Source of the DNA: Candidatus Dojkabacteria bacterium
GTDB taxonomy: Bacteria; Patescibacteriota; Dojkabacteria; GCA-002793355
Direction: 5' to 3'
Assembly (NCBI GenBank): GCA_030583825.1
Contig: CP129477.1
Location: forward strand, 510,308-574,307
Length of the DNA stretch: 64,000 nt
The notes under the pieces are model-generated. The model did not search any database. It was not told the DNA's origin and saw only the letters and a list, made by a program, of their open reading frames with translations. Below are positions 1-64,000 of the stretch, piece after piece (positions within the stretch are counted from its first letter, which is position 1; every line of letters starts with the position of its first letter). The position numbers were made by a program, and so were the translations under genes.

Positions 1-118
1 ATGCCACAAAAAATAACTTACAGTGCTTTTACATTTGTGTCTTTAGGAAAACCTCTGAAATGAGAGAGGTTACTCTCTTTATTCCCGCAATGCTGCCTTT
101 CTTTTCAGAAAAACACCG

Positions 119-190
119 TTGCGGGACCTGGATTCGAACCAGGAACCTTCAGGTTATGGGCCTGACGAGCTGCCGTTGCTCCATCCCGCT
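119..190 (-). tRNA. tRNA with CAT anticodon (Met/fMet/Ile2-type), 72 nt
   Basis: Minus-strand cloverleaf: acceptor AGCGGGA/TCCCGCA, T-loop TTCGAAT, anticodon stem TCAGG/CCTGA, loop CCCATAA giving CAU. Odd features are C at position 33 and an A1xA72 mismatch. No encoded CCA. The 60..266 '+' ORF overlapping it is spurious. Confidence 0.55.
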
Positions 191-459
191 GTGGTCGCTC
201 AGAAAAAATTTTTGTGAAAAACAAAAATTTCTTTCTTTGCTCCATCTAAGAATGATGAAGTGTTAGTAAATGTACTGTGTACCCTCGTGTGAAGATACCT
301 TTCTTCGCTCCAAAATATTTGTAGGCTTATTAACTGTTGCAGAGTATCTCCGGTCGAAGCTTTGAAAAATTTCTCAACTTAACTGGAAAATCAGCAAAGT
401 GTTAATTGTCCCAGAATTTCTGGATAGTGAAGTTAACGAGTCAGTGGTATTATACTCCA

Positions 460-1197
460 ATGGAGGAAAGATTGCAAAAACTACTACGTGATAAGTTAGG
501 AATCTCCCGCAGAAACGCTGAGGTTTTTATTGCCGAAGGAAAAGTCACTGTTAATGGCAAAATTGCAAAATTGGGAGACAAAGCAAAGCTTGCAGACGAT
601 ATAAAAATCGCAGGAAAAGCTCTAAATCCCGACCAAAAGCAAAAACATACTCCAAAACGCTATTTTCTTGTATATAAGCCCGTAGGATATACCTCTTCAA
701 CGGAGGATGCGTATGCAGAGAGGCTTGTAACTAGCCTCGTAAGCCCTAAAAAGGGCCTTGTAATCGCCGGAAGACTGGATGTGCCGTCTGAAGGCCTTGT
801 CCTCCTTACTGACGATGGAGACCTTGTTTTTAAGCTTACACACCCCAAATTCGAGGTGCCAAAAGAGTATGAGGTTACAATTTCCGGGCACATCTCGCTT
901 GAAGGACTGCAGCAGTTAACGAAAGGTATCCGCGATGAGGGTGAGTTTCTTATTATGAAAAAGGTCTCCATTCTAAAAGTCGAGCGAAAGTTAACGGTAC
1001 TGAAATGTATCCTCACCGAAGGGAAAAAACGTGAAATTCGCCGCATGATGAATGCTCTTGGCAAAGAAGTACAAACCCTGAAACGTGTGGCAATTGGCCC
1101 ATTTCGCTTGGGAAATCTTACTCCTGGCAAGTCTGTACCGCTATCAGAAAAAGAGGTACGCAGCTTAATGGCTGGATTTGCTCGGAATTCCAAGTAG
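460..1197 (+). CDS. pseudouridine synthase, RsuA/RluB/RluF family (N-terminal S4 domain)
   Basis: S4-like N-terminus (ERLQKLLRDKLGISRRNAEVFIAEGKVTVNGK), catalytic GRLD motif (IAGRLDVPSEGLVLLTDDG) and KEY motif. Likely start is the ATG at 460 inside the track ORF 406..1197. Confidence 0.8.
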   Translation: MEERLQKLLRDKLGISRRNAEVFIAEGKVTVNGKIAKLGDKAKLADDIKIAGKALNPDQKQKHTPKRYFLVYKPVGYTSSTEDAYAERLVTSLVSPKKGLVIAGRLDVPSEGLVLLTDDGDLVFKLTHPKFEVPKEYEVTISGHISLEGLQQLTKGIRDEGEFLIMKKVSILKVERKLTVLKCILTEGKKREIRRMMNALGKEVQTLKRVAIGPFRLGNLTPGKSVPLSEKEVRSLMAGFARNSK

Positions 1198-1563
1198 TTA
1201 CAGTCGTGGAGAGCTTACTCCGTATAATAAAACGTCTAGCCAAATCTTTTTAACGTCAATAGGGGCAATAGTTTCTTCTGTGGAAACGAGTGGGGCGGGC
1301 TTTTGAGTAAAAACGACTAATTTCTCTCCGGCTTTGTAGTAGTTCAAGCTCTCGCGGAGCTGTTTTTCCGCAAAAAACGGAGTATTTATATAGTCAAGCT
1401 CATTCTTTTTCTTGATCAATTCGATGTATTGCTGCTGCAGCTGGACTTTGCGGGTATCGTAGATTAACCCAACGCCATATGACTCAGAAATACTTCGCAA
1501 TGCGTTTACAGAAATAACGAGGCAGCAGAAAATGACAACGACTGATACTATATTCACTTTCAT
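1198..1563 (-). CDS. small secreted/membrane-anchored hypothetical protein
   Basis: 121-aa ORF with a hydrophobic N-terminal signal-like segment (MKVNIVSVVVIFCCLVISVNA). No recognised domain. Confidence 0.4.
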   Translation of the reverse strand: MKVNIVSVVVIFCCLVISVNALRSISESYGVGLIYDTRKVQLQQQYIELIKKKNELDYINTPFFAEKQLRESLNYYKAGEKLVVFTQKPAPLVSTEETIAPIDVKKIWLDVLLYGVSSPRL

Positions 1564-1666
1564 GTTTATATAATACCATGTTTGCAGATAACGACAGTAC
1601 TGCGTTGATTTATCGGCATATCCTTGATATAATTCTTATAGGTTTAATCTGAACTGTCGCATAACT

Positions 1667-2548
1667 ATGGCACTAGTGAATGAATTGGTTGTAAAATTTA
1701 TTGAATACCTCAAAAACACGGGAAAGTCGGAATCAACTCTTGTGGCCTATCGTAAAGATATCGAACAGATGCGTGACTTTCTTTTGTCAAAGGGGATACA
1801 CAATGTCGAAGAAATAAAGATTGATGATTTGAAGCCGTTCTTGGAATATCTTCGTGTCGAGAAAGGTTTTAATCTCAAAACAATCTCACGAAAAATTAAT
1901 AGCATTCGAACATTCTTTAAATTTCTTCGAGAACAGGGAGCAATTGCAGAGGACTCTGATCCTTCATTGAAATTGACCCATCCAAAAATTGAAAGTAAAC
2001 TTCCACGAGTACTTAACCGTGTTGAATATCGCGCTCTTCGTGATGCAAGCCGTGCAGATGTTCGGCTATATACAATGGTCGAAATTCTTTTGCAGACAGG
2101 TCTTCGCATTGGAGAATTACAGCGATTGCAGGTTGAAGACATTAAAGTAACTCCTCTTGGACACCGATATTTGCAAATTCAAACATTCGGCTCACACCAG
2201 AATCGCAATGTTCCTTTGAACGAAACAGCATATCAGGCAATTCAAGATTACTTGAAAGTTCGCCCAACAGCAGCAGGTACAGTAAAGAGCATCTTTCTTA
2301 CAAAAAGTGGAAATGCTATTCCTATCCGAAATATGCGATCCGCAATCAAGCGAGCATTTAGCCGTGCAGGAATCAAAAACGCAACCGTAAACGATATTCG
2401 CAATACATTTATTGCTCACCACCTTGCAAATGGCGTAAATGTTCTTACTGTCGCAAAGATTGTCGGACACAAGAGAATCTCAACAACAGAGAAATATCTC
2501 GAAATCCTCAAACCAAAAGAAGGAAGTGATAAACTGGGTGAGCTATAG
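1667..2548 (+). CDS. tyrosine site-specific recombinase, XerC/XerD family
   Basis: N-terminal SAM-like core-binding domain (LVAYRKDIEQMRDFL). C-terminal catalytic motifs: LLQTGLRIGEL (Arg I), HxxR region (IRNTFIAHHLANG) and the catalytic Tyr region (STTEKYLEI). Confidence 0.8.
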   Translation: MALVNELVVKFIEYLKNTGKSESTLVAYRKDIEQMRDFLLSKGIHNVEEIKIDDLKPFLEYLRVEKGFNLKTISRKINSIRTFFKFLREQGAIAEDSDPSLKLTHPKIESKLPRVLNRVEYRALRDASRADVRLYTMVEILLQTGLRIGELQRLQVEDIKVTPLGHRYLQIQTFGSHQNRNVPLNETAYQAIQDYLKVRPTAAGTVKSIFLTKSGNAIPIRNMRSAIKRAFSRAGIKNATVNDIRNTFIAHHLANGVNVLTVAKIVGHKRISTTEKYLEILKPKEGSDKLGEL

Positions 2549-2943
2549 TCCTTAGTTAAAGCTTTTTACGACTATAGTGGAACCGCAGTGAGGAAACCCC
2601 AGTAATAAAGATTTAATAAGTTGACGGAACCGAGCAAAAAGATAACTGACGTTATGTTTTTGTGAAGGAGGTTAGAAATAGCAACAATTTGCTATTGTGT
2701 TGCAAGGCCGGGGAGCTGTAATCCTTTTGCAAGGAGTCCTCTGCTAAACATGAGCAGCAAAATCATATTTTACGCGAATACTTTCAGATAGAGATAAGGA
2801 CTTACAACGAAGCCATTGCATTGTTTACTGTAGCCTTACAAATTTCTCTCCTGTTTCACAAAACTCACCCTCGGCAATGTCATATCAAAAGTCCATATTT
2901 CACACATAATTACGGAACGCTTTATGATATAATAACAATTATT

Positions 2944-3020
2944 GGTGAGGTAGCTCAGTTGGTTAGAGCACGGGATTCATAACCCCGAGGTCAGCGGTTC
3001 GATCCTGCTCCTCACCACCA
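2944..3020 (+). tRNA. tRNA-Met (anticodon CAT), 77 nt with encoded CCA
   Basis: Cloverleaf by eye: acceptor GGTGAGG/CCTCACC, D-arm GCTC..GAGC, anticodon loop TTCATAA, T-loop TTCGATC, 3' ACCA. 1:72 is paired (G:C), so it looks like an elongator or Ile2-type rather than a classical initiator. Confidence 0.85.
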
Positions 3021-3079
3021 TTTTTTATGAAGTTCTCTGCCAAAGGGCAGGAGTAAAGTTTAATTTCAACTCAGTTTTA

Positions 3080-5044
3080 ATGGCTAAAAACAAGAAAAAA
3101 GACCGTGCAGTGATCGTCGAAGGGGAAATTACCGGAGATACAGTGCGAAATTTTGTAATCGGAATCGTTCTTATCATTGTTTTATTCTTTGGATTTAACG
3201 CATTTAACCTGTGGTCAATGGGCGAAGCAGTTCCAGTACAGGAAGCAGTAAAACAAATCAAAGAAGGAAGCGTTCAAGAAGTCACTATTCGTGATAACTC
3301 CGTCATCTTGCAGAAAAACGATGGCAAACGCTACTACACAATGGTGGATAGTAAAACTTCATTTTTTGAGTTATTGCAACGTGATGGGATTGTGTTGTCA
3401 CAAATTAATGCAAAAATTACCGTTCCTCCTTCAGCAGGAATCACCTTTGGAGATGTTCTTACTCTTATTTTTATAGGAGCAACCATTTACGGAATCTTCA
3501 CATTTTTAAATATTCTTAAAAAACAATCTGGCGGAGGCGGAGGCCTCATGTCGTTTGGAAAAAGTACAGCACGTGTGATTATTGGCAAGAGACCAGAAGT
3601 TACTTTCAAGGATGTTGCCGGAGCAAACGAATCAAAGCAGGAAATTTCAGAAGTTGTTGATTTTTTGAAAGATCCAAAAGCATTTTTTGATATGGGAGCA
3701 CGTATTCCACGCGGAGTATTGCTCGTTGGTGATCCAGGAACAGGTAAAACATTACTCGCACGAGCAGTCGCAGGAGAAGCAAAAGCACCGTTTTTCCATA
3801 CCTCTGGGCCTGAATTTGAAGAAATGCTTGTTGGAGCGGGTGCAGCACGTGTTCGAGACTTGTTTAAACGTGCAAAAAGCCTTTCTCCAGCAATTATTTT
3901 CATTGACGAAATTGATGCAGTTGCCCGTCGCCGTGGACTCGATTTAAAGTCATCCAGCACGGAGCAAACATTGAACCAAATTCTCGTTGAAATGGATGGA
4001 TTCGAGAAACGCGATGCCGTCATCGTGATTGCTGCAACTAACCGACCGGATGTTCTTGATCCAGCAGTACTTCGCCCAGGACGTTTTGACCGAATTGTTA
4101 CATTGTCTCTTCCAGACCATAACGAAAGAGAAGAAATTTTAAAAATCCATGCACGAAATAAAAAGCTTGCCGAAGATATTTCAATGAAAGAAGTTGCTCA
4201 ATTTACGTTGGGATTTTCGGGTGCACAGCTTGAAAACCTCATGAACGAGGCAGCAATTCAAGCAGTCCGCAATAAGCACGCGCTTATTACAAAAGAAGAT
4301 ATGAAAGAAGCAATCTTGAAGGTAAGCTTAGGGCCACGTCGTGAAAGTATGACAATGACAGAAGAAAGCATTAAAAATACTGCATATCACGAAGCAGGAC
4401 ACGCGATTGTGGGAGCCTACTTAAAGCATGCTGATAAAATCCGTTCAATCTCGATTGTGCCGCGTGGACGCTCACTTGGTGTGACATACTCAATGTCTGA
4501 CACAGACAAAACAAATGAAACCTACGGCAGCTTAGTGGATGACATCGCAATGTTTGCAGCAGGTCGTGTCGCAGAAGAGTTGATCTTTGGCGTAGACAAT
4601 ATTACAACCGGTGCATCAAGTGATATTCAGCGCGCAACATACCTCGCAAACAAGCTTGTAAAACGTTTTGGAATGAATGATAAAGTCGGCTTTATTCAAT
4701 ACGAAGACGATCGCGAATATGATTATCTTGCATTCAAGCCAAACTACAGCGATGAAACAGCAAAAGTCATTGACCAGGAGGTGAAAAAGCTTGTCCAAGA
4801 ACAGTATGATAAAGCAAAAAATATTCTTACTCGTGAACGAAAACTCTTAGATACTGTTGCAAATACATTGTTATCCCAAGAAGCATTACAGGAAGCAGAA
4901 TTTGAAGCGCTTGTTGAGAAATACGGCACAGAAAAGCCTCCTGTTAAAGAAAAGCCACGAGTACAGACAGTCACAGAGTGGATTACTGGCAATGCAAAGC
5001 TCTCCGAAGGGACAGGTACGCAAGAAGAAGTTCAGCCACAATAA
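3080..5044 (+). CDS. ftsH: ATP-dependent zinc metalloprotease FtsH
   Basis: Two N-terminal TM helices. AAA Walker A (GVLLVGDPGTGKT), Walker B (IIFIDEIDAV), second region of homology, and the zinc motif HEAGHAIV. Confidence 0.95.
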   Translation: MAKNKKKDRAVIVEGEITGDTVRNFVIGIVLIIVLFFGFNAFNLWSMGEAVPVQEAVKQIKEGSVQEVTIRDNSVILQKNDGKRYYTMVDSKTSFFELLQRDGIVLSQINAKITVPPSAGITFGDVLTLIFIGATIYGIFTFLNILKKQSGGGGGLMSFGKSTARVIIGKRPEVTFKDVAGANESKQEISEVVDFLKDPKAFFDMGARIPRGVLLVGDPGTGKTLLARAVAGEAKAPFFHTSGPEFEEMLVGAGAARVRDLFKRAKSLSPAIIFIDEIDAVARRRGLDLKSSSTEQTLNQILVEMDGFEKRDAVIVIAATNRPDVLDPAVLRPGRFDRIVTLSLPDHNEREEILKIHARNKKLAEDISMKEVAQFTLGFSGAQLENLMNEAAIQAVRNKHALITKEDMKEAILKVSLGPRRESMTMTEESIKNTAYHEAGHAIVGAYLKHADKIRSISIVPRGRSLGVTYSMSDTDKTNETYGSLVDDIAMFAAGRVAEELIFGVDNITTGASSDIQRATYLANKLVKRFGMNDKVGFIQYEDDREYDYLAFKPNYSDETAKVIDQEVKKLVQEQYDKAKNILTRERKLLDTVANTLLSQEALQEAEFEALVEKYGTEKPPVKEKPRVQTVTEWITGNAKLSEGTGTQEEVQPQ

Positions 5045-5082
5045 GGCTTTTACGGAATTGGCGTGTGCTGATAAAATAGCGG

Positions 5083-7968
5083 ATGTCAGGAATTCACAAA
5101 GGTCTTTTACTTGCGATTGATGCAAACTCATTATTACACCGAGCATATCACGCGTACCCATTAACGATGGTTACTTCGGATGGAGTACCAGTAAACGCGG
5201 CATTCGGATTTACCTCGATGCTATTAGATACTTTGCTGAAGTATCGTCCAGAATATGTTTTTTGTGCGTTTGATACTCATAAGCCGACGTTTCGTCACAC
5301 AGACTATTTGGGGTACAAAATGAATCGTCCGAAAACCGATTCAGAGCTTGTTGACCAAATTCCTCTCGTTGATAATGTCTTGAATGCGTTGAATATTCCT
5401 ATTTTTCGCGTAGATGGCTACGAAGCAGATGACATTCTTGGGACAGTCGCTGCGAAAGCTGTTGCAGATGTTCATGGCCCCATTTCCAACGCTTTTATTT
5501 TAACTGGTGACCGGGATTTGTATCAGCTGGTTAATGAAAAAGTACAGGTCGTGATGCCAAAAGGATCGTTTAAAAATTTACAGGAATATGGAGAAACGCA
5601 GGTGATTGAATCAATGGGAGTTCCTCCGGTACGGATTACTGACTTGAAAGGACTTATGGGTGATGCATCGGATAATATTCCTGGAGTCAAAGGCATTGGC
5701 CCGAAAACTGCTGCAGATTTGATCACAACATTTGGTTCATTGGAAGAAATTTACCAAAATATTGAAGAGGTGGCTAAAAAGTCAAAAAGAATTGCTGAAA
5801 AACTTGCAGAAGAGCAGGAAGTCGCAGTGCTAAGTAAACAACTTGCAACGATTAAGTTGGATACTCCAGTCACATTTAAGTATGATGCCGCGTTGACGAG
5901 TGATTTTTCATTGCATAAAGCAACTGCGTTATTTACTCAGTATCAGTTTAAGTCATTGCTTCCGCGGCTGAAAAAGTTCGATGATATTGCACCAAAATTG
6001 GATGGTCAGGAACAAACAGAGACAATGGAGGATGTACAAAGTTTAACACTGAAAGAAGAAATGTCTCATTGGATTGGCCAATTGCCGGATGATTTAAGAG
6101 GTGGGGACACACTTGCCGCGCTTGATCGCTTAGACGCGGTCTTACTATCGAGTGAATCACATTCTTTTGAAAATATGTCCGGAAAAGGGCTTGGTGAGCG
6201 TGTAGAATTCCTTGGGAAAATATTGGAAGAACTACAGTCGGATGCATTTTCTCAATTTGTCATTGTGTATTACGGGCGAGCAGTGTACATAACGGATATT
6301 TCAGATGCGAGATTGTCATTAGCAGGAGGAGCAAAAATCATTTTTCATGGATTTTTTAGCTATTGGAACGAATGTGTGACTGGCCCAGAACAATCATCTT
6401 TGGACAAAAAACAACACGAAATCCTGAAAGCGCTGTTTGCTGCAGATGTTTTAGTGGATATTCCTTCTTTAACATATGCAATGGCCGCTGGACGTGGAGA
6501 TTATGATATTTCGCAAGCGGTATTACAGTATGGCATTTTACCTCAACATGTTTCCCAACAGCTTCCAATTATTGCATTGATGCAAGCAGCAAAAGCAACG
6601 GTCGGATTACCAGAATATGTGGGACTTACGCGTATTGTTGAGTTGTGGAAGCAGCGTCCTCAAAGAGGAGATATGACAATTCCTGAGTCGGTACATCTCT
6701 TTTTGGATAAACCTGCACAGTTTGGAGTTGCGCTTATGCACTTGCGCGGTATTGGAATAAATCCAGAACTCGTATTGGAATATGGGCAGTCGTTGGAAAA
6801 AGAAATTGCCACACTAGAAAAGGGCATCTTCGATGACATTGGATTCGAATTTAACATTCGTTCTCCAAAACAGCTGGGAGATATTTTATTCTCTCATTTG
6901 GGATTGCCGTCAAAGAAAAAAACAAAAACAGGCTTTTCTACAGACGATGAGGTCTTGCAAGAGCTTTTACCCGCCCACCCTGCAGTGGAGAAAGTACTCA
7001 AATACCGGCAGCTTTCCAAGCTTCTCAATACATACATTCGTCCTTTTCTCGATCTTGCCCAACGTCACAATGAGGCGACTTCTGGACAGCAATTAACATT
7101 TGGTGCCGGAAATGTCGAAAACAGCTCGGGAAATTTCTTTAGAATTCACTCTGAATTTGATCCAATGTCCACATCTTCGGGGCGCTTGTCGTCGAGCAAT
7201 CCTAACTTACAGAACCTACCGATTAAAACTCTGGAAGGAAAAATGATCCGCAAGTTCTTTGTTCCAGAAGCAGGAAATGTTCTCATTTCGATAGATTATT
7301 CGCAAATTGATCTGCGTGTAATGGCTCATATTTCCGGAGATCCAGGACTTTTGGAGGCATTTACCAAAGAACGAGATGTTCACAGAACAACCGCAGCAAA
7401 GATTTTTGGAGTTGACTACGCAGATGTAAATGACTCACAGCGACGTATTGCAAAAACCGTAAACTTCGGTCTTTTATATGGAATGTCGGCATTCGGATTG
7501 TCCAAGTCTATCGGTGTGTCAGTGAAAGAAGCGGATGCATTTATAAAAGCGTATTTCGAGTCATTTCCAAATGTTCAGAAATATATGGAAGAAACGATTG
7601 ATTTCGCCTCGCAGTATGGGTATGTTCTATCGTTATTGGGTCGCCGAAGATATATGTACGGAATTGATGCGAACAACCAGCAACGACGTCAGGCAGCACA
7701 GCGAGAGGCAATAAACATGCCGATCCAGGGTGGTTCAGATGATATTATGCGTCTGGCACTTGGACAGATATCGCTTATGGATGAAGTCCTCTCCGGCAAA
7801 GTTCGTTTGGTGTTACAGATTCATGACGAGCTTGTGTTTGAAGCTCCAGATGATGAGAAGTTCTTGAAAGAGTTTATTCCAAAACTGACGAATACAATGG
7901 AACATGTGCTTGAATTGGCAGTGCCGTTGAAGGTAGAGTATGCGGTAGGGAAAAACTTGGACATATAA
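5083..7968 (+). CDS. polA: DNA polymerase I
   Basis: N-terminal 5'-3' exonuclease/FEN domain (GDASDNIPGVKGIGPKTA helix-hairpin-helix). Pol A motifs in the C-terminal half: RRQAAQREAINMPIQGGSDDIM and QIHDELVFE. 961 aa. Confidence 0.9.
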   Translation: MSGIHKGLLLAIDANSLLHRAYHAYPLTMVTSDGVPVNAAFGFTSMLLDTLLKYRPEYVFCAFDTHKPTFRHTDYLGYKMNRPKTDSELVDQIPLVDNVLNALNIPIFRVDGYEADDILGTVAAKAVADVHGPISNAFILTGDRDLYQLVNEKVQVVMPKGSFKNLQEYGETQVIESMGVPPVRITDLKGLMGDASDNIPGVKGIGPKTAADLITTFGSLEEIYQNIEEVAKKSKRIAEKLAEEQEVAVLSKQLATIKLDTPVTFKYDAALTSDFSLHKATALFTQYQFKSLLPRLKKFDDIAPKLDGQEQTETMEDVQSLTLKEEMSHWIGQLPDDLRGGDTLAALDRLDAVLLSSESHSFENMSGKGLGERVEFLGKILEELQSDAFSQFVIVYYGRAVYITDISDARLSLAGGAKIIFHGFFSYWNECVTGPEQSSLDKKQHEILKALFAADVLVDIPSLTYAMAAGRGDYDISQAVLQYGILPQHVSQQLPIIALMQAAKATVGLPEYVGLTRIVELWKQRPQRGDMTIPESVHLFLDKPAQFGVALMHLRGIGINPELVLEYGQSLEKEIATLEKGIFDDIGFEFNIRSPKQLGDILFSHLGLPSKKKTKTGFSTDDEVLQELLPAHPAVEKVLKYRQLSKLLNTYIRPFLDLAQRHNEATSGQQLTFGAGNVENSSGNFFRIHSEFDPMSTSSGRLSSSNPNLQNLPIKTLEGKMIRKFFVPEAGNVLISIDYSQIDLRVMAHISGDPGLLEAFTKERDVHRTTAAKIFGVDYADVNDSQRRIAKTVNFGLLYGMSAFGLSKSIGVSVKEADAFIKAYFESFPNVQKYMEETIDFASQYGYVLSLLGRRRYMYGIDANNQQRRQAAQREAINMPIQGGSDDIMRLALGQISLMDEVLSGKVRLVLQIHDELVFEAPDDEKFLKEFIPKLTNTMEHVLELAVPLKVEYAVGKNLDI

Positions 7969-7970
7969 AT

Positions 7971-8050
7971 ACGTCGCTCGATTTCCTCTCGAATCCGCAA
8001 ATATTGCTTAACGCTGCTTTGCAGCTACAAAATCTGCGGGATCTCGCCTC
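7971..8050 (+). repeat. intergenic repeat copy 1 (core CTCGAATCCGCAAATATTGCT...)
   Basis: Immediately after the polA stop codon. About 60 nt are near-identical to the reverse complement of 37781..37845, and the first ~22 nt match 30204..30224. Confidence 0.6.
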
Positions 8051-8125
8051 AATCTCGCTCCGTTTTACATTAACCATGTGAGAGTTTTTCACTGCGGTTC
8101 CAAGATTGTCCGATTAAACGATTAA

Positions 8126-9157
8126 ATGATACAATCTTTCATGAGAATTTTATCAGGGATCCAGCCGACTGGAACGCTACATATCGGAAACTATTTAGGC
8201 TCTGTGAAGCAATGGTCGGATATGTTGAATGATTCTCCTGAAATTGAGGCATTTTTGATGGTTGTTGACCTTCACGCAATTACAGTTCCACAAGATCCTG
8301 CAGTCCTTCGACGTAAAATTTACGAGCTTCTCGCTATTTATTTGGCCGCAGGTTTTAATCCTGAGAAAGATAACATCTTTGTGCAGTCACAGAATCCGGA
8401 TCACCCATATCTTGGGTGGATCTTTAACTGTATTACGCCGTTCGGGTGGATGGAGCGCATGACTCAGTACAAAGACAAAAAACAGAAGATGGAAGAGTAT
8501 CAAAATATCGTATCTGTCGGACTTTTCGACTATCCAGCCTTGATGGCAGCTGATATTTTGCTCTATGACCCTGATATGGTACCTGTTGGAGCTGATCAAA
8601 AGCAGCACGTAGAATTGACTCGCGATATTGCCGAGAGGTTTAACAATATTTATGGAGAAACATTCAAAGTACCGGAATTCAGAACAAATAAAGAAACGAC
8701 AAATATTCTCGACTTGCAAAATCCGGACAAGAAAATGAGTAAATCAGATGCTAGTGCTGCCGGAAGAATTGATTTAATGGATACCCCCCAGGGTATTCAA
8801 GATAAGCTAAAACGGGCAGTTACAGATAGTGACAATCATGTTGCATACGATCCAGAAAAGAAGCCAGGAGTATCGAACTTATTAGCTATTTTCAGTAGTG
8901 CAACCGGCAAAACAGTAGAAGAACTTGCTCAGGCATATGATGGCAAAGGGTATGGACAGTTTAAGTCAGATATTGCTGACGCAGTCGTTGCTTTCCTTTC
9001 ACCACTGCAGGAAAAAATAAATACCTATTTATCTGACCTTGAACAATTGGACAGAATAGTCAATAATGGAAATGAACGAGCGCGAGAATTGTCGTCACAG
9101 AAAATTGCGCTTGTCGCAGATAAAATGGGTTTATATCACGATGGCAAGAAAATCTAA
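8126..9157 (+). CDS. trpS: tryptophan--tRNA ligase
   Basis: Class I HIGH-type motif (GIQPTGTLHIGNYLG) and KMSKS (KMSKSD). GADQKQH motif typical of TrpRS. Confidence 0.9.
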   Translation: MIQSFMRILSGIQPTGTLHIGNYLGSVKQWSDMLNDSPEIEAFLMVVDLHAITVPQDPAVLRRKIYELLAIYLAAGFNPEKDNIFVQSQNPDHPYLGWIFNCITPFGWMERMTQYKDKKQKMEEYQNIVSVGLFDYPALMAADILLYDPDMVPVGADQKQHVELTRDIAERFNNIYGETFKVPEFRTNKETTNILDLQNPDKKMSKSDASAAGRIDLMDTPQGIQDKLKRAVTDSDNHVAYDPEKKPGVSNLLAIFSSATGKTVEELAQAYDGKGYGQFKSDIADAVVAFLSPLQEKINTYLSDLEQLDRIVNNGNERARELSSQKIALVADKMGLYHDGKKI

Positions 9158-9806
9158 TCTTCCGCTAATTCTCCTCGGACTTGGTGTTGGTACAGCAGTA
9201 ACTGTGTATATTCTTAAAAAATACACAACAATCCTGGATGAAGCAAATGATCGTTTCCGCAAAGCAATTAAAGGTACAGAATTTGAAGACTTTCTTGAAG
9301 AAGGTGAGAAACGCTTTGCCCGCTTGGAAAGAGAAGTTAAAAACTATGTTACAACAGGTTCTCGTCAGCTTACGCGAACAGCAAATGCGGCAAGAAAACA
9401 AGCTGTAAAAAGACTTACACCTGTTGCGAAAAGAGTTAAGAAAGCTGCTGTTCAGGCTGAAAAGACATCTGGAAAAGTTGTTGCATCAGTAAAGAAAACA
9501 GCGAAAAAAGTGGCACCAAAAACAACTGCAAAGGTTGAGAAAGTCGCAAAAAAGGTGGTTACTTCTGCCAAGAAAGCTAAAAAGTCAGTCACCAAGCAAG
9601 CTAAAAAATCTATAGCTGCGGTAAGTGGCAAAGCAGCAGATGTTTTGTCGGCAATGACCAAAAATAAACAATATACGCAAAAAGAGCTCGCAGATTTGAC
9701 TAATATTCCATACCGAAGTATTCGTAGGTATGTTGAGGAATTGGTCACTGGCAAGAAAATTTCAGAAAACGGCTACGGCAAAGGCAAGCGATTTATGAAG
9801 GCATAA
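9141..9806 (+). CDS. membrane-anchored Lys/Ala-rich (histone H1-like) protein with C-terminal winged-helix/HTH
   Basis: ATG at 9141 overlaps the trpS stop by 17 nt. N-terminal TM (LPLILLGLGVGTAVTVYIL), a central KKAKK/AKK repeat tract, and a C-terminal HTH-like segment (KELADLTNIPYRSIRRYVEEL). Confidence 0.55.
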   Translation: MARKSNLPLILLGLGVGTAVTVYILKKYTTILDEANDRFRKAIKGTEFEDFLEEGEKRFARLEREVKNYVTTGSRQLTRTANAARKQAVKRLTPVAKRVKKAAVQAEKTSGKVVASVKKTAKKVAPKTTAKVEKVAKKVVTSAKKAKKSVTKQAKKSIAAVSGKAADVLSAMTKNKQYTQKELADLTNIPYRSIRRYVEELVTGKKISENGYGKGKRFMKA

Positions 9807-9874
9807 AGCTTGTTGAATATTCAGTTTTGCGCGTTTGTTAGGCAAGAGATTTCAAAGTTTTACGGGTGAAGAAA

Positions 9875-9914
9875 GTGTCTGCAACATGAGCTTTTGGCTA
9901 CGTATTGCAGACAC
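9875..9914. terminator. hairpin between convergent genes (10-bp perfect stem GTGTCTGCAA/TTGCAGACAC)
   Basis: Perfect 10-bp inverted repeat with a 20-nt loop, lying between the 3' ends of 9141..9806 (+) and 9931..10206 (-). Confidence 0.45.
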
Positions 9915-9930
9915 CAGAAAGGTGTGGGAA

Positions 9931-10206
9931 TCATAGAATCTCCTTGAGAACTGCTAGACCCACCACGAAGGCGAAAAACGCGCATATGAGGCTTGTCCAC
10001 GACGGAATTCCCATTAGGGTTAAAAACATTGCCATTATCATAATGGGAATCAGAACAATGACTGCTATAACGCCTTGAAAGAGGGTATATATGCCTCCCA
10101 GGCTGTTAAAGAGCCATTCCATCGTGTTTCCGAATGTTTGAATTGCCAATATTGCGGCTACAAACAAGACAATGGGGATGAGCGCTAAAATGCAAAGAAC
10201 TTCCAT
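9931..10206 (-). CDS. small integral membrane protein (2-3 TM)
   Basis: 91-aa ORF, almost entirely hydrophobic helices. No recognisable domain. Confidence 0.4.
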   Translation of the reverse strand: MEVLCILALIPIVLFVAAILAIQTFGNTMEWLFNSLGGIYTLFQGVIAVIVLIPIMIMAMFLTLMGIPSWTSLICAFFAFVVGLAVLKEIL

Positions 10207-10322
10207 CTTGAATCCTTTCTATAGGTGCGAGATTGCCCGAGTATACTACTTTCTTATTTCTTTGTGAATACTATAGTATGCCACACTAAAGTATTCCTTC
10301 GCGAGAAAAAAGGGGAAAATAG

Positions 10323-10330
10323 TGTATAAT
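10323..10330 (+). promoter_or_regulatory. extended -10 element (TGTATAAT) immediately upstream of the XRE regulator gene
   Basis: TGnTATAAT at 10323..10330, only 11 nt before the ATG at 10342. This implies a very short or leaderless 5' UTR. An imperfect inverted repeat (AGTATACTA ... TATAGTATG) at about 10240..10290 is a possible operator. Confidence 0.3.
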
Positions 10331-10341
10331 GAGTACGCCTT

Positions 10342-10557
10342 ATGAAAACAACATTACTGAAAAAATTTGGAGAAAGAATTCGTGCTGCACGCACAAAGAT
10401 CGGTATGTCTCAAGAAGTCCTTGCAAAGAAGTCTGGTCTTCATCGTACGTATATTGGCATGATCGAAAGAGCAGAAAAAAACGTTACGTTGCAGAATATG
10501 TCTCGCATTTTAAAAGCTATGAAAATAAAGATTTCTGATTTTTTTAAAGACTTTTAA
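10342..10557 (+). CDS. XRE-family (Cro/C1-type) HTH transcriptional regulator
   Basis: Classic HTH_3 pattern: RIRAARTKIGMSQEVLAKKSGLHRTYIGMIERAEKNVTLQNMSRILKAM. Confidence 0.8.
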   Translation: MKTTLLKKFGERIRAARTKIGMSQEVLAKKSGLHRTYIGMIERAEKNVTLQNMSRILKAMKIKISDFFKDF

Positions 10558-10631
10558 TTGCTGCAAATTTATCACGGTGTATTGGCGCGAAAAGCGTAGA
10601 GTGTTATAATTAGCCCTGAAGAGCGCAACAT

Positions 10632-10705
10632 GGGCCCGTAGCTCAGCTGGCTAGAGCGTTCGCATGGCATGCGAGAGGTCGCGGGTTCGAAACCCGCCGG
10701 GTCCA
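10632..10705 (+). tRNA. tRNA-Ala (anticodon GGC), 74 nt, no encoded CCA
   Basis: Acceptor GGGCCCG/CGGGTCC with a G3:U70 wobble (the Ala identity element). Anticodon loop ATGGCAT, T-loop TTCGAAA, discriminator A. Confidence 0.9.
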
Positions 10706-10942
10706 AAAGTGCAAGTATTTACCTTTGTGAGTACTTGCACTTTTTGTTTTAATGAGGGTTTCGAAGCTGAATGAATAATAGCAATTGCTCTTGCTATTAT
10801 GAATGAAGAAGGGGTCGAGGAGCTTACATTAAGAAATTATAAGTAAAGCGAGGTGACCGAAACCCGTACTAAGAGCCTCTTGTTTAGATGTTAAAACTAT
10901 AGGTATATTAATCATTATTCGTATTGTATAATCTTCACTAGG

Positions 10943-12484
10943 ATGAAAAATATCGTCAATCCGAATACTTTTAAACTTCTGCTTCTCTTTATTGTGCCTA
11001 TCGTAATGATTGCTACAGGTTTGTGGCTTACTCGATATGGAGGAGGCATTACCCCTGATAGTTTTTCATACGTTGCGGCAGCAAGAAGCATGAAGAATGG
11101 CGATGGAGTCATGTTTAACAATGTTGAAGGAGGGCATGAGCCTTTAACACACTTTCCTCCGGGAGTAAGTATATTGCTCGCGGTATTACCTTCCGATCCC
11201 GCAGGATCTTTACGTATTCTGAACGCCTTTTTGTTAGGACTTCTTCTTTTTCTTGCCGGTACAACAGTGTTTATTACTACGCGTTCGCTTACTGGGGCGT
11301 TGTTTTCACAACTCTTTATTGCTTCTCTCATAGATATCGTAAACGCGCATATATTTTTATGGAGTGAGCCACTGTTTCTCACTGTACTTGTGAGTATTCT
11401 TCTCTGTCTCGCATTGTATAAACGTAGTGAGAAGTCACGCTTTCTGACCCTTGCGGTCATTGCTGCTGCAATGTTACCGATTATTCGATATGTAGGAATT
11501 GTAATTATCCCATTTATGGTAATTGCAGTATGGTTGCTTTTGTCTGCTCACTCAAACTTGGACAAAAAACAAAAGCTTTTTACGATTGGAAAGTACCTTT
11601 TTATCATGATTGCGCCGATAGAACTGTGGCAGCTTGCGGTTAATCTGCTAAACAATGAGCGTGCTATTCGGAGTTTTGGGATCCATTTGATAACACAGGA
11701 ACGGATGTCGGAAGGAATTACCACGGTACTGCATTGGTTTATCCATCCGGATGTGGCAAAGCTTATTACAGTTCATCCGTATCCGGTGGTGATTATCAGC
11801 GTGTTACTTCTTGCAGTCTTTTTGTTTATTCAGAGAAAAAAGATTATTCCATTGGTGAAAAACGCGAGCTATTTTCTTTTTCCATTCCTCTTTATTGCAG
11901 GGTATCTTTCCTTTTTGGTCATCTCGATTTCATTTTTTGACGCATATACGCCACTTGATGGGAGAATTCTTTCTCCGGTAGCGGTTATGTTTGGACTTCT
12001 TGTAGGATTGCTTGTCGCCTCTGTTCAAAAACATACAATTGCTTTTGGAACCACTGGGTTTATCGCGATTATGGTCATAGGTATACAATTAAGTTCGCTG
12101 TGTGGATTTATTCAGGATATCTCTCGAGAAGGGCTTCCATTTGCTTCGGAGTCCTGGCAAAGGTCTGAAACACTTTCATATATTGTTGGGATGCCTGAAA
12201 ATATAACGATTTACACAAACTTACCTCACCCAGTTGCCGTACTTTCCGGCAAAGATGAGATTTTAATGTTTCCACGAAAATATACTTTGTCTGGCGCGAG
12301 TGTACTGCGATATGATCGGGAAATACAAGAGGTAGTACAAGCGAAAGGTGAAAAATATATCGTCTTTTTTAAAGGAAATCATTCTGGTGTGTGGAGATAT
12401 CCTTCAATAGCCGAGCTTGAGACATTATTGGAAGTCGAGCAAATAGTTGAGATGTCGGACGGAGTGGTATTTCGTGTGAAATAA
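10943..12484 (+). CDS. polytopic membrane protein, GT-C-fold glycosyltransferase-like (ArnT/PMT family-like)
   Basis: 513 aa with more than 10 predicted TM helices. An early loop carries acidic motifs (ITPDSFSYVAAARSMKNGDG) typical of GT-C enzymes. Assignment rests on architecture only. Confidence 0.5.
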   Translation: MKNIVNPNTFKLLLLFIVPIVMIATGLWLTRYGGGITPDSFSYVAAARSMKNGDGVMFNNVEGGHEPLTHFPPGVSILLAVLPSDPAGSLRILNAFLLGLLLFLAGTTVFITTRSLTGALFSQLFIASLIDIVNAHIFLWSEPLFLTVLVSILLCLALYKRSEKSRFLTLAVIAAAMLPIIRYVGIVIIPFMVIAVWLLLSAHSNLDKKQKLFTIGKYLFIMIAPIELWQLAVNLLNNERAIRSFGIHLITQERMSEGITTVLHWFIHPDVAKLITVHPYPVVIISVLLLAVFLFIQRKKIIPLVKNASYFLFPFLFIAGYLSFLVISISFFDAYTPLDGRILSPVAVMFGLLVGLLVASVQKHTIAFGTTGFIAIMVIGIQLSSLCGFIQDISREGLPFASESWQRSETLSYIVGMPENITIYTNLPHPVAVLSGKDEILMFPRKYTLSGASVLRYDREIQEVVQAKGEKYIVFFKGNHSGVWRYPSIAELETLLEVEQIVEMSDGVVFRVK

Positions 12485-12504
12485 ATATTCAAGGGGGGTA
12501 AAAC

Positions 12505-12535
12505 GAGCCTCTGGGGGATTTTTGGTCAGAGGCTC
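12505..12535. terminator. bidirectional terminator-like hairpin (GAGCCTCTG / CAGAGGCTC, U-rich loop)
   Basis: Perfect 9-bp stem with a T-rich 13-nt loop and a flanking A-tract, between convergent genes ending at 12484 (+) and 12559 (-). Confidence 0.45.
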
Positions 12536-12558
12536 TGAAAGGGGAATTGCTTACGCGG

Positions 12559-13017
12559 TCATGCTCGCCATTCGGGGGGCCACGTATCTGGTAATTCTGG
12601 TGAGAATGGCTCAAAAATATCGGCTTCTAAACCAATATACTCATTTGAATACCAGACTTTTCCGTCGTGGAAGATGAAGATGATTGGCCCAGATAGGCGC
12701 CAGTGGAACTGCGTATCAGTTGAGAAGTCTGTAGTAATGGGAATTACCAAGGGCGAGTTATTTGCCTGTACGACCTGGCTTCCACCCCGTGTCATCCCTG
12801 ACATCAACGTAATTCTGATAGAGTCCACACCGACTGGGGCGAACTCGAAAAACGTTCCGGTTGAGTTGCTCAGAATTATAGGCGCATCAAGTATTTGCCA
12901 GTTTGAAAATTGCAAATTCAGAGGAGGCAATTGACTTGGCGGAGGTGTCGGCTCTTTCGGAGCGCACCCCGAAATGACGAATAGAATGACAATCAAGAGA
13001 CCAAAACGGTAGTTCAC
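12559..13017 (-). CDS. putative lipoprotein
   Basis: N-terminal signal with a lipobox-like LFVISGC cysteine, then a Pro-rich linker (PKEPTPPPSQLPP). Confidence 0.5.
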   Translation of the reverse strand: MNYRFGLLIVILFVISGCAPKEPTPPPSQLPPLNLQFSNWQILDAPIILSNSTGTFFEFAPVGVDSIRITLMSGMTRGGSQVVQANNSPLVIPITTDFSTDTQFHWRLSGPIIFIFHDGKVWYSNEYIGLEADIFEPFSPELPDTWPPEWRA

Positions 13018-13129
13018 GAGAATATCCTTTCAATGTTCAAAACACTATAGGTATTTTATCATGAAACTATAAAAAAGTCAGGAAATCCGGCGCCAAAAGT
13101 ACCTTTCAATTAAAAACTGTATACTGCTC

Positions 13130-14053
13130 CTACTCAATTTCTGCTGCCAAGTTCATTTCTTCCAAAACTGCGACGAATCTATCCGGTGGGAAAAAATTAA
13201 ACTGTCCATCTTCATACGCGTAGGGGAGAGTTATCATTTGATCGTTAAACTGCCAGTAAATCTGCGATGAAATTGCTCCTGGCCCTTGCTGAAAAAGATT
13301 AAATGTTGTGGGAATAAATGTGTTAAGCATTTTAAGTATAGAAGCATCCTTCACTGGATATGCCAATACTCCCGTCGAAGTAGGGATAGAAAACAATGTG
13401 CCGTAGTCTCCCACAAGCTCTTTATATTGATGAATGCGATACGCATTCGTCGGCGAAAACGGTGTGTCGTCTTCAATCGAGATAATTGTTTCTCCGTTGG
13501 GGAGCGGAACTGTCACTTTGGCTGGGCGAGACTTTCTAAACGTATTGAGTAATGCAGCTTCGAAGATTTGCTCCTTACTCACATTCCATTGTTCAATCTC
13601 TTTTGGAGAAAGGGTTACGATTATTGTTGGTAGATCAAGTACCAATACTGAGATAATGCCGTCGAAGTGGCGCCAATATACCACATCATCAAGGCTTTCT
13701 GAGTCTGCGAAGTATTTAAGCGGGTAAAGTCTAATACCTAACTTATCTTGCGCATCACCCAAAGTTTGAATATTTGTTTTTAGCTCTTGAATTTCCTGCT
13801 GAGCCTTTAAAAATTGGTCAAAGTGGAGTTTTACAAGCTGCGACCATTGTGATTCTTTGGCAATAAGGCATTGTTCCCACAGGTTTTCAAGCGAAAAAAC
13901 GCCTGGTTCACCTTCAATATGAAAAGTTTTACCTTCTATAAAAAGAGGGAATTTTCCCTTTTCAACGAAATATCTTTCAACAATTCTCTGAAAAACACGA
14001 TATTTCTCTGCGAGGATTTCTGCCTCATCTTTTTTGCGAAAAAAGTCGAACAT
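13130..14053 (-). CDS. hypothetical cytoplasmic protein
   Basis: 307-aa ORF with protein-like composition and no TM. No recognised motif. Confidence 0.5.
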   Translation of the reverse strand: MFDFFRKKDEAEILAEKYRVFQRIVERYFVEKGKFPLFIEGKTFHIEGEPGVFSLENLWEQCLIAKESQWSQLVKLHFDQFLKAQQEIQELKTNIQTLGDAQDKLGIRLYPLKYFADSESLDDVVYWRHFDGIISVLVLDLPTIIVTLSPKEIEQWNVSKEQIFEAALLNTFRKSRPAKVTVPLPNGETIISIEDDTPFSPTNAYRIHQYKELVGDYGTLFSIPTSTGVLAYPVKDASILKMLNTFIPTTFNLFQQGPGAISSQIYWQFNDQMITLPYAYEDGQFNFFPPDRFVAVLEEMNLAAEIE

Positions 14054-14087
14054 TTATTAATTATATCGCATTATGCTATAGTCAAAC

Positions 14088-15923
14088 ATGAGAAGAATCG
14101 GGATTATGTACATCGCTGCTGTACTTTACCTTGCATCTATGTTCCTATACAAGATTGATCCTGAGTTTCACTTGCGATGGATAGTTTTCGCCTATTGGAT
14201 AGTTTCTGTGCTCCTGATGGTGTTGTTACTGTTGCCTACATCGTGGTTTTCCAGGCTTAGATGGAAAAATTTTACTACGTTTCCGGCGCGTATAACGAGT
14301 ACTTTCAGAAATATATCGCTTCGTTCTCTTATTTCTCAAACTTTTGCACAAATTGACTGGGTATTTATCGTTGTTGTCGTGTTATTTTCTGCAGTAGGAC
14401 TGTTTGCAATTACCGTTTACCCATATCACACTATTGGGGATGAGCTTCGCGATGGAGGTCTTAACGCTATGCAGCTTGTCACAGGCGAGATTAAAAATAT
14501 TTTTGCATGGGGAAGATACGAAAGTCACGGGCTTATCATTCCAACGTACAGTGCTTTGTTTTATCTCATATTCAAAAATAGTCCCTTAACCTTTAAATTG
14601 GCAGCATTTTCAATCGCTTTGGTGGGGGTAGCCACTTTGTATATATGGGGACGTCGCTCACATTCTAGGGGCTTTGCAGCACTTTTAGTGGCCATTCTAT
14701 GTAGTATTCCACACTTTCTCTACTATGCCAGGACGGAAGTTGTGGTAATTTTCAGTACCTTTTGGATGATTTTTATCCTCTTTATTGCGTGGGAATGGCT
14801 TAAAAAACGAGAATGGCAATCATTTGTAGCAATCTGTGCAGTACTTGGTTTTGCTGCAGGATTTCATGGCTCTACCCGAACAATTGTGCTATTTACTGGC
14901 CTATTACTTGGAGGTATCTTTATTGTTTCGGAACTGATGGCAAAAAAAACTGCGCTATGGAGGCTTTGCCTCTTCGTTATCGTAGCAGCATTTGCGTTTA
15001 TGCTGGGATTCGGGCCGAGGTTATTCAATACTACGCCGGAAATTGCCGTCATGAGCAGGAGTCTTTTCACAAAAGAGGTAGAAAATAAGGCAGAAAGAGA
15101 AGAGAAAACTCTTACTTTGCAGGAGAAAATCACGACATCGGTCGTAAGTTTGGGTGAAAAGTATAAAAAGTCACTGATGGTATACGTGTATGAGCCAACA
15201 ACAACTCACTTTGCCGGAAAAGTTTCGATTCTGCCATTTGCGGCAATTATTACAGTAGTTGTAGGAATTTACGCATGTTTAGTGAATAAAGACAGGAGAT
15301 ATTTGCTTATTGTTTTTTACTTTTTTCTGATTCCGCTTACAAACAGTGCTCTTACCGAAGTAACAAATGGAGACCATCGTTATGGGCCGATTTACCCGAT
15401 AGCAGCAATTGTTGCAACGATTGGTATTGCTTTTTTGTTTAAAGAAGCCGAAAAACTCTCTGCAAAGAGAAAACTTTTTACTCAGGGAGGACTTATTTTC
15501 TTTGTAATACTATTTCACGGATGGAGCTTTTTGTCGTTTTTTGTCACCCAACCCGCATCTGTAAGCATGTTTCGTTTGGATTCGCGAGTGTACCAAGATT
15601 TTATGTTTACTGACTCTTTGGCACTTATCTCTGAGCAACGTTTGGACAGATATGGCAAAGTTTGTTTTACCACAAATAAGAGAAATGCCGACTTTCTAGA
15701 CAAGATGCATATAAAGGAGCAAGTGCAGTACTATTTGCCAGGTGTGAAATATCAAATTGTAACAAACCCAGACCTGGACGATCATTCACTGTACATTTCA
15801 ACGGATTGCGATACTCCGTTTGAAGAAGTTGTGTGGGAGGAAAGGCGATTCTGCGAGCAAAAAACATGGTTTACTTGTCCTCCAGACGGCTCACAATACG
15901 TGCTGTATTACTCCGTTCCATAA
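14088..15923 (+). CDS. large polytopic membrane protein, GT-C glycosyltransferase-like
   Basis: 611 aa with about 12 TM helices followed by a C-terminal soluble domain. Same general architecture as 10943..12484. Adjacent to galE. Confidence 0.5.
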   Translation: MRRIGIMYIAAVLYLASMFLYKIDPEFHLRWIVFAYWIVSVLLMVLLLLPTSWFSRLRWKNFTTFPARITSTFRNISLRSLISQTFAQIDWVFIVVVVLFSAVGLFAITVYPYHTIGDELRDGGLNAMQLVTGEIKNIFAWGRYESHGLIIPTYSALFYLIFKNSPLTFKLAAFSIALVGVATLYIWGRRSHSRGFAALLVAILCSIPHFLYYARTEVVVIFSTFWMIFILFIAWEWLKKREWQSFVAICAVLGFAAGFHGSTRTIVLFTGLLLGGIFIVSELMAKKTALWRLCLFVIVAAFAFMLGFGPRLFNTTPEIAVMSRSLFTKEVENKAEREEKTLTLQEKITTSVVSLGEKYKKSLMVYVYEPTTTHFAGKVSILPFAAIITVVVGIYACLVNKDRRYLLIVFYFFLIPLTNSALTEVTNGDHRYGPIYPIAAIVATIGIAFLFKEAEKLSAKRKLFTQGGLIFFVILFHGWSFLSFFVTQPASVSMFRLDSRVYQDFMFTDSLALISEQRLDRYGKVCFTTNKRNADFLDKMHIKEQVQYYLPGVKYQIVTNPDLDDHSLYISTDCDTPFEEVVWEERRFCEQKTWFTCPPDGSQYVLYYSVP

Positions 15924-15977
15924 GCGCGCAGTAACATAAATCCATACGCTTTTACGTTGCCAAGAGAACGTGAATTC

Positions 15978-16988
15978 TTACTTTCGTGATGGAAAAGTAT
16001 CTCTGTACCACTTTAGAGAAGACTCAACAATATCGCTAATATTGTATTTTGGTGTCCACTTAAGCTCTTGTTGAGCCTTGGTTGAATCAGCAATTGAAAC
16101 GACGATCTCTCCTGGACGTGCAGGTACCACTTCGTAGTTGAGCGGTTCTCCGGTTGCTTTTTCGAGTGCGGCAATCAATTCTTTTATTGTAGTGCCGCTC
16201 TTTGTTCCCAAATTAAACGTGAATGCTCCTTGTTTTTGGTCAAGATACTCTAAAGCTTTTAAGTGCGCGTCTACGAGATCAAGAACATGAATAAAGTCGC
16301 GAACGGCGCTGCCATCGCGAGTGTTAAAAGTATCTCCATACATCTGAAATGTAATTGGCTTGTAGCCTAAATAGCTGCAAATTACAGCAGGAATGACTGC
16401 CACCGGATCTTTTGTTTGATCGCCAATTGTTCCATCCATTGCATTGCCTGCAACGTTAAAATATCTGAGGATAACGGCGTTGCTGTGTGTTGCCTGTGCA
16501 AAATCCGTTATGACGGACTCCATGTAAAGTTTTGACCTTCCGTATGGCGAAAGAGGGGAGGCTTGTACTTCTTCTGTGACAGGACTATTCGCAACATCCC
16601 CATATACTGCGGATGACGAAGAGAAAATAAACTTTTTTACACTGTGTTTTTGCGCCCACTGCAGAAGGTTAATTGTTCCATACACATTGTTTTTGTAATA
16701 TTCTAATGGCTTTTCTACCGATTCTGTGACAGATTTCCACGCAGCAAAGTGAATAATTGCATCAATATTTTCTAAAGCGAGGTCAGATAAATCGGAAGTA
16801 ATGTCTTTGTCTATAATCTCGATTGTTGTGCCAGATTCGTTCTGAATATACTCAAGATTCGATCGAGAGCTTGTTGAAAAATTATCAAGCACGATTGGGG
16901 AATATCCTTGCTGCAATAAAAGCTGTACCATATGCGAGCCGATATATCCTGCGCCACCAGTAACTAAGATTCGTTTGCCTGTATTCAT
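15978..16988 (-). CDS. galE: UDP-glucose 4-epimerase
   Basis: Rossmann GxxGxxG (VTGGAGYIGSH), catalytic YxxxK (YGRSKLYME) and SDR-extended family length (336 aa). Confidence 0.9.
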   Translation of the reverse strand: MNTGKRILVTGGAGYIGSHMVQLLLQQGYSPIVLDNFSTSSRSNLEYIQNESGTTIEIIDKDITSDLSDLALENIDAIIHFAAWKSVTESVEKPLEYYKNNVYGTINLLQWAQKHSVKKFIFSSSSAVYGDVANSPVTEEVQASPLSPYGRSKLYMESVITDFAQATHSNAVILRYFNVAGNAMDGTIGDQTKDPVAVIPAVICSYLGYKPITFQMYGDTFNTRDGSAVRDFIHVLDLVDAHLKALEYLDQKQGAFTFNLGTKSGTTIKELIAALEKATGEPLNYEVVPARPGEIVVSIADSTKAQQELKWTPKYNISDIVESSLKWYRDTFPSRK

Positions 16989-17040
16989 AGGCGAATTATA
17001 CCATATCTCCGTGGCTTTTGCTTCTTCGAATGAAAGAAAT

Positions 17041-18081
17041 CTAGTCTAATGGCAGCACAATTTCTGGGATCATTACTTTGCCGTATGTTGCCCACTGTGT
17101 ATCCCAAGTATTCTCGCGGCTTTCAAATGCAATGAGGTAAAGCTTGTTGGCATCGTCATTTCCAAGGACTGCAATATACTGGTTTACGACGGTTCCTCCA
17201 ACATTTGAGCTAATGAACAAGCTATATCCTGAAAAATCAGGATCGGTAACTGGAGTTCTGCCTGTGACTGTGCCGAGGTTTTCAAAGTTATCTGCCACTG
17301 TCTTTGCGTGTAATGATGCTTTCTGTCCATACTTGCTTAAGACATTTGTGTAAACATTTATGCTAAGGCCAGTTTGATACTGCTGTGTTGCGGTAATTTG
17401 CTCTCGGGTAATGTAGCATGAAAATACCCCATCTTTTGCTTCTTCGTATGTGTACCATCCTGCTGGGCGCAATGACCATACTGAAATTGTTGGACAGCTA
17501 TACCATGTGAATCCTGACGGAGGAGTTTCGGTTGGTCTCAAAATTGGCGATGCGATTCGTGTGGTGGTAGGAGTAATAGAAGGTGTTATTGTTACATCTA
17601 AATCATCATCTTCTTCTGAAGGTGTGGGTGTGTAAGAAACTTCTTCCTGGGAATAATCGCTGTCACCACTATACATGGCTGCGAATATAAATGTTCCGCA
17701 GAAAAAGATGACACAACAAAGTACCGGGAGAGCGAGAATAAGAAGAAGTATCCAAATCGCTGAATTTTTCCCTTTGGTAACTGTTGCTGTTTGTGTTTTA
17801 GTTGCTGAGATTGTCTGGCTTGCCGCGGTTTCTGCCTCAGTTCGTTTTGCTTCTGCAGTTTTTACCGGGGGAGTTACGTCTGACATTGGCGTTGCAGGTG
17901 TTGCCGGTACTTCGGATGGTTTTTCTGTAGAAGTCACAGTGTTTTTGACTGTTGTCGGCGTATACGAAGGTAGCTTTGCATCGGTAGCATCAGTTTTTGT
18001 TTCGACTGGTTCTACTCGTACTGGCTCATTCGCCTGCTTTTCTTTATTATCTGACGGTGGAGCATATTTATCGTCTGCCAT
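17041..18081 (-). CDS. single-pass membrane protein with Thr/Pro/Ala-rich N-terminal region and ~230-aa extracytoplasmic domain
   Basis: Low-complexity T/P/A-rich N-terminal region, one strong TM helix (AIWILLLILALPVLCCVIFFCGTFIFAAMY), and an uncharacterised C-terminal domain. Co-directional with galE. Confidence 0.5.
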   Translation of the reverse strand: MADDKYAPPSDNKEKQANEPVRVEPVETKTDATDAKLPSYTPTTVKNTVTSTEKPSEVPATPATPMSDVTPPVKTAEAKRTEAETAASQTISATKTQTATVTKGKNSAIWILLLILALPVLCCVIFFCGTFIFAAMYSGDSDYSQEEVSYTPTPSEEDDDLDVTITPSITPTTTRIASPILRPTETPPSGFTWYSCPTISVWSLRPAGWYTYEEAKDGVFSCYITREQITATQQYQTGLSINVYTNVLSKYGQKASLHAKTVADNFENLGTVTGRTPVTDPDFSGYSLFISSNVGGTVVNQYIAVLGNDDANKLYLIAFESRENTWDTQWATYGKVMIPEIVLPLD

Positions 18082-18151
18082 ATTTTTTATCTGAAATTAC
18101 ATCTTTGTCACTGTAGCATCTCTGTAGTGTTCAAGCAAACCGCTGGTGTGA

Positions 18152-20092
18152 GTGTTGTACGGCAAAATCATTTCGCTATATAATGAGACAATGGCTGCCC
18201 GCAAATCCAACTATTCAAATTCATTCATTGAAAAATTGAGCGAAAAACCGCGTATTTTCTTGCGGTATGTTAAGTATTATTCATCGTTTAGTCCGTTTTA
18301 TTTCTGGGCAGGGATTATCATTGCCTACATTCGCGCGCCTATTGACTCAATCATGATTTTTCTTGGAGGTCTTTTTATTGAGAGTATTGTTGAGTATTAC
18401 AAAGATCCTTCAGACTTTTACCTCATAAATATGGCGTTACCTCGGCCTATTTTATATGTCCTGATTATGCTGGGCCTATGGATCGTTCAGAGAATTATGT
18501 CAGCGCTATATAACATTTGCCATATTCGTACTCGCCATCGTGTGTGGGCAGGAAGTCGTCAAGATTTAATTGAGCGTTACAGCACTCTAAACCTTGAAGA
18601 AACTGACCGCGAAGACATTAAAGACGAAGTTGAGAAGATTCAGCACTTCTGGTGGACACGTGCCGTGTCATTGTATGACAAAATCGTCAGCGTTGGAGAC
18701 CTGACAATCAATGTTGTATTCGCGCTTATTGCAGTGGCATCGTTTAATCCGATACTAGCGGCAATAATTCTTATTCTGCCGCTGCCAGAAGTTATTATCG
18801 GCATGAAGAATAACAAGCATTTCCGGGAGTTTATTGACGATATCGGGCCAGTTATGTTGAACAGAACCTACATTTTTAGTGTGTTACTCGATTCTCGAAC
18901 GTTTGCAGAAAAGAAAGTCAATGCTATTCATAGAATTCTTGAGCGAAAGTTTAAACATTTTGCAGGAATAATCACCGAAGGGTACGAGAATGCTCAGTCC
19001 AAGTATGAAAAAAATAGTACAGTGGGGAGTGTCGTTGACATGGTATTGCTATATTCAGTGCGAATAGCTGTCGTTGTCATCGGTATTTTACAGCAGATCC
19101 CCGTTGGACGAATTTCCTACATATTGGGTTATGTTGATACCTTGTATTCAAATATTTTTACGATTCAGTCGAGCAGCATTTTGCTCATTGATGACCTTTC
19201 ATATGTTCGCAGGCTATTTGATTTCCTCGATACGCAGGGATTTGCCGATTCTCATTCAGGACGTCGCATCCTAAAGCAGAGTGTTCCTGACATTGAGCTT
19301 CGCGATTTCTCGTTTACCTACCCTGAAACCGGTATTACTGTGCTAAATCATGCTTCGTTAAAAATCTCTGCGGGTGAAAAAGTACTTATTCTTGGAAAAG
19401 ATGGCTCAGGGAAAAGCTCGATTATTCGGTTTATTGCGGGCTTATACAAGATTCAATCAGGAGATATTTTGTTTGATAATGTTTCTATTACTGCACTAAA
19501 AAGAAGACAGGTGAAAGACAAGCTCGCGATTGTGCCGGAAGATTTTTCACGTTTCTATATGACTTTGAAAGAAAATATCACAATTGGTGATCCGCGCCGA
19601 CCATTTGATGCGAAATTATTTGAAAAGGCATTATACGTTGCTGGGCTCGATGAATGGGTAAAAGAAATGAATATTGACCCTGATGGCGTGACGATTGGAA
19701 GTTACTTTGAAGGTGGACTTGAAATTTCATCGGGGCACTGGCAGCGAATCGCAATTGCCCGCGCGATCTATCGTAACCGCGATGTGTTCGTTTTTGACCA
19801 ACCATTTACGTATGTAGATAAAACTTCTGTAAATGTGATTTTTCCTCGCTTGATGGAATTTATTGGCAACCGTACACTTATTCTCATTGGCGAAGAGGTG
19901 ATTTTCCCCGAATATTTTACTAATATATATGAAATGGGGAATGGACAAATTGCTCCATTGTCGCGAGATAAGGCAAGTTCGCACTGGGTGGAAGGAAAAA
20001 TCTCACCTAAGGAAAAGGTCGGCACAATCAAGGCAAAAGTATCTCGGGCTAAGCCTGTGAAAAAGTTATCAAAAGCTCGAACGGCTAAGTAA
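18152..20092 (+). CDS. ABC exporter-like protein (TMD-NBD fusion) with degenerate nucleotide-binding site
   Basis: N-terminal TM domain. Walker A GKDGSGKSS; signature-like ISSGHWQRIAIARA (instead of LSGGQ); Walker B VFVFDQP with the catalytic Glu replaced by Gln; no H-loop His seen. Lys-rich C-terminal tail. Confidence 0.7.
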   Translation: MLYGKIISLYNETMAARKSNYSNSFIEKLSEKPRIFLRYVKYYSSFSPFYFWAGIIIAYIRAPIDSIMIFLGGLFIESIVEYYKDPSDFYLINMALPRPILYVLIMLGLWIVQRIMSALYNICHIRTRHRVWAGSRQDLIERYSTLNLEETDREDIKDEVEKIQHFWWTRAVSLYDKIVSVGDLTINVVFALIAVASFNPILAAIILILPLPEVIIGMKNNKHFREFIDDIGPVMLNRTYIFSVLLDSRTFAEKKVNAIHRILERKFKHFAGIITEGYENAQSKYEKNSTVGSVVDMVLLYSVRIAVVVIGILQQIPVGRISYILGYVDTLYSNIFTIQSSSILLIDDLSYVRRLFDFLDTQGFADSHSGRRILKQSVPDIELRDFSFTYPETGITVLNHASLKISAGEKVLILGKDGSGKSSIIRFIAGLYKIQSGDILFDNVSITALKRRQVKDKLAIVPEDFSRFYMTLKENITIGDPRRPFDAKLFEKALYVAGLDEWVKEMNIDPDGVTIGSYFEGGLEISSGHWQRIAIARAIYRNRDVFVFDQPFTYVDKTSVNVIFPRLMEFIGNRTLILIGEEVIFPEYFTNIYEMGNGQIAPLSRDKASSHWVEGKISPKEKVGTIKAKVSRAKPVKKLSKARTAK

Positions 20093-20103
20093 GAACAAGA
20101 AAT

Positions 20104-20580
20104 ATGAAGAAAAAACAAACGCGCACAGAACAATTTGAATACACAGTTCCTGTTAAAGTGATTTCTCCATTTACGCGGGAAACCCCAAAGGGCTTTCGGC
20201 TTAGTGGCTTTCGTGAGATTAAAAATGGCAAAGATGAGCTTCGCTACGACATGCACGTTATTTCCAGTGATCAGAATGCAGCGTATGCGGTTATGAAGCG
20301 CGTTCGCGGAAAGCTCTATCTTGATGGACTATATGTTGCCCCAGAGTTTAGAAGCCTGGGACTTGCTTCGTATTTGCTCGATACTGTGATGATAAACCAC
20401 GCCGATGAAGATATTTACTTGCTTGCAAGACCGATGAAAGACAAAAATATGTCAGAAAAAGAGTTACAGTTGTTTTATTCTCGTTTTGGATTCTCCGTAG
20501 TGGATAAAAAGGGGACTATGGTAAGAAGCGCCGTAAAGCCGCTTGAAATGCATGTACCAAGGACATCACCGGAATTGTGA
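20104..20580 (+). CDS. GNAT-family N-acetyltransferase-like protein
   Basis: GNAT motif A-like segment (LYLDGLYVAPEFRSLGLASYLL) and C-terminal motif B-like YSRFGF. Confidence 0.55.
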   Translation: MKKKQTRTEQFEYTVPVKVISPFTRETPKGFRLSGFREIKNGKDELRYDMHVISSDQNAAYAVMKRVRGKLYLDGLYVAPEFRSLGLASYLLDTVMINHADEDIYLLARPMKDKNMSEKELQLFYSRFGFSVVDKKGTMVRSAVKPLEMHVPRTSPEL

Positions 20581-20616
20581 GAGGTGTTTCGGCAATTTTC
20601 TTGATAAAAATAAGAA

Positions 20617-20690
20617 TGGGCAGTATAGGATTCGAACCTATGACCGATCGGATGTAAACCGATAGCTCTGACCAACTGAGCTAACTGCCC
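20617..20690 (-). tRNA. tRNA-Val (anticodon TAC), 74 nt
   Basis: Minus-strand cloverleaf: acceptor GGGCAGT/ACTGCCC, D-arm GCTC..GAGC, anticodon stem ATCGG/CCGAT with loop TTTACAT, T-loop TTCGAAT. No CCA. Confidence 0.85.
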
Positions 20691-20774
20691 GCTATGTACA
20701 TGCGAGTGCCAAAGAATTGGCTGACACGTATGCGTATTATACAACACTTTAAGTTTATTGTGGAAAATGGTGAT

Positions 20775-20816
20775 AAGAGCCGAGGATTTCTTTTTTGTTG
20801 AGGAACCCCTCGGCTC
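20775..20816. terminator. long hairpin (10-bp perfect stem AGAGCCGAGG/CCTCGGCTCT, T-rich loop)
   Basis: Perfect inverted repeat downstream (minus sense) of the small ORF c(20846..21103). Confidence 0.35.
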
Positions 20817-20845
20817 TGTGTTACTTATTGCAAGATGGTGAGTTG

Positions 20846-21103
20846 TTAGACGGGCTTAACGCCTTGAATGTGAGACACACGATACCAGACAACAGTGCGA
20901 TTGCCAATTTTTTGTTCGGCACGAGTTCCAATGTTCAGCAGAAGACCCTTATAATAGCAGAGCTTCCGCCCGCCATCTGTTTTGTGGGTTTGGCTGAGTT
21001 GCGTCCCCGCAGGGAAATACGCGACCTCACCGCGAACTGAATATCCATGCGTATCAATCGCCGCTAGAATCTCACGTTCACCTTGCGTCAATTCGTTTGC
21101 CAT
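20846..21103 (-). CDS. small hypothetical protein in tRNA-flanked islet
   Basis: 85-aa ORF between tRNA-Val and tRNA-Pro. Local GC (~48%) is higher than surroundings. AT-rich promoter-like region upstream (21104..21245). No recognised domain. Confidence 0.35.
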   Translation of the reverse strand: MANELTQGEREILAAIDTHGYSVRGEVAYFPAGTQLSQTHKTDGGRKLCYYKGLLLNIGTRAEQKIGNRTVVWYRVSHIQGVKPV

Positions 21104-21245
21104 TTCTGGCTCCTTTCAAAGTAATTAAATAACCGATAATATTGTAGCAAATTTACCAGAGAAAATCAATATTATAGGACATCTATTTGCTCGTAATTGC
21201 GTGAAAATTTTTCAAATGTAGAGTAAAATACCATCATACCATTGT

Positions 21246-21319
21246 CGGGGCGTATTTCAGTTGGCTAGAATACACGTTTCGGGTACGTGTGGTCGTGGGT
21301 TCGAGTCCCACCGCCCCGA
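21246..21319 (+). tRNA. tRNA-Pro (anticodon CGG), 74 nt
   Basis: Acceptor CGGGGCG/CGCCCCG, anticodon stem CACGT/ACGTG with loop TTCGGGT (G37), T-arm GTGGG-TTCGAGT-CCCAC. No CCA. Confidence 0.85.
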
Positions 21320-21357
21320 TTGATTACTCAAAAGTCTTGCTTGCTAATTGAACGTTT

Positions 21358-22560
21358 CTAATCAGTCAGGTCAATATGTGAGTCTTTCTTTTTGGTGAAT
21401 AGGTAGAGAACCACAGAGCCAACGATGAAGGTTGCCCATGCGAGTAAGAAATACTCTAACTGACCGTTTGTATTTAAATATCCAATAATTGGAGCGAGCA
21501 GAACATACGGTAAATTCTTAAGAAATGATGCCACAGACAATACAGTCGCTCGCTGGTCTTCAGGGGCTCGGTTGTTCAAAACCTCGCTAATAAACGGCTG
21601 CAAGATATGTTCTCCGGCGTAAAGTGTCAGAATTACTAAATACCCAAATGGCCCGATGTCGGCAAGCGAAAGTAATAAGCTTGCAGCAGCTGCAACGCCA
21701 ATTAATACAAGAATACGCTTTTCACTTAAGTTATCGGCATTTCTATTCATATATGCTAACAGTCCAACTGTTATAAGGCTGCTACTCGAAATGGCAATTG
21801 CTCCCCAGAATGGATCAAAGTGAAAGCGATCGAGCAATATCAAACGCAATAATCCATAGCCTGTTGTGTAAAATAATCCCTGCACAGCGAGAATATAAGG
21901 GACATAAGAACGAAACTTTGGCGTAAGAAATTGTTTAAATCCTGTTTTTATATCAACTAAATATTCTTTGAGTTCGGGAAGAAAATCCTGGCGAGCCTTT
22001 TTCGGTCGTTCGTCTTTTACTGACCAAACGAGAAGCGCCGCTATAATAAATGCAGAACCGTTAAGAATCCATGGGATACGCGGGTTAATCGTGTGTAACC
22101 ATCCTCCAAGAATTGTTGTGACCAACGTGCCAATTAAGGCAATCTGTGAGCCTTGAGTAAGAAGCTTTCGCCAGTCCTTTGAGTTATTTTCGAATTTGAG
22201 CTTCTCAAAAAACAACGCTTCGTCTGCGCCGGATACCAATGCAACACCAATCATCATGATTGCTTGACCCACAACAAATGGAAGAAAACTGCTTCCTACG
22301 GCCTGAATTAACAGTCCACATCCTGCAAGAATCTGTCCAAGCCTGACTAACTTATCTCGACCGAATTTATCTGCAAGCGCACCGGAAGGAACTTCTGCAA
22401 TAAGTCCAATAGCAAACGCTAATCCATCGAGGATGCCAACTTGCTGGTCAGTAATGAAAATTCGGTAAAAATATAGCCATACAGCGCTCACAAACCATAA
22501 GTTAGTAAATACTTTATACGCAAGGAATTTGCGCGAAATCTGGCGTTGTTGATCTGTCAT
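21358..22560 (-). CDS. major facilitator superfamily (MFS)-like transporter
   Basis: 400 aa with about 12 TM helices in a 6+6 layout. MFS-like loop motif GRDKLVRLG after TM2. Confidence 0.6.
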   Translation of the reverse strand: MTDQQRQISRKFLAYKVFTNLWFVSAVWLYFYRIFITDQQVGILDGLAFAIGLIAEVPSGALADKFGRDKLVRLGQILAGCGLLIQAVGSSFLPFVVGQAIMMIGVALVSGADEALFFEKLKFENNSKDWRKLLTQGSQIALIGTLVTTILGGWLHTINPRIPWILNGSAFIIAALLVWSVKDERPKKARQDFLPELKEYLVDIKTGFKQFLTPKFRSYVPYILAVQGLFYTTGYGLLRLILLDRFHFDPFWGAIAISSSSLITVGLLAYMNRNADNLSEKRILVLIGVAAAASLLLSLADIGPFGYLVILTLYAGEHILQPFISEVLNNRAPEDQRATVLSVASFLKNLPYVLLAPIIGYLNTNGQLEYFLLAWATFIVGSVVLYLFTKKKDSHIDLTD

Positions 22561-22728
22561 TCTTACCTGTGATTATACAGTGAGTTGAGTATACGCGCTA
22601 TCCTGTAGTCAAAAGACGCAACAATATTCCTCTGAAAGATAAGCTAAAGGGTATTAATTTTTGTAAAAATACCTTGCCATCTCACTCAAAACATAGCAAA
22701 ATGAAGGAATCAAATAACTATCTTTTGA

Positions 22729-25161
22729 ATGCCAGAACACGAACCATCAGGTTCACCTCCACAGCCTACAATTTCTGAACAGGCATCCGAATATTACGCC
22801 GATGCAAAGCAATGGGCACAGGAGAAAATTGACCAAGCACAAGAGTATCTTCGCGACAGACGAGAGCAACTAAATGCCGTACTTGATAATGCAAATGAAT
22901 ATCTCCGCAATGTTCGTGGAGGTGCCGCCTACGAAGGAAATAAAGACCAGCGAGATAATGACGAACCGGGAGAAGATCGCGCGTATACCAACAAAAAGAA
23001 GGGGTTAGCGTTCGTTATTGATGGGCATAATATTCCACAAAATGTTGCGACGGACTGGTTGGAAGAAAAGCTTGAAAAGTCAGCTCGCAAAAGACGAAAG
23101 TTACCCAAAAACGGAGATGAGGCAGAAGAACAATTGCGTGCGGTTATTAATCCAGTTATTGCTAATGTTGCAAGGTTAAATGCTGAACAAGATCCTAAAG
23201 ATGAAGCGCAATTCGCAGTTGCACAAGTTGCCCGTAATGGCGAAGTTGTCGTTGCTCATACCGGAAATGTCCGCGCATATATTCGCGACAAAGAAGGAAA
23301 ACTTCGTCCAATCACAAACGATGATACAAGCATGTTGGCGTTGGTCGAGTCTCAAAATGAAAAAGATGCTCAAGAAGCAATCCGACATGCAGCGAAAGAT
23401 CTCGGCGACCTTACACCAGAACAACAAAATGCACTTTTGCAGTTATGGAAGTACTTTAATTGGAATGTGACAGAAGAAAATCGTGCGGCCCGGCAGGAAG
23501 TATTTTTACGATTTGTTCGGGGAATTGACCAATTTCGCAGTGCGAAAGATACAGAACGCCTTAGACTTCCTCGGCTGGAAGGAGTATCAGACGAGCAGAA
23601 TGAGAAAAACCAGGCGTATATACGAAAAATTAGAAACAATATAATCGCCGGAGTTAATGGAATGAATAGTAATGTTCTTAGTAGTGTTCGAGATGCTGGG
23701 GATGAAAATTTGGTACGGTACACTCGCACACGTTTGCGTGAAGGTGATGTTGAAATTGTTATTGTAACAGACGGCGTTCACAAGAATCTTACTCAGAGGG
23801 AAATATCAGGGAGACTAAATACTCTTGGAACTTCGGGACAAAGAGCAAATCGTGTGCTGTATGCATCTCGAGAAGAAAATGTTCCAGATCGTGGCAAAAG
23901 TCCAATACGTGAAGCAACCGACGACGATAAAGCAGTTGCCGTTTTGGCGATTGATCCGAATATACGGCGCATTCCAGTGAAAGAGAAGGTGAGAAAGCCA
24001 CGAAAAGAGCAGCAAAGAGTTATTAAATTAGAAACGGAACCTCAAGAAATCGAGAATAAATATGCCTATGCGATGCAGAGAGGCTTTAGTAAAGCAGAAT
24101 TGGAAGATGCGATTGCTTACAATACGGATATGCAGTTTGGTGCGGTTATGGACGGTGTTGGCGGAGGCGATGGAAAAAGCGGAGATGTAGCGAAGAATGT
24201 TGCGCATAATTTGCTGCAGAATATCAGTAGACCAGCTGAGAATCCACTCGAGGCGTATGAAATGCTTGACCGCGCACTTGACGCATCTGGTATTGCAATC
24301 GCAGACGCAAAACAAAGATTTGGAAATCATAATGTAGATACGACCTTTGCAACAGTTGTTCGTACCAACGCTGGTAGGGATGTTATTGCATGGGCCGGAG
24401 ATTCGCGCGTATATGTTCGCCGTCCAGATGGATTGCATTTGCTTACCCGCGACCATACTTTGTTATTTGCTATGGCGGAGGCTCGAAGCCAAGAAGAGTT
24501 AGACAAAAGAATATGGGCAGCAATGTCAGCAGGGATACCTGAAGGTAATAACGAAGCGTTAAATAACGCGCACGAAGACTATGCGCATATTCGACACCTC
24601 CTCATGTTTTTTAAAGCAACCCCGTATGGCGACGGAGAATTTAATTACAACCTTGAGGCAATGAATGAATTCTTCTTGCAATTGCAGGAAGTGAAAACTC
24701 CCGAAGATCTCGATAAACTACTTTTGCCACGAGGTGACCTTGCTGAACACCAACAGGCGGAGTATGTGTGGTTTTTGAATAACAAAAAATATGCCTTTGA
24801 GCTTTTGCAGGTAATTGCGAACAATGTCATTACTCATAGCGCAGCCGATGGCAGAATGGGCTACGAAGCATATGTGTACCAACCACAGGCTGACGATATT
24901 GAATACGTAATTGTCAGCGATGGTGTATCGGACAATTTGAACCGTGCCGAAATGAATGAAGTACTTGCCGTAGAGGAGCCATCTCCAAACCGAGCATTAC
25001 GGCTAATAACCGTAGCACGATCTCCACAACAGATTAGTAGGAGAAATAACAGGCTTCGCGTTAAAGATGACGATGTGGCCGTAGTTATTGTGCCAATCCA
25101 AGCGAAGGTTCCGAAAGTCCGGCGGGCTCCAGGCAACGCTTCTGTTCCTCAAGCCGCGTAA
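22729..25161 (+). CDS. tandem PP2C-like protein: N-terminal degenerate pseudo-phosphatase domain plus C-terminal canonical PP2C (PPM) Ser/Thr phosphatase domain
   Basis: C-terminal domain carries the canonical PPM motifs: AVMDGVGGGDG, AGDSRVYVRRPDGLHLLTRDHT, IVSDGVSDNL, DDDVAVVIV. The N-terminal domain has the same motif order with metal ligands lost: FVIDGHNIPQ, AHTGNVRAYIR...ITNDDT, IVTDGVHKNL. Confidence 0.7.
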   Translation: MPEHEPSGSPPQPTISEQASEYYADAKQWAQEKIDQAQEYLRDRREQLNAVLDNANEYLRNVRGGAAYEGNKDQRDNDEPGEDRAYTNKKKGLAFVIDGHNIPQNVATDWLEEKLEKSARKRRKLPKNGDEAEEQLRAVINPVIANVARLNAEQDPKDEAQFAVAQVARNGEVVVAHTGNVRAYIRDKEGKLRPITNDDTSMLALVESQNEKDAQEAIRHAAKDLGDLTPEQQNALLQLWKYFNWNVTEENRAARQEVFLRFVRGIDQFRSAKDTERLRLPRLEGVSDEQNEKNQAYIRKIRNNIIAGVNGMNSNVLSSVRDAGDENLVRYTRTRLREGDVEIVIVTDGVHKNLTQREISGRLNTLGTSGQRANRVLYASREENVPDRGKSPIREATDDDKAVAVLAIDPNIRRIPVKEKVRKPRKEQQRVIKLETEPQEIENKYAYAMQRGFSKAELEDAIAYNTDMQFGAVMDGVGGGDGKSGDVAKNVAHNLLQNISRPAENPLEAYEMLDRALDASGIAIADAKQRFGNHNVDTTFATVVRTNAGRDVIAWAGDSRVYVRRPDGLHLLTRDHTLLFAMAEARSQEELDKRIWAAMSAGIPEGNNEALNNAHEDYAHIRHLLMFFKATPYGDGEFNYNLEAMNEFFLQLQEVKTPEDLDKLLLPRGDLAEHQQAEYVWFLNNKKYAFELLQVIANNVITHSAADGRMGYEAYVYQPQADDIEYVIVSDGVSDNLNRAEMNEVLAVEEPSPNRALRLITVARSPQQISRRNNRLRVKDDDVAVVIVPIQAKVPKVRRAPGNASVPQAA

Positions 25162-25635
25162 GTTGGCTCAATGATGATATAATCAATTGCGCCTTTTACT
25201 CTCAAGGAGAGAAATAACCGTGGAATTGATTCTGGAAGATGGTTGTTTATGGATCCCTGCGTGGGGATTCAACGCTTGGGGTAGCTCGGTTCTACCCTCA
25301 GCAATGATCGGCAAGAAAATGGGATTCCCCGTAACGTTTTTGGAGGAATTCGCGAAAGAGGAGGGGGTTGTTCTCCAGAAAGTCAAACTTCCTGAAACCT
25401 GGCAAACGATTGTTCGATACCGAGATCTTTTAGGCACCGAGTGGATTCAGATTCTCGATGACCAGGAGGTCATACGCATGAGAATTATCTGCATCCGTTC
25501 TGGCGGTAAAATCATCGTTTGTTGGCTAAGATTTTTCTAAGCTGACCATCTTTCCATCCCGTGCGCTTGACATTGTAAAAGCAAAATAAATACATTTCTA
25601 CAAAGTTGATTGACCGGGATCCTACTTTTTTCTTT

Positions 25636-26124
25636 TTATGTGGAAGTGACTGAGCATTGAAGAATATTCTCCTGCTTTAGCAAGAAAATAAGTTTTGTTG
25701 TAAACTCGTTGCCATTCAATTGAACAGGGCATCGAATAACGACTGGTCGGTCATTTTCATTAAACTGTGTGCCACTCAGCATAATCTTTAATGGCCATCC
25801 AGGCTGTGCTTCCCAAACAGAAAGCCCATCTTTGTATCGTGCATCAAATGCAATACATGTGTCATTCTGACATTCCTGCGGGTTGTTTCGCGTTTGCAAA
25901 TGGACAGAACGGTTTAATCCGTCCCATACTCCCCAACACAGGTAGGCCAGTGCTGCGACCAAGCCAACAGTGACCATCATCTGAAAAATCTTATTGAATT
26001 GCTTTGCAAATCTCTCTCCAGCTCCTGGTTCTTTTGGCGCTTTTTCAACAGGCTTTGTTTCTTTCTTCTGTGGTACAGCTTCTGCAGGATGAGAAAATAC
26101 TTCCGGGTTTTGATCTTTGTCCAT
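25636..26124 (-). CDS. hypothetical single-pass membrane protein
   Basis: Likely start is MDKDQNPEVF, an internal ATG of the track ORF 25636..26190. One TM (MVTVGLVAALAYLCWGVW) and a Cys-containing extracytoplasmic domain. Confidence 0.4.
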   Translation of the reverse strand: MDKDQNPEVFSHPAEAVPQKKETKPVEKAPKEPGAGERFAKQFNKIFQMMVTVGLVAALAYLCWGVWDGLNRSVHLQTRNNPQECQNDTCIAFDARYKDGLSVWEAQPGWPLKIMLSGTQFNENDRPVVIRCPVQLNGNEFTTKLIFLLKQENILQCSVTST

Positions 26125-26334
26125 GTCGTATAGTTTCAGGTTAATGCTTAGATGATACCATATAATACATTTCTTAGTGTGGATATACACAAAAATATGA
26201 CAGAATTATGACACGATTTTATGGTACAAAAGCATCACGGTGGCAAAAACTCATTGAGAAATGTGATGTGAAATGAATACACAACAACATTCACATAGAA
26301 CTCTTAACAAATGAGTTGATAGTATGCCGCTCAA

Positions 26335-27648
26335 TTAGATGAACGTAACTGCTGTTCCTTTTTTGTTTCCACGGCCGGTTCGTCCAATACGGTGGACATA
26401 GTCTTCGTAAGAACCTGGCTTGTCGTAGTTGATAACGTGAGTGACATCTTTAATGTCGAGTCCACGTGCGGCAACGTCGGTAGCAATTAATACTCGGATT
26501 TTGTTGTCTCTAAAGAGTTTCAACGCAAACAATCGCTTGCCCTGAGGTTTATCTCCGTGAATTGTTTCTGCCGTAACTTGCTGACGTTCCAATGCTCCTC
26601 GCAAATCTTCTGTGCCACGCTTTGTTTTTACAAAGATAAGAACTTTCTCGAATTCAGGCTTTTTCAACATTTCTACGAGAGTTTCAATTTTCTTAAAGGA
26701 TTGAACATGTACAGTTTCCTGCGTGACATTTGCAGCAGTTTCGCGTGTTTTTACGGAAATCTCGACTGGATCCTTCAAGAACGTATCTGCCAACTTCTTA
26801 ATTGGCCCTGGCATCGTTGCAGAGAAGAAAAGAGACTGGCGCTGTTCAGGAAGTTTGCTCAAAATAAAGCTGATATCTTCGCTGAAACCCATATCGAACA
26901 TGCGGTCAACTTCGTCCAAAATGACTGTGGTGAATCCCGAAAGATTCAAAATCTTTCTTTCGTAAAGGTCTTTTATTCGGCCTGGAGTTCCAATCACAAT
27001 CTGTGGATGACGTCGAAGCATTTGAATCTGACGTCCAATTGGTGTTCCACCGATACAAAGTGCTGCTGACATATGAATCCCCTGAGCAAATTCTGTAAAT
27101 TCTTTCATGATTTGGTCTGCAAGCTCTCGAACTGGAACAAGAATAATGGCCTGCTCTCGTGGGTTTTGATACAGTTTATTCATCAGCGGAAGCAAAAATG
27201 CTGCTGTTTTTCCTGTACCTGTATTTGCTAAACCAACGACGTCACGTCCTTCTAAAACCGCTGGAATTGCTTGATCCTGAATTGGTGTAGGCTGTGCGTA
27301 TTGTCGGCGAATAATGTTTTTTTCGAGGGGAACAACGAATCCAAAGTCTTTAAATGCGTGTTTTGCAGTGTATTCGACTGCAGGATTATCAATTGCATCC
27401 TGTTGTGCTCGGCGAATGAATGATGAAATATCAACGGAACCTCCGCCACCACCACGTCGGCCGCCTCGGCCTCCAAAGCGTGAGCGTCCACCGGATCCGC
27501 CAAAACTGTTAAATCTTCTACCGCCAAATCGTGATCCACCGGAGCGGTCTCCGTCAGAAGAAAATGGTCTTCTGTTTCCATAATTCCGTCCACTGCGTGA
27601 GCTATTCCCATGCCCAGATTGTCGTGACGGGTATCGCTTGTCGTCCAT
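26335..27648 (-). CDS. DEAD-box ATP-dependent RNA helicase with N-terminal RGG/FGG low-complexity region
   Basis: Q motif (F..PTPIQ), motif I (GLANTGTGKTAAF), Ia (PVRELA), II as DEVD (ILDEVDRM), III (SAT), V (LIATDVAARGLDI), VI (HRIGRTGRG). The first ~75 aa are RGG/GGR repeats. Confidence 0.9.
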   Translation of the reverse strand: MDDKRYPSRQSGHGNSSRSGRNYGNRRPFSSDGDRSGGSRFGGRRFNSFGGSGGRSRFGGRGGRRGGGGGSVDISSFIRRAQQDAIDNPAVEYTAKHAFKDFGFVVPLEKNIIRRQYAQPTPIQDQAIPAVLEGRDVVGLANTGTGKTAAFLLPLMNKLYQNPREQAIILVPVRELADQIMKEFTEFAQGIHMSAALCIGGTPIGRQIQMLRRHPQIVIGTPGRIKDLYERKILNLSGFTTVILDEVDRMFDMGFSEDISFILSKLPEQRQSLFFSATMPGPIKKLADTFLKDPVEISVKTRETAANVTQETVHVQSFKKIETLVEMLKKPEFEKVLIFVKTKRGTEDLRGALERQQVTAETIHGDKPQGKRLFALKLFRDNKIRVLIATDVAARGLDIKDVTHVINYDKPGSYEDYVHRIGRTGRGNKKGTAVTFI

Positions 27649-27984
27649 GAGAACTAAAAGTCATCTAATATATCTCGCGAAAAACCCCAATCACAATTGG
27701 TAGGATGGGATGCTTCGCACTGGCAATATTTACCAGCAAGTCTCTAATTGAGATGTGCCTCTTCTAAAACGATCTTTTTTGGGAAAAAGAAAGAGAAAAA
27801 TATTGCATACAGAATGTATTATACCATATCTCTGTAGTAAATTCGATTTATCCTTTTTAATTTGCTTAGAAAGGGAAGGGCCGCGGATACTTCGGTCATC
27901 GTACAATGTTTGCCATGGACTTATAGTGTGATATAATTACCCAACCCTTTAAGGGCAAAAATCCGAAGAAAGTGTATAGATCCA

Positions 27985-28566
27985 ATGGAGAAAAAGCACA
28001 TGCAAACAAATATCAGTCCGTTTACGCTGGAAACCGAAGATGGCGAAATCAAAGCTATGCGTCTTCGCGTGAATACCGCACTTCTGGTCATCGAAGGCGA
28101 TGGTTCAATGACGCTGGGCTTGAATAACGCTGAACCTGTCGCACTCGACTTGTCCAACATTTCGCGTATTCTTCGTATCCGCGATGGGCAGACGGAAGAT
28201 GGTAAACAGGTCGTTGAAGCCGCAATTCTGCGCCGCGATAACCTGCGTAACTTCATGCGTCTGGATAGCGATGTCACCGAAGCCGTTCTTGGCAATGCGA
28301 TGGAAACCCTCCGCCGCGAGCTTGAAATTCTGGAAGATGCGGACTTAGGCACGCTTTTGACCGTATATACAGCGATGGCGAATGCTCGCACCTTCAAGAA
28401 AGTCAAAGAGGATGGTGAAGACGCACAGCAACGGGCAGAAGCTCTTCAGGCGGAACTCGATACGGCGAATGAAACCATTACCACCCTGCGCGAAGCCAAT
28501 GGTGAACTGACCACCCGTGCCGAAACTGCCGAAGACGAACTCAATCGCATTCGTGCAGGGTGGTAA
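27985..28566 (+). CDS. hypothetical protein in GC-rich island (C-terminal coiled coil)
   Basis: 193-aa ORF in a ~52% GC segment with CTG/CGC-rich, enterobacterial-like codon usage. C-terminal heptad-like region (AEALQAELDTANETITTLREANGELTTRAETAEDELNRI). Its stop overlaps the next ATG as TAATG. Confidence 0.5.
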   Translation: MEKKHMQTNISPFTLETEDGEIKAMRLRVNTALLVIEGDGSMTLGLNNAEPVALDLSNISRILRIRDGQTEDGKQVVEAAILRRDNLRNFMRLDSDVTEAVLGNAMETLRRELEILEDADLGTLLTVYTAMANARTFKKVKEDGEDAQQRAEALQAELDTANETITTLREANGELTTRAETAEDELNRIRAGW

Positions 28567-28679
28567 TGGGAATCACAGTGATAATGGTCATCTGGGCGAT
28601 GAAACGGCTCTTGAACGGCTTTTTGAACTGGGCGGCGAAGAAATTCCCACCGATGAAGAAGGCGTTCTCGTCAATGTGA
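28566..28679 (+). CDS. 37-aa hydrophobic peptide (MGITVIMVIWAMKRLLNGFLNWAAKKFPPMKKAFSSM), translationally coupled
   Basis: ATG overlaps the upstream stop (TAATG). One predicted TM helix followed by a basic tail. Same GC-rich composition as the upstream gene. Too short to appear in the 60-aa ORF track. Confidence 0.35.
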   Translation: MGITVIMVIWAMKRLLNGFLNWAAKKFPPMKKAFSSM

Positions 28680-28981
28680 CAGGATAAAAACCCTGACCTT
28701 TGCGTTCGATTCAATCAAAGTTTGCAAGTGCAGACGGCCGAGATTATCTATGAGGAAAAATAACCCCCCTATGCAATCCTCTTCGATCTCGACCGTCAGC
28801 ACCCTTTTTTTATTTCTCCCATGTCCTCGTAACTATCTATTTCTCTCTATAAAAAATATCCACCAATTTTGTACTCATTCATATGCCAGCCTGTTCTCAT
28901 TAAAAAAGTATTGAATGAAAATGAGTAAATCTTTCTATTTGTGCACCTGCAAGTAAAACTGTTCACAGTTTCATTTTCCTC

Positions 28982-30184
28982 ATGTACAATGCCTCTATGG
29001 AGTTACCAAAATCTGCCCGAGAGGTAATAACCTCCCAACTTTTCACTGTTTCTGTCATAGTTCTTACAAGTATTGCATTTGGAATCATTTTTCTTGTGCT
29101 TGTGAATGTTCTTCAGCAGGAAGGAAAAGTCACAATTAACGAAGATGAGGAAGAGACGGTAGAAACTGAGAGACCTGAATCACAAAGCCCGGCACGAACA
29201 CAGTATGCGTTTATGCTTACAGAAACTCCGGCAAATCCAACAGTTACGCAAGTTCAGCAGGAAGGAAATAAGTGCCAGCCTGTAGCATTTGACCCTCGCG
29301 CGACACAAATTACAGCAAAAAGTCAGAAGTTTGCAATCCCAGAAAAATATTACGAAGTTCTGTCAGGGAACGACATATTTACCTTTACAAAAAACGGGTT
29401 TGAAGTAGAAGGCTCGGCAAAGCCCACAGTTATCAGCCCGTTAAGCGCAGATGTATATTCGTTTTTCTGTGAAAATGGTGAGATTTCTTATGTCATCGAA
29501 ATAAACAGGCTCAATACACGTGGCGTTTTTCTCAGCAGAGCAGTACTTTTAACGCAAGTAGTCGCTTACGAATTTATTGATAACTCTACATTATATGTGG
29601 TGCAACTCGTTCAAAACGGCCAGTTATGGGAAAAACAAGCACAAATAATTTCTTTGCCAGGATTACAGCGTAAAAATATTCCTGTTTCTCTCGCATGCGT
29701 GGGTGGTTCGGCAATGATATTAAATAACGAGTTAGTTTTAGCAAATAAGCAGACAGAGGGCCGACCTCCCGAGCCTGGAAAATACCCAACATCGCTTTGT
29801 TTTGTTACAAAAGAAGGAACTGTCCGTGCAATGGCTACTACTTCACTTTCTTGGGACGGCGAAGATCAAAAAACTCCAGTATTTCAATTGTTTTCGACTC
29901 CAGCTCAACCTGGAGCAATCGCAATTTACGACACGTTTTTTACAGGCCAAAATGCCGGTTGTCACCTATATGTGCAATCTTTGTCCAACGGATTGGAACA
30001 AAGGCAGTTTTCATTGGATAAAATAGCGCTGGGAAGCACTCAGAAGCACTGTCCACGTATTCAATTTGATGCTTCTACGCTTTCATTTACATCGGAGGCT
30101 TTGAAATATAGGGTAGAGTCATACAACCAGGTTTTGAGGCAATTACAGTGGTCAGAGTGGCATTCTGCCGGCATTATAAAGTAA
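28982..30184 (+). CDS. hypothetical membrane-anchored (signal-anchor) extracytoplasmic protein
   Basis: 400-aa ORF. N-terminal TM (LFTVSVIVLTSIAFGIIFLVLVNVL), then a soluble domain with several Cys. No recognised motif. Confidence 0.5.
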   Translation: MYNASMELPKSAREVITSQLFTVSVIVLTSIAFGIIFLVLVNVLQQEGKVTINEDEEETVETERPESQSPARTQYAFMLTETPANPTVTQVQQEGNKCQPVAFDPRATQITAKSQKFAIPEKYYEVLSGNDIFTFTKNGFEVEGSAKPTVISPLSADVYSFFCENGEISYVIEINRLNTRGVFLSRAVLLTQVVAYEFIDNSTLYVVQLVQNGQLWEKQAQIISLPGLQRKNIPVSLACVGGSAMILNNELVLANKQTEGRPPEPGKYPTSLCFVTKEGTVRAMATTSLSWDGEDQKTPVFQLFSTPAQPGAIAIYDTFFTGQNAGCHLYVQSLSNGLEQRQFSLDKIALGSTQKHCPRIQFDASTLSFTSEALKYRVESYNQVLRQLQWSEWHSAGIIK

Positions 30185-30185
30185 G

Positions 30186-30250
30186 TACGCGGTTTAACTC
30201 TGCCTCGAATCCGTAAATATTGCTCCGTACCTAATTCTGGGGTTCTGCCA
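30186..30250 (+). repeat. intergenic repeat copy 2 (CTCGAATCCGTAAATATTGCT core)
   Basis: Directly after the stop of 28982..30184. A 21-nt core matches 7988..8008 with one mismatch. Flanked by a short inverted repeat GTACGCGG...CCGTAC. Confidence 0.55.
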
Positions 30251-30278
30251 TTATTCTTTTTAATTTTCTAGTGGTATA

Positions 30279-31661
30279 ATGCTCACAATGAGTGCAATCT
30301 CAACTACACCGTATCGCGAATCATTATCACGCTATCTTACCAATCCTTCCACGGATATTTCTCTTCAAGTCATTAACGAGCTTTCTCGCTTGATGAACGA
30401 TGCTGTTACGGCATTTCAGGCAGATAAAAACAATCCTCACATAGACAAAGATATGGAAAGTTGGGCAGAACAAGAGATCCCTGCAATGGAGGATTTAATT
30501 GTTACTGCTGCGCATGCAATGGCTGCAAAAGATCCACAGTTTGCGCTTACTTTCGCTGTTTGGTCAGGGCCACCTGGCACAGGAAAAGGAACAAATATTG
30601 ACTCAATCACAATTGCGAGCAAATTGCTTCTCGACGCATACTCGGAATCAGAAAAACAAGTTCCAGAGACGATCTTGCCGGTGCTTAAATCACATACTGA
30701 CAAACGAGCATCCATTATTACCGGTACTGGCGGCATAATGCGTGATCAACGTGGAGAATATAAAGATATTTTCGGCAAAGTTCCAGCTCTTGTGGCGGAA
30801 TTAGTACGTCGCGGAGACTTAGTAGGCGACATGTTTATGACCTACTGTGTGCTTATCATGATTCTTGTTCGAGTGACCCAAGGAGCGAGAAAAATCCAAT
30901 TCGATTTATGGCCTAGAACTCTCGCGCAATTGACTATGTACGATCGCCTGATTGTAAAACTCCGTGTTCGTGGGGTAGATATTTACACTGAAATGATCAA
31001 TCTTCGCTTGCTAACACAGCAGGAAATTACTGCAATGAAGGAAAATATTCTTCAATACGCTGCAAGAAGCGAACAAATCGGCAAGTTAAAGCTGCAAAAA
31101 ATGCTGGAACCATGGTTTAAAGACGAAATTAACAAGATCCGTGTAATGAGTTTTGAGGCAGAACATGTAAAAATGTACGAAATGTCTAAGGAAGTCGTAG
31201 ATAAACTTGTCTCGCAGGTAAAAGAAGAGATGCAAACCGACGATGATCCCGCTGCCCGCGTGATTATGGCAGAATATGACCGTGCTATCGAACGTTCGGT
31301 GTATCGCTTTGGAAAAGCAGTTGAAAAAAAGGAATTGCCCCGAGATGATGAGCTTCCTCATTCGCAGTTAAACCGCTTACGAATTTTTGAAATGGATACG
31401 TCTCCATCGGTGCTACGCGCATCTCTTGACCACAATATCAACTTTATTTCATCATTTCAGTCACCGGCAAAAGTTGTTGAAGATATTTTGAATGCGTCAA
31501 TTGATAAAATTGAAAAGGGCGCATTTCGATATGAATTCGCCGACATTTGGAATACTTTCCTTACTGTAACTGGAGAAATCGCTGATGCAGTAGTCCAGCG
31601 CCAAGCAGTTGATGAAGAAAAGTATAAAACTGTGCTGAAAGAGGCACTTTCTCAGGCGTAG
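30279..31661 (+). CDS. P-loop NTPase with nucleoside-monophosphate (adenylate) kinase-like motifs, flanked by uncharacterised N- and C-terminal regions
   Basis: GPPGTGKGT (adenylate-kinase-type P-loop), ITGTGGIMRD (compare AK STGDMLR) and FDLWPRTLAQ (compare AK DGFPRTxxQA). Motif spacings are longer than in true Adk, so the assignment is tentative. Confidence 0.45.
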   Translation: MLTMSAISTTPYRESLSRYLTNPSTDISLQVINELSRLMNDAVTAFQADKNNPHIDKDMESWAEQEIPAMEDLIVTAAHAMAAKDPQFALTFAVWSGPPGTGKGTNIDSITIASKLLLDAYSESEKQVPETILPVLKSHTDKRASIITGTGGIMRDQRGEYKDIFGKVPALVAELVRRGDLVGDMFMTYCVLIMILVRVTQGARKIQFDLWPRTLAQLTMYDRLIVKLRVRGVDIYTEMINLRLLTQQEITAMKENILQYAARSEQIGKLKLQKMLEPWFKDEINKIRVMSFEAEHVKMYEMSKEVVDKLVSQVKEEMQTDDDPAARVIMAEYDRAIERSVYRFGKAVEKKELPRDDELPHSQLNRLRIFEMDTSPSVLRASLDHNINFISSFQSPAKVVEDILNASIDKIEKGAFRYEFADIWNTFLTVTGEIADAVVQRQAVDEEKYKTVLKEALSQA

Positions 31662-31714
31662 ATCGTATTTTGTAAATTCCCTCACGTAAATTACGCGTTT
31701 TTCGATAATTCAGG

Positions 31715-32665
31715 CTAAACTAGTGATGCGACTATTTCCCGTATTTTTTCTGCGTTTGGAAGAATTTCTGCTTCGCGATTTTGAAGAAGTGGCTCAAATT
31801 GAGATGTAAGCCGCGTTATTTTTCCGGAGAATCCTGCATCTGTAAGAAATGCCGCAATTTTCGCACTCACTGTACCGTATCCTTCTTCAATGAGTAGAAC
31901 ATTGCCGGTCTGAGCAGCAGTCAGTATGGTAGGAGCGTCAATAGGAGATAATGATCGTAGATTTACTATGGTCACGTCTGGGATATTTGCTGTTGCGGTA
32001 AATGCTTCTGTTACCATTCTACCGTAGGTGATAATCGTTAGTTTACTGCCGTTTTGTACTATCTCTGCGCGAGAGTGTGAGGTAGGGTGATTTAAGACCT
32101 GTCCTGTAATATTATGTAGAAGTTTATGCTCTACAAATACTATTGGCTCACTGCTTTGTAACGCAATATTCATGAGGTCAAAAGCATCTTGTGGAATTGC
32201 AGGGTAAAACATCTTTAATCCGGGGATATCAATGAATAATGATTCAAGATTCTGTGCATGGGTTGCTCCGTAATTTCGTCCGGAGTTCACAATTATGCGG
32301 AAAATGACAGGAACATCAAATTGTTTATTTGAAAGTGCATTAATTTTTGCAGCCTGGTTAATAATTTGATCCATTGCATGAAGAGAAAAATCTGCAAATG
32401 TATGCTCGATAATTGGGCGCATTCCCTGTATTGCCATTCCGATAGCCATTCCAGCCGATGCTGCTTCAGAGATAGGAGTATCAATAACGCGACCTGGGAA
32501 TTCCTCGGCAAATCCGCTAAAAACTTTGCCTGCACCTCCCCATGCTGATATGTCCTGACCAAGCACTACAATTGATTTGTCATTTTTCATATGAGAATAT
32601 ACGGCTTTGCGAACTGCTTCGGCGTATGTCATGCTTGCATTTTCATTATTTGCTGTATTATTCAT
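31715..32665 (-). CDS. 2-oxoacid (pyruvate/acetoin) dehydrogenase E1 component, beta subunit
   Basis: Transketolase-like pyrimidine-binding domain (VVLGQDISAWGGAGKVFSGF...IDTPISEAASAGMAIGMAIQGMRPI) and C-terminal transketolase_C domain. Start overlaps the alpha-subunit stop by 8 nt. Confidence 0.85.
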   Translation of the reverse strand: MNNTANNENASMTYAEAVRKAVYSHMKNDKSIVVLGQDISAWGGAGKVFSGFAEEFPGRVIDTPISEAASAGMAIGMAIQGMRPIIEHTFADFSLHAMDQIINQAAKINALSNKQFDVPVIFRIIVNSGRNYGATHAQNLESLFIDIPGLKMFYPAIPQDAFDLMNIALQSSEPIVFVEHKLLHNITGQVLNHPTSHSRAEIVQNGSKLTIITYGRMVTEAFTATANIPDVTIVNLRSLSPIDAPTILTAAQTGNVLLIEEGYGTVSAKIAAFLTDAGFSGKITRLTSQFEPLLQNREAEILPNAEKIREIVASLV

Positions 32666-33611
32666 TGCTGCTGTTCGCTAATTTAGTATAAGCTTCCTTA
32701 TCTTTGGCAAGTGACTCAAGTGCTACATGTATTTCTTTGTTGATTTCGGCCTCTATTTTTAGTTCAGTATCTTCGCGGAGCAACTTTCGCATTTGGAGCT
32801 GTTTTTGAGCCATTTTTAGAGGATCTTTTTGTTCCCAGTAATATTCTTCGCCTTCTGACTTGTACGATTGATCTTTGTCGTTTATAGAGTGTCCACTGTG
32901 ACGGAAGGTTGCCATCTCAATAAAGTAGGGCTTCTTTTCTGTTGTAATGTATTCTTTTGCTGTAGAAACTGCGTCATATACGGCCATAATATCGTTTCCG
33001 TCTATCTTTGCGCTTTGTATTCCATACATTGCTGAAACTTTCTGTGCGAGTGCTGTATTTGCAGAATGAACTTTTACCGACGTTGACTGCGCATATTGGT
33101 TATTTTCACAGAGATAAACGATAGGAACGCTCTTAAGCGCCGCAAGATTCATTGTTTCGTGAAAGATTCCTTCTGTTGTTGTGCCGTCTCCAAAGGTACA
33201 AAATATACCCCTAGGGGTATGTTGGTATTCGTTTGCAAGGGCAATTCCAGTGGCGATAGGAAGCTGAGAGCCTACAATGCTGTAAGATCCATATATACCA
33301 TGTGCTGTGCTAAAGAAATGCATTTGTCCACCTGTGCCATAAATAAACTCTGTAAGTACTTCTGTAAAAGGAATATCTCTCCCAATAATATAATGATCAG
33401 GTCTGTGCGAAAGAAGCAGAATATCAGATTGCTGCAATGCAAGCCCGACGCCTGCACCGATAGCCTCTTGCCCAACTGAAAGATGAAGAGTTCCCTTGAT
33501 CCGTCCCTCTGTATAGAGAGATTCAACAAGTTGCTCAAATCGTCGGATTTTTATCATTCGTTTGTAACCTTCAAGCAGTAATGCATCAGTCATACTTGTA
33601 TTGTCGGTCAT
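32658..33611 (-). CDS. 2-oxoacid dehydrogenase E1 component, alpha subunit (TPP-binding)
   Basis: TPP-binding motif GDGTTTEGIFHETMNLAALKSVPIVYLCENNQYA. Likely start is MTDNTSMTDALL at 33611; the track ORF extends to 33725. Confidence 0.85.
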   Translation of the reverse strand: MTDNTSMTDALLLEGYKRMIKIRRFEQLVESLYTEGRIKGTLHLSVGQEAIGAGVGLALQQSDILLLSHRPDHYIIGRDIPFTEVLTEFIYGTGGQMHFFSTAHGIYGSYSIVGSQLPIATGIALANEYQHTPRGIFCTFGDGTTTEGIFHETMNLAALKSVPIVYLCENNQYAQSTSVKVHSANTALAQKVSAMYGIQSAKIDGNDIMAVYDAVSTAKEYITTEKKPYFIEMATFRHSGHSINDKDQSYKSEGEEYYWEQKDPLKMAQKQLQMRKLLREDTELKIEAEINKEIHVALESLAKDKEAYTKLANSSNE

Positions 33612-33680
33612 GAAAAATGAAAACGCAAATTTTTCTGTACAAAATATCTTTTTTTGAAAGTTGCCTATTTGTCTTATGTT

Positions 33681-33702
33681 TATATACCCCCGGGGGTATA
33701 TA
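33681..33702. promoter_or_regulatory. 22-bp perfect palindrome TATATACCCCCGGGGGTATATA in divergent promoter region
   Basis: Located between the divergently transcribed E1-alpha gene (minus) and the ABC-F gene (plus). Each arm contains a TATATA -10-like hexamer. Candidate operator or twin -10 arrangement. Confidence 0.4.
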
Positions 33703-33778
33703 CTCTCTATTGATACGCAAAACAATCCCTAAGCTTGGGAAACAAGACAAAACCGCTGTTTGTGGGGTATAATTACAC

Positions 33779-35383
33779 ATGTCGCCGCAACTGCGCGTAT
33801 TTTTAAAGAAGATTACAATAAAATTCCCACATTCGGAAGCAATTCTGCGTGATTCGTCCTTTATTGCCCACGAGGGTGACAAGATTGCACTCGTTGGAGC
33901 AAATGGTTCAGGAAAAACGACGATCATGAAGTTGATAACAAAGGAACTTACTCCAACAAAAGGAGCTGTTGAGGTTCATGGGAATGTTGTGTATCTTCCC
34001 CAAGTTCACTTTGATCTTCCAAAAGAAAAAGAATTATATGAGTTTATGAGTACTTTCACTGATAATTGGTGGGAAGTTCTTGAGTATGCTCAAGCAAAGT
34101 TTGGCTTAAAGGAGCTGTCTCCAAACCAGAAAATCGGTTCACTAAGTGGAGGAGAGCTTATGAAAGTCTATCTCTCACAGTTTTTAATGAAACAGCCGGA
34201 TATTTTGCTTTTAGACGAGCCAACAAACCACATAGATATTCTATCTCTTGAGGTTTTAATAAAAACGTTGAAAGAATTTCCGGGTACAGTTATATGTGCA
34301 AGCCACGATACTTTCTTTATTAACCAATTCGCCAACAGAGTGGTCGAAATAGATAATCGCGAGTTGATTGCGTACGGTGGTAACTATGACTTTTATGTTT
34401 CCCAAAAGCTTGTAATGGATAATGCTCACGGGCGCCATGTGTTCGCATTGCGTCAAAAAGAAAACCGTCTTCGCCGAGCGCTAAAAATAGAATCGAAACG
34501 TGCTCAACGCTCTGTTGAAAAGGGAATTTCTCTGCAAGGAGACCGAAGCATGGCACGAATCCAGAAAGGATACTTCAAAGACAAAGCAATGAAGAGTACG
34601 GCGAAAATAACGGCATCGCTGGAAAATAAGAAGGAGCGCGTATATCAGAAAATTAAGGGGATGGAAAAATTTGTGCCCAAGAAAGTATCATTTTTGTTTG
34701 CAGATCGAAATGCTCCGCATGATTTGCTGTTTGCAATAAAAGACGGAATTCTAACGGTAGATGGGCATACATTGCTTACCAATATAGACATGACAATTAA
34801 GCGAGGAGAACGTATTACTTTGCTCGGACGTAATGGTGCAGGGAAGACGTTGTTAATGAAAGCTATTCTTGGAGTAGAGACCGAGAGAATTCAGCTATCG
34901 GGTGAGATTTTTCGCGGAGAGAATATGTCCGAATATATAGGACAGGATTTTGGTAAAATAGTGTCACTTTACAAGGATAGTGAACAGGATCTTGTAGACG
35001 CATTTGATGGAGAAAAACAGAATGTGTATAAAAATCTTGTTGGTATCCTAGGACTTTCTGCTATGGATGTCTTCCGTGAGGTAGAAAGCTTTTCCGGTGG
35101 GGAACTTACTAAATTACTACTCTTAGATCTATCGAATAAGCCGCTTGATATGATTATTTTAGATGAGCCAACGAATCATTTAGATATCATTTCGCAGAAT
35201 TCATTGATTACAGCATTACAGCAATTTCAAGGGACATTGCTTGTAACTTCCCATAAACTCGGATTCTTGGCAGCTTTAGGCTTACATAGGGCGTATGTTC
35301 TTGCTCATGGTACAGTATCGCCTTTTACTGCGGATCTTTCGAGTGAAAACGAAATGTATCGTAAATTATTGGCAAAGTTATAA
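33779..35383 (+). CDS. ABC-F family ATPase (tandem ABC domains, no TMD; EttA/Uup-like translation factor type)
   Basis: Two full nucleotide-binding cassettes: GANGSGKTT / LSGGELMKV / LLLDEPTNHID, and GRNGAGKTLL / FSGGELTKL / IILDEPTNHLD, joined by a charged linker. Confidence 0.85.
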   Translation: MSPQLRVFLKKITIKFPHSEAILRDSSFIAHEGDKIALVGANGSGKTTIMKLITKELTPTKGAVEVHGNVVYLPQVHFDLPKEKELYEFMSTFTDNWWEVLEYAQAKFGLKELSPNQKIGSLSGGELMKVYLSQFLMKQPDILLLDEPTNHIDILSLEVLIKTLKEFPGTVICASHDTFFINQFANRVVEIDNRELIAYGGNYDFYVSQKLVMDNAHGRHVFALRQKENRLRRALKIESKRAQRSVEKGISLQGDRSMARIQKGYFKDKAMKSTAKITASLENKKERVYQKIKGMEKFVPKKVSFLFADRNAPHDLLFAIKDGILTVDGHTLLTNIDMTIKRGERITLLGRNGAGKTLLMKAILGVETERIQLSGEIFRGENMSEYIGQDFGKIVSLYKDSEQDLVDAFDGEKQNVYKNLVGILGLSAMDVFREVESFSGGELTKLLLLDLSNKPLDMIILDEPTNHLDIISQNSLITALQQFQGTLLVTSHKLGFLAALGLHRAYVLAHGTVSPFTADLSSENEMYRKLLAKL

Positions 35384-35683
35384 AAAAGATATAACTTTCA
35401 GGCAATTTTCTTTCTTTTTAAGTAGAAGTAAGTGTGTTTATAGTTCTTTGTTAATCATAAAACACTGAGTAACTATAATCTCATTTCTCTTACAGCAGTG
35501 TATGTAGATTCACTCTTGGCATAGGTAAGTTGTTATGAAAATCGTCAACACTTTTTATTCTCCTGCTGTATTTTTAGTAGAAATTTGTATTACCACATTT
35601 TGTGAGTAGCCAATTTAAGTGTATCGTGGTACGATGAGAATAAGACACGTTTTATGGGATAGAAATACTTTATAAATGAAAAC

Positions 35684-36418
35684 ATGAGTAGATCTTGGCA
35701 GAATGTTCCACAAGGTGTGGAACCTAAAAGTAAAAAATCTATGGTACATACTACTGTGAGGCTTATTTCTTCTGTACTGCAGCGAATGATTCAAATAATT
35801 CTGATTGCATCTTTCTTTACGCTGGTACTCATTGTGACATTTCCTCTCTTTGTGTATTACGAGTATAGGCAGAAAATTTATGTTGATAGTGACTCAGTAG
35901 AGCAGCATGACATTGCCATTGTATTTGGAGCCGCGGCATACGGTCTTGATCTGCCAAGTCCTCCACTTAAAGATAGGTTAGAGGTCGCAGCAAAGCTTTA
36001 CCATGACGGAAAGATCAAAAAAATCATCGTATCAGGGGATAATAGTAGTGAGTATTATAATGAGCCGCTAACAATGTTTAACACTTTGGTAAAATTAGAA
36101 GTCAACGAAAAAGATATTGTGCAGGATCCTGCAGGATTTCGCACCTACGACACTTGTGTCCGGGCAAAAAAGATTTTTGGAGTAGATAAAGCACTTCTTG
36201 TTAGCCAGGGATATCATTTGCCTCGTGCGATTTTTACCTGTCAAGCAGTAGGAATAGAAGTAACCGGAATTTATTCGACTGGAGACTTTTCGACATACTA
36301 CAACCGATGGTATTCAGTGCGAGAAATTTTGGCGATTTATAATGCATTTGCGGATATTTATTTATCACCGCCACAGGTTGTACTGGGAGAGCCTACTCCC
36401 ATTGATGTAAATCAGTAA
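35684..36418 (+). CDS. DUF218 (SanA/YdcF/ElyC-like) domain membrane protein
   Basis: N-terminal TM, then a DUF218-type core: IAIVFGAAAYG...KIIVSGDNSS...YNEPLTM...LVSQGYHLPRA. Confidence 0.65.
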   Translation: MSRSWQNVPQGVEPKSKKSMVHTTVRLISSVLQRMIQIILIASFFTLVLIVTFPLFVYYEYRQKIYVDSDSVEQHDIAIVFGAAAYGLDLPSPPLKDRLEVAAKLYHDGKIKKIIVSGDNSSEYYNEPLTMFNTLVKLEVNEKDIVQDPAGFRTYDTCVRAKKIFGVDKALLVSQGYHLPRAIFTCQAVGIEVTGIYSTGDFSTYYNRWYSVREILAIYNAFADIYLSPPQVVLGEPTPIDVNQ

Positions 36419-36423
36419 TAACA

Positions 36424-37746
36424 ATGACAAACTTAGAACGAAACGAACAATTTGTTGAGCTATTTGAGATGCTTGAAAACTCGCATCAGCATGTTTTTAT
36501 TACAGGTAAAGCTGGGACGGGAAAATCAACATTTTTACAGCTTTTTAGAGATGATACTCGCAAACAAGCAGTTGTGTTGGCACCAACCGGTGTGGCAGCA
36601 GTCAATATTAAAGGTGAAACAATTCACTCATTTTTTAAGTTTAAACCGGATGTTACAGTAGAAAAAGCGCGTGATATCGCTCGTAAGAGCACTACTTCTG
36701 TATATAAAAATATTGATTTGTTAGTTATTGACGAAATCTCTATGGTTCGTGCGGATTTGCTCGACTGTATTGATGAATTTCTAAAAGTGGCACGAAAAAG
36801 TTTTCTTCCGTTCGGAGGAATTCAAATGGTATTTATTGGAGATTTATTCCAGCTCCCACCGGTAGTGTCGCGGCAAGATAGAGAAACACTTGGAAAGTTA
36901 TACGATACGCCGTTTTTCTTTTCAGCACATGTCATGGCAGATTTTCCTATTAAAACAATTGAGTTACAGAAGGTATATCGCCAGTCGCAGCTCCAATTTG
37001 TGGAGTTACTAAATCGCATTCGCGAGAATAGTGTCACATGGGATGATATTAAGCTATTAAATACCCGCTATTCAAAGGATATTGCAATGTCGCAAGATGA
37101 GTTTTTTGTCTATCTTACTTCTACAAACGACTTGGCGGCGCAGATTAACATAGAAAAAATGAAATCACTTTCTGAACAGGAAGTTGCATTTAAAGGGAGG
37201 CTACAACGCGAGTTTGAAAGATCTTCTTTGCCCGCAGAGGAGGTACTTGTACTCAAGCTTGGAGCTCAAGTCATGATGGTCAATAACGATCCACAAGGAA
37301 GATGGATTAATGGAACAATTGGTAAAATAACTCGTATTGAGCAAGACAAAGAAGGGGAGTTTATAGAAGTCACTTTTCAAGATGGCCGAGTAGAAGAAAT
37401 AACTCCTCATACGTGGGATATGTATCAATTCACATTTAATGAGCAGAAAGGTCGGTTAGAGAGTGAAATTATGGGTTCGTTTACGCAATACCCATTAAAA
37501 CTTGCATGGGCAATAACAATTCATAAGAGTCAGGGAAAAACATTTGATAAAGTTGTCGTTGATTTTGGAAGGGGAGCCTTTGCTCCTGGACAAGTATATG
37601 TCGCATTAAGCCGATGTACCTCATTTGAAGGAATTACACTCCGTAGCCCATTACAGCGAAGAGATATCTGGACAGATAAAATGATTCAGTCATTTTTTGC
37701 CGGGACATATAAAAATTCCTATTCCTCAAATCAGCTTAGTTTCTAA
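36424..37746 (+). CDS. Pif1-family (RecD-like SF1B) ATP-dependent DNA helicase
   Basis: Walker A FITGKAGTGKST, motif Ia APTGVAAVNIKGETIHSFF, motif II LLVIDEISMV, Pif1 signature GDLFQLPPV, and C-terminal YVALSRCTSFEGITL. Confidence 0.8.
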   Translation: MTNLERNEQFVELFEMLENSHQHVFITGKAGTGKSTFLQLFRDDTRKQAVVLAPTGVAAVNIKGETIHSFFKFKPDVTVEKARDIARKSTTSVYKNIDLLVIDEISMVRADLLDCIDEFLKVARKSFLPFGGIQMVFIGDLFQLPPVVSRQDRETLGKLYDTPFFFSAHVMADFPIKTIELQKVYRQSQLQFVELLNRIRENSVTWDDIKLLNTRYSKDIAMSQDEFFVYLTSTNDLAAQINIEKMKSLSEQEVAFKGRLQREFERSSLPAEEVLVLKLGAQVMMVNNDPQGRWINGTIGKITRIEQDKEGEFIEVTFQDGRVEEITPHTWDMYQFTFNEQKGRLESEIMGSFTQYPLKLAWAITIHKSQGKTFDKVVVDFGRGAFAPGQVYVALSRCTSFEGITLRSPLQRRDIWTDKMIQSFFAGTYKNSYSSNQLSF

Positions 37747-37780
37747 AACGTTGCTTGCCCTCACAAAAAGGAATGAAGTT

Positions 37781-37845
37781 GAGACGAGTCCTGCAAGTTT
37801 TGTAGTTACAAAGCAGCGTGAAGTAATATTTGCGGATTCGAGACT
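37781..37845 (-). repeat. intergenic repeat copy 3 (reverse orientation)
   Basis: The reverse complement reads CTCGAATCCGCAAATATTACTTCACGCTGCTTTGTAACTACAAAACTTGCAGGACTCG, about 85% identical over ~60 nt to copy 1 at 7988..8047. Confidence 0.6.
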
Positions 37846-37910
37846 AAACTGAATGACTTTGTGCCGAAATTGTGCTATTATCGAGTAAGTAATTTTATGC
37901 TCTAAATGCC

Positions 37911-38828
37911 ATGATACCGATGATTATTTTTGTCATAGTTATTGCTCTCCTTTTGTCTTCGATAAAGATTATTCCGCAGAACCACGTTTCTATAGTTGAA
38001 CAGCTTGGTCGGTTCAATCGTGTTATTCCTGCCGGTATTAACCTCGTTATTCCAGTTATCGAAAGAATTGCTGTGCGAGTAAACCTTGCAGTAAGAAACT
38101 TTCTTTTTGAATTCGATGCAGTTTCTAACGATAAAGTTGCAATTCGACTAAAGGCAAACCTTATCTATGCAGTTGATGTCACTAATGTCTATGCATATTG
38201 GTATGAGCTTTCTGATCCAAAGCAGACAGTTGCATCTTTCGTAGAAAACTATGTTCGAAGCTTTATTGCAACTCAAACACACGAAGAATTACTCGAAAAA
38301 CGCGAAGAAATTGCAGCATATCTTTTAGAGCACCTTTCGGAAAAATTCCTAAAATGGGGTATTCGTATTGATGGTTTCCAAGTAACAGACATTATGTTCC
38401 CAACAGAAATTACTGATGCTATGAGCAAAGTTGTTGCATCGGTTCGATTGCGAGAAGCAGCTATGAACGAAGCAGAAGCACGCAAAGTTCGTGTTGTAAA
38501 AGAGGCAGAAGCAGAAAAAGATTCACGTATTCTTATGGGTGAGGGTGTAGCGGGTGAAAGACAGGCGATCATTGACGGTTTAAAGCGCTCAATTGACGAT
38601 ATGAAAACAATTCCAGGTCTTAACACTCACGAAGTCATGAACCTTATTGTGTTATCACAGTATTTTGACACTATTAAGTCAATTGGAAACACCGATAATA
38701 CTAAAGTTATGTTCTTAAATCCTGCACCAGAAGGAGCATCAGACATTATTCAGCAGCTTTCAAGTGCACTGGAAATTTCTTCAACTCCAATGCCAGTACA
38801 AAAGCCGAAGGCTGAAAAGGGCGTATAA
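37911..38828 (+). CDS. SPFH/band-7 (stomatin/prohibitin-like) membrane protein
   Basis: N-terminal TM, then a band-7 domain (VSIVEQLGRFNRVIPAGINLVIPVIERIA...) and a C-terminal coiled-coil Ala/Glu-rich region. Confidence 0.8.
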   Translation: MIPMIIFVIVIALLLSSIKIIPQNHVSIVEQLGRFNRVIPAGINLVIPVIERIAVRVNLAVRNFLFEFDAVSNDKVAIRLKANLIYAVDVTNVYAYWYELSDPKQTVASFVENYVRSFIATQTHEELLEKREEIAAYLLEHLSEKFLKWGIRIDGFQVTDIMFPTEITDAMSKVVASVRLREAAMNEAEARKVRVVKEAEAEKDSRILMGEGVAGERQAIIDGLKRSIDDMKTIPGLNTHEVMNLIVLSQYFDTIKSIGNTDNTKVMFLNPAPEGASDIIQQLSSALEISSTPMPVQKPKAEKGV

Positions 38829-38875
38829 ATTGCTCATGTGTAATTAAGGCTAACGTCTAAACACAGCAGAACAAT

Positions 38876-39721
38876 ATGATTTACCTATTTTCTTCGACTC
38901 CGGAAGTGCTTGAGCAGTATTTCTCTAAAAAGAATATTGATTACACACTTGTGCCAAAAGAAAGTTGTAGTGAATTTCTTGCGTCTTTAGATAAGTTGGA
39001 CAGAAAAGATTGGGGAATTTCCTTTAACTACGGAAAAATCTTTCCTGCTGAATTATTGCAAAAGATTAAAATTGTAAATGTTCATTTTTCGCTATTGCCA
39101 AAGTATCGCGGTGCGGTTCCTGTCGAAGCTGCCGTATTAAACGGTGATACAGTAAGTGGTATTACATTGCAGTGGACAAGTGAAGGGCTCGACGAAGGAG
39201 ATATTATCATGATGCGGAACTTTGATTTACCTGTCCATACTCCAGCTGGAGATATTCGATCTCTTTATATTCAGCAACTTCCGCAAATGTTTGAAGACTT
39301 ATTCAAACTCAGTGAAAACCCTAATGATTGGGAATCATACCCACAGCAAGGTGAGTCCAGCTATTGTAATAAAGCAATGCTTTCACGTGAAAATGCCTTT
39401 TTGTCATTTGGATCGTTAACCGCAAATGAGATTTACAGGAGAGTATTTGCGTTTAATCCGAATCCTTATGCCTGGTGTGACGTTGAATTTAATGGACAAA
39501 AAACAACAATGAATATTATGCAAGCAGAGGTTATTGGCCATCCTACACATGTTGCAAAACAACTAAAGCCGGGCGAAATCTCCTGGCTAAAGGGCAGAGG
39601 AATGGTGATCGGAACGCTATTAGGCTATATATTGGTGACAGAGGCAATCGTGGCAGGCAGAAAAGTGCTAAAAAATGGTGACATTGTTGCGATGAAAGGT
39701 AATCTAAACATTATTGTGTAG
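38876..39721 (+). CDS. fmt: methionyl-tRNA formyltransferase-like protein (shortened N-terminal domain)
   Basis: Formyl_trans_N core VNVHFSLLPKYRGAVPVEAAVLNGDTVSGITLQWTSEGLDEGDII and a C-terminal Fmt-type domain. It lacks ~40 aa of the canonical N-terminal region, so it could be a different formyltransferase. Confidence 0.6.
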   Translation: MIYLFSSTPEVLEQYFSKKNIDYTLVPKESCSEFLASLDKLDRKDWGISFNYGKIFPAELLQKIKIVNVHFSLLPKYRGAVPVEAAVLNGDTVSGITLQWTSEGLDEGDIIMMRNFDLPVHTPAGDIRSLYIQQLPQMFEDLFKLSENPNDWESYPQQGESSYCNKAMLSRENAFLSFGSLTANEIYRRVFAFNPNPYAWCDVEFNGQKTTMNIMQAEVIGHPTHVAKQLKPGEISWLKGRGMVIGTLLGYILVTEAIVAGRKVLKNGDIVAMKGNLNIIV

Positions 39722-40322
39722 CATGGTAATTTCGCCCCAATCCTCAGAATGGATATCTTCAACGACCCGAAAAGCAATAGAGTTTTATATGGATTCAGGT
39801 TCAGTGCCACTACCGGAAATACTAGGAGTTCCCGATTTTGTGAAGCAGGAATTAAACGACCCGACGGGCTTTTTTGTAATACTAAAAAAGCGTCATCCAG
39901 TATCTGGAGAAGTGGGAATTCGTGGAATGATGGGTACACTCTCGCAAGGTGATGCGCTGTGGAAATCTGTAGCTAACTATGCCATTACTGCAGCGTTTTT
40001 TGATCCTCGAACTCCTCGTCTAAAGCCATATGAACTTAATGAAGTTACTATTGACTGTCTTATCCCTCACTCTTTTGCGCAGCAATCGAACTCATTTGAA
40101 GAATTTGTTTCACTATTGGAGATGGAACATCCTGGAGTAATGGCGCTCTATAATAATCGAGAAGCATTTATGCTCCCGTATGTGTGGCAGGAATTTAAAG
40201 AGGCTCCGCAATTATTACGCGTTCTTTTACTGCAATTGGGTATCCCCGTTTCTTTATTGCAAGATAATTCGGTGAATTACCAAACATTTTCTGTGACTTC
40301 GATAAGCTCAATTGAGTCTTAA
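39714..40322 (+). CDS. AMMECR1-domain protein
   Basis: AMMECR1 signature region GFFVILKK....IRGMMGTL...AITAAFFDPRTPRLKPYELNEVTIDCLIP. Start overlaps the Fmt-like stop by 8 nt. Confidence 0.7.
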   Translation: MCSMVISPQSSEWISSTTRKAIEFYMDSGSVPLPEILGVPDFVKQELNDPTGFFVILKKRHPVSGEVGIRGMMGTLSQGDALWKSVANYAITAAFFDPRTPRLKPYELNEVTIDCLIPHSFAQQSNSFEEFVSLLEMEHPGVMALYNNREAFMLPYVWQEFKEAPQLLRVLLLQLGIPVSLLQDNSVNYQTFSVTSISSIES

Positions 40323-40336
40323 TCAAGTAAAAACCT

Positions 40337-40966
40337 TTATTGCTTAATTACCTGTATGACTCTGCCATTCACAAAATATTCAATGTTGTCGTCGGGGTGA
40401 AGAATGATCGGTGGATAATTTTTTGTAGACTCTGATTTTAAAACAATGGTGTTACCTTTTTGGCTGAACTTTTTAATATTTCCAAATCCGTTAATAATTG
40501 AAAGCACATAGTCTCCATTGCGTGGAGATCGGTCGCCGGCATCAATAATAACATAATCATTTTCTTCAATATTTTTTCCTTCAGGGCCAATCTTTGAAAG
40601 GTTCATTGAGTCTCCCTTTGCTTCAACTGCAAAAATGTTTGTTTTCTTTGGAAGAAAACGTTCAGAAACGGTTAAATAATCGCGTACTCCTTCTTCAGGT
40701 GAAATAAGTGCCTGTCCGCAGTTTGCAGAGCCTAAAATAGGTATTTCTACGAGTGAGTGGGGCGTACCAAAAAGAGACGTCTCTTTTCGTATGGCCTTCT
40801 TTTTGCCCCCAAGTAATCCATGTTTCTTGAGCTGTTCAAGGTGATGCTTTGTTTTCTGTGGAGAGTCTGACCCAATAAGGCGAGAGAGCATTCGGAGAGA
40901 AATATCGTCAACGTCCTGTGTCTGGGAGATTTTTAAGATTTTTGCTTGTAAGGGATGTATTTCCAT
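40337..40966 (-). CDS. LexA-like repressor (winged HTH plus S24 peptidase domain)
   Basis: N-terminal wHTH. C-terminal S24 fold with the catalytic Ser in AKGDSMN and a downstream Lys (GNIKKF). Neighbours are DNA-repair genes (Mpg, DinB-like) further downstream. Confidence 0.7.
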   Translation of the reverse strand: MEIHPLQAKILKISQTQDVDDISLRMLSRLIGSDSPQKTKHHLEQLKKHGLLGGKKKAIRKETSLFGTPHSLVEIPILGSANCGQALISPEEGVRDYLTVSERFLPKKTNIFAVEAKGDSMNLSKIGPEGKNIEENDYVIIDAGDRSPRNGDYVLSIINGFGNIKKFSQKGNTIVLKSESTKNYPPIILHPDDNIEYFVNGRVIQVIKQ

Positions 40967-41272
40967 GTGTAAAGTATAGCAAAGAGGATGTGAAGTGTAA
41001 AGCCTCTCTTTATATCGGATTTATAGATATTTACGGCACTTATAGATCAAGGAAAAACTTATTTGGACTTTAGATACTTGACACTTAAGATAAGACGCTA
41101 TAGTATTGTAAAGAAGACAGATAACTTTTTATGGAAAGACTATGTCATGAAAGAAGAAAGAAAGGAGCCGAGCCTTCTTTGAGAGGAAGACCCGACTGAT
41201 ACCACTGGAATTATACAATATCCCCTTTCTATTTAACACTCTCAGCGTATTTTAATTTTTTATTCGTTAATT

Positions 41273-41557
41273 ATGACCTATTTTGTGACAGCAACAAGAA
41301 AGGCAGGAAAAAAATCTGTGCAGGAAATTTCTGCATATAGAATTTCTACAACTCGTACAAACGATGGCAAGGTAATGACTAAGTCCCAGTTCTTTAGTGA
41401 ATTTTATGTCGAAAGTGATGCATACTTCGCTTATAACTCATACACCATGCAAACTATCGGATTAGAACGAAAGTTCTCAGTTAATGGAGAGCCATACCTT
41501 CAATCCATTGCAAATGGAACAGAAAGTGACAATCTTTTATCTCTTCCTGAGTGCTAA
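41273..41557 (+). CDS. hypothetical small protein
   Basis: 94-aa ORF. No recognised motif. Confidence 0.35.
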   Translation: MTYFVTATRKAGKKSVQEISAYRISTTRTNDGKVMTKSQFFSEFYVESDAYFAYNSYTMQTIGLERKFSVNGEPYLQSIANGTESDNLLSLPEC

Positions 41558-41691
41558 TTCGTGTTTGTAAACTAAATTACGAAACAAGAACTATGGTAAC
41601 ACTGCTCGGACATGACCTCACAAAGTGGCTTGTCAGTTATAAAAAGCTTGCAAAGTCAAAAGGTTTTGATCTTACAAATAATTCTGTTGGT

Positions 41692-41721
41692 TACTAAGGG
41701 GTGGAAAAACACCCCTTAGTA
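41692..41721 (+). terminator. perfect 12-bp-stem hairpin (TACTAAGGGGTG-GAAAAA-CACCCCTTAGTA) flanked by 9-bp direct repeats TCTGTTGGT
   Basis: Seen directly in the sequence. The direct repeats are at 41683..41691 and 41722..41730. The hairpin is followed by a TATAAT-like box (41730..41736) for the next gene. Confidence 0.4.
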
Positions 41722-41763
41722 TCTGTTGGTATAATAGAGTAATAAGCTAAGTTTAGCTGGCGT

Positions 41764-42222
41764 ATGATGATTAATAAATACCAACAAGTTATGGATTTTC
41801 TCGGCAAAGAGAGGATTGGCGTACTAACAACGATGATTCACGATGAACGACCTCACTCTGCTGTATTACACTTTTCATTTTCTCCTGATCGAAACGTTTT
41901 TTATTTTTCAACAGATAAAACAAGCCGTAAAGCGACTTTTCTTGGATATACGCATACTTCAAATGCAGCACTTGTTGTTGGGTTCAGTGAAACAGAGTGG
42001 CAGACGCTACAGTTGGAAGGTGTTGTGCAAATTGTTGCGGATGAAGAAGAGCTTGCAGAAGCAAAAAAGATTCACTACGCAATGCATCCTAACTCTCAGA
42101 AGTTTGAGAGCGATCCCGATACAATTTTTCTGGTATTTAAGCCTGACTGGTTTAGATACACGGACTTCATGAAAAAGCCGGTGGAAGTTGTTTTGGAAGA
42201 TGAGATATTGCCAGGCAAGTAG
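41764..42222 (+). CDS. pyridoxamine 5'-phosphate oxidase-like FMN-binding protein (PNPOx-like / general stress protein 26 family)
   Basis: Split-barrel pattern: RIGVLTTM..ERPHSAVLHFSF....FYFSTDKTSRKATFL. Confidence 0.6.
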   Translation: MMINKYQQVMDFLGKERIGVLTTMIHDERPHSAVLHFSFSPDRNVFYFSTDKTSRKATFLGYTHTSNAALVVGFSETEWQTLQLEGVVQIVADEEELAEAKKIHYAMHPNSQKFESDPDTIFLVFKPDWFRYTDFMKKPVEVVLEDEILPGK

Positions 42223-42233
42223 CCTTTTTGAAA

Positions 42234-42821
42234 CTACGAAACTCTTTTAGACAAATAACTACTGGTTTTAATACAAAAGCGATATTCAAAGTCAGCAGCT
42301 TTGGAAAGTCCGATTCTCTTGGTTACAACGAGATCTTTAGGAGGTATAGAAACTCCATCATCTAGAAAATATAGTCCTGATTCTTTGTTTGTCACGTCTA
42401 CGCCGTTAAATTCTTTTGTGATGGAGAGTGCTTTACATAGCTTTCCTGGGCCGGTTGTTAAATCTTTAAGATTTTCTTTGCCCCGATGTTGCTTCATCAG
42501 CTCGATTCCTTCTAATGGTTCAAGCGCGCGAATTAAAACACTGCCTGGAACATCTTCAACCTCTGTAACGATATCAAGGCACTGCTGCATATGAATGCTA
42601 TGAACGTATGCGACCCCTGCTTTCCCGAATAGTGGGTAATTTGCTTTTGTTTTTCCACGGAATGAATGAGCAGCTTCGTCAATAAATGCGATATATGCTT
42701 CGACTTCTACGATCCTTCCTGAGATTATTTGTCCACTTATGTTGCGGACAAGAACTTTGCCTAAGATTTCTGGCGCGACTTTTAGAGGAGATCTTTCATA
42801 GAACTTTTGAGTAAGAATCAT
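42234..42821 (-). CDS. DNA-3-methyladenine glycosylase (Mpg/AAG family)
   Basis: Family-typical N-terminus (FYERSPLKVAPEILGKVLV), VEVEAYIA...DEAAHSFRGKT, and LTTGPGKLCKALSI. Confidence 0.85.
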   Translation of the reverse strand: MILTQKFYERSPLKVAPEILGKVLVRNISGQIISGRIVEVEAYIAFIDEAAHSFRGKTKANYPLFGKAGVAYVHSIHMQQCLDIVTEVEDVPGSVLIRALEPLEGIELMKQHRGKENLKDLTTGPGKLCKALSITKEFNGVDVTNKESGLYFLDDGVSIPPKDLVVTKRIGLSKAADFEYRFCIKTSSYLSKRVS

Positions 42822-42829
42822 GGTAAATA

Positions 42830-43255
42830 CTAAACGGTGTATCTATCATTCCAGCTTTGAGGAAAAGGCAGTTTATTTGCGTAGATATATCGAATGAGTT
42901 GCCCGTGGTGTTGAACCTCATGCTCAAGTAATTCTATTGCTGTTTTTAATATATCCAATTCTTTTCCATTGACTGTAATAGTTTTTAATTCGTTCATTGT
43001 TTCGTCAAGAAGTTTTAAAATTTCGTCTTTACTGTACTTATTTTCCAAAGAGCAGGAAAAGCCTTGCCAAGTCCCGCCATGTTTTATAGCTTTGAGATAG
43101 CTTTGTCTTGCACCAATAATGCACCAGAGTTGACTGCCAATAGAGTTTGATGGGACATTCGCAATATCCAATTTTAGATGTGATTCTATAAGTGACTCAA
43201 CAAGATCTTTTGTGAGCTGAAATGCTTTTTCTAATCGTTGATGGATAATAGTCAT
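42830..43255 (-). CDS. DinB/YfiT-like (DinB_2) four-helix-bundle metal-binding protein
   Basis: C-terminal HxxxHHGQ motif (LLEHEVQHHGQLIRY) characteristic of the DinB/YfiT superfamily. Confidence 0.5.
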   Translation of the reverse strand: MTIIHQRLEKAFQLTKDLVESLIESHLKLDIANVPSNSIGSQLWCIIGARQSYLKAIKHGGTWQGFSCSLENKYSKDEILKLLDETMNELKTITVNGKELDILKTAIELLEHEVQHHGQLIRYIYANKLPFPQSWNDRYTV

Positions 43256-43411
43256 ACTTCGAAAATGAAGTTATTTAAAGATTAGCGGACGACGGGATGG
43301 CGCTAAGCTACTCTCCTTACAGTCGAGAGCGAACATGCAAACCAGGTTTCTAAAAGGATGTTTGCAGTTCTCATACACGTCCACTCGCTGAATACTTTAC
43401 AGTATCCACCG

Positions 43412-43485
43412 AGCGGACGACGGGATTCGAACCCGCGACCTTCTGCTTGGGAAGCAGACATTCTAGCCAACTGAACTACGTCCGC
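43412..43485 (-). tRNA. tRNA-Gly (anticodon CCC), 74 nt
   Basis: Minus-strand cloverleaf: acceptor GCGGACG/CGTCCGC, anticodon stem TCTGC/GCAGA with loop TTCCCAA, T-arm GCGGG-TTCGAAT-CCCGT, discriminator U. No CCA. Confidence 0.85.
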
Positions 43486-43540
43486 ATCTGAATGTAAAAG
43501 CCTAACAGAATTATATCACTCTGATGTATAATTACATAAA

Positions 43541-44107
43541 ATGAAAAACGCAATATTAATACATGGGGTTTGCGATAAAGAAGAGTATTTTAATGACGAG
43601 TACCCATCTTTATCTAACAGCCACTGGTTTCCGTGGCTACAAAAACAGTTACTGATACAAGGTATTCACACACAAACTCCCGAAATGCCAGACGCATATT
43701 TCCCAGCTTATGAGAAATGGTCGAAAGAATTTGAACGGTTTGATATTACTAAGGAAACTATTCTTGTCGGTCATAGTTGTGGTTGCGGTTTTTTATTACG
43801 GTGGCTTACTGAAAATAAAGTTATGGTTGGAAATGTTCTTTTAGTAGCACCTTGGTTAGATCCTGAAAAATCAATATCTCCCGATTTCTTTGAGTTCGAT
43901 ATTGATCCTGGAATTGTATTAAGAGCGGCCAAGCTTAAAATACTTGTCTCAAGTGATGACGAAGAAGATGTTTTAGTTTCTGTAAAACAGATTCAAAAAT
44001 CTTTACCAAATATTCCTATCAGACAATTCGAGGGGTTCGGACACTTCACAAAAGAAGAGATGCGAAGAGAAGACTTTCCTGAATTGCTTAATGAACTTAT
44101 TAGTTAG
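43541..44107 (+). CDS. alpha/beta-fold serine hydrolase, YdeN/RBBP9-like
   Basis: Nucleophile elbow GHSCG (LVGHSCGCGF) in a 188-aa protein; overall pattern is family-like. Confidence 0.6.
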   Translation: MKNAILIHGVCDKEEYFNDEYPSLSNSHWFPWLQKQLLIQGIHTQTPEMPDAYFPAYEKWSKEFERFDITKETILVGHSCGCGFLLRWLTENKVMVGNVLLVAPWLDPEKSISPDFFEFDIDPGIVLRAAKLKILVSSDDEEDVLVSVKQIQKSLPNIPIRQFEGFGHFTKEEMRREDFPELLNELIS

Positions 44108-44259
44108 GTTTCACAAAAAGTCAGAAAAGTAATAAGAGAGATTTTTCACCATTTCAAAAAGATACCCAAACCATGGAGTAAATGAGAACTCTTTCAAGAG
44201 ATAAAGTACTATAAAACCTTTCGTTATGGTGAATGATATTTACGCTCTTCCTGCCTACA

Positions 44260-46371
44260 TTATCGGCACCCTGCAATAGGATTTTCAATCTCTACTTTTG
44301 CTTCAAGAATCTCGTCTGCTGCCATTGGAACGTAAGGTTTTGCTCCTTCGTACCAGGCAAGTGCTTCTTTTGGATTACATGTTTGGCGAAGTAATTCCCC
44401 CATGTGCATGTAGGTAAACCAGAAGTCACGTTTTACGGAAAGTGCTTTATCAAAATACTCACGTGATTTGTCATAATCCTGTAAGAAAAGATAACGAAGG
44501 CCAAGTTCGTCGTAGTGTACTGGCGCTGTAGGATCCTTTTCAACCATTGTTTCAAGAATTTCGATTGATTTGTTTACCATATCGAGATCGTAGTTACTAC
44601 GACCTAATCCGTAATATACAGCTGCTGCAACACGAAGATCATCTAAATCTTTTGACTTTGCAAGTTCCGGCAGAAAGGCGCTACTTTCCTGTGTATCTGG
44701 GTAATGATAGGTAAATATCCTTTTAAAAATAAGTGAAGGTACTGGAATTTTATCTGTATCTTGCAAAATTTCGCGTGTTGGAACCCAGTATAATGCGATC
44801 AAATCAAGCTTTACTTCTGCATATGCTGTAATACCTGTCCAAATGCTAATAATGATTGCAATAAACAATGTGAGTAATTTCCCCTGAAGATGCGACGGCT
44901 GGACAGAAAAAGAGAAAATTTCCATGCGTGCTACGATATATCCCAATGTAAACATAATAAGAACCAAAAGTGGGAATGTAGGGTAGTAGAAAATTCCCTG
45001 AAGAAGAAATCCAATCAATAGAAATACTGGGCCAACAAGCTGTTTCTTTTTTGTATCACTCAGGGCCAAGAAACGTTTTACAAATCGTATTCCTACAACA
45101 CCAGCAAGTACTGCCGCTGTGATGGTAAACAGCGCACCGTGCATAAGAATAAATGTAAGGTACATGTTTCGAATATATGTCGGGCGAGTAAATGAATCTG
45201 TTGGAATGTTGTTAAATTCTGCGGGGCGAGTTTCAGGCAATACGAAGTTTAATGCATCCGGGCCAGCGCCAATCAAGAAGATTTTGGGCGATGAAAATAG
45301 AGTGGTAAGTCCCCATTGCCATTCTTTTAAGCGAATCTCCATTGTGGAATATTCGTTTGCATTTTGGAAAAAGCCTGCGGCTGATTCCTGGTTTCCTCCA
45401 ATGGCCTGTGCGATAGTTCTTATTGTTTGCTGGCCTTCGCTAAATACATTCTCGCTACGCTGTGAGAGTGGCTGTCGCAACAAAAATACATTCATAAGAA
45501 TGCTCAATAAAAGAATCCCTACAGTAAGGCTGGTTCGCATAATTGCAATACCGTTTGATCGTTTTACAAGAAGGAATGCCCAGCCAAGTGCGAGACCTGC
45601 TCCAACTGCTGCAGAAATCCATGCGCTGCGGGTAAATGTTAATACAAATACGTGAGTCAAAAGGACAAATATAATAACTTTTGTTCCCAATGCAATGCGT
45701 GTCAAATGAGGAGTAATCACGTTTGTGACTTTTTTGACCTTTGCTGGTAGCTGCCAAATCCAAGCAAATACTAGTTCTGTAAAACTATAGAGCCAGAGCA
45801 TTCCAAGAAGAAATGCTGCAAAGAGTGGGTTTCTGAATCCAAGCGAAATTCGAGGAACAAAATTAGAAATGTAGCCAGTCTGTGGTTTCCAAATATAAAA
45901 TTCTCCAAGTCCATAAATGATTGCTGCAACACAAAGTAATGTCATAAGTACTCCAAACAACGTGACATCGAGTTTTGACTGTTTTAACAACACAAAGGTA
46001 ATTGCAACTCCAATAAAAATAAGCGCATATAAGATATAGGAGAGCAGGTTAAATTCCCACTGCGTAAATTGTCCAACAAGTGATGATATTGGAGCGGTAG
46101 AAAATACAATGGTGATAACAAGAAATACTAAAAGGAGTCCAAAAAGCTTTACATAGAGCATTGCAGATTTAGGGAGTTTTATCACCGGCGTGAAACATCC
46201 AATTATGGCTAATGCGAGTACTCCGGAAATCACCATTGCGAAGTATTTTGTAGTCGTGTAATACGAATAAAACCCCGGAATGTTGGCAAAAGAGCCGAGG
46301 AGTATTCCAACAAAGAAAATAAGAACACCGCAGCCGACTGCAGCAAGTGACAAGAGCTTTTTTAGATTCAT
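44260..46371 (-). CDS. O-antigen ligase/polymerase-like polytopic membrane protein with C-terminal TPR repeats
   Basis: 703 aa with about 12 TM helices and a large extracytoplasmic loop (Wzy_C-like layout). C-terminal ~150 aa TPR-like (YYGLGRSNYDLDMVNKSIEILETMV...ALSVKRDFWFTYMHMGELL). Confidence 0.5.
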   Translation of the reverse strand: MNLKKLLSLAAVGCGVLIFFVGILLGSFANIPGFYSYYTTTKYFAMVISGVLALAIIGCFTPVIKLPKSAMLYVKLFGLLLVFLVITIVFSTAPISSLVGQFTQWEFNLLSYILYALIFIGVAITFVLLKQSKLDVTLFGVLMTLLCVAAIIYGLGEFYIWKPQTGYISNFVPRISLGFRNPLFAAFLLGMLWLYSFTELVFAWIWQLPAKVKKVTNVITPHLTRIALGTKVIIFVLLTHVFVLTFTRSAWISAAVGAGLALGWAFLLVKRSNGIAIMRTSLTVGILLLSILMNVFLLRQPLSQRSENVFSEGQQTIRTIAQAIGGNQESAAGFFQNANEYSTMEIRLKEWQWGLTTLFSSPKIFLIGAGPDALNFVLPETRPAEFNNIPTDSFTRPTYIRNMYLTFILMHGALFTITAAVLAGVVGIRFVKRFLALSDTKKKQLVGPVFLLIGFLLQGIFYYPTFPLLVLIMFTLGYIVARMEIFSFSVQPSHLQGKLLTLFIAIIISIWTGITAYAEVKLDLIALYWVPTREILQDTDKIPVPSLIFKRIFTYHYPDTQESSAFLPELAKSKDLDDLRVAAAVYYGLGRSNYDLDMVNKSIEILETMVEKDPTAPVHYDELGLRYLFLQDYDKSREYFDKALSVKRDFWFTYMHMGELLRQTCNPKEALAWYEGAKPYVPMAADEILEAKVEIENPIAGCR

Positions 46372-46415
46372 ACCTATTGTTTGACTTTCAAATTGATTTT
46401 GCCTATTATAAAGTA

Positions 46416-46961
46416 ATGTCCATGGTCAGGCAAATTGCGATCGCGGTGATCGCCACAATTATCCTCATTATAGTGGGTGTAGGAAGCTATATGATTTCTC
46501 GTCAGGTCATTCCAGATCCGACCACTGATGGTACGAATGGACAAGACGGAAATAACGGTAGCACCACTGGAATTATTACAGTCCAGGTGATTCAAAGACT
46601 TTCTCCAAAAAACATGATCAATAGAAAAGACGGTGAAGATGTTGTTATTCAATTCGATACTGAAGAAAGAACAGGCGCAGTAGTGTATCTAACACCGGAA
46701 AAAAGTGAGCTAATTCAAAACGTCGTTCGTGATTGGAACAATGCTGTGCCAGTAAAAGGTCAGTTCTACCCTGTAACAAGCGAAGATTCCGCATCAACAG
46801 CTCACTCCTTGAAAATTTCTAATAACGAAGGCACAATCAAATCTGGTGAATGGTATTATTATGTAATACTTTTGTATCAAGGACAGCGAATTCCTTACGG
46901 TGGAGTATCTGATCCACTGACTGGGCCATCCGCTCCCTATGTTGTAACGCTAACTGACTAA
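46416..46961 (+). CDS. hypothetical signal-anchored extracytoplasmic protein
   Basis: Start taken at the ATG at 46416, which avoids overlapping the divergent upstream gene. N-terminal TM (IAIAVIATIILIIVGVGSYMI). Confidence 0.45.
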   Translation: MSMVRQIAIAVIATIILIIVGVGSYMISRQVIPDPTTDGTNGQDGNNGSTTGIITVQVIQRLSPKNMINRKDGEDVVIQFDTEERTGAVVYLTPEKSELIQNVVRDWNNAVPVKGQFYPVTSEDSASTAHSLKISNNEGTIKSGEWYYYVILLYQGQRIPYGGVSDPLTGPSAPYVVTLTD

Positions 46962-46980
46962 AACTGATTGAAAACCCGAT

Positions 46981-48834
46981 ATGGCATATAAATATGAAAT
47001 CGAACAAAAAGCACAGCAATTACGATTGCGTGTATTAGTCGCAATTTATGTGCTGTTTGTTATTTCTGCCGCTATTATTGGTGTATCAGTACGATTGCAG
47101 CAAATTCGAAACATTCAGCCATCACGACCTGGTGCAGATACTGGAGGACAAACCGGTTACACATTGGCATCAGACCCAACATATAATCCTCGAAACTTAA
47201 GTGCATTTGCATATTGTGCAGTTGTTGACGCAAATAATAACGAAACAGGTGAATTTATTCCTCTTGGAGGAACACGTTTCTTCTTTAGACAAATGGGAAA
47301 ACGAGATGTTGGTCAAATTCGTAATGAACCACTCGCAAACCTTTGTAGTAATCTTCCTGCAGGCTGTGGACTTAATGGTCAAACAGTTGCACAATGTAGT
47401 TCAGGATTAACAAGTTGTCCTTCTTCCGATGGTATCGCAGGAATTATTTGTCCAGGCGGAGATGAGCAGAGAATCGCTCCTGCAAACGGATTAGTCGTAT
47501 GGCCAGGCCAGGACACAATTCTTGGAGACTTGCGATGGGACGATACTGATGTTGAAGTAACTCTTGATATGAACTCTGGGCCAATTGATCAAGGAGAGGT
47601 TACATACAACTCGACGGTATATACAATTAATAAATCTGCTGCAGTTATTAACTCACCAAACTTTACTCCGCATCTTGATTCATTACTTCCAATTTACCGA
47701 TGGCAGTGTCAGAATCTTTGTACCGGAGGTCAGTGTGCTCAGGGTGGAAATACATATCAACCAGCACCATGTACATTCTCTGGAAACCAGTTTAACTGTC
47801 CGGAATATAAATACTTGACCTATCAGGGAGCTCCATTTGCAAACGACGAATCAGATGACTCATTCTTATATCGTAGGTACGCAGCTGCTCGTGATCCAGC
47901 AAACCCAACTAAAGTTCGTGTAGGTTTTGGATATGAGGGAATCGTAGACTCAAGCTACCCAACAATTACAAATACAGATGCCGCATCATTAGTTGCATTT
48001 CGAGGCAATCTCGTAAAATTCCGATTCACCTGTTTGGCATCAGCAGTAACAACTCCGACACCAACGCCTACCCCAACTCCAAGTGATAGTCCAACTCCAA
48101 CACCAACCCCGTCAGGATCAGTTACCCCAACGCCAACACCGACTCCTACAGAGTTTCTTTTGACAGCACAGAAAACTGGCCCAGCATGTGTTGAGCGAGT
48201 TGAGCCAAACAATCACGCAACATTCACAATTACAGTAACGAATACAGGAACAGGAAACGCAACAATTAATAGAGTAGAAGATAGTCTTCCACAGGGATTC
48301 ACCTATCAAGCAGGTACAACAAATGTAAATGGTTCTAATGTTCCAGATACCTATGTAACAACACAAATGAGTGGAAACTCACAGCTTATTCGATTCGAAC
48401 GACCATCAGGAGATGGTGGCCCATGGGTTCTTGCACCAGGAGCATCACTGATTATTCGATTTACTTCTATCGCAGGAGATGATGCTATTACAGGTACAAA
48501 TACAAACCAAGTTGTTATCGTTCCAGAAGGTCACGATGCAATTGATGACATTCAGTTCCAGTTTGAAGTTGAGCAAACATGTGTTCCGGAAACAGGAATC
48601 CTTGATGAGCCGGTCTTTGTGATTGGTGCAAGTGCAGTCTTAATCCTCATTGGACTGTATGTTATGTACAATCCACGTGCAGCAAAGTTTGCAGAGCAGT
48701 GGCACTCAGCAATGACTGATACAAAGAAAAGAATTGACGCAACCGCTAAATCTCTTGAGAGAAAAGCAAACCGACGCGTCCGATTTGAAGAAAAGGTTTC
48801 CAAAGAGCTTTCAGGAAAACGCAAAAAATCATAA
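46981..48834 (+). CDS. large cell-surface protein: signal anchor, Cys-rich domain, (TP)n linker, DUF11-like repeat domain, C-terminal VPETG plus TM anchor
   Basis: N-terminal TM. Cys-rich region (CSNLPAGCGLNGQTVAQCSSGLTSCP). Linker TPTPTPTPTPSDSPTPTPTPSGSVTPTPTPTP. A TFTITVTNTGTGNATINRVEDSLPQGFTY beta-domain. Then CVPETG followed by a hydrophobic helix and a basic tail. Confidence 0.6.
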   Translation: MAYKYEIEQKAQQLRLRVLVAIYVLFVISAAIIGVSVRLQQIRNIQPSRPGADTGGQTGYTLASDPTYNPRNLSAFAYCAVVDANNNETGEFIPLGGTRFFFRQMGKRDVGQIRNEPLANLCSNLPAGCGLNGQTVAQCSSGLTSCPSSDGIAGIICPGGDEQRIAPANGLVVWPGQDTILGDLRWDDTDVEVTLDMNSGPIDQGEVTYNSTVYTINKSAAVINSPNFTPHLDSLLPIYRWQCQNLCTGGQCAQGGNTYQPAPCTFSGNQFNCPEYKYLTYQGAPFANDESDDSFLYRRYAAARDPANPTKVRVGFGYEGIVDSSYPTITNTDAASLVAFRGNLVKFRFTCLASAVTTPTPTPTPTPSDSPTPTPTPSGSVTPTPTPTPTEFLLTAQKTGPACVERVEPNNHATFTITVTNTGTGNATINRVEDSLPQGFTYQAGTTNVNGSNVPDTYVTTQMSGNSQLIRFERPSGDGGPWVLAPGASLIIRFTSIAGDDAITGTNTNQVVIVPEGHDAIDDIQFQFEVEQTCVPETGILDEPVFVIGASAVLILIGLYVMYNPRAAKFAEQWHSAMTDTKKRIDATAKSLERKANRRVRFEEKVSKELSGKRKKS

Positions 48835-48866
48835 AAGAGATTCATTTGGCTGTAAAGATGATATAA

Positions 48867-51455
48867 TTGATGAGTAATTTATCATCTTATATTATGAGTC
48901 ACTCATTGGTTTCTTTTGATTTTCAGCAACTGCAGTCGAAATGGTCTGCACTATGGCTTCAAAAGAACCTTTATGCTGTACCGTCATCGTCAGAAAAACC
49001 GAAGAAATACGTGTTAGTGGAATTTCCTTACCCAAGCGCAGCAGGATTACACATGGGACACTGCCGAAATTACTCAATGATGGATGTATATTCTCGTTAC
49101 TTTCGAATGAAAGGATTCAACGTATTGTATCCCATGGGATGGGATGCGTTTGGATTGCCGACATATAACTATGCAATGAAGGTAAAACGAGACCCTCACG
49201 AAGTATCAGCAGAGAATGTGTTGGTATTTAAGCGACAATTGCAGGAATTAGGCTTATCGTTTGATTGGGATCGCGAAATTGATACGACAGATCCGCAATA
49301 TTACAAGTGGACGCAGTGGATATTTGTCCAATTATTTAATCACTATTACAACGCAGAATATACTCGTGAAGATGGTGGAAAAGGGATGGCGCGTCCAATG
49401 GAAGAGTTACAGATTCCTCCTGAAGTTTCTGATGAAGGCGAAAATGCGGTAAGAGAGTATCAGGACTTGTACCGTTTAGCATATAAGGCAAAGATGCCTG
49501 TATATTGGTGTCCATTTTGTAAGAGTGGTGTTGCAAACGAAGAAGTGACAGCAGAAGGAACCCACGAGCGCTGCGATACTCCGGTAGAAAAACGAGAGTT
49601 AGAGCAGTGGATGTTACGAATTACAGCGTATGCTGACCGATTGATTGATGATTTAACAATGGTAGACTATCCGTTGAGCGTAAAGTCTGCACAGAGTAAT
49701 TGGATTGGAAGAAGCGAAGGAATTACAATTACGTATCCGGTAAAAGGGACTGATCATTCTGTGACCGTCTTTACCACAAAACCAGAAACAAATTTTGGCG
49801 CAACATTTATTGTTGCTGCTCCAGACAGCAACTTTATTAAAACACATAGTGATCTGTTTCCAAATAAAGAAGCTGTGGACAAGTATGTTTCAGAATCTCT
49901 CAGAAAATCTGATATTCAGCGTTTGGCGGAAGGAAAAACTAAAACTGGTGTTTTCACGGGAATGTATGCGGTAAACCATTTTACTGGTAAGGATATGCCA
50001 ATTTACGTCAGTGATTTCGTTTTGGGATCAGTCGGAACCGGTATTGTTGTTGGTGTTCCTGGCCACGATTTACGTGACTTTGACTTTGCCACAACAATGG
50101 GATTAGAAGTGGTCAGAGTTATTGTTGGAGAAGATAAAGATGAAAGCTTTATTAAGGAAAAAGCACAAATTATCCAAGAGGGAACAGTGGTAAATAGTGA
50201 CTTTTTGAATGGTATGAATGCCGATGACGCACGAGAGAAAATAATGAGTGTTATCGAAGAAAAAGGCTACGGAAAACGTCAGAAAAATTACAAACTTCGC
50301 GATTGGGTATTCTCGCGCCAGCACTATTGGGGAGAACCAACACCGATGGTATATTGTGAGCACTGTGGATGGCAAGCTGTGTCATTTAATGAATTGCCTG
50401 TTGAACTTCCACGCTTGGATGACTATGCAATGGGTGAAGATGGCTCATCTCCATTGGAAAAGGCAGAAGAATGGAAAAAAACTACTTGCCCATCATGCGG
50501 TGGAGCAGCTACTCGAGAAACAGATGTAATGCCAAACTGGGCAGGATCAAACTGGTATTATGTTCGCTACTTAGATCCAAAGAATGATAATGAGTTAGTG
50601 GACAAGAAAGTCGTAAAAGACTGGATGCCTGTGGATATTTATGACGGAGGATCAGAGCATGTGACACTTCACTTATTGTATTCACGTTTCATCTATAAAT
50701 TTTTGTATGATTTGGGTACAGTTCCAACGCAAGAACCTTATAAAGTGCGAAGAATTCACGGTGTTGTGCTAGGCCCGGATGGAAAAAGGATGAGTAAATC
50801 AAAAGGAAATGTTATTAACCCCGATGAAATTGTTGCTAAGTATGGAGCAGATATTGTTCGTATGTATGTCATGTTTATGGGCCCGTACGAAGGCAATTTG
50901 GCATGGAGTGATGAAACATTAAATGGTGTTAGGCGATTTTTGAACCGTGTTTCTGACAGGATTGTTGAAAAAATTGCATCTCCGGCAGTAAGTGAGGATA
51001 CGAAAATTACTATACAGTTAGAAGTCCTGGCTCATAGAATCGGCTCTGATATTACAGCATTAAAGTTTAATACCTCTATTGCGGCATTAATGGAATTTCT
51101 GAATGCTCATGAGAGTGTATCGTGGACAAATAAACAGATTGCAACATTCTTAACAATTCTGGCACCGTTTGCACCATTTCTTGCTGAAGAGTTATGGTCA
51201 CAACTTGGAAACTCTGAAAGTATTCATTTGGAGCAGTGGCCGAAAACACGAGAAAACGATGACTCTGGAACAATTGAAATTCCTGTTCAAATTAATGGAA
51301 AAATAAAGGCGAGAATTCATGTTGAAAAGAATATGTCGCAAGAAAACGTTATCGCTTTATTCATTAAAGAGAATGCGCAATTTGCAGATGCCGTTGCAGG
51401 TGGAAAAGTTGTGTATGTTCCAGGTAAAATCTTAAGCATTACCGCTCAGGGATAG
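48867..51455 (+). CDS. leuS: leucine--tRNA ligase
   Basis: HIGH motif region (PYPSAAGLHMGHCRNYS), KMSKS (RMSKSKGN), and a CP1 editing-domain-length insert. 862 aa. Confidence 0.95.
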   Translation: MMSNLSSYIMSHSLVSFDFQQLQSKWSALWLQKNLYAVPSSSEKPKKYVLVEFPYPSAAGLHMGHCRNYSMMDVYSRYFRMKGFNVLYPMGWDAFGLPTYNYAMKVKRDPHEVSAENVLVFKRQLQELGLSFDWDREIDTTDPQYYKWTQWIFVQLFNHYYNAEYTREDGGKGMARPMEELQIPPEVSDEGENAVREYQDLYRLAYKAKMPVYWCPFCKSGVANEEVTAEGTHERCDTPVEKRELEQWMLRITAYADRLIDDLTMVDYPLSVKSAQSNWIGRSEGITITYPVKGTDHSVTVFTTKPETNFGATFIVAAPDSNFIKTHSDLFPNKEAVDKYVSESLRKSDIQRLAEGKTKTGVFTGMYAVNHFTGKDMPIYVSDFVLGSVGTGIVVGVPGHDLRDFDFATTMGLEVVRVIVGEDKDESFIKEKAQIIQEGTVVNSDFLNGMNADDAREKIMSVIEEKGYGKRQKNYKLRDWVFSRQHYWGEPTPMVYCEHCGWQAVSFNELPVELPRLDDYAMGEDGSSPLEKAEEWKKTTCPSCGGAATRETDVMPNWAGSNWYYVRYLDPKNDNELVDKKVVKDWMPVDIYDGGSEHVTLHLLYSRFIYKFLYDLGTVPTQEPYKVRRIHGVVLGPDGKRMSKSKGNVINPDEIVAKYGADIVRMYVMFMGPYEGNLAWSDETLNGVRRFLNRVSDRIVEKIASPAVSEDTKITIQLEVLAHRIGSDITALKFNTSIAALMEFLNAHESVSWTNKQIATFLTILAPFAPFLAEELWSQLGNSESIHLEQWPKTRENDDSGTIEIPVQINGKIKARIHVEKNMSQENVIALFIKENAQFADAVAGGKVVYVPGKILSITAQG

Positions 51456-51552
51456 GTTACACATTGCTGGTAATTTTTCAAAGGGAAATATTCTATTCTG
51501 TTGGGATATTCGTTTCTATGTGAGATCATTTTTCCGGGCATATACTTGATAT

Positions 51553-52920
51553 GTGAAAAGATTACCATTACGACTTATTCTAGGAATTACTGCATGTATT
51601 TGCGGCTATTATGCTGCTGAGTCATTAGCTATTTCTAATAAGAATACCTTCGTTCTACTAGGGGCGTGTTTTTGCCTATTCCTACTGATCTTTAGCATCT
51701 GGAGAGAACAGCATAGCCCTGTGATATTCTTGCGGTTTTCGCGTAAAAATAGCAGACAAAGAATAAAGATAATAATGATTTGTGTAACTATTATTCTTGG
51801 TATATATGCGGGAATAGTAGTTAGATTAAGACTTCACTCAGGTTGTGAGTTCATTCCCGGTAATATGGTATTTGTTGCTTCAGTGTATACATCTGGCATC
51901 GAGGTCAAACCTATAGGTTGTAGTTCTAAATTACGGGCATTCGCATATTGTAACGAAGGAAAATGCCCACGTATTGGAGTTCTTGCTACTTTGCAGAAGG
52001 TGCAAGCAAGAGAAAACTCTTTGTCCGTTAGCGTGAGCAATCTTAAAGTACCAGAGTGGAATAGTGAGCCTTGGATGTTTGCAAGGTATGTGGGGAATTC
52101 TCTTAAAGAAGAGTATTATTCGCTAATTTTGGAGTCCGAGGGGCCAGATACGGCAAATATTATGGTGTCGCTTCTGTTTGGAGGTACAGCTCTTCCGGAA
52201 TGGTTTAAAAAAGGAATGGAGGCTTTAGGCTTACAGCATATTACTGCTATTTCGGGTGCTAATATTGCACTGCTTATGAGTTTTATGGAAGGAGTATTAC
52301 GTAAGTTACACAAAGTTCTGATTAATAGTATTATGATTATAGTTTCTCTTGCTCTATTAACTATTACAGGGCCACTTCCTCCTTTATTAAGAGCATTCTT
52401 TACCATTATTATAGTATCTATTTTTACCCTTTGGGGCCGAAAAGTAGAAGGTTTATCTTATGTGACACTTCCTGCATTATTGGGTATCTTTTTCTTTCCT
52501 GAGCTAAGTGAATCAAAGAGCTATTTTCTTGCAGTTGCAGCAATTTTTGGTGTAATGGTCATCGCACCTTCTATAGAAAGGAAGTTCGTAAAACATATCA
52601 AGAGAGTTTTTCCCAGAATAAGCAAAAAGTTTATTGATTTTTGTAGAGTAATTATTTTACAACTTGGAGTGGCCATAAGCATACAACCTTTACTATGGTT
52701 TTATTTTGGAAGAAATTCTCCCATTGGAATAGTTAGTTCAATCATACTTGATTCAACTTTCACGGTACTTCTTACAGTAGGGTACATTGCCTTTATAGCT
52801 TCTAGTACTTTTAGTGAAGTAACGAGGCTTTCGTTTCCCGCTGTGAAGCTTATCCTTACCGTCATCAAAATAATGTTTCACATTTTAGAAAATATAACCA
52901 TAAGTTATCAACATGTCTAG
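51553..52920 (+). CDS. ComEC/Rec2-family competence membrane protein (core competence domain only)
   Basis: Polytopic membrane protein with the ComEC signature region LLFGGTALPEWFKKGMEALGLQHITAISGANIALL. No metallo-beta-lactamase domain present. Confidence 0.65.
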   Translation: MKRLPLRLILGITACICGYYAAESLAISNKNTFVLLGACFCLFLLIFSIWREQHSPVIFLRFSRKNSRQRIKIIMICVTIILGIYAGIVVRLRLHSGCEFIPGNMVFVASVYTSGIEVKPIGCSSKLRAFAYCNEGKCPRIGVLATLQKVQARENSLSVSVSNLKVPEWNSEPWMFARYVGNSLKEEYYSLILESEGPDTANIMVSLLFGGTALPEWFKKGMEALGLQHITAISGANIALLMSFMEGVLRKLHKVLINSIMIIVSLALLTITGPLPPLLRAFFTIIIVSIFTLWGRKVEGLSYVTLPALLGIFFFPELSESKSYFLAVAAIFGVMVIAPSIERKFVKHIKRVFPRISKKFIDFCRVIILQLGVAISIQPLLWFYFGRNSPIGIVSSIILDSTFTVLLTVGYIAFIASSTFSEVTRLSFPAVKLILTVIKIMFHILENITISYQHV

Positions 52921-54655
52921 AGATATGTTTCACAAATTAATTAAAAATAAGCAAACGTGGAAAAAGTGTTTATATCTTTTAGGGGTAGTAGCTTTCTTAT
53001 GTTTCACACTTTCTCAAGATATAACAGTAAAAGCAGACTCATTTTTTCCTTCAGGAGATGCACGGTATTGTTTACTAGTTCCTACTGTAGGGTTTTACTT
53101 ACAAAGTACACCTATTCCGGAGTTTTTAGAGTATGATGGCGATAAAGTCACGGGATATTCATATAGTTGGGTAACTTCGCATGGAATTACAGATGTCGCT
53201 GATATTCGAGCTGGGCACTTACATAGATTCAGAGACATTGCCAGCTATGTTGCTGGGCCACCAGGAACTCAAATAGGTGTTGCCGCTTGGTTTTACAATG
53301 GAAGTGGACACTCAGTTGATATTTCTGAGTCTCGACTATATCTTTCCTCTCCCGAAAGTGGAGATCTCACAAGAAATACAACAGTTCTTCCTCAAAGTGG
53401 AGTAACTCAAACACTATATTTTGGGAATCAGTTTTCTCGGACAGGGGCATATACAACATTTCCTGTGCCAAGAATTCCTTCGTACTCAGGAAGTCATCCT
53501 CCAGGAATGAAAATTGGTACTCTCACTATAAAACAGCCTGTAGTGATAGGCTCTGTCGTTGCAGCCTGTTACCCAACAAACGATGGACAAATAATTATGG
53601 AGAAAAATATTATGGTTAGAAATGATTCCATGTACTCATTACAAAATGTCCAAGTAGGAAATCAGTCTATTGAACTTGCTCCGCGTCAAATATCTGTAGT
53701 GACAATTACTGAAACTCAACCTCAAAATGCATCAAATACGTATGTGGGGAGTACGGTAAAGGTGTCTGACCAAAATGAACACCTCGAATGTGCAGCAACG
53801 GCTGCCGCAGATGGCGATGCTCTTATAGCTTCGGCGAGACCATTTTTTGTAAACAGAAATGATTCAGCAGACCTGAGTTGGTTTCGATTTCAACCTGCAC
53901 CTGCAGCAGAAGGCGGAGGTGTTACTCTCTGTGTGAGGCAGATTGGTTATACACAGGAGACTATTGCGCCAAGCTGCTCATTTGAGCTCAAACAGGAGAT
54001 ATCCGTAGAGGAGACTAACTTTTGTGAGCAGGGTGGTAAGGGGGCTCGCATATCTATAAAGATCCATAATACGGGAGGTTTCAGTGATAAATCATTCATT
54101 TTTCTGCGAATTAGAAAAGAGCATAGCCATAAAATAGCCAAAGTAGTGGGCTACTCAGAACGGGAGGAAGATAATTCTTGGATAGTTTATAAAGCAGAAA
54201 TTCCGTCAATAACTCACGGTGAAAGTAGGTCGCACATATTTACTATTGAATGGAGCGAACTAGCAGAAGACAATACTCCCATTTCAGTTCTTTATAAAGA
54301 GCAGGAAATAGAAAAAATAATTACAGTTGAAAAATGCGTACTGTCTCAGACTCCGGGGAATATAACAAGCATTAGCCACGCACCTATACCAATAACTGTT
54401 AGCCAGGAAGAATCACTCTGGAATAAAACTAAAAATGAAAACTTTTTTGTGTTATCAAAATTGGCGAATGCAGGGATTTCGTTTGAGCTGGAGAATTCCT
54501 ACTTATTTGGAGCAGTCATTGCAATAATTTCTTGCCTTATTTTTAGAATTGTTTCAAAAGGATATGTGAGAGGGCGATTTAAAAAGACAGAAGAGAGTAT
54601 TTCTTTTTCGCCTGCAGATAATGGACAACAAAGTATTGTCTCGATTGAAAATTGA
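52913..54655 (+). CDS. hypothetical secreted/membrane-anchored protein (N-terminal signal, C-terminal TM)
   Basis: 580-aa ORF overlapping the ComEC-like stop by 8 nt (operonic). N-terminal hydrophobic segment and a C-terminal TM (FGAVIAIISCLIFRIV). No recognised domain. Confidence 0.5.
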   Translation: MSRDMFHKLIKNKQTWKKCLYLLGVVAFLCFTLSQDITVKADSFFPSGDARYCLLVPTVGFYLQSTPIPEFLEYDGDKVTGYSYSWVTSHGITDVADIRAGHLHRFRDIASYVAGPPGTQIGVAAWFYNGSGHSVDISESRLYLSSPESGDLTRNTTVLPQSGVTQTLYFGNQFSRTGAYTTFPVPRIPSYSGSHPPGMKIGTLTIKQPVVIGSVVAACYPTNDGQIIMEKNIMVRNDSMYSLQNVQVGNQSIELAPRQISVVTITETQPQNASNTYVGSTVKVSDQNEHLECAATAAADGDALIASARPFFVNRNDSADLSWFRFQPAPAAEGGGVTLCVRQIGYTQETIAPSCSFELKQEISVEETNFCEQGGKGARISIKIHNTGGFSDKSFIFLRIRKEHSHKIAKVVGYSEREEDNSWIVYKAEIPSITHGESRSHIFTIEWSELAEDNTPISVLYKEQEIEKIITVEKCVLSQTPGNITSISHAPIPITVSQEESLWNKTKNENFFVLSKLANAGISFELENSYLFGAVIAIISCLIFRIVSKGYVRGRFKKTEESISFSPADNGQQSIVSIEN

Positions 54656-56223
54656 TGCTCGAGTGTGGTTGGAATAAACAGAGAATCAAATGCGCGGGAC
54701 AAAATAAATTTATTTTTCTTTAATCCGATGACTGACTGATAAAACATATCTTTTACAATTTGGTTGCTGAGGCTGTCGAGAATTTTCTTAGGAATTCGAG
54801 CAATGTGAAACCTATGAATCTTTTTTACAGCAAGAATTGCAGGGTGTGTGTTGCCTAACTTTTCCGGTATTTGGTTTAGAGTTGAAGCAAGAGAGAGAGC
54901 GTCGTTAATGAAAAATCTACTTTCGGTAGAAATTGGAACTGAGAGTATAGGAAATCCAGAGCAATAGGCATTAAGATATTGTGAAACAACTATTGCGGCG
55001 TAAGTTGCGTAAAAAAGCTGAGAGTCTTTCGATAAATGGTGAATAGTAGGCATTTCAACCACTTTTTGTGGCAGATTAAACGTTGGAAGGCTTGCCTTTG
55101 GTGATTCAATAACACGGATATCTTTGCCAAAATATTTTTTAAATACTTTTGCCATTGCATTCGATACGTCCCAAAAGCTCTTTTCTGTTTTTAAAGCAGA
55201 GTCACCTATTTGTGTAACAGCAATTCCTTCACCATTTCTTCCATTGCTGTGTGAATTGTAGTAGGCAAGATTGTATTTTTCATGTTTCACACTGCCGATA
55301 GATTCAAGCAGTTGTAACTTCTTTTCGAGAGAGTGTGCGATATGCTCCAAATACTCTTTCCAGTGAAGAGGAAGCTCCTGAGAATGTGTTTCATATACTT
55401 TGCGAAGTATGCTTTTATTCAGAGAGATCGCGGAAGCAATTTTCTTACTATCATATGAAAAGCGAGGAATGTAGTTGCCGTGTTTTTCTGTCCATTTCTC
55501 AAGTTCGCTTTCAAGGTTTACCGGCTGTTCCAGTTTCTCAATTGAAAGTACTGACTCATCTTCAGTAAATTTTTTAAGCTCACGGTACAGTGGCAATAAC
55601 TTTTCATTGTGAATATTCGTGTAAGAAGTTTCTAAATTGGGGTTAAGCTTTTCAAAAAAGAGAGCATCCTGTGTTTGCTGACCTTTCTTCACAAGAAAAT
55701 GCTTTTGCCTACCGATGAATCGAAATCCAGTTCGAAAGTTCAATTTGATAGTAGGGGTATTTTCTTCGTAGGTGCGTCCGTAAATCTTTAAAAATCCAAA
55801 TGATGAAAATAAAAAGTCGAAGAAAGCATCGTAACAGGCAGTAGAGTATCCTTTCCCTCGAAATTCAGACTTATTCAAAATAGCAACAGAAAGATAAGCA
55901 CTCATATTGCTCCAGTCAATAAGCTTTATTTTTACATAGCCGATGTAGGTCTTCTTGCGGTTTTCTGTCAACGTAAGTATGTAGGTAATTTCCTTAATCT
56001 TTTCGCCATACATGCTCTCAATTGCTTTTGTGAATGCTTCTGGCTGTACAATGCGTGGCGTACGAAATAAAGTTTTTTGGATATCTGAGTCGTTGAGAAT
56101 AATGAGCAATCCTTCCGCATGCGTTTTCGAGAGAGGTTCTAGCGTTAAGGCTTTAACCTTCGTTTTTAGTTTTGGAAAGACGGGCATATTTGTTCTCGAT
56201 ATAGGAAATAATCTCTCCGGCAA
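54499..56223 (-). CDS. GNAT acetyltransferase-like N-terminal domain fused to ~370-aa uncharacterised C-terminal domain (last gene of ATP-grasp operon)
   Basis: N-terminal ~190 aa are RimL/RimJ-like GNAT (YIGYVKIKLIDWSNMSAYLSVAILNKSEFRGKGYSTACYDAFFDFLFS). The C-terminal domain is unrecognised. The start could be the internal ATG at 56187. The 3' end overlaps convergent gene 52913..54655 by 157 nt. Confidence 0.55.
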   Translation of the reverse strand: MPERLFPISRTNMPVFPKLKTKVKALTLEPLSKTHAEGLLIILNDSDIQKTLFRTPRIVQPEAFTKAIESMYGEKIKEITYILTLTENRKKTYIGYVKIKLIDWSNMSAYLSVAILNKSEFRGKGYSTACYDAFFDFLFSSFGFLKIYGRTYEENTPTIKLNFRTGFRFIGRQKHFLVKKGQQTQDALFFEKLNPNLETSYTNIHNEKLLPLYRELKKFTEDESVLSIEKLEQPVNLESELEKWTEKHGNYIPRFSYDSKKIASAISLNKSILRKVYETHSQELPLHWKEYLEHIAHSLEKKLQLLESIGSVKHEKYNLAYYNSHSNGRNGEGIAVTQIGDSALKTEKSFWDVSNAMAKVFKKYFGKDIRVIESPKASLPTFNLPQKVVEMPTIHHLSKDSQLFYATYAAIVVSQYLNAYCSGFPILSVPISTESRFFINDALSLASTLNQIPEKLGNTHPAILAVKKIHRFHIARIPKKILDSLSNQIVKDMFYQSVIGLKKNKFILSRAFDSLFIPTTLEHQFSIETILCCPLSAGEKEILSSVFLNRPLTYPFETILKIRQEIIAMTAPNK

Positions 56224-57187
56224 CGTTTACTCCAGTTGCTGCTTCGAACCCCTTAAACTGTGGAGCACGGTTTGCTTCAATAATGACGGGGCCTTTTGAA
56301 GGCATCATAATGTCAACGCCGATAATTTCTGACTTCTGCAATTTCACGACATCAACGGCCATTTTCTTTATTTCCTCTGAAATCTCGACTGGATATGCAT
56401 CTGCACCTTGAGCGACATTTCCTTTCCACTGGCCAGTTTGAGGTTCTCGTCGCATTGCTCCAAGAACTTTATCGCCGACAACAAATACGCGGATATCACC
56501 TCTGTAGTCAATAACCTCTTGAAACATACACTCTTTGACTTTATGACCTTCGTATCGGAAGAATTCTTCAATTTCTTGTAGTGACGAAAACTTGAATACA
56601 CCTTTTCCTTTTGAACTTTCCGTTACCTTTACAATAATTGGGTACGAAAGGTGTGACAACATCTGCCTCATCATCGGAAGAGACACGACTGCGAACGATT
56701 TTGGATAGGGAAATCCAGTGCTAGAGGCTTTGTAGAAAGTTCCCAGCTTTGTCTTGTAGTACATCTCTGTGCCAATTTTTTCATCAACGACAATTTTGTC
56801 ATGCTTGAGCATGTAATTTGCAATAATCGTCGCCCACTCGAGAGTTTTGGCAATTTCACGGAAGATAATAACGTCAAAATAGCGTAAATCATACATTCCA
56901 GATACGACAGTTTCTTTCTTGCCAAGAAGAGAAGAAGTCACCTTTTTAGGAGATAATGATTCATCAGGAATAATTTTAATAGTTTGCACACCTTCAAAGT
57001 TTGCAGGATCGCTCATCTGTTCGTCTTTTGTCGGTGGGGTAAAGTACACACCAAATTGCGAGAAAAAGTTCGTTATAACGATATTTTTCTTTGAGAGATA
57101 GACAATCTCGTGGCCATTTTTTAACCCTTCAACAACGATTCTATCTGCTTCGTAATATGGCTTTAATCCAATAACTGCGATTTTCAT
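56153..57187 (-). CDS. RimK-type ATP-grasp ligase (alpha-L-glutamate ligase family)
   Basis: RimK-like N-terminus (MKIAVIGLKP..GHEIVYL). ATP-grasp core: IIVKVTESSKGKGVFKF, DIRVFVVGDKVLGAMRRE..GQWKGNVAQGA, IIGVDIMMPSKGPVIIEANRAPQFKGFEAATGVNVAGEII. Confidence 0.75.
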   Translation of the reverse strand: MKIAVIGLKPYYEADRIVVEGLKNGHEIVYLSKKNIVITNFFSQFGVYFTPPTKDEQMSDPANFEGVQTIKIIPDESLSPKKVTSSLLGKKETVVSGMYDLRYFDVIIFREIAKTLEWATIIANYMLKHDKIVVDEKIGTEMYYKTKLGTFYKASSTGFPYPKSFAVVSLPMMRQMLSHLSYPIIVKVTESSKGKGVFKFSSLQEIEEFFRYEGHKVKECMFQEVIDYRGDIRVFVVGDKVLGAMRREPQTGQWKGNVAQGADAYPVEISEEIKKMAVDVVKLQKSEIIGVDIMMPSKGPVIIEANRAPQFKGFEAATGVNVAGEIISYIENKYARLSKTKNEG

Positions 57188-57208
57188 GTATAAAGTATAC
57201 CTTAAATC

Positions 57209-58123
57209 TTAGCTAATATGTTCTGCGTACAGCTTGTTGATGTATTCCACAAAAAGTTTTGGAATATCAATGCCATGAGCTGTCATAAAGCCTTCAAATC
57301 CTGGAGTTCTGTTAACTTCAAGAAGGTATGGCTTGTTATCTTTCGTGTAAACAATATCAACGCCGCCAAATTGTGCTTCAGTTGCAACGCATGCTCGTGC
57401 AGCAAGGTCTCTCATTTCATCGGTAAGCTCAACAGGCTTAACACTGCCTCCAAGCGAAAAATTTGCCCTGAATTCTCCTTTCTTAGGAATTCTTTGCATT
57501 GCTCCTACTACTTGCTCTGCAACGACTAAAATGCGGTAATCTGCTTTCAAATCAAGCATCTGTTGAATATAGTAGCGTCCAACTGCCTTATCTTCGTTCA
57601 AATCTGCAAGTTTATTCTCGAGGTCTAAACGGTCATTCATTTTAAAAATGCTTGATCCTTTGCCTGCGGCTTTATGCTTTAATAAAAGCGGGTATCCAAT
57701 TTCTTTCTCGATAGTTGGGAGCATTTTCATGTATAAGGTGAATGTCGGAGCGTAAAATGTCTTTGGAAATGGTAATGCTGCTTGTGCGAGTTTTTGCCCA
57801 TCAACAATTTTATTCATAGTGTGGCGAATAACCGACAAATTGTTGTCAATGACCATCTTACCTTTGTTTCGCATATACGTAATGATGTTGATAGAGTATT
57901 TTGCGTAGAGAAAGACTTCTCGAACGAGCATAACATCGTATTGATCGAGGCTTCCTTTTGAGATATGAATAAAGTGGTCTCCATCTTGATCGAACACTGC
58001 ATGAATATCTTCAACTGCGAGTAAATCAACGTGCCATCCATCCTTTTTAAATGCACGAACTAATGATTGCGGCTCAAACTTTTCTTCAAAGGCCCGCTGA
58101 ATTAAAATTGCTAATTTTTTCAT
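57209..58123 (-). CDS. RimK-type ATP-grasp ligase (second paralog)
   Basis: ATP-grasp core: PLLLKHKAAGKGSSIF, YRILVVAEQVVGAMQRIPKKGEFRANFSLGG, FGGVDIVYTKDNKPYLLEVNRTPGFEGFMTAHGIDI. Confidence 0.75.
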   Translation of the reverse strand: MKKLAILIQRAFEEKFEPQSLVRAFKKDGWHVDLLAVEDIHAVFDQDGDHFIHISKGSLDQYDVMLVREVFLYAKYSINIITYMRNKGKMVIDNNLSVIRHTMNKIVDGQKLAQAALPFPKTFYAPTFTLYMKMLPTIEKEIGYPLLLKHKAAGKGSSIFKMNDRLDLENKLADLNEDKAVGRYYIQQMLDLKADYRILVVAEQVVGAMQRIPKKGEFRANFSLGGSVKPVELTDEMRDLAARACVATEAQFGGVDIVYTKDNKPYLLEVNRTPGFEGFMTAHGIDIPKLFVEYINKLYAEHIS

Positions 58124-58161
58124 TTTTGTTGACTAGATTAAGTTATCTCTTAGTATTTCCG

Positions 58162-59676
58162 TTAACGCATCGTAAACGTTTTTGACGGGTCAATAAGGAA
58201 TTCTTTTAAGTCTTTTCGCCCAAGAATAACGGGGTAAATCATTGCTGAACGATTGCTGACCGTAAGAATATATGTTTTTTTTATTCCGCCGAGTGCGATA
58301 TTTGCACGGATAATCGGTCGGATTGTGATTCCATTTCCAGAGCGAACAACAATAAAAGAGCTGATATAATCAAATTCCGAAAGTCTTGCTTTGTATGGTT
58401 CCATTGCTTCGTGTGCTGCGGCACTTGTTTTATACGTTTTGTCAAAAAGTTCCTGTACTTTTTCGAGTTCTTTGTATCCAAGCTGAATTGCCAAACGATA
58501 GTCAATCGAAGATTTTCGTGCGCCTGTGTCAATCTTTGCTTTAATAACTTCTGTCGGGATTTTTACCTGTTTCTTTCTTTTAGTACTCGATTTGAGTGCT
58601 GCTAATGCTTCTATTACCTCATCAACAGGGGTAATTGTGACAGTCTCTACTAAGCCGATAATCTCTTTACCGGTAATACTTTCGACTTGCTCTTCAATTT
58701 CACCACCAAAAAGATTCTTAGCAATCATTATTGCCTTTGCTACTGATTTCTTCTTTAGCCGACGTACCTGATTGATTCTCTCTAGGAGACCTTCTTGATT
58801 TGCTAACTGAATAGCTAAACCAGGTCTTGCGTTAAGTTCCAGGATTAATGGGCCTTTCTCTGCATCAATAGCGATATCAACGCCCAAAAAACCGAGCTTT
58901 GAATGCTGTTGGCACTTTGCTGTGAGTTCAAGAATTTTATCCCAGAAGGGGATTTTAATTCCCTGGAGGGGGATTTTAGGACTGTCTAATGTTTCTTCAA
59001 TCTCATTATACTGATCTCCGATCATATCAAAGCCTTTTCGGTGAATTGCAGTTGTTGTAACTCCACTTGCAATGTCAATTCCAACACCGATTCCTCCGGC
59101 ATGAAGGTTCGCTGTACCTTTAGACTCTTTTGTAGGAAGTCGTAACTCGGCCATAATTGGGATAGAATTGTATGCAATAACGCGAATATCCGGAATACCA
59201 CGGTATGAAAATGGCTTTAGTGTTTTATGGTTTACAATACGCTCTTCAAAAAAGGCAACATCAGCTTTTCCATCAATTGAGAACTTACCGTCAATAATAT
59301 CTGCTAAATGCTGTTTTATATCGTTTACAGACATACTCTCCATGTTAGGCATAATCCATTCTAATTTGCCCTTTTTCTGACCGTAAAACACTATAATACC
59401 TGCGCCGTGAGTTCCACGGTTAGGCTTAATGACAAAGCTTTTTGGCAAAGAGCTCCAGTTGATATACTCGATTTGCTCCTTTGTTCGGATAATTTTGAAT
59501 AACTCAGGGGTTTTAATTCTATATTTTGCAAGAAGCTTTTTACTTAAAAGTTTGTCATCTGCGTACTTTTTATACTTGCGTGGATTGAGCTTACGCATAA
59601 TAAGCCTGTTGCGGTGATTCAATCCAAGGATCTTGGTATTGGAATCGAAAATGTGGTGAAATGGCAGCCCGAACAT
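58162..59676 (-). CDS. ATP-grasp ligase (alpha-L-glutamate-ligase-related, TIGR02291-like) fused to C-terminal retropepsin-like 'Zn_protease' (RimB-like) domain
   Basis: N-terminus ILGLNHRNRLIMRKLNPRKYKKYADDKLLSKKL...FVIKPNRGTHGAGIIVF and ATP-grasp core (LILELNARPGLAIQLAN). The C-terminal ~150 aa carry KIDTGARKSSID...ILGRKDL, typical of the retropepsin-like domain found with RimK systems. Confidence 0.65.
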   Translation of the reverse strand: MFGLPFHHIFDSNTKILGLNHRNRLIMRKLNPRKYKKYADDKLLSKKLLAKYRIKTPELFKIIRTKEQIEYINWSSLPKSFVIKPNRGTHGAGIIVFYGQKKGKLEWIMPNMESMSVNDIKQHLADIIDGKFSIDGKADVAFFEERIVNHKTLKPFSYRGIPDIRVIAYNSIPIMAELRLPTKESKGTANLHAGGIGVGIDIASGVTTTAIHRKGFDMIGDQYNEIEETLDSPKIPLQGIKIPFWDKILELTAKCQQHSKLGFLGVDIAIDAEKGPLILELNARPGLAIQLANQEGLLERINQVRRLKKKSVAKAIMIAKNLFGGEIEEQVESITGKEIIGLVETVTITPVDEVIEALAALKSSTKRKKQVKIPTEVIKAKIDTGARKSSIDYRLAIQLGYKELEKVQELFDKTYKTSAAAHEAMEPYKARLSEFDYISSFIVVRSGNGITIRPIIRANIALGGIKKTYILTVSNRSAMIYPVILGRKDLKEFLIDPSKTFTMR

Positions 59677-59678
59677 AT

Positions 59679-60320
59679 TTAGTTTTTGAGAATTGACTTA
59701 AAGCGGAGAATCTCGGTAATTCTAATATTGCTCCATGTTGCGATAAGAATATTTGCCAAAAGCACTGCGATAAGAATTTCCTGATGGTTAACAAGTACGT
59801 TATTCCACCATTCCCAAACTAAAATGCTTCCACAAACAAGCCCTAATACGAAAGTTGTAACAATTCTACGCAGAAATTCCTGAGAATCCTTTTTAAATTG
59901 AAGCGTTGCAAGATCATCAATGGTTGTTCCAATAAGGAATGCTCCAATCATAATCATTGTTTTGCTAAAAAGAGGGATACCGGTAACCCAAGAAAGCACA
60001 GGAACAAGTGCGAATAGAAGTACGGTTCCGCCGAGATAAATGAATGCAATCCGTCCGTAGTAATTGATATTACGTTTTCTTATAGCGTAACGGGTAAGAA
60101 TAGCACCACCAATAACTGCGATAACAAACGATGCCCAGACGAATAATGTTACCCAAAATGAGCGAGTTGTTTCGTATATAAGATAGAAGGCGAGTGCGAG
60201 AGTAACTGCTGTATAGTTTCGCCATGTTTTGAATCCTATAATGTATCGTGTTGCTGCAATAATTGTAACGATAACTGGAAGATTCAGAATAATGGGAGCT
60301 ATGTCTTGGATGATAACCAT
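59679..60320 (-). CDS. 7-TM integral membrane protein (7TM module resembling the TM part of 7TM-transglutaminase proteins associated with ATP-grasp peptide ligases)
   Basis: 213 aa with seven predicted TM helices. No transglutaminase domain. Stop is 2 nt before the ATG of the ATP-grasp/protease gene (tight operon). Confidence 0.5.
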   Translation of the reverse strand: MVIIQDIAPIILNLPVIVTIIAATRYIIGFKTWRNYTAVTLALAFYLIYETTRSFWVTLFVWASFVIAVIGGAILTRYAIRKRNINYYGRIAFIYLGGTVLLFALVPVLSWVTGIPLFSKTMIMIGAFLIGTTIDDLATLQFKKDSQEFLRRIVTTFVLGLVCGSILVWEWWNNVLVNHQEILIAVLLANILIATWSNIRITEILRFKSILKN

Positions 60321-60343
60321 CTAAACCTATCTAAATTTAACAA

Positions 60344-60355
60344 GTTATTATACCA
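60344..60355 (-). promoter_or_regulatory. extended -10 (TGGTATAAT, minus strand) candidate promoter of the ATP-grasp operon
   Basis: Reverse complement of 60344..60355 reads TGGTATAATAAC, about 25 nt upstream of the 7TM gene ATG at 60320. Confidence 0.3.
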
Positions 60356-60493
60356 TTTTTAGTCAAATGCAACAATATTTAAGGGGGATTATTTAAAAGG
60401 AAAGGAGGAATATGTATGACCTATATATAATTCTATAGGTCTTTTGGGGGTATTGTTCTCTGGTGCATGATTTTTTGATATAATGCATTCGAT

Positions 60494-60566
60494 GCGCTCG
60501 TAGCTCAATGGATAGAGCAACTGCCTTCTAAGCAGTAGGTTGTGAGTTCGAGTCTCGCCGAGTGCA
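60494..60566 (+). tRNA. tRNA-Arg (anticodon TCT), 73 nt, with G3:U70 and A73
   Basis: Acceptor GCGCTCG/CGAGTGC (third pair G:U), D-arm GCTC-AATGGATA-GAGC, anticodon stem ACTGC/GCAGT with loop CTTCTAA, T-arm GTGAG-TTCGAGT-CTCGC. Preceded by TATAAT at 60477..60482. Confidence 0.8.
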
Positions 60567-60613
60567 AAGGTGAATTTTTCCTACGGAGTAGGAAGGGTTC
60601 ACCTTTTCTATTT
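60567..60613 (+). terminator. rho-independent terminator after tRNA-Arg (stem AAGGTGAA/TTCACCTT, then TTCTATTTT)
   Basis: An 8-bp stem encloses an inner mini-hairpin (TCCTAC/GTAGGA), followed by a T-rich tract. A second small hairpin with a T-run (GCAAGTGACCTTGCGTTTTT) lies at about 60634..60653. Confidence 0.5.
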
Positions 60614-60957
60614 TATGAGAGATTCGAAGCCTGAGGAAAAAGGCAAGTGACCTTGCGTTTTTCTGAATGGATGGGATGAAAAGCAATAATTTGCTTTTCG
60701 AGAGATAAAGTTTACTTTATCGGTTTTCAATGAAAACAAAGTAACCTTATCGAGGAAGTAACTCTCTCAGTGGCAACTAATTTACAACATTTGTTTTCCT
60801 TACTGTAAATTACTAGTCTTCGCTCAATCTAAAATATGCGCAAAAGCAGTTTATTATTGAGGTATCCAATTCGCGGTTGTTAATGCCTGTTCTTGAAAAT
60901 TAGACATTCCACGGGGTCGCAACAATAGAATTCTTCTTGCAGACAAAAACTTTACTG

Positions 60958-62061
60958 CTAATCAATAACTGGATAGCCACGTTTTGCGGACAAAAGTCTC
61001 TGATATATATAAGGGCCCGCGTAGGTGAAAATATTTTTCTTAAAATCAATTGGTGGTAGATACTCAACAAGCTCTGAGCTAAATCCTCTCTTAAATAGGT
61101 CGAGGCTTTCCCATGGATGTTTCATCTTCCTTTCAAGAATGTTTTTGGAAATAGCTCCTCCCCAGAGGTCGAGAATTTCGATATCTCCGGACTGTTGCAG
61201 GTCGGTAATGATGTGGTACAGGTTTACGTGTGAAGCATTCATTCTTTTTCCTCGCTGTGAAGTTGCCGCATGATAGTAATATGCCCGATTTCGGAATAAA
61301 ATGACTTGCGCAATTGTCAGCGGTTCTCCCTCAAAGTGGGTGACATATTGTCGTAACATGCCAGCTTTCTGGTATTCTTCAAGCTCTTGAGTGATATAGT
61401 CGTTGGGGAGAGGAGTAAAGCCTTTTGTACGTTCCATCTCGTTATAAAAAGAGAGAAATGTACTAAAGCTGACTGGTTCGGCCTCTACGGTAGTTTTTAT
61501 ACCTGCTTTAATGCCCTGTGTTACGCAGTGTCTGGAAGTCTTTCTGATTTTCATCAAATCAAACTCTTTGATATTGATAATATGGGTTACGCATGCGTCA
61601 ATTTCCTGCGTTGGGGCGCGGTTATACCCGAGCTGATAAATTCCTTTTAACAGTTCTGGGTCTTTTTGTATTCGTGGAGTCAATCGTGCAAATGCGGCAC
61701 CATGTTTTTGTAGTTGTTCTTTTATGAATGGGCCGAGAAGTTCAAAGGTTCGAAGTACTTTTTCTGGTTTTTGAGTCTTTATAGGCAAAGGAGTATGCTG
61801 AAAATAGATCATTTTTCCGCTTTGTGCCGGAATCAGCTGGTAGTGCAATAAGCCGCTCGGTTTGCCTTTTTCTTCTATCGCGAAAAAGAATAACTCTCTG
61901 CCGCGTCGGCGTAAGAACGAGAATCTTGCTGCCGAATTATAAAAAGTAAAATTTTCTGTCTGCTGTAACAGGTCATGATATTGGGCTTCCGTGATCTCTG
62001 TTATCTGCAGTGGTCTGTTTGCCATGCTTGTGAATTTTATCATATCAGAGGTTTTCTTCAC
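60958..62061 (-). CDS. FemAB/FemX-family (aminoacyl-tRNA-dependent) peptidyltransferase-like protein
   Basis: Similarity by eye to FemX-type motifs: ILDLWGGAIS (compare FemX LYDLGGI) and RAYYYHAATS (compare IWYMYAGS). The ~370-aa two-lobed GNAT-like length fits. Not confirmed by search. Confidence 0.55.
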   Translation of the reverse strand: MKKTSDMIKFTSMANRPLQITEITEAQYHDLLQQTENFTFYNSAARFSFLRRRGRELFFFAIEEKGKPSGLLHYQLIPAQSGKMIYFQHTPLPIKTQKPEKVLRTFELLGPFIKEQLQKHGAAFARLTPRIQKDPELLKGIYQLGYNRAPTQEIDACVTHIINIKEFDLMKIRKTSRHCVTQGIKAGIKTTVEAEPVSFSTFLSFYNEMERTKGFTPLPNDYITQELEEYQKAGMLRQYVTHFEGEPLTIAQVILFRNRAYYYHAATSQRGKRMNASHVNLYHIITDLQQSGDIEILDLWGGAISKNILERKMKHPWESLDLFKRGFSSELVEYLPPIDFKKNIFTYAGPYIYQRLLSAKRGYPVID

Positions 62062-62101
62062 ACTGAATTAGTTTTCTTTACAACTATACTATAATGTTTT
62101 C

Positions 62102-63712
62102 ATGATAAGTTTCGAGGCGCGTGGAACGGTAGTTGAAAAAGAACTTTCCCCAGAGCAAGATGGTGAGAAGAGAGTTTTCACTGTTGTTGGTATAGAATCG
62201 CATAATCCAGATAGAGAGTTGCCGCAGAATGTGAAAGATTTAGGACAACAAAAGAACCTTTTTCGTGTTGAGCAGGAAGATAAAGATCAGATTTTAGGAT
62301 TTGTGGAAAAAAGAATAGAAGCGATGAATGCGCATGACCCATCTTTGATTGAGAGATTTCCTGGATTTCTTGATGAAGCTTCTGAGCCGAAACCAACACT
62401 CGCAGAGATATTGGCTATGTCGCAGCAAATAATGCTGAGATATACTGGACAACATGTAGAAGGTATCGGTAAACCTAATAATTTGAGAGATCTTTTTGGT
62501 GAAAGTGCAAATTCCAGAGAAAGGCCTCAAATAAAATGTAACTTGTTTAGCAGTGCCTATATTCATGTTTTCAATACTCTTTGTGAACAGTATCATCCCG
62601 AAATCCTTGATTATTATGTACTTATGCCTGTAAATGCTGAAGCTGCGTTAGATGTTGCGCATGAAAGAGGGGTCAGGAGTCATACTGCGGGGTTTAGACG
62701 AATGCTTCCACACGGCTATCTCAATTTAGTAAGTATGCATGGGAGAAATGTTGATATAACGCCTATTGACCCTTATTGGGTAGCTCGTGGAGAAGGAGAC
62801 TATATGACTCCAGAAAATATTAAAAGTTTTGATAGAACAAGGTTTCGCCGTATTGATGCAATGCTTGCAATGGTTAATACTCCAGACCCTGTCGTACTAC
62901 ATGAAATGATATTAGAAGATGCTGAGGGAGAACAACTGCCTGAAAATAATTTATCTCATGCTTTATACTTGCAATCGGTTGTAGAGTTAAGAATTAATAA
63001 GCCTTATTACGATACATTACATCATGCCGAAGTTACGAATGATTCGTGGGATTTGAATATTAAAATATACGATGAGGCTATTTCCGAAATCGATCGAAAA
63101 GACGGTGGAGGCTCGAGCTCTTTGCGAAGAGCTGCATTAGTTGAAGCAAAGACTGCGGCTGAAAATGATATAGCTAAGGCAAATGTAGCGCACAATGAAT
63201 GGAGCAGGTTAAGACAGGTATATTTAAATCACAGAGATGCCTTGGCATTACGGGCACTTGAGCAAATGCAGGAAATAGAACCCTCAGATATGGAGTTATT
63301 TCTCCTCTTTAATGTGGAACATTCAATTTCGGATTATGGGGCGATTGTTGATCCAAGGCTCTATGATCAAGCAAAAAATATTATGAAAGAAGTGATAGAT
63401 TCCGGCAGAAAGCTGAATCTATCTTCTGAGGTTGGATATAGAATGGCAATGAGGGCAACCCGAGATGAATTCGTTATCCCGCAATATAAAGATCCTGATT
63501 TAGTCGTGGCTTCATATGAATTGCGTTTAATGGAGTGCATTTTCTATTCCCAGTCGGGAGTGAATAGGTGGATGGAACAACTTCCCCAGGCGGCATCACT
63601 TCCTCTCTCGCAACAAGCGACATATCGAAAATTTTTAGATAACCTTATTGTGGAATTAGCAGAGAGAAATCTTGATGTACAGAAGATTGAATATCTTCGA
63701 AATAAACTATAA
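62102..63712 (+). CDS. hypothetical protein
   Basis: 536-aa ORF, acidic and soluble, no TM. No recognised motif. Confidence 0.5.
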   Translation: MISFEARGTVVEKELSPEQDGEKRVFTVVGIESHNPDRELPQNVKDLGQQKNLFRVEQEDKDQILGFVEKRIEAMNAHDPSLIERFPGFLDEASEPKPTLAEILAMSQQIMLRYTGQHVEGIGKPNNLRDLFGESANSRERPQIKCNLFSSAYIHVFNTLCEQYHPEILDYYVLMPVNAEAALDVAHERGVRSHTAGFRRMLPHGYLNLVSMHGRNVDITPIDPYWVARGEGDYMTPENIKSFDRTRFRRIDAMLAMVNTPDPVVLHEMILEDAEGEQLPENNLSHALYLQSVVELRINKPYYDTLHHAEVTNDSWDLNIKIYDEAISEIDRKDGGGSSSLRRAALVEAKTAAENDIAKANVAHNEWSRLRQVYLNHRDALALRALEQMQEIEPSDMELFLLFNVEHSISDYGAIVDPRLYDQAKNIMKEVIDSGRKLNLSSEVGYRMAMRATRDEFVIPQYKDPDLVVASYELRLMECIFYSQSGVNRWMEQLPQAASLPLSQQATYRKFLDNLIVELAERNLDVQKIEYLRNKL

Positions 63713-63753
63713 AAAGCGATTCTATCCTATAGAAAAGTTTGTTATAATATTGT

Positions 63754-64000
63754 ATGAATGAATTGCGTATTATTTCTCCCATCGGAGAAACAGTAGAACA
63801 AGGTAAACCTCAAGAAATCTCTCACCAATTAACTGCTCACGTGCGTCCACGATATATTCAGACTGGCTTTAATCCAGACGATGGTGTATTTGAAAAGACA
63901 GAGCGTATTGTTCCCGATTATTCATTGCCGGCAGGTATTAAAGAAGATGTGCGGAACAGTAGGCAAACAGATGTAGAAACATTTCCTCCGTTGGAAGCAG
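63754..64000 (+). CDS. hypothetical protein (5' partial within window)
   Basis: ATG at 63754 opens a reading frame (MNELRIISPIGETVEQGKPQEISHQL...) that runs to the window end. Confidence 0.3.
   Translation, partial: MNELRIISPIGETVEQGKPQEISHQLTAHVRPRYIQTGFNPDDGVFEKTERIVPDYSLPAGIKEDVRNSRQTDVETFPPLEA

Follow-up and report, generated by a model that had tools for sequence, protein, structure and literature searches.

A single protein-coding gene in a GC-rich patch

We analysed a stretch of 64,000 nucleotides of the Candidatus Dojkabacteria chromosome, hereafter the window, with all positions counted from its first letter. The window contains a GC-rich patch, flanked on one side by a gene for a DEAD-box helicase and on the other by an orphan gene with a membrane-anchored product, and this patch is a single real protein-coding gene of this CPR chromosome (hereafter, the orphan gene; Table 1). 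The NCBI annotation starts the protein at ATG 27985, yielding 193 aa (QY314_02610); ATG 28000 is the start that is conserved in the allele of a second strain, L001 (MSTNISPFT), which carries AAGGA at the position of the ribosome binding site (RBS). A sigma-70-type promoter is predicted in the strain-conserved AT-rich flank upstream (its −35 element reads TTGCTA in the L001 allele), with transcription predicted to start near position 27944. The predicted terminator-like hairpin downstream is likewise located in a strain-conserved flank, and was missed by a consensus terminator scan because its loop is longer than 8 nt.

In the alignment of the two alleles, the frame of the main ORF contains zero stops and has the lowest pN/pS among the six frames, and the differences fall unevenly on the three codon positions (57, 48 and 103 at positions 1, 2 and 3, respectively). 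In view of this clear 3-periodicity, a structured ncRNA in place of the gene was rejected, and a search of positions 27000–29500 against Rfam returned no match. An antisense ORF of 161 aa (27921–28406) was rejected because it is interrupted by stops in the two-allele alignment.

Table 1. Features of the orphan gene and its surroundings, in window coordinates
Feature	Position	Strand	Remarks
Sigma-70-type promoter, TTGCCA-16 nt-TATAAT	27910..27937	+	Extended −10 TG, 11/12 match; prediction
Hyperdivergent GC-rich block between two strains	27978..28732		58–79% nucleotide identity
RBS, GGAG	27987..27990	+	9 nt 5' of ATG 28000; read from sequence
Orphan protein CDS in the window strain, 188 aa	28000..28566	+	MQTNISPFT...RIRAGW*
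5' arm of 20-nt inverted repeat	28475..28494		CCATTACCACCCTGCGCGAA; inside conserved coding block TITTLRE
3' arm of inverted repeat	28550..28569		TTCGTGCAGGGTGGTAATGG; holds the +1-nt frameshift, TAA 28564–28566 and 'TAATG'
Disconnected remnant of acidic C-terminal tail, 41 codons + stop	28562..28687	+	GNGNHSDNGHLGDETALERLFELGGEEIPTDEEGVLVNVTG*; +1 frame relative to the 188-aa ORF
37-aa ORF	28566..28679	+	Out-of-frame reading of the acidic tail; judged not a gene
Terminator-like long hairpin (28728–28802), then CC + T7 run (28805–28811)	28728..28811	+	−31.5 kcal/mol, z −3.4; predicted

The first-pass annotation had described a GC-rich (~52%) island with enterobacterial-like codon usage, and both parts of this description hold on recalculation. 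The GC content of 27985–28679 is 0.515 (0.519 across 27985–28566), which is the maximum among all 695-nt stretches of the window and lies ~4.5 SD above their mean (0.405, SD 0.025); the directly adjoining flanks have a GC content of 0.33–0.37. For the orphan gene itself, GC and GC3 are 0.522 and 0.519, as compared to 0.405±0.019 (maximum 0.449) and 0.346±0.036 (maximum 0.417), respectively, for the 44 other ORFs of the window. The codon choice of the gene is unlike that of all of these 44 ORFs: the share of CTG is 38% (8% in the host), CGC and CGT together reach 94%, AGA, AGG, CGA, GGA and ATA are all absent, and 53 of the 55 Glu codons are GAA. When codon likelihood is compared between the host and E. 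coli K-12, the orphan gene scores −0.19 to −0.22 per codon (z about −8), inside the range of E. coli coding sequences (−0.23±0.10) and outside that of the host (+0.14 to +0.39). The increase in GC3 is confined to the four- and six-fold boxes (0.58–0.64 vs 0.32 in the host) and does not extend to the two-fold boxes (0.23–0.37 vs 0.35 in the host). Since the two-fold boxes lack the increase, we rejected GC-biased gene conversion and plain GC mutation bias as its source.

The orphan protein is predicted to be acidic (pI ~4.4) and soluble, with neither a signal peptide nor a transmembrane (TM) segment. Its predicted layout comprises a small N-terminal β-strand region and helices that end in a ~70-residue coiled-coil helix, and then, towards the C-terminus, a Gly/Asn linker that leads into an acidic tail, in which LERLFxLGG forms a short helix. 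The coiled coil that had been noted earlier at the end of the protein recurs as a long C-terminal helix in the AF2 model, although this model is poor (pLDDT 64, from an alignment of 2 sequences); searched against the PDB with Foldseek, it returned nothing at E ≤ 0.001. Sequence searches against Pfam, PHROGs, PADLOC, NCBIfam and the PDB gave weak coiled-coil matches only (SMC/JetC, scaffold, spanin, Lpp and tail-needle proteins), none of them near a curated cut-off.

Two diverged alleles in near-identical flanks

The proteins encoded by the L001 allele and the window allele are 65% identical in amino acid sequence, and the flanks are 95–100% identical between the two strains. The hyperdivergent block spans the RBS region, the ORF and ~45 nt of the 3' UTR; it is sharply bounded, lies inside the transcribed region and contains short nucleotide-identical islands. 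Between the alleles, the orphan gene has accumulated a dS of 0.99 and a dN of 0.29 (dN/dS ~0.3), as compared to a dS of 0.07–0.21 and a dN of 0–0.013 for the flanking genes. The substitutions, spread over about 750 nt, are of all six kinds and are not adenine-specific. The non-host codon preferences are present in both alleles despite the dS of ~1, and synonymous changes between the alleles stay within the preferred codon set, such as CGC to CGT or GGC to GGT and back.

Deeply diverged alleles between near-identical flanks are kept in recombining bacterial populations, for example at pherotype and surface-antigen loci. The orphan gene resembles such loci in the contrast between its alleles and their flanks, in the sharp boundaries and in the signs of purifying selection within each allele. 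It differs from them in that just two alleles were sampled here, in that both share the atypical codon usage, and in that the product is a cytoplasmic acidic protein without a signal peptide or TM segment.

The hyperdivergence could also be explained by a dedicated diversification site, either an expression site that is fed from silent cassettes or a target of local hypermutation (by a diversity-generating retroelement, DGR, or associated with transcription). The sharp limits of the block within the transcribed region, the identical islands inside it and a dS that is 5–14 times that of the neighbours would all fit such a site. We nevertheless consider it improbable: the 64-kb window holds no second copy or fragment of the gene, protein searches returned no paralogue, no reverse-transcriptase domain is present in any window ORF that was scanned or had precomputed Pfam hits, and two alleles were seen in total. 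Furthermore, the synonymous sites are saturated and dN/dS is 0.3, as would be expected if the alleles are old and purifying selection acts on them, and the mixture of all six kinds of substitution speaks against adenine-directed change. A DGR target in particular was rejected, as these ORFs include no reverse-transcriptase domain, the window holds no repeat of the region and the variation lacks adenine specificity.

Homologues of the orphan gene, as far as sequence similarity reveals them, are restricted to this species. An exhaustive profile search of 1.84e9 representative proteins recovered the two alleles only, as did a search of 5.8e9 clusters. No match to the GC-rich patch was found by blastn in E. 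coli genomes (5,426 genomes; 20,395 records), and none to the orphan protein by tblastn in the INPHARED phages and PLSDB plasmids. Further searches were also empty: GTDB genomes were queried with a peptide pattern and with flank DNA, JGI metagenomes with flank DNA and a degenerate 14-aa motif, and IMG/VR with a profile and a motif. The prophage- or plasmid-derived proteobacterial source that had been suggested is left with no donor in any of the collections searched. What remains is a modest but real finding: a CPR protein family without relatives among about 15 billion predicted proteins, with a precise E. coli-type codon signature and with two alleles that have diverged deeply while the sequence on both sides of them is nearly the same.

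The E. coli-like GC content and codon usage would fit a chimeric assembly or contamination with enterobacterial or vector DNA, as the first-pass annotation had considered. On the sequence data, this reading can practically be dismissed: searches of E. coli, phage and plasmid sequences were empty, both junctions recur, 100% identical, in independent Logan assemblies from five SRA runs and in the NCBI MAG, and a divergent second allele is present within the same Dojkabacteria flanks.

The frameshift, the acidic tail and the 37-aa reading frame

While the L001 allele is one uninterrupted ORF of 227 aa, the window allele ends after 188 aa, and the remnant of its acidic tail follows in another frame. 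The remnant is collinear with residues 184–227 of the L001 protein and identical to it at 25 of 38 aligned positions, the shared stop included; all indels between the two are multiples of 3, no stops intervene, and pN/pS is 0.58.

The change of frame sits in the 3' arm of an inverted repeat. At the centre of this arm the window strain has the 8-nt CAGGGTGG and L001 the 7-nt GGGCGAT, and the 8-nt centre is the exact complement of the centre of the 5' arm, CCACCCTG. The two arms are complementary at 19 of 20 positions in the window strain, while the L001 arm matches at its 6+6 ends only. None of 300 shuffles reached an inverted repeat of 20 nt, and the best repeat in the L001 allele is 10 nt long.

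Template switching at quasipalindromes is an established mutational mechanism (PMC7202029), and the frameshift of the window allele appears to bear its signature, with the ancestral state inferred from an allele that is 35% diverged. In such an event, 7 nt would have been replaced by the 8-nt complement of the nearby arm, creating the 19/20 inverted repeat; the resulting +1 frameshift and premature TAA would have cut off the 41-residue tail in the window strain. As in the described cases (PMC7202029), an imperfect repeat (6+6 in L001) has been made nearly perfect by a clustered, templated change, one that altered the length by one base and thus shifted the frame. The difference is that here we are dealing with a natural polymorphism, with a diverged allele as the proxy for the ancestor, rather than with an experiment. 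A natural frameshift of this type would show the mechanism, itself already known, at work in an environmental population.

The intact tail frame, which is as conserved as the body of the protein (25/38 vs 65%), free of stops and altered by in-frame indels only, could alternatively mean that the tail is still translated, through programmed +1 recoding at GCA GGG U GGU that would yield a full-length protein of ~228 aa beside the 188-aa form. A G-rich SD-like run lies just upstream, and the presence of a tRNA-Gly(CCC) gene makes a slip from GGG to GGU conceivable. However, we regard programmed recoding as unlikely to be at work: the L001 allele is unshifted, with a single open frame; a canonical combination of slippery codon and stop is absent, and the UGG that precedes the TAA re-pairs poorly in the +1 frame; the shift sits within the 3' arm of the hairpin and not 5' of the hairpin; and the inverted repeat is a sufficient mutational explanation. 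A prfB-type +1 frameshift likewise differs from what we see, as the shift is not conserved in the L001 homologue and it is UGG that precedes the TAA.

The loss of the tail from the main frame also bears on the 37-aa ORF, which the first-pass annotation had read as the second gene of a translationally coupled module, encoding a small membrane toxin, a lysis peptide or a regulator, with the coiled-coil protein upstream as its partner. The ORF and its TAATG overlap are physically present, so that termination-reinitiation is possible, and the peptide has a pI of 11.4 and a GRAVY of 0.52, which make it basic and mildly hydrophobic; in its short length, hydrophobic start, basic end and overlap with an upstream stop it resembles type I toxins, holin-like peptides and small membrane regulators. 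As a second gene, however, it does not stand. In L001 the equivalent frame reads MATVM*, with a stop after 5 codons and a second stop later, and the main ORF continues, in another frame, as far as the shared stop NVTG*. The pattern of substitutions between the alleles is that of a coding sequence in the tail frame, where pN/pS is 0.58 and there are 0 stops, but not in the 37-aa frame, where pN/pS is 0.93 and 2 codons contain stops. The hydrophobic run extends from G2 to M12, after which KR follows; at ~11 residues it is too short for a membrane-spanning helix, which takes ~18–20. The peptide matches no Pfam or NCBIfam family, tblastn against phages (INPHARED) and plasmids (PLSDB) was empty, no antisense RNA was found for the ORF, and the NCBI locus-tag numbering leaves no room for a gene at this position. 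We therefore give the toxin pair very little credence, and judge the 37-aa ORF to be, on sequence grounds, a by-product: a shifted reading of the GAN-rich sequence of the acidic tail, which yields Lys, Met and hydrophobic residues. The pair read by hand would then be an artefact of one frameshift in an acid-rich, GC-rich gene that happens to create a plausible hydrophobic and basic mini-ORF.

Origin of the gene and of its codon signature

The content of the slot that the orphan gene occupies differs from one relative to the next. In L011 it holds two unrelated orphans of 218 and 81 aa with host-like codons, and in L017 no gene at all. The window shares only positions 26335–27754, 27783–27851 and 28962–29144 with L011, where 27852–28961 has no counterpart. 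Homology of the orphan gene to the slot orphans of L011 or to a 190-aa neighbour in that genome was rejected after comparison. No mobility gene and no flanking or boundary repeat marks an insertion, and the neighbours are housekeeping or orphan genes.

Taken together, the locus is probably best explained by one monocistronic accessory gene of lateral origin, the alleles of which have been exchanged between strains, and the tail of which was lost in the window strain by a template-switch frameshift. The foreign composition and the absence of the gene from the same position in distant relatives make lateral acquisition, as proposed in the first-pass annotation, reasonable; no mobile-element context came to light, and since none of the collections searched contains a donor homologue, it is from composition that the case for a lateral origin is made. 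In this view, an unsampled donor would have passed the gene to the lineage, where it would now be transcribed independently, much like a moron, from a strong promoter to a terminator hairpin. Strains would exchange its alleles by homologous recombination over short tracts, by way of the constrained flanks.

Morons are independent, laterally spread transcription units (PMC3594210). Like morons and acquired ORFans (PMC3594210), the orphan gene has a predicted promoter and terminator of its own, differs in composition from its neighbours, lies between a gene pair that in relatives occurs without it, and is dispensable and strain-variable with no detectable homologues. Unlike them, it resides in the chromosome of a CPR bacterium, has no prophage around it and no known donor, and is GC-richer than its host. 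Its promoter and terminator also set it apart from a classic moron, being host-like and situated not within the foreign-looking block but in the conserved sequence on either side.

Instead of reflecting a foreign source, the codon pattern might result from translational selection in this organism, the orphan gene being native and very highly expressed. We consider this unlikely, while noting what it would account for: the near-consensus promoter with an extended −10, the preferences kept in both alleles at a dS of ~1 with changes confined to the preferred set, and the near-exclusive use of GAA. Translational selection usually leaves a signature in which the two-fold NNY boxes are shifted to C, and in the orphan gene these boxes are not shifted, with GAT, AAT and ATT still preferred. 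The 44 other ORFs, among them the genes for FtsH, LeuRS, PolA and a class Ib Trp/Tyr-tRNA synthetase, all cluster tightly at host values, and the A-ending codons that the gene avoids are exactly those that the host prefers. Finally, codon selection is expected to be weak in the small genomes of slow-growing CPR bacteria.

A more elaborate alternative, which we rate as improbable, is that the codon set (few A-ending four-fold codons, no AGA, AGG, CGA or ATA, and almost only GAA) is actively maintained, uncoupling translation of the gene from the main pool of tRNAs with UNN anticodons, and that the ORF is a cassette swapped between strains at an expression site. If this were true, the codon set would act as a codon-usage-based switch that allows expression when the main tRNAs are depleted or cleaved, as under phage attack or stress, or that permits it in different cellular surroundings, such as the episymbiont's host.

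Returning to lateral origin, if the codon signature was brought in from a donor, possibly a host or a phage, it is a compositional record, of a rare kind, of genes flowing into a Dojkabacteria genome; if selection maintains it, such tuning of the codons of one gene would be unusual for so tiny a genome. One observation speaks against a simple acquisition with later amelioration in a 40%-GC genome, which would not predict two alleles that both carry non-host codons at a dS of ~1. As for the role of the protein, we tentatively suggest an oligomeric coiled-coil adaptor that takes part in conflicts or contacts peculiar to individual strains, for example in phage exclusion, in defence or in contact with a partner.

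Composition and codon usage of the GC-rich gene

The reading best supported by our analysis is that the GC-rich gene (an orphan ORF at 28000-28566, 188 aa) is a monocistronic orphan, confined to one lineage and variable between strains, whose composition looks foreign and which is truncated by a frameshift in the window strain. Overall it belongs to an ordinary category, atypical orphan accessory genes, and has two unusual features: an E. coli-type codon set retained in two deeply diverged alleles and what appears to be a natural quasipalindrome-type frameshift.

The GC island reported in the first-pass annotation was borne out by a sliding-window check: the GC maximum among all 695-nt windows (mean 40.5%, SD 2.5%) falls exactly on 27985-28679 (51.5%), the strongest compositional anomaly in the window. 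The gene has a GC of 0.522 and a GC3 of 0.519, as compared to 0.405+-0.019 (max 0.449) and 0.346+-0.036 (max 0.417) for the other 44 window ORFs. It contains no AGA, AGG or CGA arginine codons (53% of Arg codons in the host), nearly lacks GGA and ATA, favours CTG, ACC, GGC/GGT and CGC/CGT, and encodes Glu almost exclusively with GAA. The likeness to enterobacterial usage also holds: with codon usage scored as the per-codon log-likelihood difference, host model minus E. coli model (computed from 40 annotated E. coli K-12 CDS), the 44 ORFs score +0.25 (range 0.14 to 0.39), the 40 E. coli CDS -0.23 (SD 0.10) and both alleles of the gene -0.19 to -0.22. The compositional opposite, with the window's lowest GC3 (0.25) and a high GC2 (0.49), is a 617-aa DUF11-domain protein (46981-48834), probably a surface protein.

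Lateral origin is the most economical explanation of this codon signature, and a report from activated sludge describes gene exchange between CPR bacteria and both hosts and phages (PMC10031880). The foreign composition favours the horizontal acquisition proposed earlier; however, no donor, whether proteobacterial, phage or plasmid, was found among the searched proteins, genomes, metagenomes, phages and plasmids. The proposed chimera or contaminant is refuted: blastn (word size 11) of the segment against 5,426 complete E. coli genomes and tblastn against 50,697 phage and 72,556 plasmid records gave 0 matches, and the window sequence, junctions included, is 100% identical in the Logan assemblies of five runs (SRR24881069, DRR779146, SRR24948970, SRR24948971 and SRR29109021). 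The main rival to lateral origin, namely that translational selection shaped the codon pattern, we consider unlikely: NNY boxes are unshifted, and all other window ORFs form a narrow host-like cluster. A general mutational bias towards GC is disfavoured, and so is GC-biased gene conversion, since the increase is codon-specific, GC3 being raised in the 4/6-fold boxes (0.58-0.64; host 0.32, E. coli 0.62) but not in the 2-fold boxes (0.23-0.37; host 0.35). Retention of the non-host codon set in both alleles despite ~1 synonymous substitution per site is unexplained.

Two alleles and the 37-aa ORF

The sole further homologue is P0003, a 227-aa, 65% identical protein encoded on a 5.2-kb contig from SRR23814899 (L001, the locus of a second strain). 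Gene order in L001 matches the window (helicase, gene, 400-aa protein, 460-aa protein), and its allele is equally GC-rich (0.53) with the same codon pattern; the flanks are 95-100% identical, the block at ~27978-28732 just 58-79%. Nei-Gojobori estimates of dS and dN are 0.99 and 0.29 for the GC-rich gene, 0.07 and 0 for the DEAD-box helicase, 0.21 and 0.013 for the 400-aa protein, and 0.14 and 0.010 for the 460-aa protein. The alleles differ at codon positions 1/2/3 in 57/48/103 cases, the frame from ATG 28000 alone has no stops and has the lowest pN/pS, and every indel except one has a length divisible by three. This codon-position bias, open frame and in-frame indels indicate that the gene encodes a protein and is under purifying selection, and that its two alleles are old. 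As the divergent block includes UTR pieces, its history implies exchange between Dojkabacteria strains, not repeated import from outside. Judging by the alignment, ATG 28000 is more likely the start codon than the annotated ATG 27985 (193 aa, QY314_02610): a GGAG lies 9 nt 5' of the former, L001 lacks the latter, and the N-termini from ATG 28000 read MQTNISPFT in the window and MSTNISPFT in L001. A 161-aa antisense ORF within the gene (27921-28406, minus strand) is a shadow ORF; avoidance of TTA, CTA and TCA codons on the sense strand keeps it open. We rejected it as a gene, stop-containing codons appearing in the two-allele alignment.

The first-pass annotation also had a TAATG-coupled second gene encoding a 37-aa peptide (28566-28679). 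The L001 ORF runs past the position of the window's TAA as ...RIRGAINGNGHVDTDDASLERLFQLGGTELPREGDEETIEEPVPANVTG, an acidic tail whose window counterpart, GNGNHSDNGHLGDETALERLFELGGEEIPTDEEGVLVNVTG (28562-28687), ends at a stop common to both alleles and lies in the third frame, distinct from those of the 188-aa and 37-aa ORFs. The tails are identical at 25 of 38 aligned positions (shared stop codon counted), with 0 stops and indels of 12, 3 and 18 nt; pN/pS over the tail is 0.58 in the tail frame vs 0.93 in the 37-aa frame, which has 2 stop-containing codons and reads MATVM* in L001. NCBI locus tags pass from 02610 (GC-rich gene) to 02620 (460-aa protein), leaving room only for the 400-aa gene. 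We judge the 37-aa ORF to be a frame artefact, not a second gene, its basic and hydrophobic character arising because an acidic, GAN-rich tail is read one base off register. A small toxin/regulator pair is likewise not supported: the peptide matched nothing in Pfam or NCBIfam, nor in phages or plasmids by tblastn, and its hydrophobic run spans only ~11 residues.

Origin of the frameshift

The window allele carries a 20-nt inverted repeat, 19/20 complementary; the longest in the L001 allele is 10 nt, and no dinucleotide shuffle out of 300 gave one of 20 nt (longest 16). The repeat region folds as RNA at -46.9 kcal/mol (z -5.6; L001 equivalent z +0.2). The 3' arm reads TTCGCG-GGGCGAT-TAATGG (6+7+6) in L001 and TTCGTG-CAGGGTGG-TAATGG (6+8+6) in the window, where the 8 nt at the centre match the complement of the 5' arm centre, CCACCCTG, at every position. 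We infer from this arm pattern, a signature of the quasipalindrome-associated template switch (mechanism described in PMC7202029), how the frameshift arose: a switch between the arms would have replaced the 7-nt centre with the 8-nt complement of the 5' arm centre, shifting the frame by the one added base. The frameshift is fixed in the strain sampled by the five runs, and the event is probably recent, since the tail is still intact. Programmed +1 frameshifting in the window allele is improbable, having no canonical site and being absent from the L001 allele.

The unit, its variable slot and its neighbours

Positions of the unit, its inverted repeat and selected neighbouring genes
Feature	Position	Strand	Description
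Double PP2C protein	22729-25161		810 aa; two PP2C phosphatase-like halves
DEAD-box helicase	26335-27648	minus	Gly/Arg-rich N-terminus
Predicted promoter	27910-27937		TTGCCA, 16 nt, TG-n-TATAAT; 11/12 match, near-consensus
RBS	27987-27990		GGAG
ORF	from 28000		
Inverted repeat, 5' arm	28475-28494		CCATTACCACCCTGCGCGAA
Inverted repeat, 3' arm	28550-28569		TTCGTGCAGGGTGGTAATGG; includes extra base, TAA, "TAATG"
3' UTR			variable between alleles
Long hairpin	28728-28802		conserved; then T7 run
400-aa protein	28982-30184		3' of GC-rich gene; N-terminal membrane anchor, no family match

Rfam gave no match on 27000-29500. Computed properties point to a soluble, acidic protein (pI about 4.4, maximum KD19 0.81). 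According to an AF2 model (pLDDT 64, from an alignment of two sequences), residues 8-36 would form four short strands, followed by helices, with a long helix at residues 112-185 and a short one in the tail. Sequence-family and structure searches yielded no fold or family assignment; a coiled-coil adaptor in strain-specific conflict or interaction would be a weak guess.

A profile search over all 1.84 billion representatives (~15 billion proteins) returned the two alleles and nothing else, and searches by peptide pattern, flank DNA or degenerate 14-residue motif found no match in GTDB genomes, JGI metagenomes or IMG/VR. In a more distant Dojkabacteria relative (L010/L011), synteny is kept (identity to the window 84% for the helicase, 75% for the 460-aa and 55% for the 400-aa protein); the L011 slot is occupied by unrelated orphans of 218 and 81 aa, whose codons are host-like, and L011 has no counterpart of window 27852-28961, predicted promoter and terminator hairpin included. 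In the still more distant L017, the helicase is followed by a 238-nt spacer (6091-6328) with no gene and then the next large gene. The two-allele-only distribution and the differing slot in L011 and L017 argue that the unit is specific to one lineage at the species level and that the slot it occupies is variable.

The L011 slot (7758-10000) also has a 77-aa antisense ORF, and an extra 190-aa orphan lies between the 393-aa and 456-aa genes of L011. The 400-aa protein is fast-evolving (55% identity to L011 vs 84% for the helicase), with one other homologue cluster in the database and no more. The intergenic stretch between helicase and GC-rich gene (27649-27909) differs between strains by only ~1 per 260 nt, despite the helicase dS of 0.07, and its part at 27783-27851 retains 80% identity even in L011. 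The stretch is probably either a long 5' leader of the helicase gene or a region that regulates it, and its minus-strand fold shows no strong structure (z -1.5). At the helicase N-terminus, ~85 residues of Gly/Arg-rich (RGG-like) low-complexity sequence form an extension (27400-27648, minus), which accounts for the second local GC peak (0.545).

The neighbours of the GC-rich gene are of the kinds usual in a small CPR genome, and further include membrane-anchored and P-loop orphans, transketolase-like E1 subunits, ABC ATPases, a PIF1 helicase, aminoacyl-tRNA synthetases, PolA and FtsH. The L011 counterpart of the 810-aa PP2C protein is 661 aa long and adjoins a 1008-aa FHA-domain protein. What looks like a conserved peptide-ligase-type operon (56153-60320, minus) encodes two RimK-like ATP-grasp proteins, an ATPgrasp_ST + Zn_protease fusion and a 7TM_transglut membrane protein. 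A tyrosine recombinase (XerC/D-like or integrase, 293 aa; region 1667-3020) lies 400 nt 5' of a tRNA-Met (2944-3020), another tRNA-Met being found at 118-190. Finally, two long convergent ORFs, 52913-54655 (+) and 54499-56223 (-), overlap by ~157 nt, and at least one of their ends has probably been placed wrongly in the mechanical ORF list.

Follow-up and report, generated by a model that had tools for sequence, protein, structure and literature searches.

The DNA stretch analysed here, in the following called the window, comprises 64,000 nt from Candidatus Dojkabacteria (CPR) and carries an operon of five tightly packed genes, g1 to g5, on the minus strand between positions 54499 and 60320. 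The following features were read from it:

60347-60375, minus strand: promoter-like element, read by eye, 27 nt upstream of the g1 ATG
59679-60320, minus strand: g1, RloB-like 7TM membrane protein of 213 aa (PF14402 match)
58162-59676, minus strand: g2, 504 aa, ATP-grasp ligase fused to a retropepsin (PF14397 and PF05618)
58744-59634, minus strand: N-terminal domain of g2 (residues 15-311), RloC-type ATP-grasp ligase (ATPgrasp_ST, TIGR02291-like)
58681-58713, minus strand: acidic linker motif LFGGEIEEQVE of g2 (residues 322-332) at the ligase-protease junction (alignment A2)
58171-58569, minus strand: C-terminal domain of g2 (residues 370-502), RimB/RloA-type retropepsin (PF05618)
57209-58123, minus strand: g3, 304-aa RimK-family alpha-L-amino-acid (glutamate-type) ligase (TIGR00768)
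56153-57187, minus strand: g4, RimK-family ligase of 344 aa whose N-terminal (pre-ATP-grasp) region is enlarged (TIGR00768)
54499-56187, minus strand: g5, GNAT fusion of 562 aa, counted from its likely ATG
55720-56148, minus strand: N-terminal domain of g5, RimJ/RimL-like GNAT acetyltransferase (PF13302)
54499-55575, minus strand: C-terminal domain of g5, assigned by profile comparisons and alignment A1 as a degenerate MATCAP/DUF1704 (QEGLA) metallocarboxypeptidase

Five minus-strand reading frames had been proposed at this locus by a first-pass annotation, and we confirmed all of them except for the start of g5. The frame 54499-56223 is present, but translation more likely starts at the ATG at 56187 than at the TTG at 56223, and the resulting product is identical to the deposited protein P0121. 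The five are genuine genes of an operon, as full-length operon homologs were found in more than 80 fetched loci. They are separated by 2 nt (g1/g2), 38 nt (g2/g3) and 21 nt (g3/g4), with g4 and g5 overlapping, a spacing that suggests co-transcription of g1 to g5. No terminator-like sites were found on the minus strand inside the operon. Its 5' end is delimited by a tRNA-Arg gene on the opposite strand (60493-60567), so that a promoter has to fit into about 170 nt. The promoter-like element in this region consists of TTGTTG (60375-60370), a 17-nt spacer containing TGg (60355-60353), and TATAAT (60352-60347); it was missed by a consensus scan because its -35 hexamer matches at just three of six positions.

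The 7TM protein and the ligase-retropepsin fusion

The homology of the operon to a triad of 7TM protein, ATP-grasp ligase and retropepsin, recognised in the first-pass annotation, was borne out by our HMM searches. g1 matched PF14402 (7TM_transglut) with 33.4 bits (cutoff 25), the match being confined to the 7TM part (profile positions 53-247), and g2 matched both PF14397 (ATPgrasp_ST, 222 bits, cutoff 31.4) and PF05618 (43.7 bits, cutoff 27), so that the proposed fusion of ligase and protease, like the ATP-grasp and retropepsin assignments themselves, holds. The triad had been described as a known association of predicted function. The association stands, but it has gone beyond prediction, since in 2025 rloABC of Pseudomonas aeruginosa was reported as an experimentally and genetically studied 7TM-transglutaminase/ATP-grasp/retropepsin association (PMC12239564). 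This does not turn the cluster into an already characterised pathway, as rloABC is characterised genetically and not by product (PMC12239564).

On the RloB model g1 covers positions 311-508 of 508, in agreement with the earlier statement that the 7TM protein lacks a transglutaminase domain; the N-terminal inactive transglutaminase domain is absent, and the protein measures 210-257 aa across loci. A profile of g1 homologs in turn retrieved RloB-type proteins of about 500 aa at about E 1e-24 over their C-terminal 200 residues. The AF2 model of g1 has a pLDDT of 86.4 and a pTM of 0.83. From the positive-inside count an N-out/C-in topology is predicted, with the conserved basic residues and motifs on the cytoplasmic loops and face; R25, Y26, G29, K31, T32, Y36, Y95, K144, R151, R200, R206 and F207 are invariant among homologs. 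In each of the 83 loci fetched with upstream sequence, a g1-type gene immediately precedes the fusion gene, and g1 is thus the RloB-type 7TM partner that always accompanies g2. The pair forms a conserved core with relatives in at least 589 species genomes.

The ligase domain of g2 also matched TIGR02291 (E 9e-75; 251.6 bits, under the curated cutoff of 314.2), and its ATP-grasp motifs are intact, with K84 in FVIKPN and E280/N282 in LELNARPG being invariant across 20 diverse homologs. The linker is near-invariant in the family (F323, G324 and G325 invariant, E326 and E328 conserved in at least 90%). The retropepsin domain contains the catalytic D383-T-G, residues also kept in the fused family (D in 84, T in 85 and G in 82 of 87 domains), and matches the PDB entries 9g58, 9g59 and 2pma. 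K381, R431, R453 and R476 of g2 are equivalent to K46, R92, R114 and R137 of RloA, which contact poly-Glu, and all four are kept. Among fused proteins, near-invariance is limited to the R114 equivalent, the K46 equivalent being F or Y in most members, so that specificity for poly-Glu may not be general. Scores against the NCBIfam models RloA1-3 (31-43 bits, cutoffs 210-280) and the RimB equivalog NF052261 (22.9 bits, cutoff 200) were low. No signal peptide or TM segment was evident in the g2 sequence; its retropepsin, located behind an N-terminal ATP-grasp domain, would therefore be cytoplasmic.

The RimK-family ligases and the GNAT fusion

The two extra RimK-family ligases of the first-pass annotation were recovered as such, g3 and g4 scoring 160.8 and 159.1 bits against TIGR00768 (cutoff 143.4), and the catalytic motifs are intact in all three ligases and in the retropepsin. 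Among PDB structures g3 matched ArgX best (3vpb, 5e-20) and also RimK (7qys/4iwx), and g4 matched Pseudomonas RimK (7qys, 5e-27) in an alignment confined to residues 1-32 and 168-344. The ArgX match and scores of 122.6 and 130.1 bits for g3 and g4 against LysX TIGR02144 could point to a biosynthetic module built on an amino-group carrier protein (LysW/LysX/ArgX-type). We regard this as the least probable of all readings, since the LysX scores lie below the cutoff of 275.6, the neighbourhood contains neither a LysW-like small acidic-tailed ORF nor LysY/Z/J/K genes, and the 7TM protein, the retropepsin and the MATCAP domain would be left unexplained.

The N-terminal domain of g5 is a GNAT, as had been proposed (PF13302, 48.4 bits), with the GNAT fold and a conserved acetyl-CoA motif, FRGKGYS (55843-55863); it is closest to the ribosomal-protein N-acetyltransferases RimJ and RimL, and structure searches with g5 gave match lists filled by GNAT hits, with no confirmation of a MATCAP fold. 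The C-terminal region of about 370 aa, formerly called unrecognised, can be assigned from profile comparisons as a diverged MATCAP/DUF1704 domain whose zinc site is lost. It matched TIGR02421 (E 1.3e-4), an HMM built non-circularly from 40 standalone MATCAPs (5.4e-6) and, by hhalign, the family over 231 columns (E 2.3e-4), and it scored 15 bits against PF08014, under the cutoff of 27. Homology is carried by a chain of homologs: P0125 is close to g5 (E 3e-85) and matches the standalone-MATCAP HMM with 3.7e-21, and the fused homologs P0124, P0127 and P0128 exceed the PF08014 cutoff with 35.5, 46.6 and 48.3 bits. At the position of the zinc motif g5 reads ATYAAIVVSQYLN (54970-55008) and at that of EEG(L)A it reads INDALSLA (54886-54909), so that HExxH has become TYAAI and EEG has become NDA. 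As both HExxxH and the third ligand in EEG are missing, the domain is predicted to be catalytically dead. More distant fused homologs of g5 retain the zinc site, and the operon-linked MATCAPs surveyed keep HE(V/I)GTH..N (or HESxH) and EEGLA, the exceptions being the window copy, a diverged copy in locus L073 and fragments without the region.

Known N-acetyl-dipeptide synthases pair a GNAT with ATP-grasp, and g3 and g4 match the MptN, CofF and LysX models, which would be compatible with a small-molecule pathway. Its product would be either an osmolyte, namely an acidic di- or oligopeptide in N-acetylated form comparable to NAGGN (made by Ngg) or NAAG (made by RIMKLA/B), or else a cofactor carrying a glutamyl tail (MptN/CofF type). 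However, every cofactor-ligase equivalog is far below cutoff (MptN 132 against 350, CofF 77 against 300), synthesis of H4MPT or F420 is unlikely in a reduced CPR genome, and three ligases with two types of peptidase are more than a dipeptide requires. Osmotic phenotypes of Rlo mutants argue for such an osmolyte, whereas RloA-type retropepsins require at least eight residues and thus fit polymers rather than dipeptides (PMC12239564). Taken together, we consider a small-molecule product distinctly unlikely.

Variants of the operon across Patescibacteria

The first-pass description of a rearranged and expanded gene set is correct for the window, but neighbourhood comparison revealed that this genome does not stand alone in having it: the operon is one variant in a family spread across Patescibacteria. 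The most common accessory set comprises three ligases and a standalone MATCAP, the clade of the window has two RimK ligases and a GNAT with or without MATCAP, and some loci carry the core pair without any accessory genes. MATCAP occurs as a standalone convergent gene (about 45 loci), on the same strand as the operon (L073), fused to the GNAT (L001 and the window), and fused to ligase and retropepsin in one 956-aa protein (L053; PF08014, 44.4 bits), and these four arrangements tie it to the same pathway.

Differences in accessory genes between genomes would suit a role in phage defence or conflict, with the ligases modifying a protein of the invader or the host, and combinations of ATP-grasp, GNAT and peptidase are known in conflict systems in general (PMC4431377). 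This reading is very unlikely, as PADLOC models matched none of the five proteins and the operon core, conserved by vertical descent, lies in synteny with the housekeeping genes rplJL, murB, femX-like and comEC rather than in variable islands. The gene for RpsF, which with its Glu-rich C-terminus is the substrate in the RimK/RimB systems, was absent from the window and every fetched locus.

The main rival is a system for tailing protein C-termini, a bacterial counterpart to RimK/S6 or to the tubulin tyrosination-glutamylation cycle, in which the ligases would extend the C-terminus of a specific ribosomal or membrane protein, possibly g1, the retropepsin and MATCAP would remove the extension, and the GNAT would acetylate the same target. 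Membership of g3 and g4 in the RimK family, the proximity of the GNAT to RimJ/RimL, the targeting of protein C-termini by MATCAP enzymes (PMC10499314) and the co-directional rplJ-rplL genes that precede the operon by 106-170 nt in about 45 loci all suit this idea. This synteny is missing in the clade of the window, and may reflect only shared ancestry, the L7/L12 C-termini are ordinary, and the S6--L-glutamate ligase equivalog PRK10446 gave just 75.9 and 82.1 bits for g3 and g4 (cutoff 331). A search for a small substrate ORF with an acidic end had been suggested earlier, but no conserved acidic-tailed ORF was found near the operons, and a ribosomal target leaves the obligate 7TM partner unaccounted for. 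Tailing is thus possible, yet on balance unlikely.

Proposed mechanism and relation to known systems

We favour, with a probability of roughly 0.45, a membrane-associated machine that would make, trim to length and N-acetylate a short acidic (Glu-rich) alpha-peptide, the operon being the compact, fused Patescibacterial counterpart of Pseudomonas RloABC and of RimK/RimB. On the cytoplasmic side of the membrane, docked on the basic loops that g1 has there, the g2 ligase would polymerise an alpha-linked chain of acidic character, probably rich in Glu, and g3 and g4 would extend or diversify it. Over-long chains would be cut by a dimer of the fused retropepsin, which might also stimulate the g2 ligase as RimB does for RimK. 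The GNAT of g5 would acetyl-cap the free alpha-amino end, while its putatively dead MATCAP domain, replacing the active trimming MATCAP of sister operons, might act as a module that recognises the acidic C-terminus. g1 would export or anchor the product, whose role, by analogy with Rlo, may lie in envelope or osmotic homeostasis. We infer the functions of making, trimming and export, the last of these purely so, since the 7TM model of g1 showed no resemblance to known transporters.

Several published findings underlie this scheme. RloA binds poly-Glu through four basic residues, and loss of rloB or rloC suppresses the loss of RloA proteases, implying a single product on which the ligase, the 7TM protein and the protease all act (PMC12239564). 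Besides cleaving poly-Glu, RimB stimulates RimK in its synthesis of poly-alpha-Glu, and a hybrid of RimB and RimK has activity (PMC11957791). MATCAP/TMCP enzymes are deglutamylating carboxypeptidases (PMC10499314), and capping of the product has been proposed for GNATs linked to ATP-grasp ligases (PMC4431377).

With RloABC the window shares operon linkage, a PF14397 ATP-grasp ligase that is TIGR02291-like but under the curated cutoff (RloC in Pseudomonas), the PF14402 7TM protein (RloB) and the PF05618 retropepsin with DTG and poly-Glu contacts (RloA). In contrast to RloABC, a single polypeptide holds ligase and protease, the protease lacks the periplasmic location of RloA, the 7TM protein lacks the inactive transglutaminase domain of about 300 aa, and the operon additionally encodes RimK ligases, a GNAT and a MATCAP domain. 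In a cell type without a periplasm the protease would have become cytoplasmic, and the extracytoplasmic transglutaminase-like domain is missing. The window proteins stay far under the cutoffs of every NCBIfam Rlo model. Their host belongs to the CPR, whereas proteobacteria account for 96% of the hits to RloB (PMC12239564). In the RimK/RimB systems, too, a cytoplasmic ligase of RimK type is paired with a poly-Glu-trimming retropepsin by which it is stimulated, and Desulfotalea, Flavobacteriales and Rhodobacterales have a ligase-protease fusion as well, the RimBK hybrid, which is active (PMC11957791). In RimBK, however, the protease is N-terminal and the ligase a true RimK, whereas in the window an RloC-type (ATPgrasp_ST) ligase comes first; compared to RimABK, RimA is missing and an obligate 7TM partner is present, and the window proteins miss the S6-ligase and RimB equivalog models.

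The same logic governs the tubulin code, in which ATP-grasp TTL/TTLL ligases add C-terminal or poly-Glu residues and MATCAP/TMCP, PF08014 metallocarboxypeptidases with HExxxH and EEG, remove them (PMC10499314). The sister operons resemble it in carrying intact MATCAP, but the system described here is bacterial and membrane-linked, its ligases are of RimK/RloC rather than TTL type, and in the window a MATCAP domain devoid of both motifs is joined to a GNAT. A self-contained Patescibacterial C-terminal 'tail code' of writers, erasers and a reader, directed at a membrane or ribosomal protein from a dedicated 7TM platform, is a speculative and rather unlikely extension. If true, it would employ several ATP-grasp writers and two erasers, the retropepsin as endopeptidase and MATCAP as carboxypeptidase, the lineage of the window would have turned an eraser into a reader with the dead MATCAP guiding the GNAT, and the eukaryotic toolkit for tubulin tyrosination/glutamylation would have a prokaryotic relative, and possibly its ancestral form, in this system.

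A MATCAP-family peptidase also adjoins an ATP-grasp ligase at proteobacterial QEGLA (TIGR02421) loci. These lack 7TM protein, retropepsin and GNAT, and their QEGLA proteins have about 620-660 aa; on Aminobacter pAA02 the gene row reads formylglutamate-amidohydrolase-like, QEGLA and ATP-grasp 'glutathione synthetase'.

Layout and borders of the operon

All five minus-strand ORFs of the first-pass annotation were found exactly at the coordinates it had reported, and a tRNA gene on the opposite strand marks the border of the operon.

59679-60320, minus: g1, 7TM protein, 213 aa
58162-59676, minus: g2, ligase-retropepsin fusion, 504 aa
58681-58713, within g2 (residues 322-332): acidic linker LFGGE(I/V)EE..E between ligase and retropepsin, near-invariant family-wide
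57209-58123, minus: g3, RimK-family ligase, 304 aa
56153-57187, minus: g4, RimK-family ligase, 344 aa
54499-56223, minus: g5, GNAT fusion protein, maximal ORF from a TTG
60493-60567, plus: tRNA-Arg(TCT), opposite strand to the operon, operon border

The deposited g5 protein (P0121, 562 aa), identical to the window copy, starts at the ATG at 56187, and g5 homologs align from this Met. From g1 to g4 the genes are separated, in order, by 2, 38 and 21 nt, and g4 and g5 overlap. The ~170 nt between tRNA-Arg and g1 contain a promoter-like element, TTGTTG-17-TATAAT with a TG one base 5' of the -10 hexamer, that ends 27 nt ahead of the g1 ATG; it was found by eye and not reported by a consensus scan. 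A terminator scan detected no minus-strand terminator-like sites within the operon. Tight spacing, tRNA border, promoter-like element and lack of internal terminators together make co-transcription of g1-g5 likely, as judged from the sequence.

Directly after the tRNA gene lies a 19-bp hairpin with a T-run (60566-60606). The tRNA sits between the operon and an upstream gene for a FemX/FemAB-like aminoacyl-transferase (60958-62061, minus; PF13480, NF047883 weak), a homolog of which is also found near the operon of the syntenic locus L001 (4585-5655); this neighbour could indicate a cell-wall context or mere synteny. A 536-aa ORF at 62102-63712 (plus) matches no Pfam or NCBIfam model. The 3' end of g5 overlaps by 157 nt (54499-54655) with that of a convergent 580-aa ORF (52913-54655, plus). 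The product of this ORF matches no Pfam model, begins with a signal-like segment and carries a TM anchor at its C-terminus. L001 exhibits a similar convergent overlap of 118 nt (13241-13358).

The 7TM protein and the ligase-retropepsin fusion

The match of g1 to PF14402 7TM_transglut (33.4 bits, cutoff 25) is restricted to profile positions 53-247, and the model of RloB, the 7TM-transglutaminase of the Pseudomonas aeruginosa RloABC system, is matched only at positions 311-508 of 508, indicating that the transglutaminase part is missing, as had been proposed. A profile run against 1.84 billion representatives yielded 954 relatives; among the best 150, ~90 are standalone proteins (212-260 aa) and ~40 are of RloB length (496-545 aa), the latter aligning only over their last ~200 residues. 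Loops 1, 3 and 5 contain 3, 5 and 4 Lys plus Arg residues and the C-terminus 4, versus 0, 1, 1 and 0 elsewhere, so that an N-out/C-in topology is predicted by the positive-inside rule, in agreement with the periplasmic N-terminal domain of RloB. The invariant residues R25, K31, K144, R151, R200 and R206, among others, lie on the predicted cytoplasmic face. The AF2 model of g1 is confident (pLDDT 86.4, pTM 0.83), and comparison with solved structures revealed no transporter or enzyme that resembles it.

In g2 an ATP-grasp ligase (PF14397 ATPgrasp_ST, 222 bits) and a retropepsin (PF05618, residues 370-502, 43.7 bits) indeed share one ORF. The TIGR02291 score of 251.6 bits (E 9e-75) is below the curated cutoff of 314.2, and the RloA1-3 and RimB models give weak matches far under cutoff. 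K84, E144/E145/R146, D267, E280 and N282 are invariant among 20 diverse homologs, and the ATP-grasp residues of all three ligases (g2, g3 and g4) are intact.

Among the fused retropepsins the catalytic motif reads D-T-G at 76 of 86 loci, D-T/S-G at 78 and NTG at three. The three NTG proteins, in which the catalytic Asp is replaced by Asn, are the fusions of loci L005, L069 and L075; a few further ones read DTS, DTT or DTN. The 86-locus survey revealed no pattern relating dead (NTG) retropepsins to the presence of an active metallocarboxypeptidase of the MATCAP family (PF08014, formerly DUF1704), or the reverse. Nine named RloA residues coincide with residues of structure 9g58 at an offset of 20 (PMC12239564), and by this mapping the four conserved poly-Glu contacts are all present in the window retropepsin (K381, R431, R453, R476). 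The equivalent of R114 is the sole near-invariant contact residue across the family (83/87), and the position of K46 is mostly occupied by F or Y.

The acidic linker of g2 might dock onto basic loops in g1. Self-cleavage at this site is unsupported, as RloA cuts runs of Glu and requires at least eight consecutive ones (PMC12239564) and in the linker four residues out of seven are acidic.

Accessory ligases, the GNAT protein and MATCAP

Both g3 (160.8 bits) and g4 (159.1 bits) exceed the TIGR00768 cutoff of 143.4, which corroborates their assignment to the RimK family, and both are far under the cutoffs of the equivalog models for S6 ligase, LysX, MptN and CofF. In the PDB they are closest to ArgX (3vpb) and to the RimK proteins of Pseudomonas and E. 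coli, and an ExN motif can be read from both sequences.

The RimL-like GNAT domain expected in g5 was recovered by PF13302 (48.4 bits). The C-terminal part, previously considered an unrecognised domain, turned out to be a diverged MATCAP. It matches TIGR02421 'QEGLA' weakly (E 1.3e-4), and three full-length homologs with GNAT and C-terminal part (P0124, P0127 and P0128; 33-38% identical) reach 35-48 bits with PF08014 versus a mere 15 bits for the window copy (cutoff 27). An HMM built from 40 standalone operon MATCAPs matches P0125, the g5 of L001, over nearly the whole profile (3.7e-21) and the window g5 at the N-terminal signature only (5.4e-6). When a profile of the three closest proteins was compared with one of the standalone MATCAPs, the two aligned colinearly along 231 columns (E 2.3e-4).

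According to the alignment and the survey of 86 loci, operon-linked MATCAPs keep HE(V/I)GTH..N or HESxH plus EEGLA, the exceptions being a diverged copy at L073, fragments without the region, and the window protein with its two nearest relatives. The latter three carry ATYAAIVVSQYLN and INDALS / KNEALY at the motif positions. As mutation of either Glu abolishes the activity of eukaryotic MATCAP/TMCP (PMC10499314), the MATCAP domain of g5 is predicted to be catalytically dead. The GNAT proteins of L006 and L008-L011 (333-423 aa) have C-terminal extensions that are MATCAP remnants only. Judged by these motifs, the operons form a series from active-fused via dead-fused to truncated MATCAP with the GNAT conserved throughout, which looks like a natural case of an enzyme turning into a binding module.

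HMM annotation of 86 loci confirmed that the known triad is rearranged into a core pair with accessory genes: at all loci with upstream sequence a 7TM gene (210-257 aa) is followed by the ligase-retropepsin gene (mostly ~470-525 aa). In type A (~45 loci) the core is joined by a convergent MATCAP gene that stands alone (~387 aa) and by three more ATP-grasp genes (~326, ~565 and ~317 aa). Type A operons usually follow rplJ-rplL in the same orientation at a distance of 106-170 nt (L005, 6124-7180, for example), a place ordinarily taken by rpoBC. Type B, the clade of the window, has two RimK genes and a GNAT, with or without MATCAP, and several genomes contain the core only, e.g. L003 beside murB. 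L053 encodes a 956-aa triple fusion of ATP-grasp, retropepsin and MATCAP (3891-6761; PF08014 44.4 bits), the diverged MATCAP of L073 is a same-strand gene of 455 aa (11485-12852), and at L063 the fusion is followed by an additional retropepsin gene that stands alone (7131-7667). Such fusions and linkages connect MATCAP with the pathway of the ligase-retropepsin core.

Outside CPR bacteria (Patescibacteria), Aminobacter pAA02 (L087, 4067-7811) contains contiguously on one strand a formylglutamate-amidohydrolase-like gene, a QEGLA/MATCAP gene (622 aa) and an ATP-grasp 'glutathione synthetase' gene, MATCAP lying between the other two; this is a peptidase-ligase set from a proteobacterium.

Proposed pathway and distribution

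RimK synthesises poly-alpha-Glu and elongates S6. RimB, which cuts poly-Glu, stimulates RimK, and a hybrid of RimB and RimK is known to be active (PMC11957791), a precedent for the fusion in g2 with the opposite domain order. The loss of the RloA proteases is suppressed by loss of RloB or of the ATP-grasp protein RloC (PMC12239564). Enzymes of the MATCAP/TMCP type take off C-terminal Tyr/Glu and also act as deglutamylases (PMC10499314), and GNATs linked to ATP-grasp ligases are proposed to cap the products (PMC4431377). We propose that g2 would sit on g1 at the membrane and polymerise an acidic alpha-peptide there, its protease domain limiting the chain length, and that g3 and g4 may extend or diversify the chain. 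g5 would place an acetyl group on a free amino end, with the dead MATCAP domain serving as recognition module, and g1 would export or anchor the product. A cytoplasmic fused protease and a missing extracytoplasmic domain would suit a cell without periplasm.

The main rival is a system that adds C-terminal tails to proteins, as RimK does with S6. In the fetched loci no conserved small acidic-tailed ORF was found near the operons, rpsF is absent from the fetched DNA, and the C-termini of L7/L12 are ordinary, giving no sign of an acidic-tail substrate. Small-molecule and LysW-type products are weaker readings, as is a role in defence, which was rejected because PADLOC gave no hits. The L7/L12 of L005 is extended at its N-terminus by a long Lys/Glu-rich stretch and has the hinge DSEEEEEK.

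The individual parts and the triad were known beforehand. New, as far as the literature consulted shows, are an RloC-RloA fusion that extends across CPR and is paired with an RloB lacking the transglutaminase, the modular accessory sets of the CPR operon, the repeated MATCAP linkage including the triple fusion, and the GNAT plus decayed-MATCAP protein of the window. The repeated linking or fusing of MATCAP to ATP-grasp places in a bacterial setting an enzyme family functionally known only from tubulin, and the minimal pair of 7TM protein and ligase-protease, two genes with a cytoplasmic protease and no periplasm, offers a simpler entry into what Rlo-type systems make.

With each species represented by a single genome, at least 589 genomes were found to carry a relative of g2; the best 80 matches each cover the full fused length and are nearly all from Patescibacteria. 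CPR bacteria have genomes of ~1 Mb and little biosynthesis. As hundreds of species nevertheless retain the operon, which with 5.8 kb takes up 0.5% of the window genome, its product is probably important for the CPR envelope or epibiotic life.

Two of these matches, with the same operon of 7TM, fusion and RimK genes, lie on contigs labelled Micavibrio sp. (L081, DYDB01000005.1) and Pseudobdellovibrionaceae (L046, CAZMCZ010000007.1). Their GC contents of 39% and 43%, respectively, are like those of CPR loci, which suggests mis-binning or transfer to predatory bacteria.

Follow-up and report, generated by a model that had tools for sequence, protein, structure and literature searches.

The G3:U70 pair of the acceptor stem marks a tRNA for alanine whatever its anticodon, and compensatory evolution of a stem usually passes via G:U. 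At 3:70 this intermediate of compensatory change ought to be forbidden; the lineage described here appears to occupy it. The closest described cases follow the same route. In the C70U suppressors of yeast tRNA-Pro(UGG), a C70-to-U change in a G3:C70 tRNA creates the determinant of AlaRS (PMC5389508), and human tRNA-Pro, tRNA-Cys, tRNA-Thr and tRNA-Gly variants with G3:U70 arise by the same single-nucleotide step (PMC11415595). These, however, are laboratory-selected or rare alleles amid many redundant eukaryotic copies, whereas in the bacterial genome studied here the change would be the consensus state of a tRNA-Arg(UCU) gene that is probably its sole copy, and mischarging is a prediction. 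In Streptomyces, the tRNA-ProX/ProRSx system offers a natural case of a bacterial tRNA with an anticodon at odds with its acceptor identity (PMC11415595), but there the tRNAs are extra, conserved genes encoded with a dedicated synthetase, while the present one is a housekeeping copy whose feature is not conserved and which has no dedicated synthetase nearby. Staphylococcus, in turn, has non-proteogenic tRNA-Gly species that feed FmhB, FemA and FemB, and it resembles our case in that a tRNA and a Fem-family transferase occur in one organism. In Staphylococcus these tRNAs exist as added paralogues that bind EF-Tu weakly (PMC7826273, PMC3239215), in contrast to the decoding orthologue described below, with its normal predicted T-stem and a special pair that is not conserved. 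The ordinary counterpart is the bacterial elongator tRNA-Arg(UCU) of the argU type, with which our tRNA shares the cloverleaf, UCU, A20, C35, U36, A73, the GGAUA motif and the T-arm, and from which it differs in having G3:U70 instead of a Watson-Crick pair at 3:70.

The window, by which we mean the whole 64-kb stretch of DNA that was analysed, belongs to a Candidatus Dojkabacteria (CPR/Patescibacteria) genome of ~1.09 Mb, and its relevant features are collected in Table 1. An earlier note on this DNA had read here a tRNA with a UCU anticodon, A20, A73 and a G:U at 3:70, and this is borne out. The gene matches Rfam RF00005 end to end (71.6 bits, model positions 1-71) with no non-canonical pair flagged, and ARAGORN calls it tRNA-Arg(tct). 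The cloverleaf is canonical, with a 7-bp acceptor stem (G1:C72, C2:G71, G3:U70, C4:G69, U5:A68, C6:G67, G7:C66) followed by U8 and A9, a D-loop (AAUGGAUA) that provides G18, G19 and A20 and contains the GGAUA motif, the anticodon loop CUUCUAA, an intact T-loop (TTCGAGT) and A73 as the discriminator. ARAGORN draws an additional U(-1):A(74) pair, by which the G:U appears fourth, and draws the genuine tRNA-Ala in the same way, from 10631. A G:U at 4:69 was rejected, as the genuine tRNA-Ala is treated alike and the Infernal register is 3:70; the concern that folding software might shift the pair is thereby answered. Both G3:U70 and A73 were also recovered, by ARAGORN and Rfam, in the tRNA-Ala(GGC) that the note had used for comparison. 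Upstream of the tRNA-Arg(UCU), an extended -10 promoter-like motif lies at a block (TTTTTGATATAATGC) that is unchanged in the sister-species loci L137 and L139, and it may act as the promoter; a two-hexamer consensus scan found no -35/-10 pair. The terminator-like hairpin on the other side is retained in the same two loci with both arms altered. With these two signals, the tRNA appears to be its own transcription unit.

Table 1. Positions of the tRNA, its key bases, its flanking signals and the neighbouring and comparator genes in the window.
Feature	Position	Strand	Remarks
tRNA-Arg(UCU) gene	60494..60566	+	73 nt, no encoded CCA; Rfam RF00005 and ARAGORN
G3 of tRNA-Arg(UCU)	60496	+	pairs with U70
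A20 of tRNA-Arg(UCU)	60512	+	
Anticodon of tRNA-Arg(UCU)	60527..60529	+	UCU
Position 70 of tRNA-Arg(UCU)	60563	+	T here (U70), C in the nearest relatives (L137, L139 alignments)
A73 of tRNA-Arg(UCU)	60566	+	discriminator
Extended -10 promoter-like motif	60476..60484	+	TGaTATAAT; ends 9 nt 5' of the tRNA; read directly from the sequence
Intrinsic-terminator-like hairpin	60566..60616	+	19 pairs and T-run; directly 3' of the tRNA
Predicted FemX-fold tandem-GNAT protein	60958..62025	-	355 aa, conserved ATG; maximal ORF to 62061; WKZ29709.1
7TM_transglut membrane protein	59679..60320	-	first operon gene; beyond the tRNA from the Fem-like gene; 100% identical to WKZ29708.1
Rest of the ATP-grasp operon	54499..59676	-	
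ATPgrasp_ST ligase fused to RimB/retropepsin-like peptidase	58162..59676	-	
Two RimK-like ATP-grasp ligases	57209..58123, 56153..57187	-	
GNAT-fusion protein	54499..56223	-	
Genuine tRNA-Ala(GGC), comparator	10632..10705	+	G1:C72, G2:C71, G3:U70, C4:G69, A73, C20

Comparison with relatives, which the earlier note had proposed, gave a clear answer: G3:U70 is absent from the syntenic orthologues, which have G3:C70 or A3:U70. The sister species (L137 and L139/L140), whose 7TM protein is 81-82% identical, has the stem GCGCUCG/CGAGCGC, that is, G3:C70; L006 and L007 have G3:C70 with U2:G71, and A3:U70 is found at the syntenic site in L011 and L001-L005 and also in the tRNA-Arg(UCU) of L028, another Dojkabacteria genome. 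Over eight orthologues the 3:70 pair is GC in four, AU in three and GU in one. Each of the 21 cloverleaf pairs is formed in 8/8 of these orthologues (100% of cells), and both sides change in eight pairs, a covariation that shows a constrained and functional tRNA-Arg(UCU) cloverleaf. The window tRNA shares 70/73 nt (96%) with that of the sister species, and the three differing bases make up one compensated change, from U28:A42 to C28:G42, and one uncompensated change, from C70 to U. Since the sister species has G3:C70 and the relatives farther out have G3:C70 or A3:U70, the C70-to-U change would be derived in the window lineage. By these alignments, G3:U70 is one derived, recent and uncompensated transition and not a conserved design, and it is the G:U state between the A:U and G:C states of the relatives' pair. 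The sister species also carries a second, incomplete copy of the tRNA 3' end; this copy is absent from the window, so there is no sign that U70 came via an integrating element.

Outside tRNA-Ala, the pair is rare among the genes sampled, in line with the avoidance stated in the earlier note, and its occurrence here exceeds chance expectation. It was found in none of 116 sampled tRNA-Arg(UCU) genes from genomes of diverse cellular species, and among the fetched loci it is present in 0/213 other non-Ala tRNAs vs 4/4 tRNA-Ala. Viral contigs have it in 3/112 unique tRNA-Arg(UCU) genes, and in the viral contig L228 it stands in nearly the same stem as ours (GCGCCCG/CGGGUGC). In tRNA-Arg(UCU), G3:U70 is rare and sporadic. 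Given that no cellular tRNA-Arg(UCU) of this sample has it, and that AGA makes up ~1% of all codons, its fixation would not be trivially neutral.

U70 rests on one assembly. Other contigs of the window species (Logan contigs, five runs) end at ~60509-60530 on the left or at 60698 on the right, and the 167 nt containing U70 (60531..60697) are the sole stretch without independent-contig cover. Over 56679..60530 and 60698..64000 (~7.1 kb), there are 0 mismatches to the independent Logan contigs compared (DRR779146, SRR29109021, SRR24948962, DRR859392), and outside the uncovered 167 nt the assembly around the tRNA is reliable. A further run, SRR23814899, contains a strain that is 95-99% identical. 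A 31-mer common to many bacterial tRNA-Arg(UCU) genes among the matches listed accounts for the left break, and an intergenic repeat, considered as the cause of the break at 60698, was searched for in the window and not found. A scan of metagenome contigs for ...GCCGAGYGCA yielded a single contig, L140, of the sister type and with C70, and a scan of viral contigs with the tRNA 3' end and trailer gave no match. As a reporter of the base we also chose a spurious 52-aa ORF over the tRNA 3' half (60528..60686, minus strand), in which a codon ACT or GCT would tell U70 or C70; look-up and homology search with it returned nothing. The T at 60563 could be an error in the assembly or its consensus, or else an allele of a minority, in which case the true tRNA would be G3:C70 like that of the sister species. 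It is a one-base difference at a position that purifying selection strongly constrains elsewhere, it falls in exactly the uncovered stretch, and the graph breaks on either side could conceal a variant bubble. However, ~7.1 kb of the locus without a mismatch implies a very low per-base error rate, the left break is accounted for by the shared 31-mer, and true substitutions relative to the sister species do occur, at ~23% in the flanks and 3/73 in the tRNA. We consider such an error quite improbable.

The gene downstream of the tRNA had been described in the earlier note as FemX-like. An exact look-up of the 367-aa product of the maximal ORF gave no match, while the 355-aa form was matched, under the NCBI name 'GNAT family N-acetyltransferase'. 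The protein matches Pfam PF13480 (Acetyltransf_6; E = 8e-9). PF02388 (FemAB) gave no match to it at E <= 0.01 and only 'faint' matches to its homologues, and the match to the NCBIfam FemX model NF047883 is weak (E = 1.3e-6, 28 bits vs a cut-off of 500). A single-sequence search against PDB sequences found no match; the profile of its family matches FemX of Weissella viridescens (1NE9) with E = 1.6e-8 over residues 110-288. Moreover, its predicted structure (AF2, pLDDT 90, pTM 0.89) has a double-GNAT fold, for which the top Foldseek matches are FemX, FemA and the Sbb17/Sba18 aminoacyl-tRNA-dependent peptide synthases (TM 0.6-0.7, E ~1e-16). The family is small, with eight homologues in 5.8 billion proteins, and a D-x-F-K-x-G motif (D309, F311, K312 and G314 in the 355-aa numbering) is invariant in 9/9 homologues. 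The catalytic lysine of FemX is Lys305 (PMC12945691), and the sequence alignment between the two proteins stops at residue 288-291, short of the K312 motif. Compared with W. viridescens FemX (1NE9, 4II9) and FemABX, the neighbour has the same double-GNAT fold (TM 0.66-0.72) and profile similarity, but only 15-17% identity, a score far below the FemX cut-off and a match to PF13480 instead of PF02388. The description as FemX-like holds at the level of superfamily and fold and fails at the curated FemX cut-off and at PF02388. We regard the protein as a distant FemX-fold protein and a putative aminoacyl-tRNA-dependent transferase.

Across the tRNA from the Fem-like gene, domain matches confirm the ATP-grasp operon that the earlier note had placed there; its enzymes use ATP, not tRNA, and L001, L006 and L137 share this operon. 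The order Fem-like gene, tRNA-Arg(UCU), 7TM-ATP-grasp operon is common to L001-L007, L011, L137 and L139, with extra genes between the Fem-like gene and the tRNA in L001 and L011. As this order is kept where the tRNA has G3:C70 or A3:U70, the adjacency is inherited synteny, independent of the G:U. This bears on the proposal that the tRNA is a non-proteinogenic alanine donor dedicated to the adjacent FemX-like transferase, which had been suggested by a distance of ~390 nt to the FemX-fold gene and by the presence of G3:U70 with A73. We looked for co-occurrence of G3:U70 with the Fem-like gene across the relatives and did not find it: those with both genes have G3:C70 or A3:U70, and in L001 and L011 other genes intervene. 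The cell-wall tRNAs known so far, such as the tRNA-Gly of S. aureus (PMC7826273), are paralogues additional to the decoding set and bind EF-Tu weakly, whereas the window tRNA is the syntenic orthologue of a decoding tRNA, with a normal predicted T-stem and intact G18G19 and T-loop; of the marks of cell-wall tRNAs (weakened T-stem, altered D- or T-loop) it has none. [quoted passage not shown] Moreover, since its anticodon reads a codon in heavy use, a tRNA of this kind would cause mistranslation. With the synteny kept without G3:U70, the normal T-stem and the use of AGA all against it, a private alanine donor for the Fem transferase is highly improbable and can be set aside, the neighbouring genes being independent of the unusual base.

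We favour instead an ordinary decoding tRNA, to which arginine identity and codon use both point. The bacterial Arg identity set is A/G73, A20, C35 and U/G36 (PMC9976931), and the window tRNA has it in full (A20, U34 C35 U36, A73). Its T-stem pairs (G49:C65, U50:G64, G51:C63) are the same in relatives without G3:U70 and sum to -0.4 + 0.4 + 0 = 0 kcal/mol relative to yeast tRNA-Phe (calculated with Table 2 of PMC3239215), which predicts a normal affinity for EF-Tu. AGA accounts for 183/858 (21%) of the Arg codons in the window and is present in 42/44 ORFs, including FtsH, PolA and LeuRS, and with such a share tRNA-Arg(UCU) is needed for translation. The window contains one tRNA-Arg, and synteny together with the small genome size suggests that tRNA-Arg(UCU) is probably single copy in the genome. 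On these grounds, ArgRS most likely still charges it. A high count of GCA, considered as the sign of an odd Ala-rich gene, was rejected, as GCA is preferred for Ala throughout the 44 ORFs. In five genes shared with the sister species, AGA makes up 20/75 of the Arg codons in the window vs 31/71 in the sister (Fisher p = 0.04, equal GC3), but L001 has 18/85, and the difference may reflect a change in either lineage. A depletion of AGA relative to the sister would fit a real cost, as a weak hint.

Such a cost would come from alanine. The bacterial Ala identity set is A73, G2-C71, G3.U70, G4-C69 and G20 (PMC9976931), of which the window tRNA has G3.U70 and A73. In place of G2-C71 it has C2:G71, while the organism's own tRNA-Ala has G2:C71, and in place of the minor elements described for E. 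coli, G4-C69 and G20, it has C4:G69 and A20. Since the organism's own tRNA-Ala(GGC) has C4:G69 and C20, G4-C69 and G20 cannot be required in this organism, and over the top four pairs and the discriminator the two tRNAs differ at 2:71 only (C:G vs G:C). With A73 and G3:U70 in place, AlaRS may alanylate a fraction of the tRNA, so that Ala would replace Arg at AGA at a low level at most. A stronger version is a dual identity with physiological effect, in which AlaRS charges a substantial share and AGA is read as Arg or Ala proteome-wide, be it through drift in a small-genome symbiont or as a tolerated, even useful, statistical proteome. It draws on A73 and G3:U70 being the dominant Ala determinants, on 2:71 as the one pair that separates the tRNA from the organism's own tRNA-Ala, on the weak AGA depletion, on the occurrence of the same strain with identical flanks in at least four sequencing runs, which points to a viable population, and on ArgRS having, to our knowledge, no editing domain. 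Furthermore, a lone C70U in yeast tRNA-Pro(UGG) suffices for Pro-to-Ala mistranslation (PMC5389508), G3:U70 moved into tRNA-Tyr or tRNA-Phe gives alanine acceptance (PMC9976931), and the editing site of AlaRS leaves Ala on the wrong tRNA (PMC8583063). Nevertheless, the G2-C71 pair of the bacterial Ala set (PMC9976931) is inverted here, the complete Arg identity set lets ArgRS compete for the tRNA, G3:U70 is not kept even in the sister species, and U70 comes from one assembly, alanylation being a prediction from sequence. We hold this dual identity to be rather unlikely. Carried to its end, it would mean that G3:U70 is fixed in the only tRNA-Arg(UCU) of a free-living CPR population, that AlaRS and ArgRS compete for it and that every AGA, in essentially every gene, is an Arg/Ala mixture, which we think unlikely. 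If true, a bacterium would naturally mistranslate its whole proteome by way of its own genome, having been caught while a compensatory change stands at its G:U intermediate, and 3:70 would be the only position of the acceptor stem at which such an intermediate changes identity.

The explanation that we consider probable is that of an ordinary elongator tRNA-Arg(UCU) with one C70-to-U change, inherited neighbours and possibly minor alanylation, and it builds on what is directly observed: how the tRNA folds and where its G:U lies, that its site is syntenic while the pair is not conserved, that it has kept the Arg identity elements, and how often AGA is used. The tRNA would be transcribed from its own promoter-like motif to its own terminator and would read AGA. 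In this lineage an ancestral G3:C70 would have become G3:U70, uncompensated, and the FemX-fold gene and the ATP-grasp operon would be present by a gene order inherited from a common ancestor and not through use of the tRNA. ArgRS would charge the tRNA and AlaRS might charge some of it, so that few AGA codons at most would receive Ala in place of Arg. What remains is a natural test case, that of a common-codon tRNA in a tiny genome that probably lacks a spare copy. Provided that U70 is real, alanine acceptance by this tRNA would show how strongly the 2:71 pair and the competition of the cognate synthetase protect non-Ala tRNAs, and which level of mistranslation a reduced-genome bacterium tolerates.

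In this window from a Candidatus Dojkabacteria (CPR/Patescibacteria) genome, the tRNA gene beside the Fem-like gene had been described in the earlier note as combining a UCU anticodon and A20 with the acceptor elements G3:U70 and A73, and this description is right in every detail. The gene matches the full Rfam model RF00005 with 71.6 bits, the second-best score among the seven tRNAs of the window, and ARAGORN identifies it as tRNA-Arg(tct). The acceptor stem is succeeded by U8 and A9, the D-loop, AAUGGAUA, provides G18, G19 and A20, the anticodon and T-loops read CUUCUAA and UUCGAGU, and the discriminator is A73. ARAGORN draws eight acceptor pairs by adding U(-1):A(74); as it adds an equal extra pair to the genuine tRNA-Ala(GGC) at 10631, we attribute this to a drawing habit and not to a different fold, and the G:U stays at 3:70.

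Among 5.8 billion proteins, only eight are homologues of the Fem-like protein; for the 7TM protein on the other side of the tRNA, 100% identical to WKZ29708.1, there are thirteen. In the window's genome the genes for the two proteins share a contig of 1,090,595 bp. The order Fem-like gene, tRNA-Arg(UCU), 7TM/ATP-grasp operon is the same in every relative with a long enough contig, with one or two additional genes beside the tRNA in L001 and L011. In the alignment of orthologous tRNAs (n = 8 sequences) all cloverleaf pairs are standard and eight pairs are altered on both sides, a pattern that points to a functional tRNA under compensatory evolution. The relatives do not share G3:U70, their orthologues carrying G:C or A:U instead. 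The window and sister tRNAs differ at three bases: U28:A42 to C28:G42, changed on both sides, and C70 to U, changed on one. G3:U70 in the window thus goes back to one derived transition without compensation, located at the sole pair where a G:U alters identity. Pair 28:42 is U:G in L001, so G:U states are found at further pairs of this tRNA in relatives.

Features of the locus and of related loci (window positions unless a contig is named)
Feature	Location	Strand	Details
tRNA-Arg(UCU), window	60494..60566	+	GCGCUCG/CGAGUGC; G3 (60496) paired with U70 (60563), standard register; 3:70 = G:U
tRNA-Arg(UCU), sister species (77% DNA identity)	L137, L139/L140		GCGCUCG/CGAGCGC; 3:70 = G:C
tRNA-Arg(UCU), more distant	L011		GCACCGG/CCGGUGC; 3:70 = A:U
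tRNA-Arg(UCU), more distant	L001-L005		GCACCCG/CGGGUGC; 3:70 = A:U
tRNA-Arg(UCU), more distant	L006, L007		GUGCCCG/CGGGCGC; 3:70 = G:C
tRNA-Arg(UCU), another Dojkabacteria genome	L028		GUACCCG/CGGGUAC; 3:70 = A:U
Viral tRNA-Arg(UCU), G3:U70 (IMG/VR)	L228 1134..1207		GCGCCCG/CGGGUGC; G73, encoded CCA
Viral tRNA-Arg(UCU), tandem U2:G71/G3:U70 (IMG/VR)	L224 9888..9960; L249 7107..7180		
Fem-like gene	60958..62025	-	355 aa, WKZ29709.1
Operon beside tRNA	54499..60320	-	five genes; conserved, also in L001, L006, L137
Tandem Fem-like paralogues P0007, P0004	L006 6064..7128, 7191..8255		
Most distant Fem-like homologue	L012 10001..11713		35% identity
Gene divergent from Fem-like gene	62102..63712	+	536 aa
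Partial tRNA 3'-end copy, sister species	L137 about 2578..2602; L139 about 142..164	-	equivalent to about 60700 in window
Tyrosine recombinase (Phage_integrase)	1667..2548		
tRNA-Met(CAU) genes	118..190; 2944..3020		CCA encoded by only one

In both sister contigs, part of the tRNA 3' end (CGAGTCTCGCCGAGCGCAAAA) recurs some 190 nt downstream of the tRNA-Arg(UCU), resembling the scar left by an element that integrated into the tRNA 3' end; the window lacks this partial copy. Elsewhere in the window, a recombinase gene lying between two tRNA-Met(CAU) genes could be XerC/D or belong to a small integrated element.

To place the G3:U70 pair in a wider frame, species-representative genomes were scanned with the anticodon-arm sequence, and the matches listed included 116 tRNA-Arg(UCU) genes from many phyla. 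Pair 3:70 was U:A in 50, G:C in 34, C:G in 17, A:U in 11, U:G in 2 and a mismatch in 2, and in none of these listed genes was it G:U. The fetched loci supplied 218 unique tRNAs of every type; of these, G3:U70 was present in 4/4 scored tRNA-Ala and, outside tRNA-Ala, only in the window tRNA-Arg(UCU). A wider pattern applied to viral contigs gave 112 unique tRNA-Arg(UCU), three of them with a true G3:U70; a fourth candidate was dropped as a register error. The viral tRNA on L228, whose stem is nearly that of the window, is a member of an Arg-His-Leu tRNA cluster. Given these viral occurrences and the absence from the listed species genomes, the window is not the only case of G3:U70 in tRNA-Arg(UCU), but such cases are rare and sporadic. 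G2:U71 is very common, occurring in 59/116 of the listed genes (L013..L132), with stems of the GGUCCCG/CGGGAUC type (for example, Bacteroidota L060), and a G:U next to the alanine position is evidently tolerated in bacteria.

U70 is supported by the window assembly alone. That assembly is excellent elsewhere at the locus, as the independently assembled Logan contigs from DRR779146, SRR29109021, SRR24948962 and DRR859392 are 100% identical to it over 56679..60530 and 60698..64000. All Logan contigs of the species (five runs, two strains) break inside the tRNA, at about 60509-60530, and at exactly 60698, and neither contig scans nor flanking-gene look-ups found independent sequence across 60531..60697 (167 nt). 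The first break is explained by a 31-mer common to many bacteria; no repeat that would explain the second was found in the window, and it may reflect a structural polymorphism beside the tRNA.

The neighbouring product had been called FemX-like, which is correct as far as fold and superfamily are concerned; curated family thresholds are not passed. Its sole Pfam match is PF13480, and the NCBIfam FemX model gives 28 bits, far under the cut-off. A nine-member family profile matches Weissella viridescens FemX (E = 1.6e-8), and the AlphaFold model (pLDDT 90) is closest to FemX, Staphylococcus aureus FemX and FemA, and the aminoacyl-tRNA-dependent peptide synthases Sbb17/Sba18, followed by MprF-type aminoacyl-lipid synthases and other tandem GNATs. 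On this modelled fold, use of aminoacyl-tRNA is plausible. A D-x-F-K-x-G motif near the C-terminus, invariant in the family, may be the counterpart of the catalytic Lys305 of FemX (PMC12945691). The tandem paralogues in L006 are reminiscent of the FemA/FemB duplication; the L012 homologue lies near MreB and glycosyltransferase genes and is followed by tRNA-Lys(CUU), not tRNA-Arg. The divergent 536-aa protein has no match in Pfam or NCBIfam, and in strain SRR23814899 (L009) a different gene, of 400 aa, lies beside the Fem-like gene. The ATP-grasp operon reported on the other side of the tRNA is present: it encodes a 7TM_transglut membrane protein, an alpha-L-glutamate-ligase-like ATPgrasp_ST plus RimB/retropepsin-like peptidase fusion, two RimK-like ligases and a 574-aa GNAT fusion, with weak NCBIfam matches to the RloA/RloB osmotic-stress system. 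Its ligases are ATP-dependent, not tRNA-dependent, enzymes.

This neighbourhood had led to the proposal of a dedicated alanine-donor tRNA for the Fem-like enzyme, which we reject. The adjacency is older than the G:U, being present in relatives that lack it, and the whole bacterial arginine identity set, consisting of A20, C35, U36 and A73 (PMC9976931), is retained. The T-stem (G49:C65, U50:G64, G51:C63), identical in relatives without G3:U70, sums to 0.0 kcal/mol against the yeast tRNA-Phe reference when calculated from measured increments (PMC3239215), so predicted EF-Tu affinity is normal; the known cell-wall tRNAs, the staphylococcal non-proteogenic tRNA-Gly paralogues, are in contrast additional genes whose products have weak EF-Tu binding (PMC7826273). 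AGA accounts for 183/858 arginine codons in 44 window ORFs and is present in 42 of them, including FtsH, DNA polymerase I and LeuRS, which makes some tRNA-Arg(UCU) indispensable for decoding. [quoted passage not shown] The gene also has its own promoter-like motif (TGaTATAAT, 9 nt 5') and a 19-bp terminator-like hairpin directly 3', both kept in the sister species.

The more modest reading is a possible dual identity. The bacterial alanine set comprises A73, G2-C71, G3.U70, G4-C69 and G20 (PMC9976931), of which A73 and G3.U70 are present in the window tRNA-Arg(UCU). The tRNA-Ala(GGC) encoded by the same genome carries C4:G69 and C20, so that G4-C69 and G20 cannot matter here, and across pairs 1 to 4 plus the discriminator the two tRNAs differ only at 2:71. 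A single C70U suffices for alanine insertion by yeast tRNA-Pro (PMC5389508), and alanine on a wrong tRNA is not cleared by AlaRS editing (PMC8583063). Some mis-alanylation is therefore plausible, to an extent that would depend on the 2:71 penalty and competition from ArgRS. In the five genes shared with the sister (56670..62025 vs L137), AGA makes up 20/75 (27%) of arginine codons against 31/71 (44%) (Fisher p = 0.04), and at aligned sites window CGN faces sister AGA 14 times and the reverse holds 4 times (p = 0.03). GC3 is equal (0.363 vs 0.356) and TTA is not depleted. This contrast comes from a small sample and gives no direction of change, AGA being 18/85 (21%) in L001. The G3:U70 of the window tRNA is a new natural case of a known phenomenon, in which one recent substitution in tRNA-Arg(UCU) could possibly have created a dual identity.
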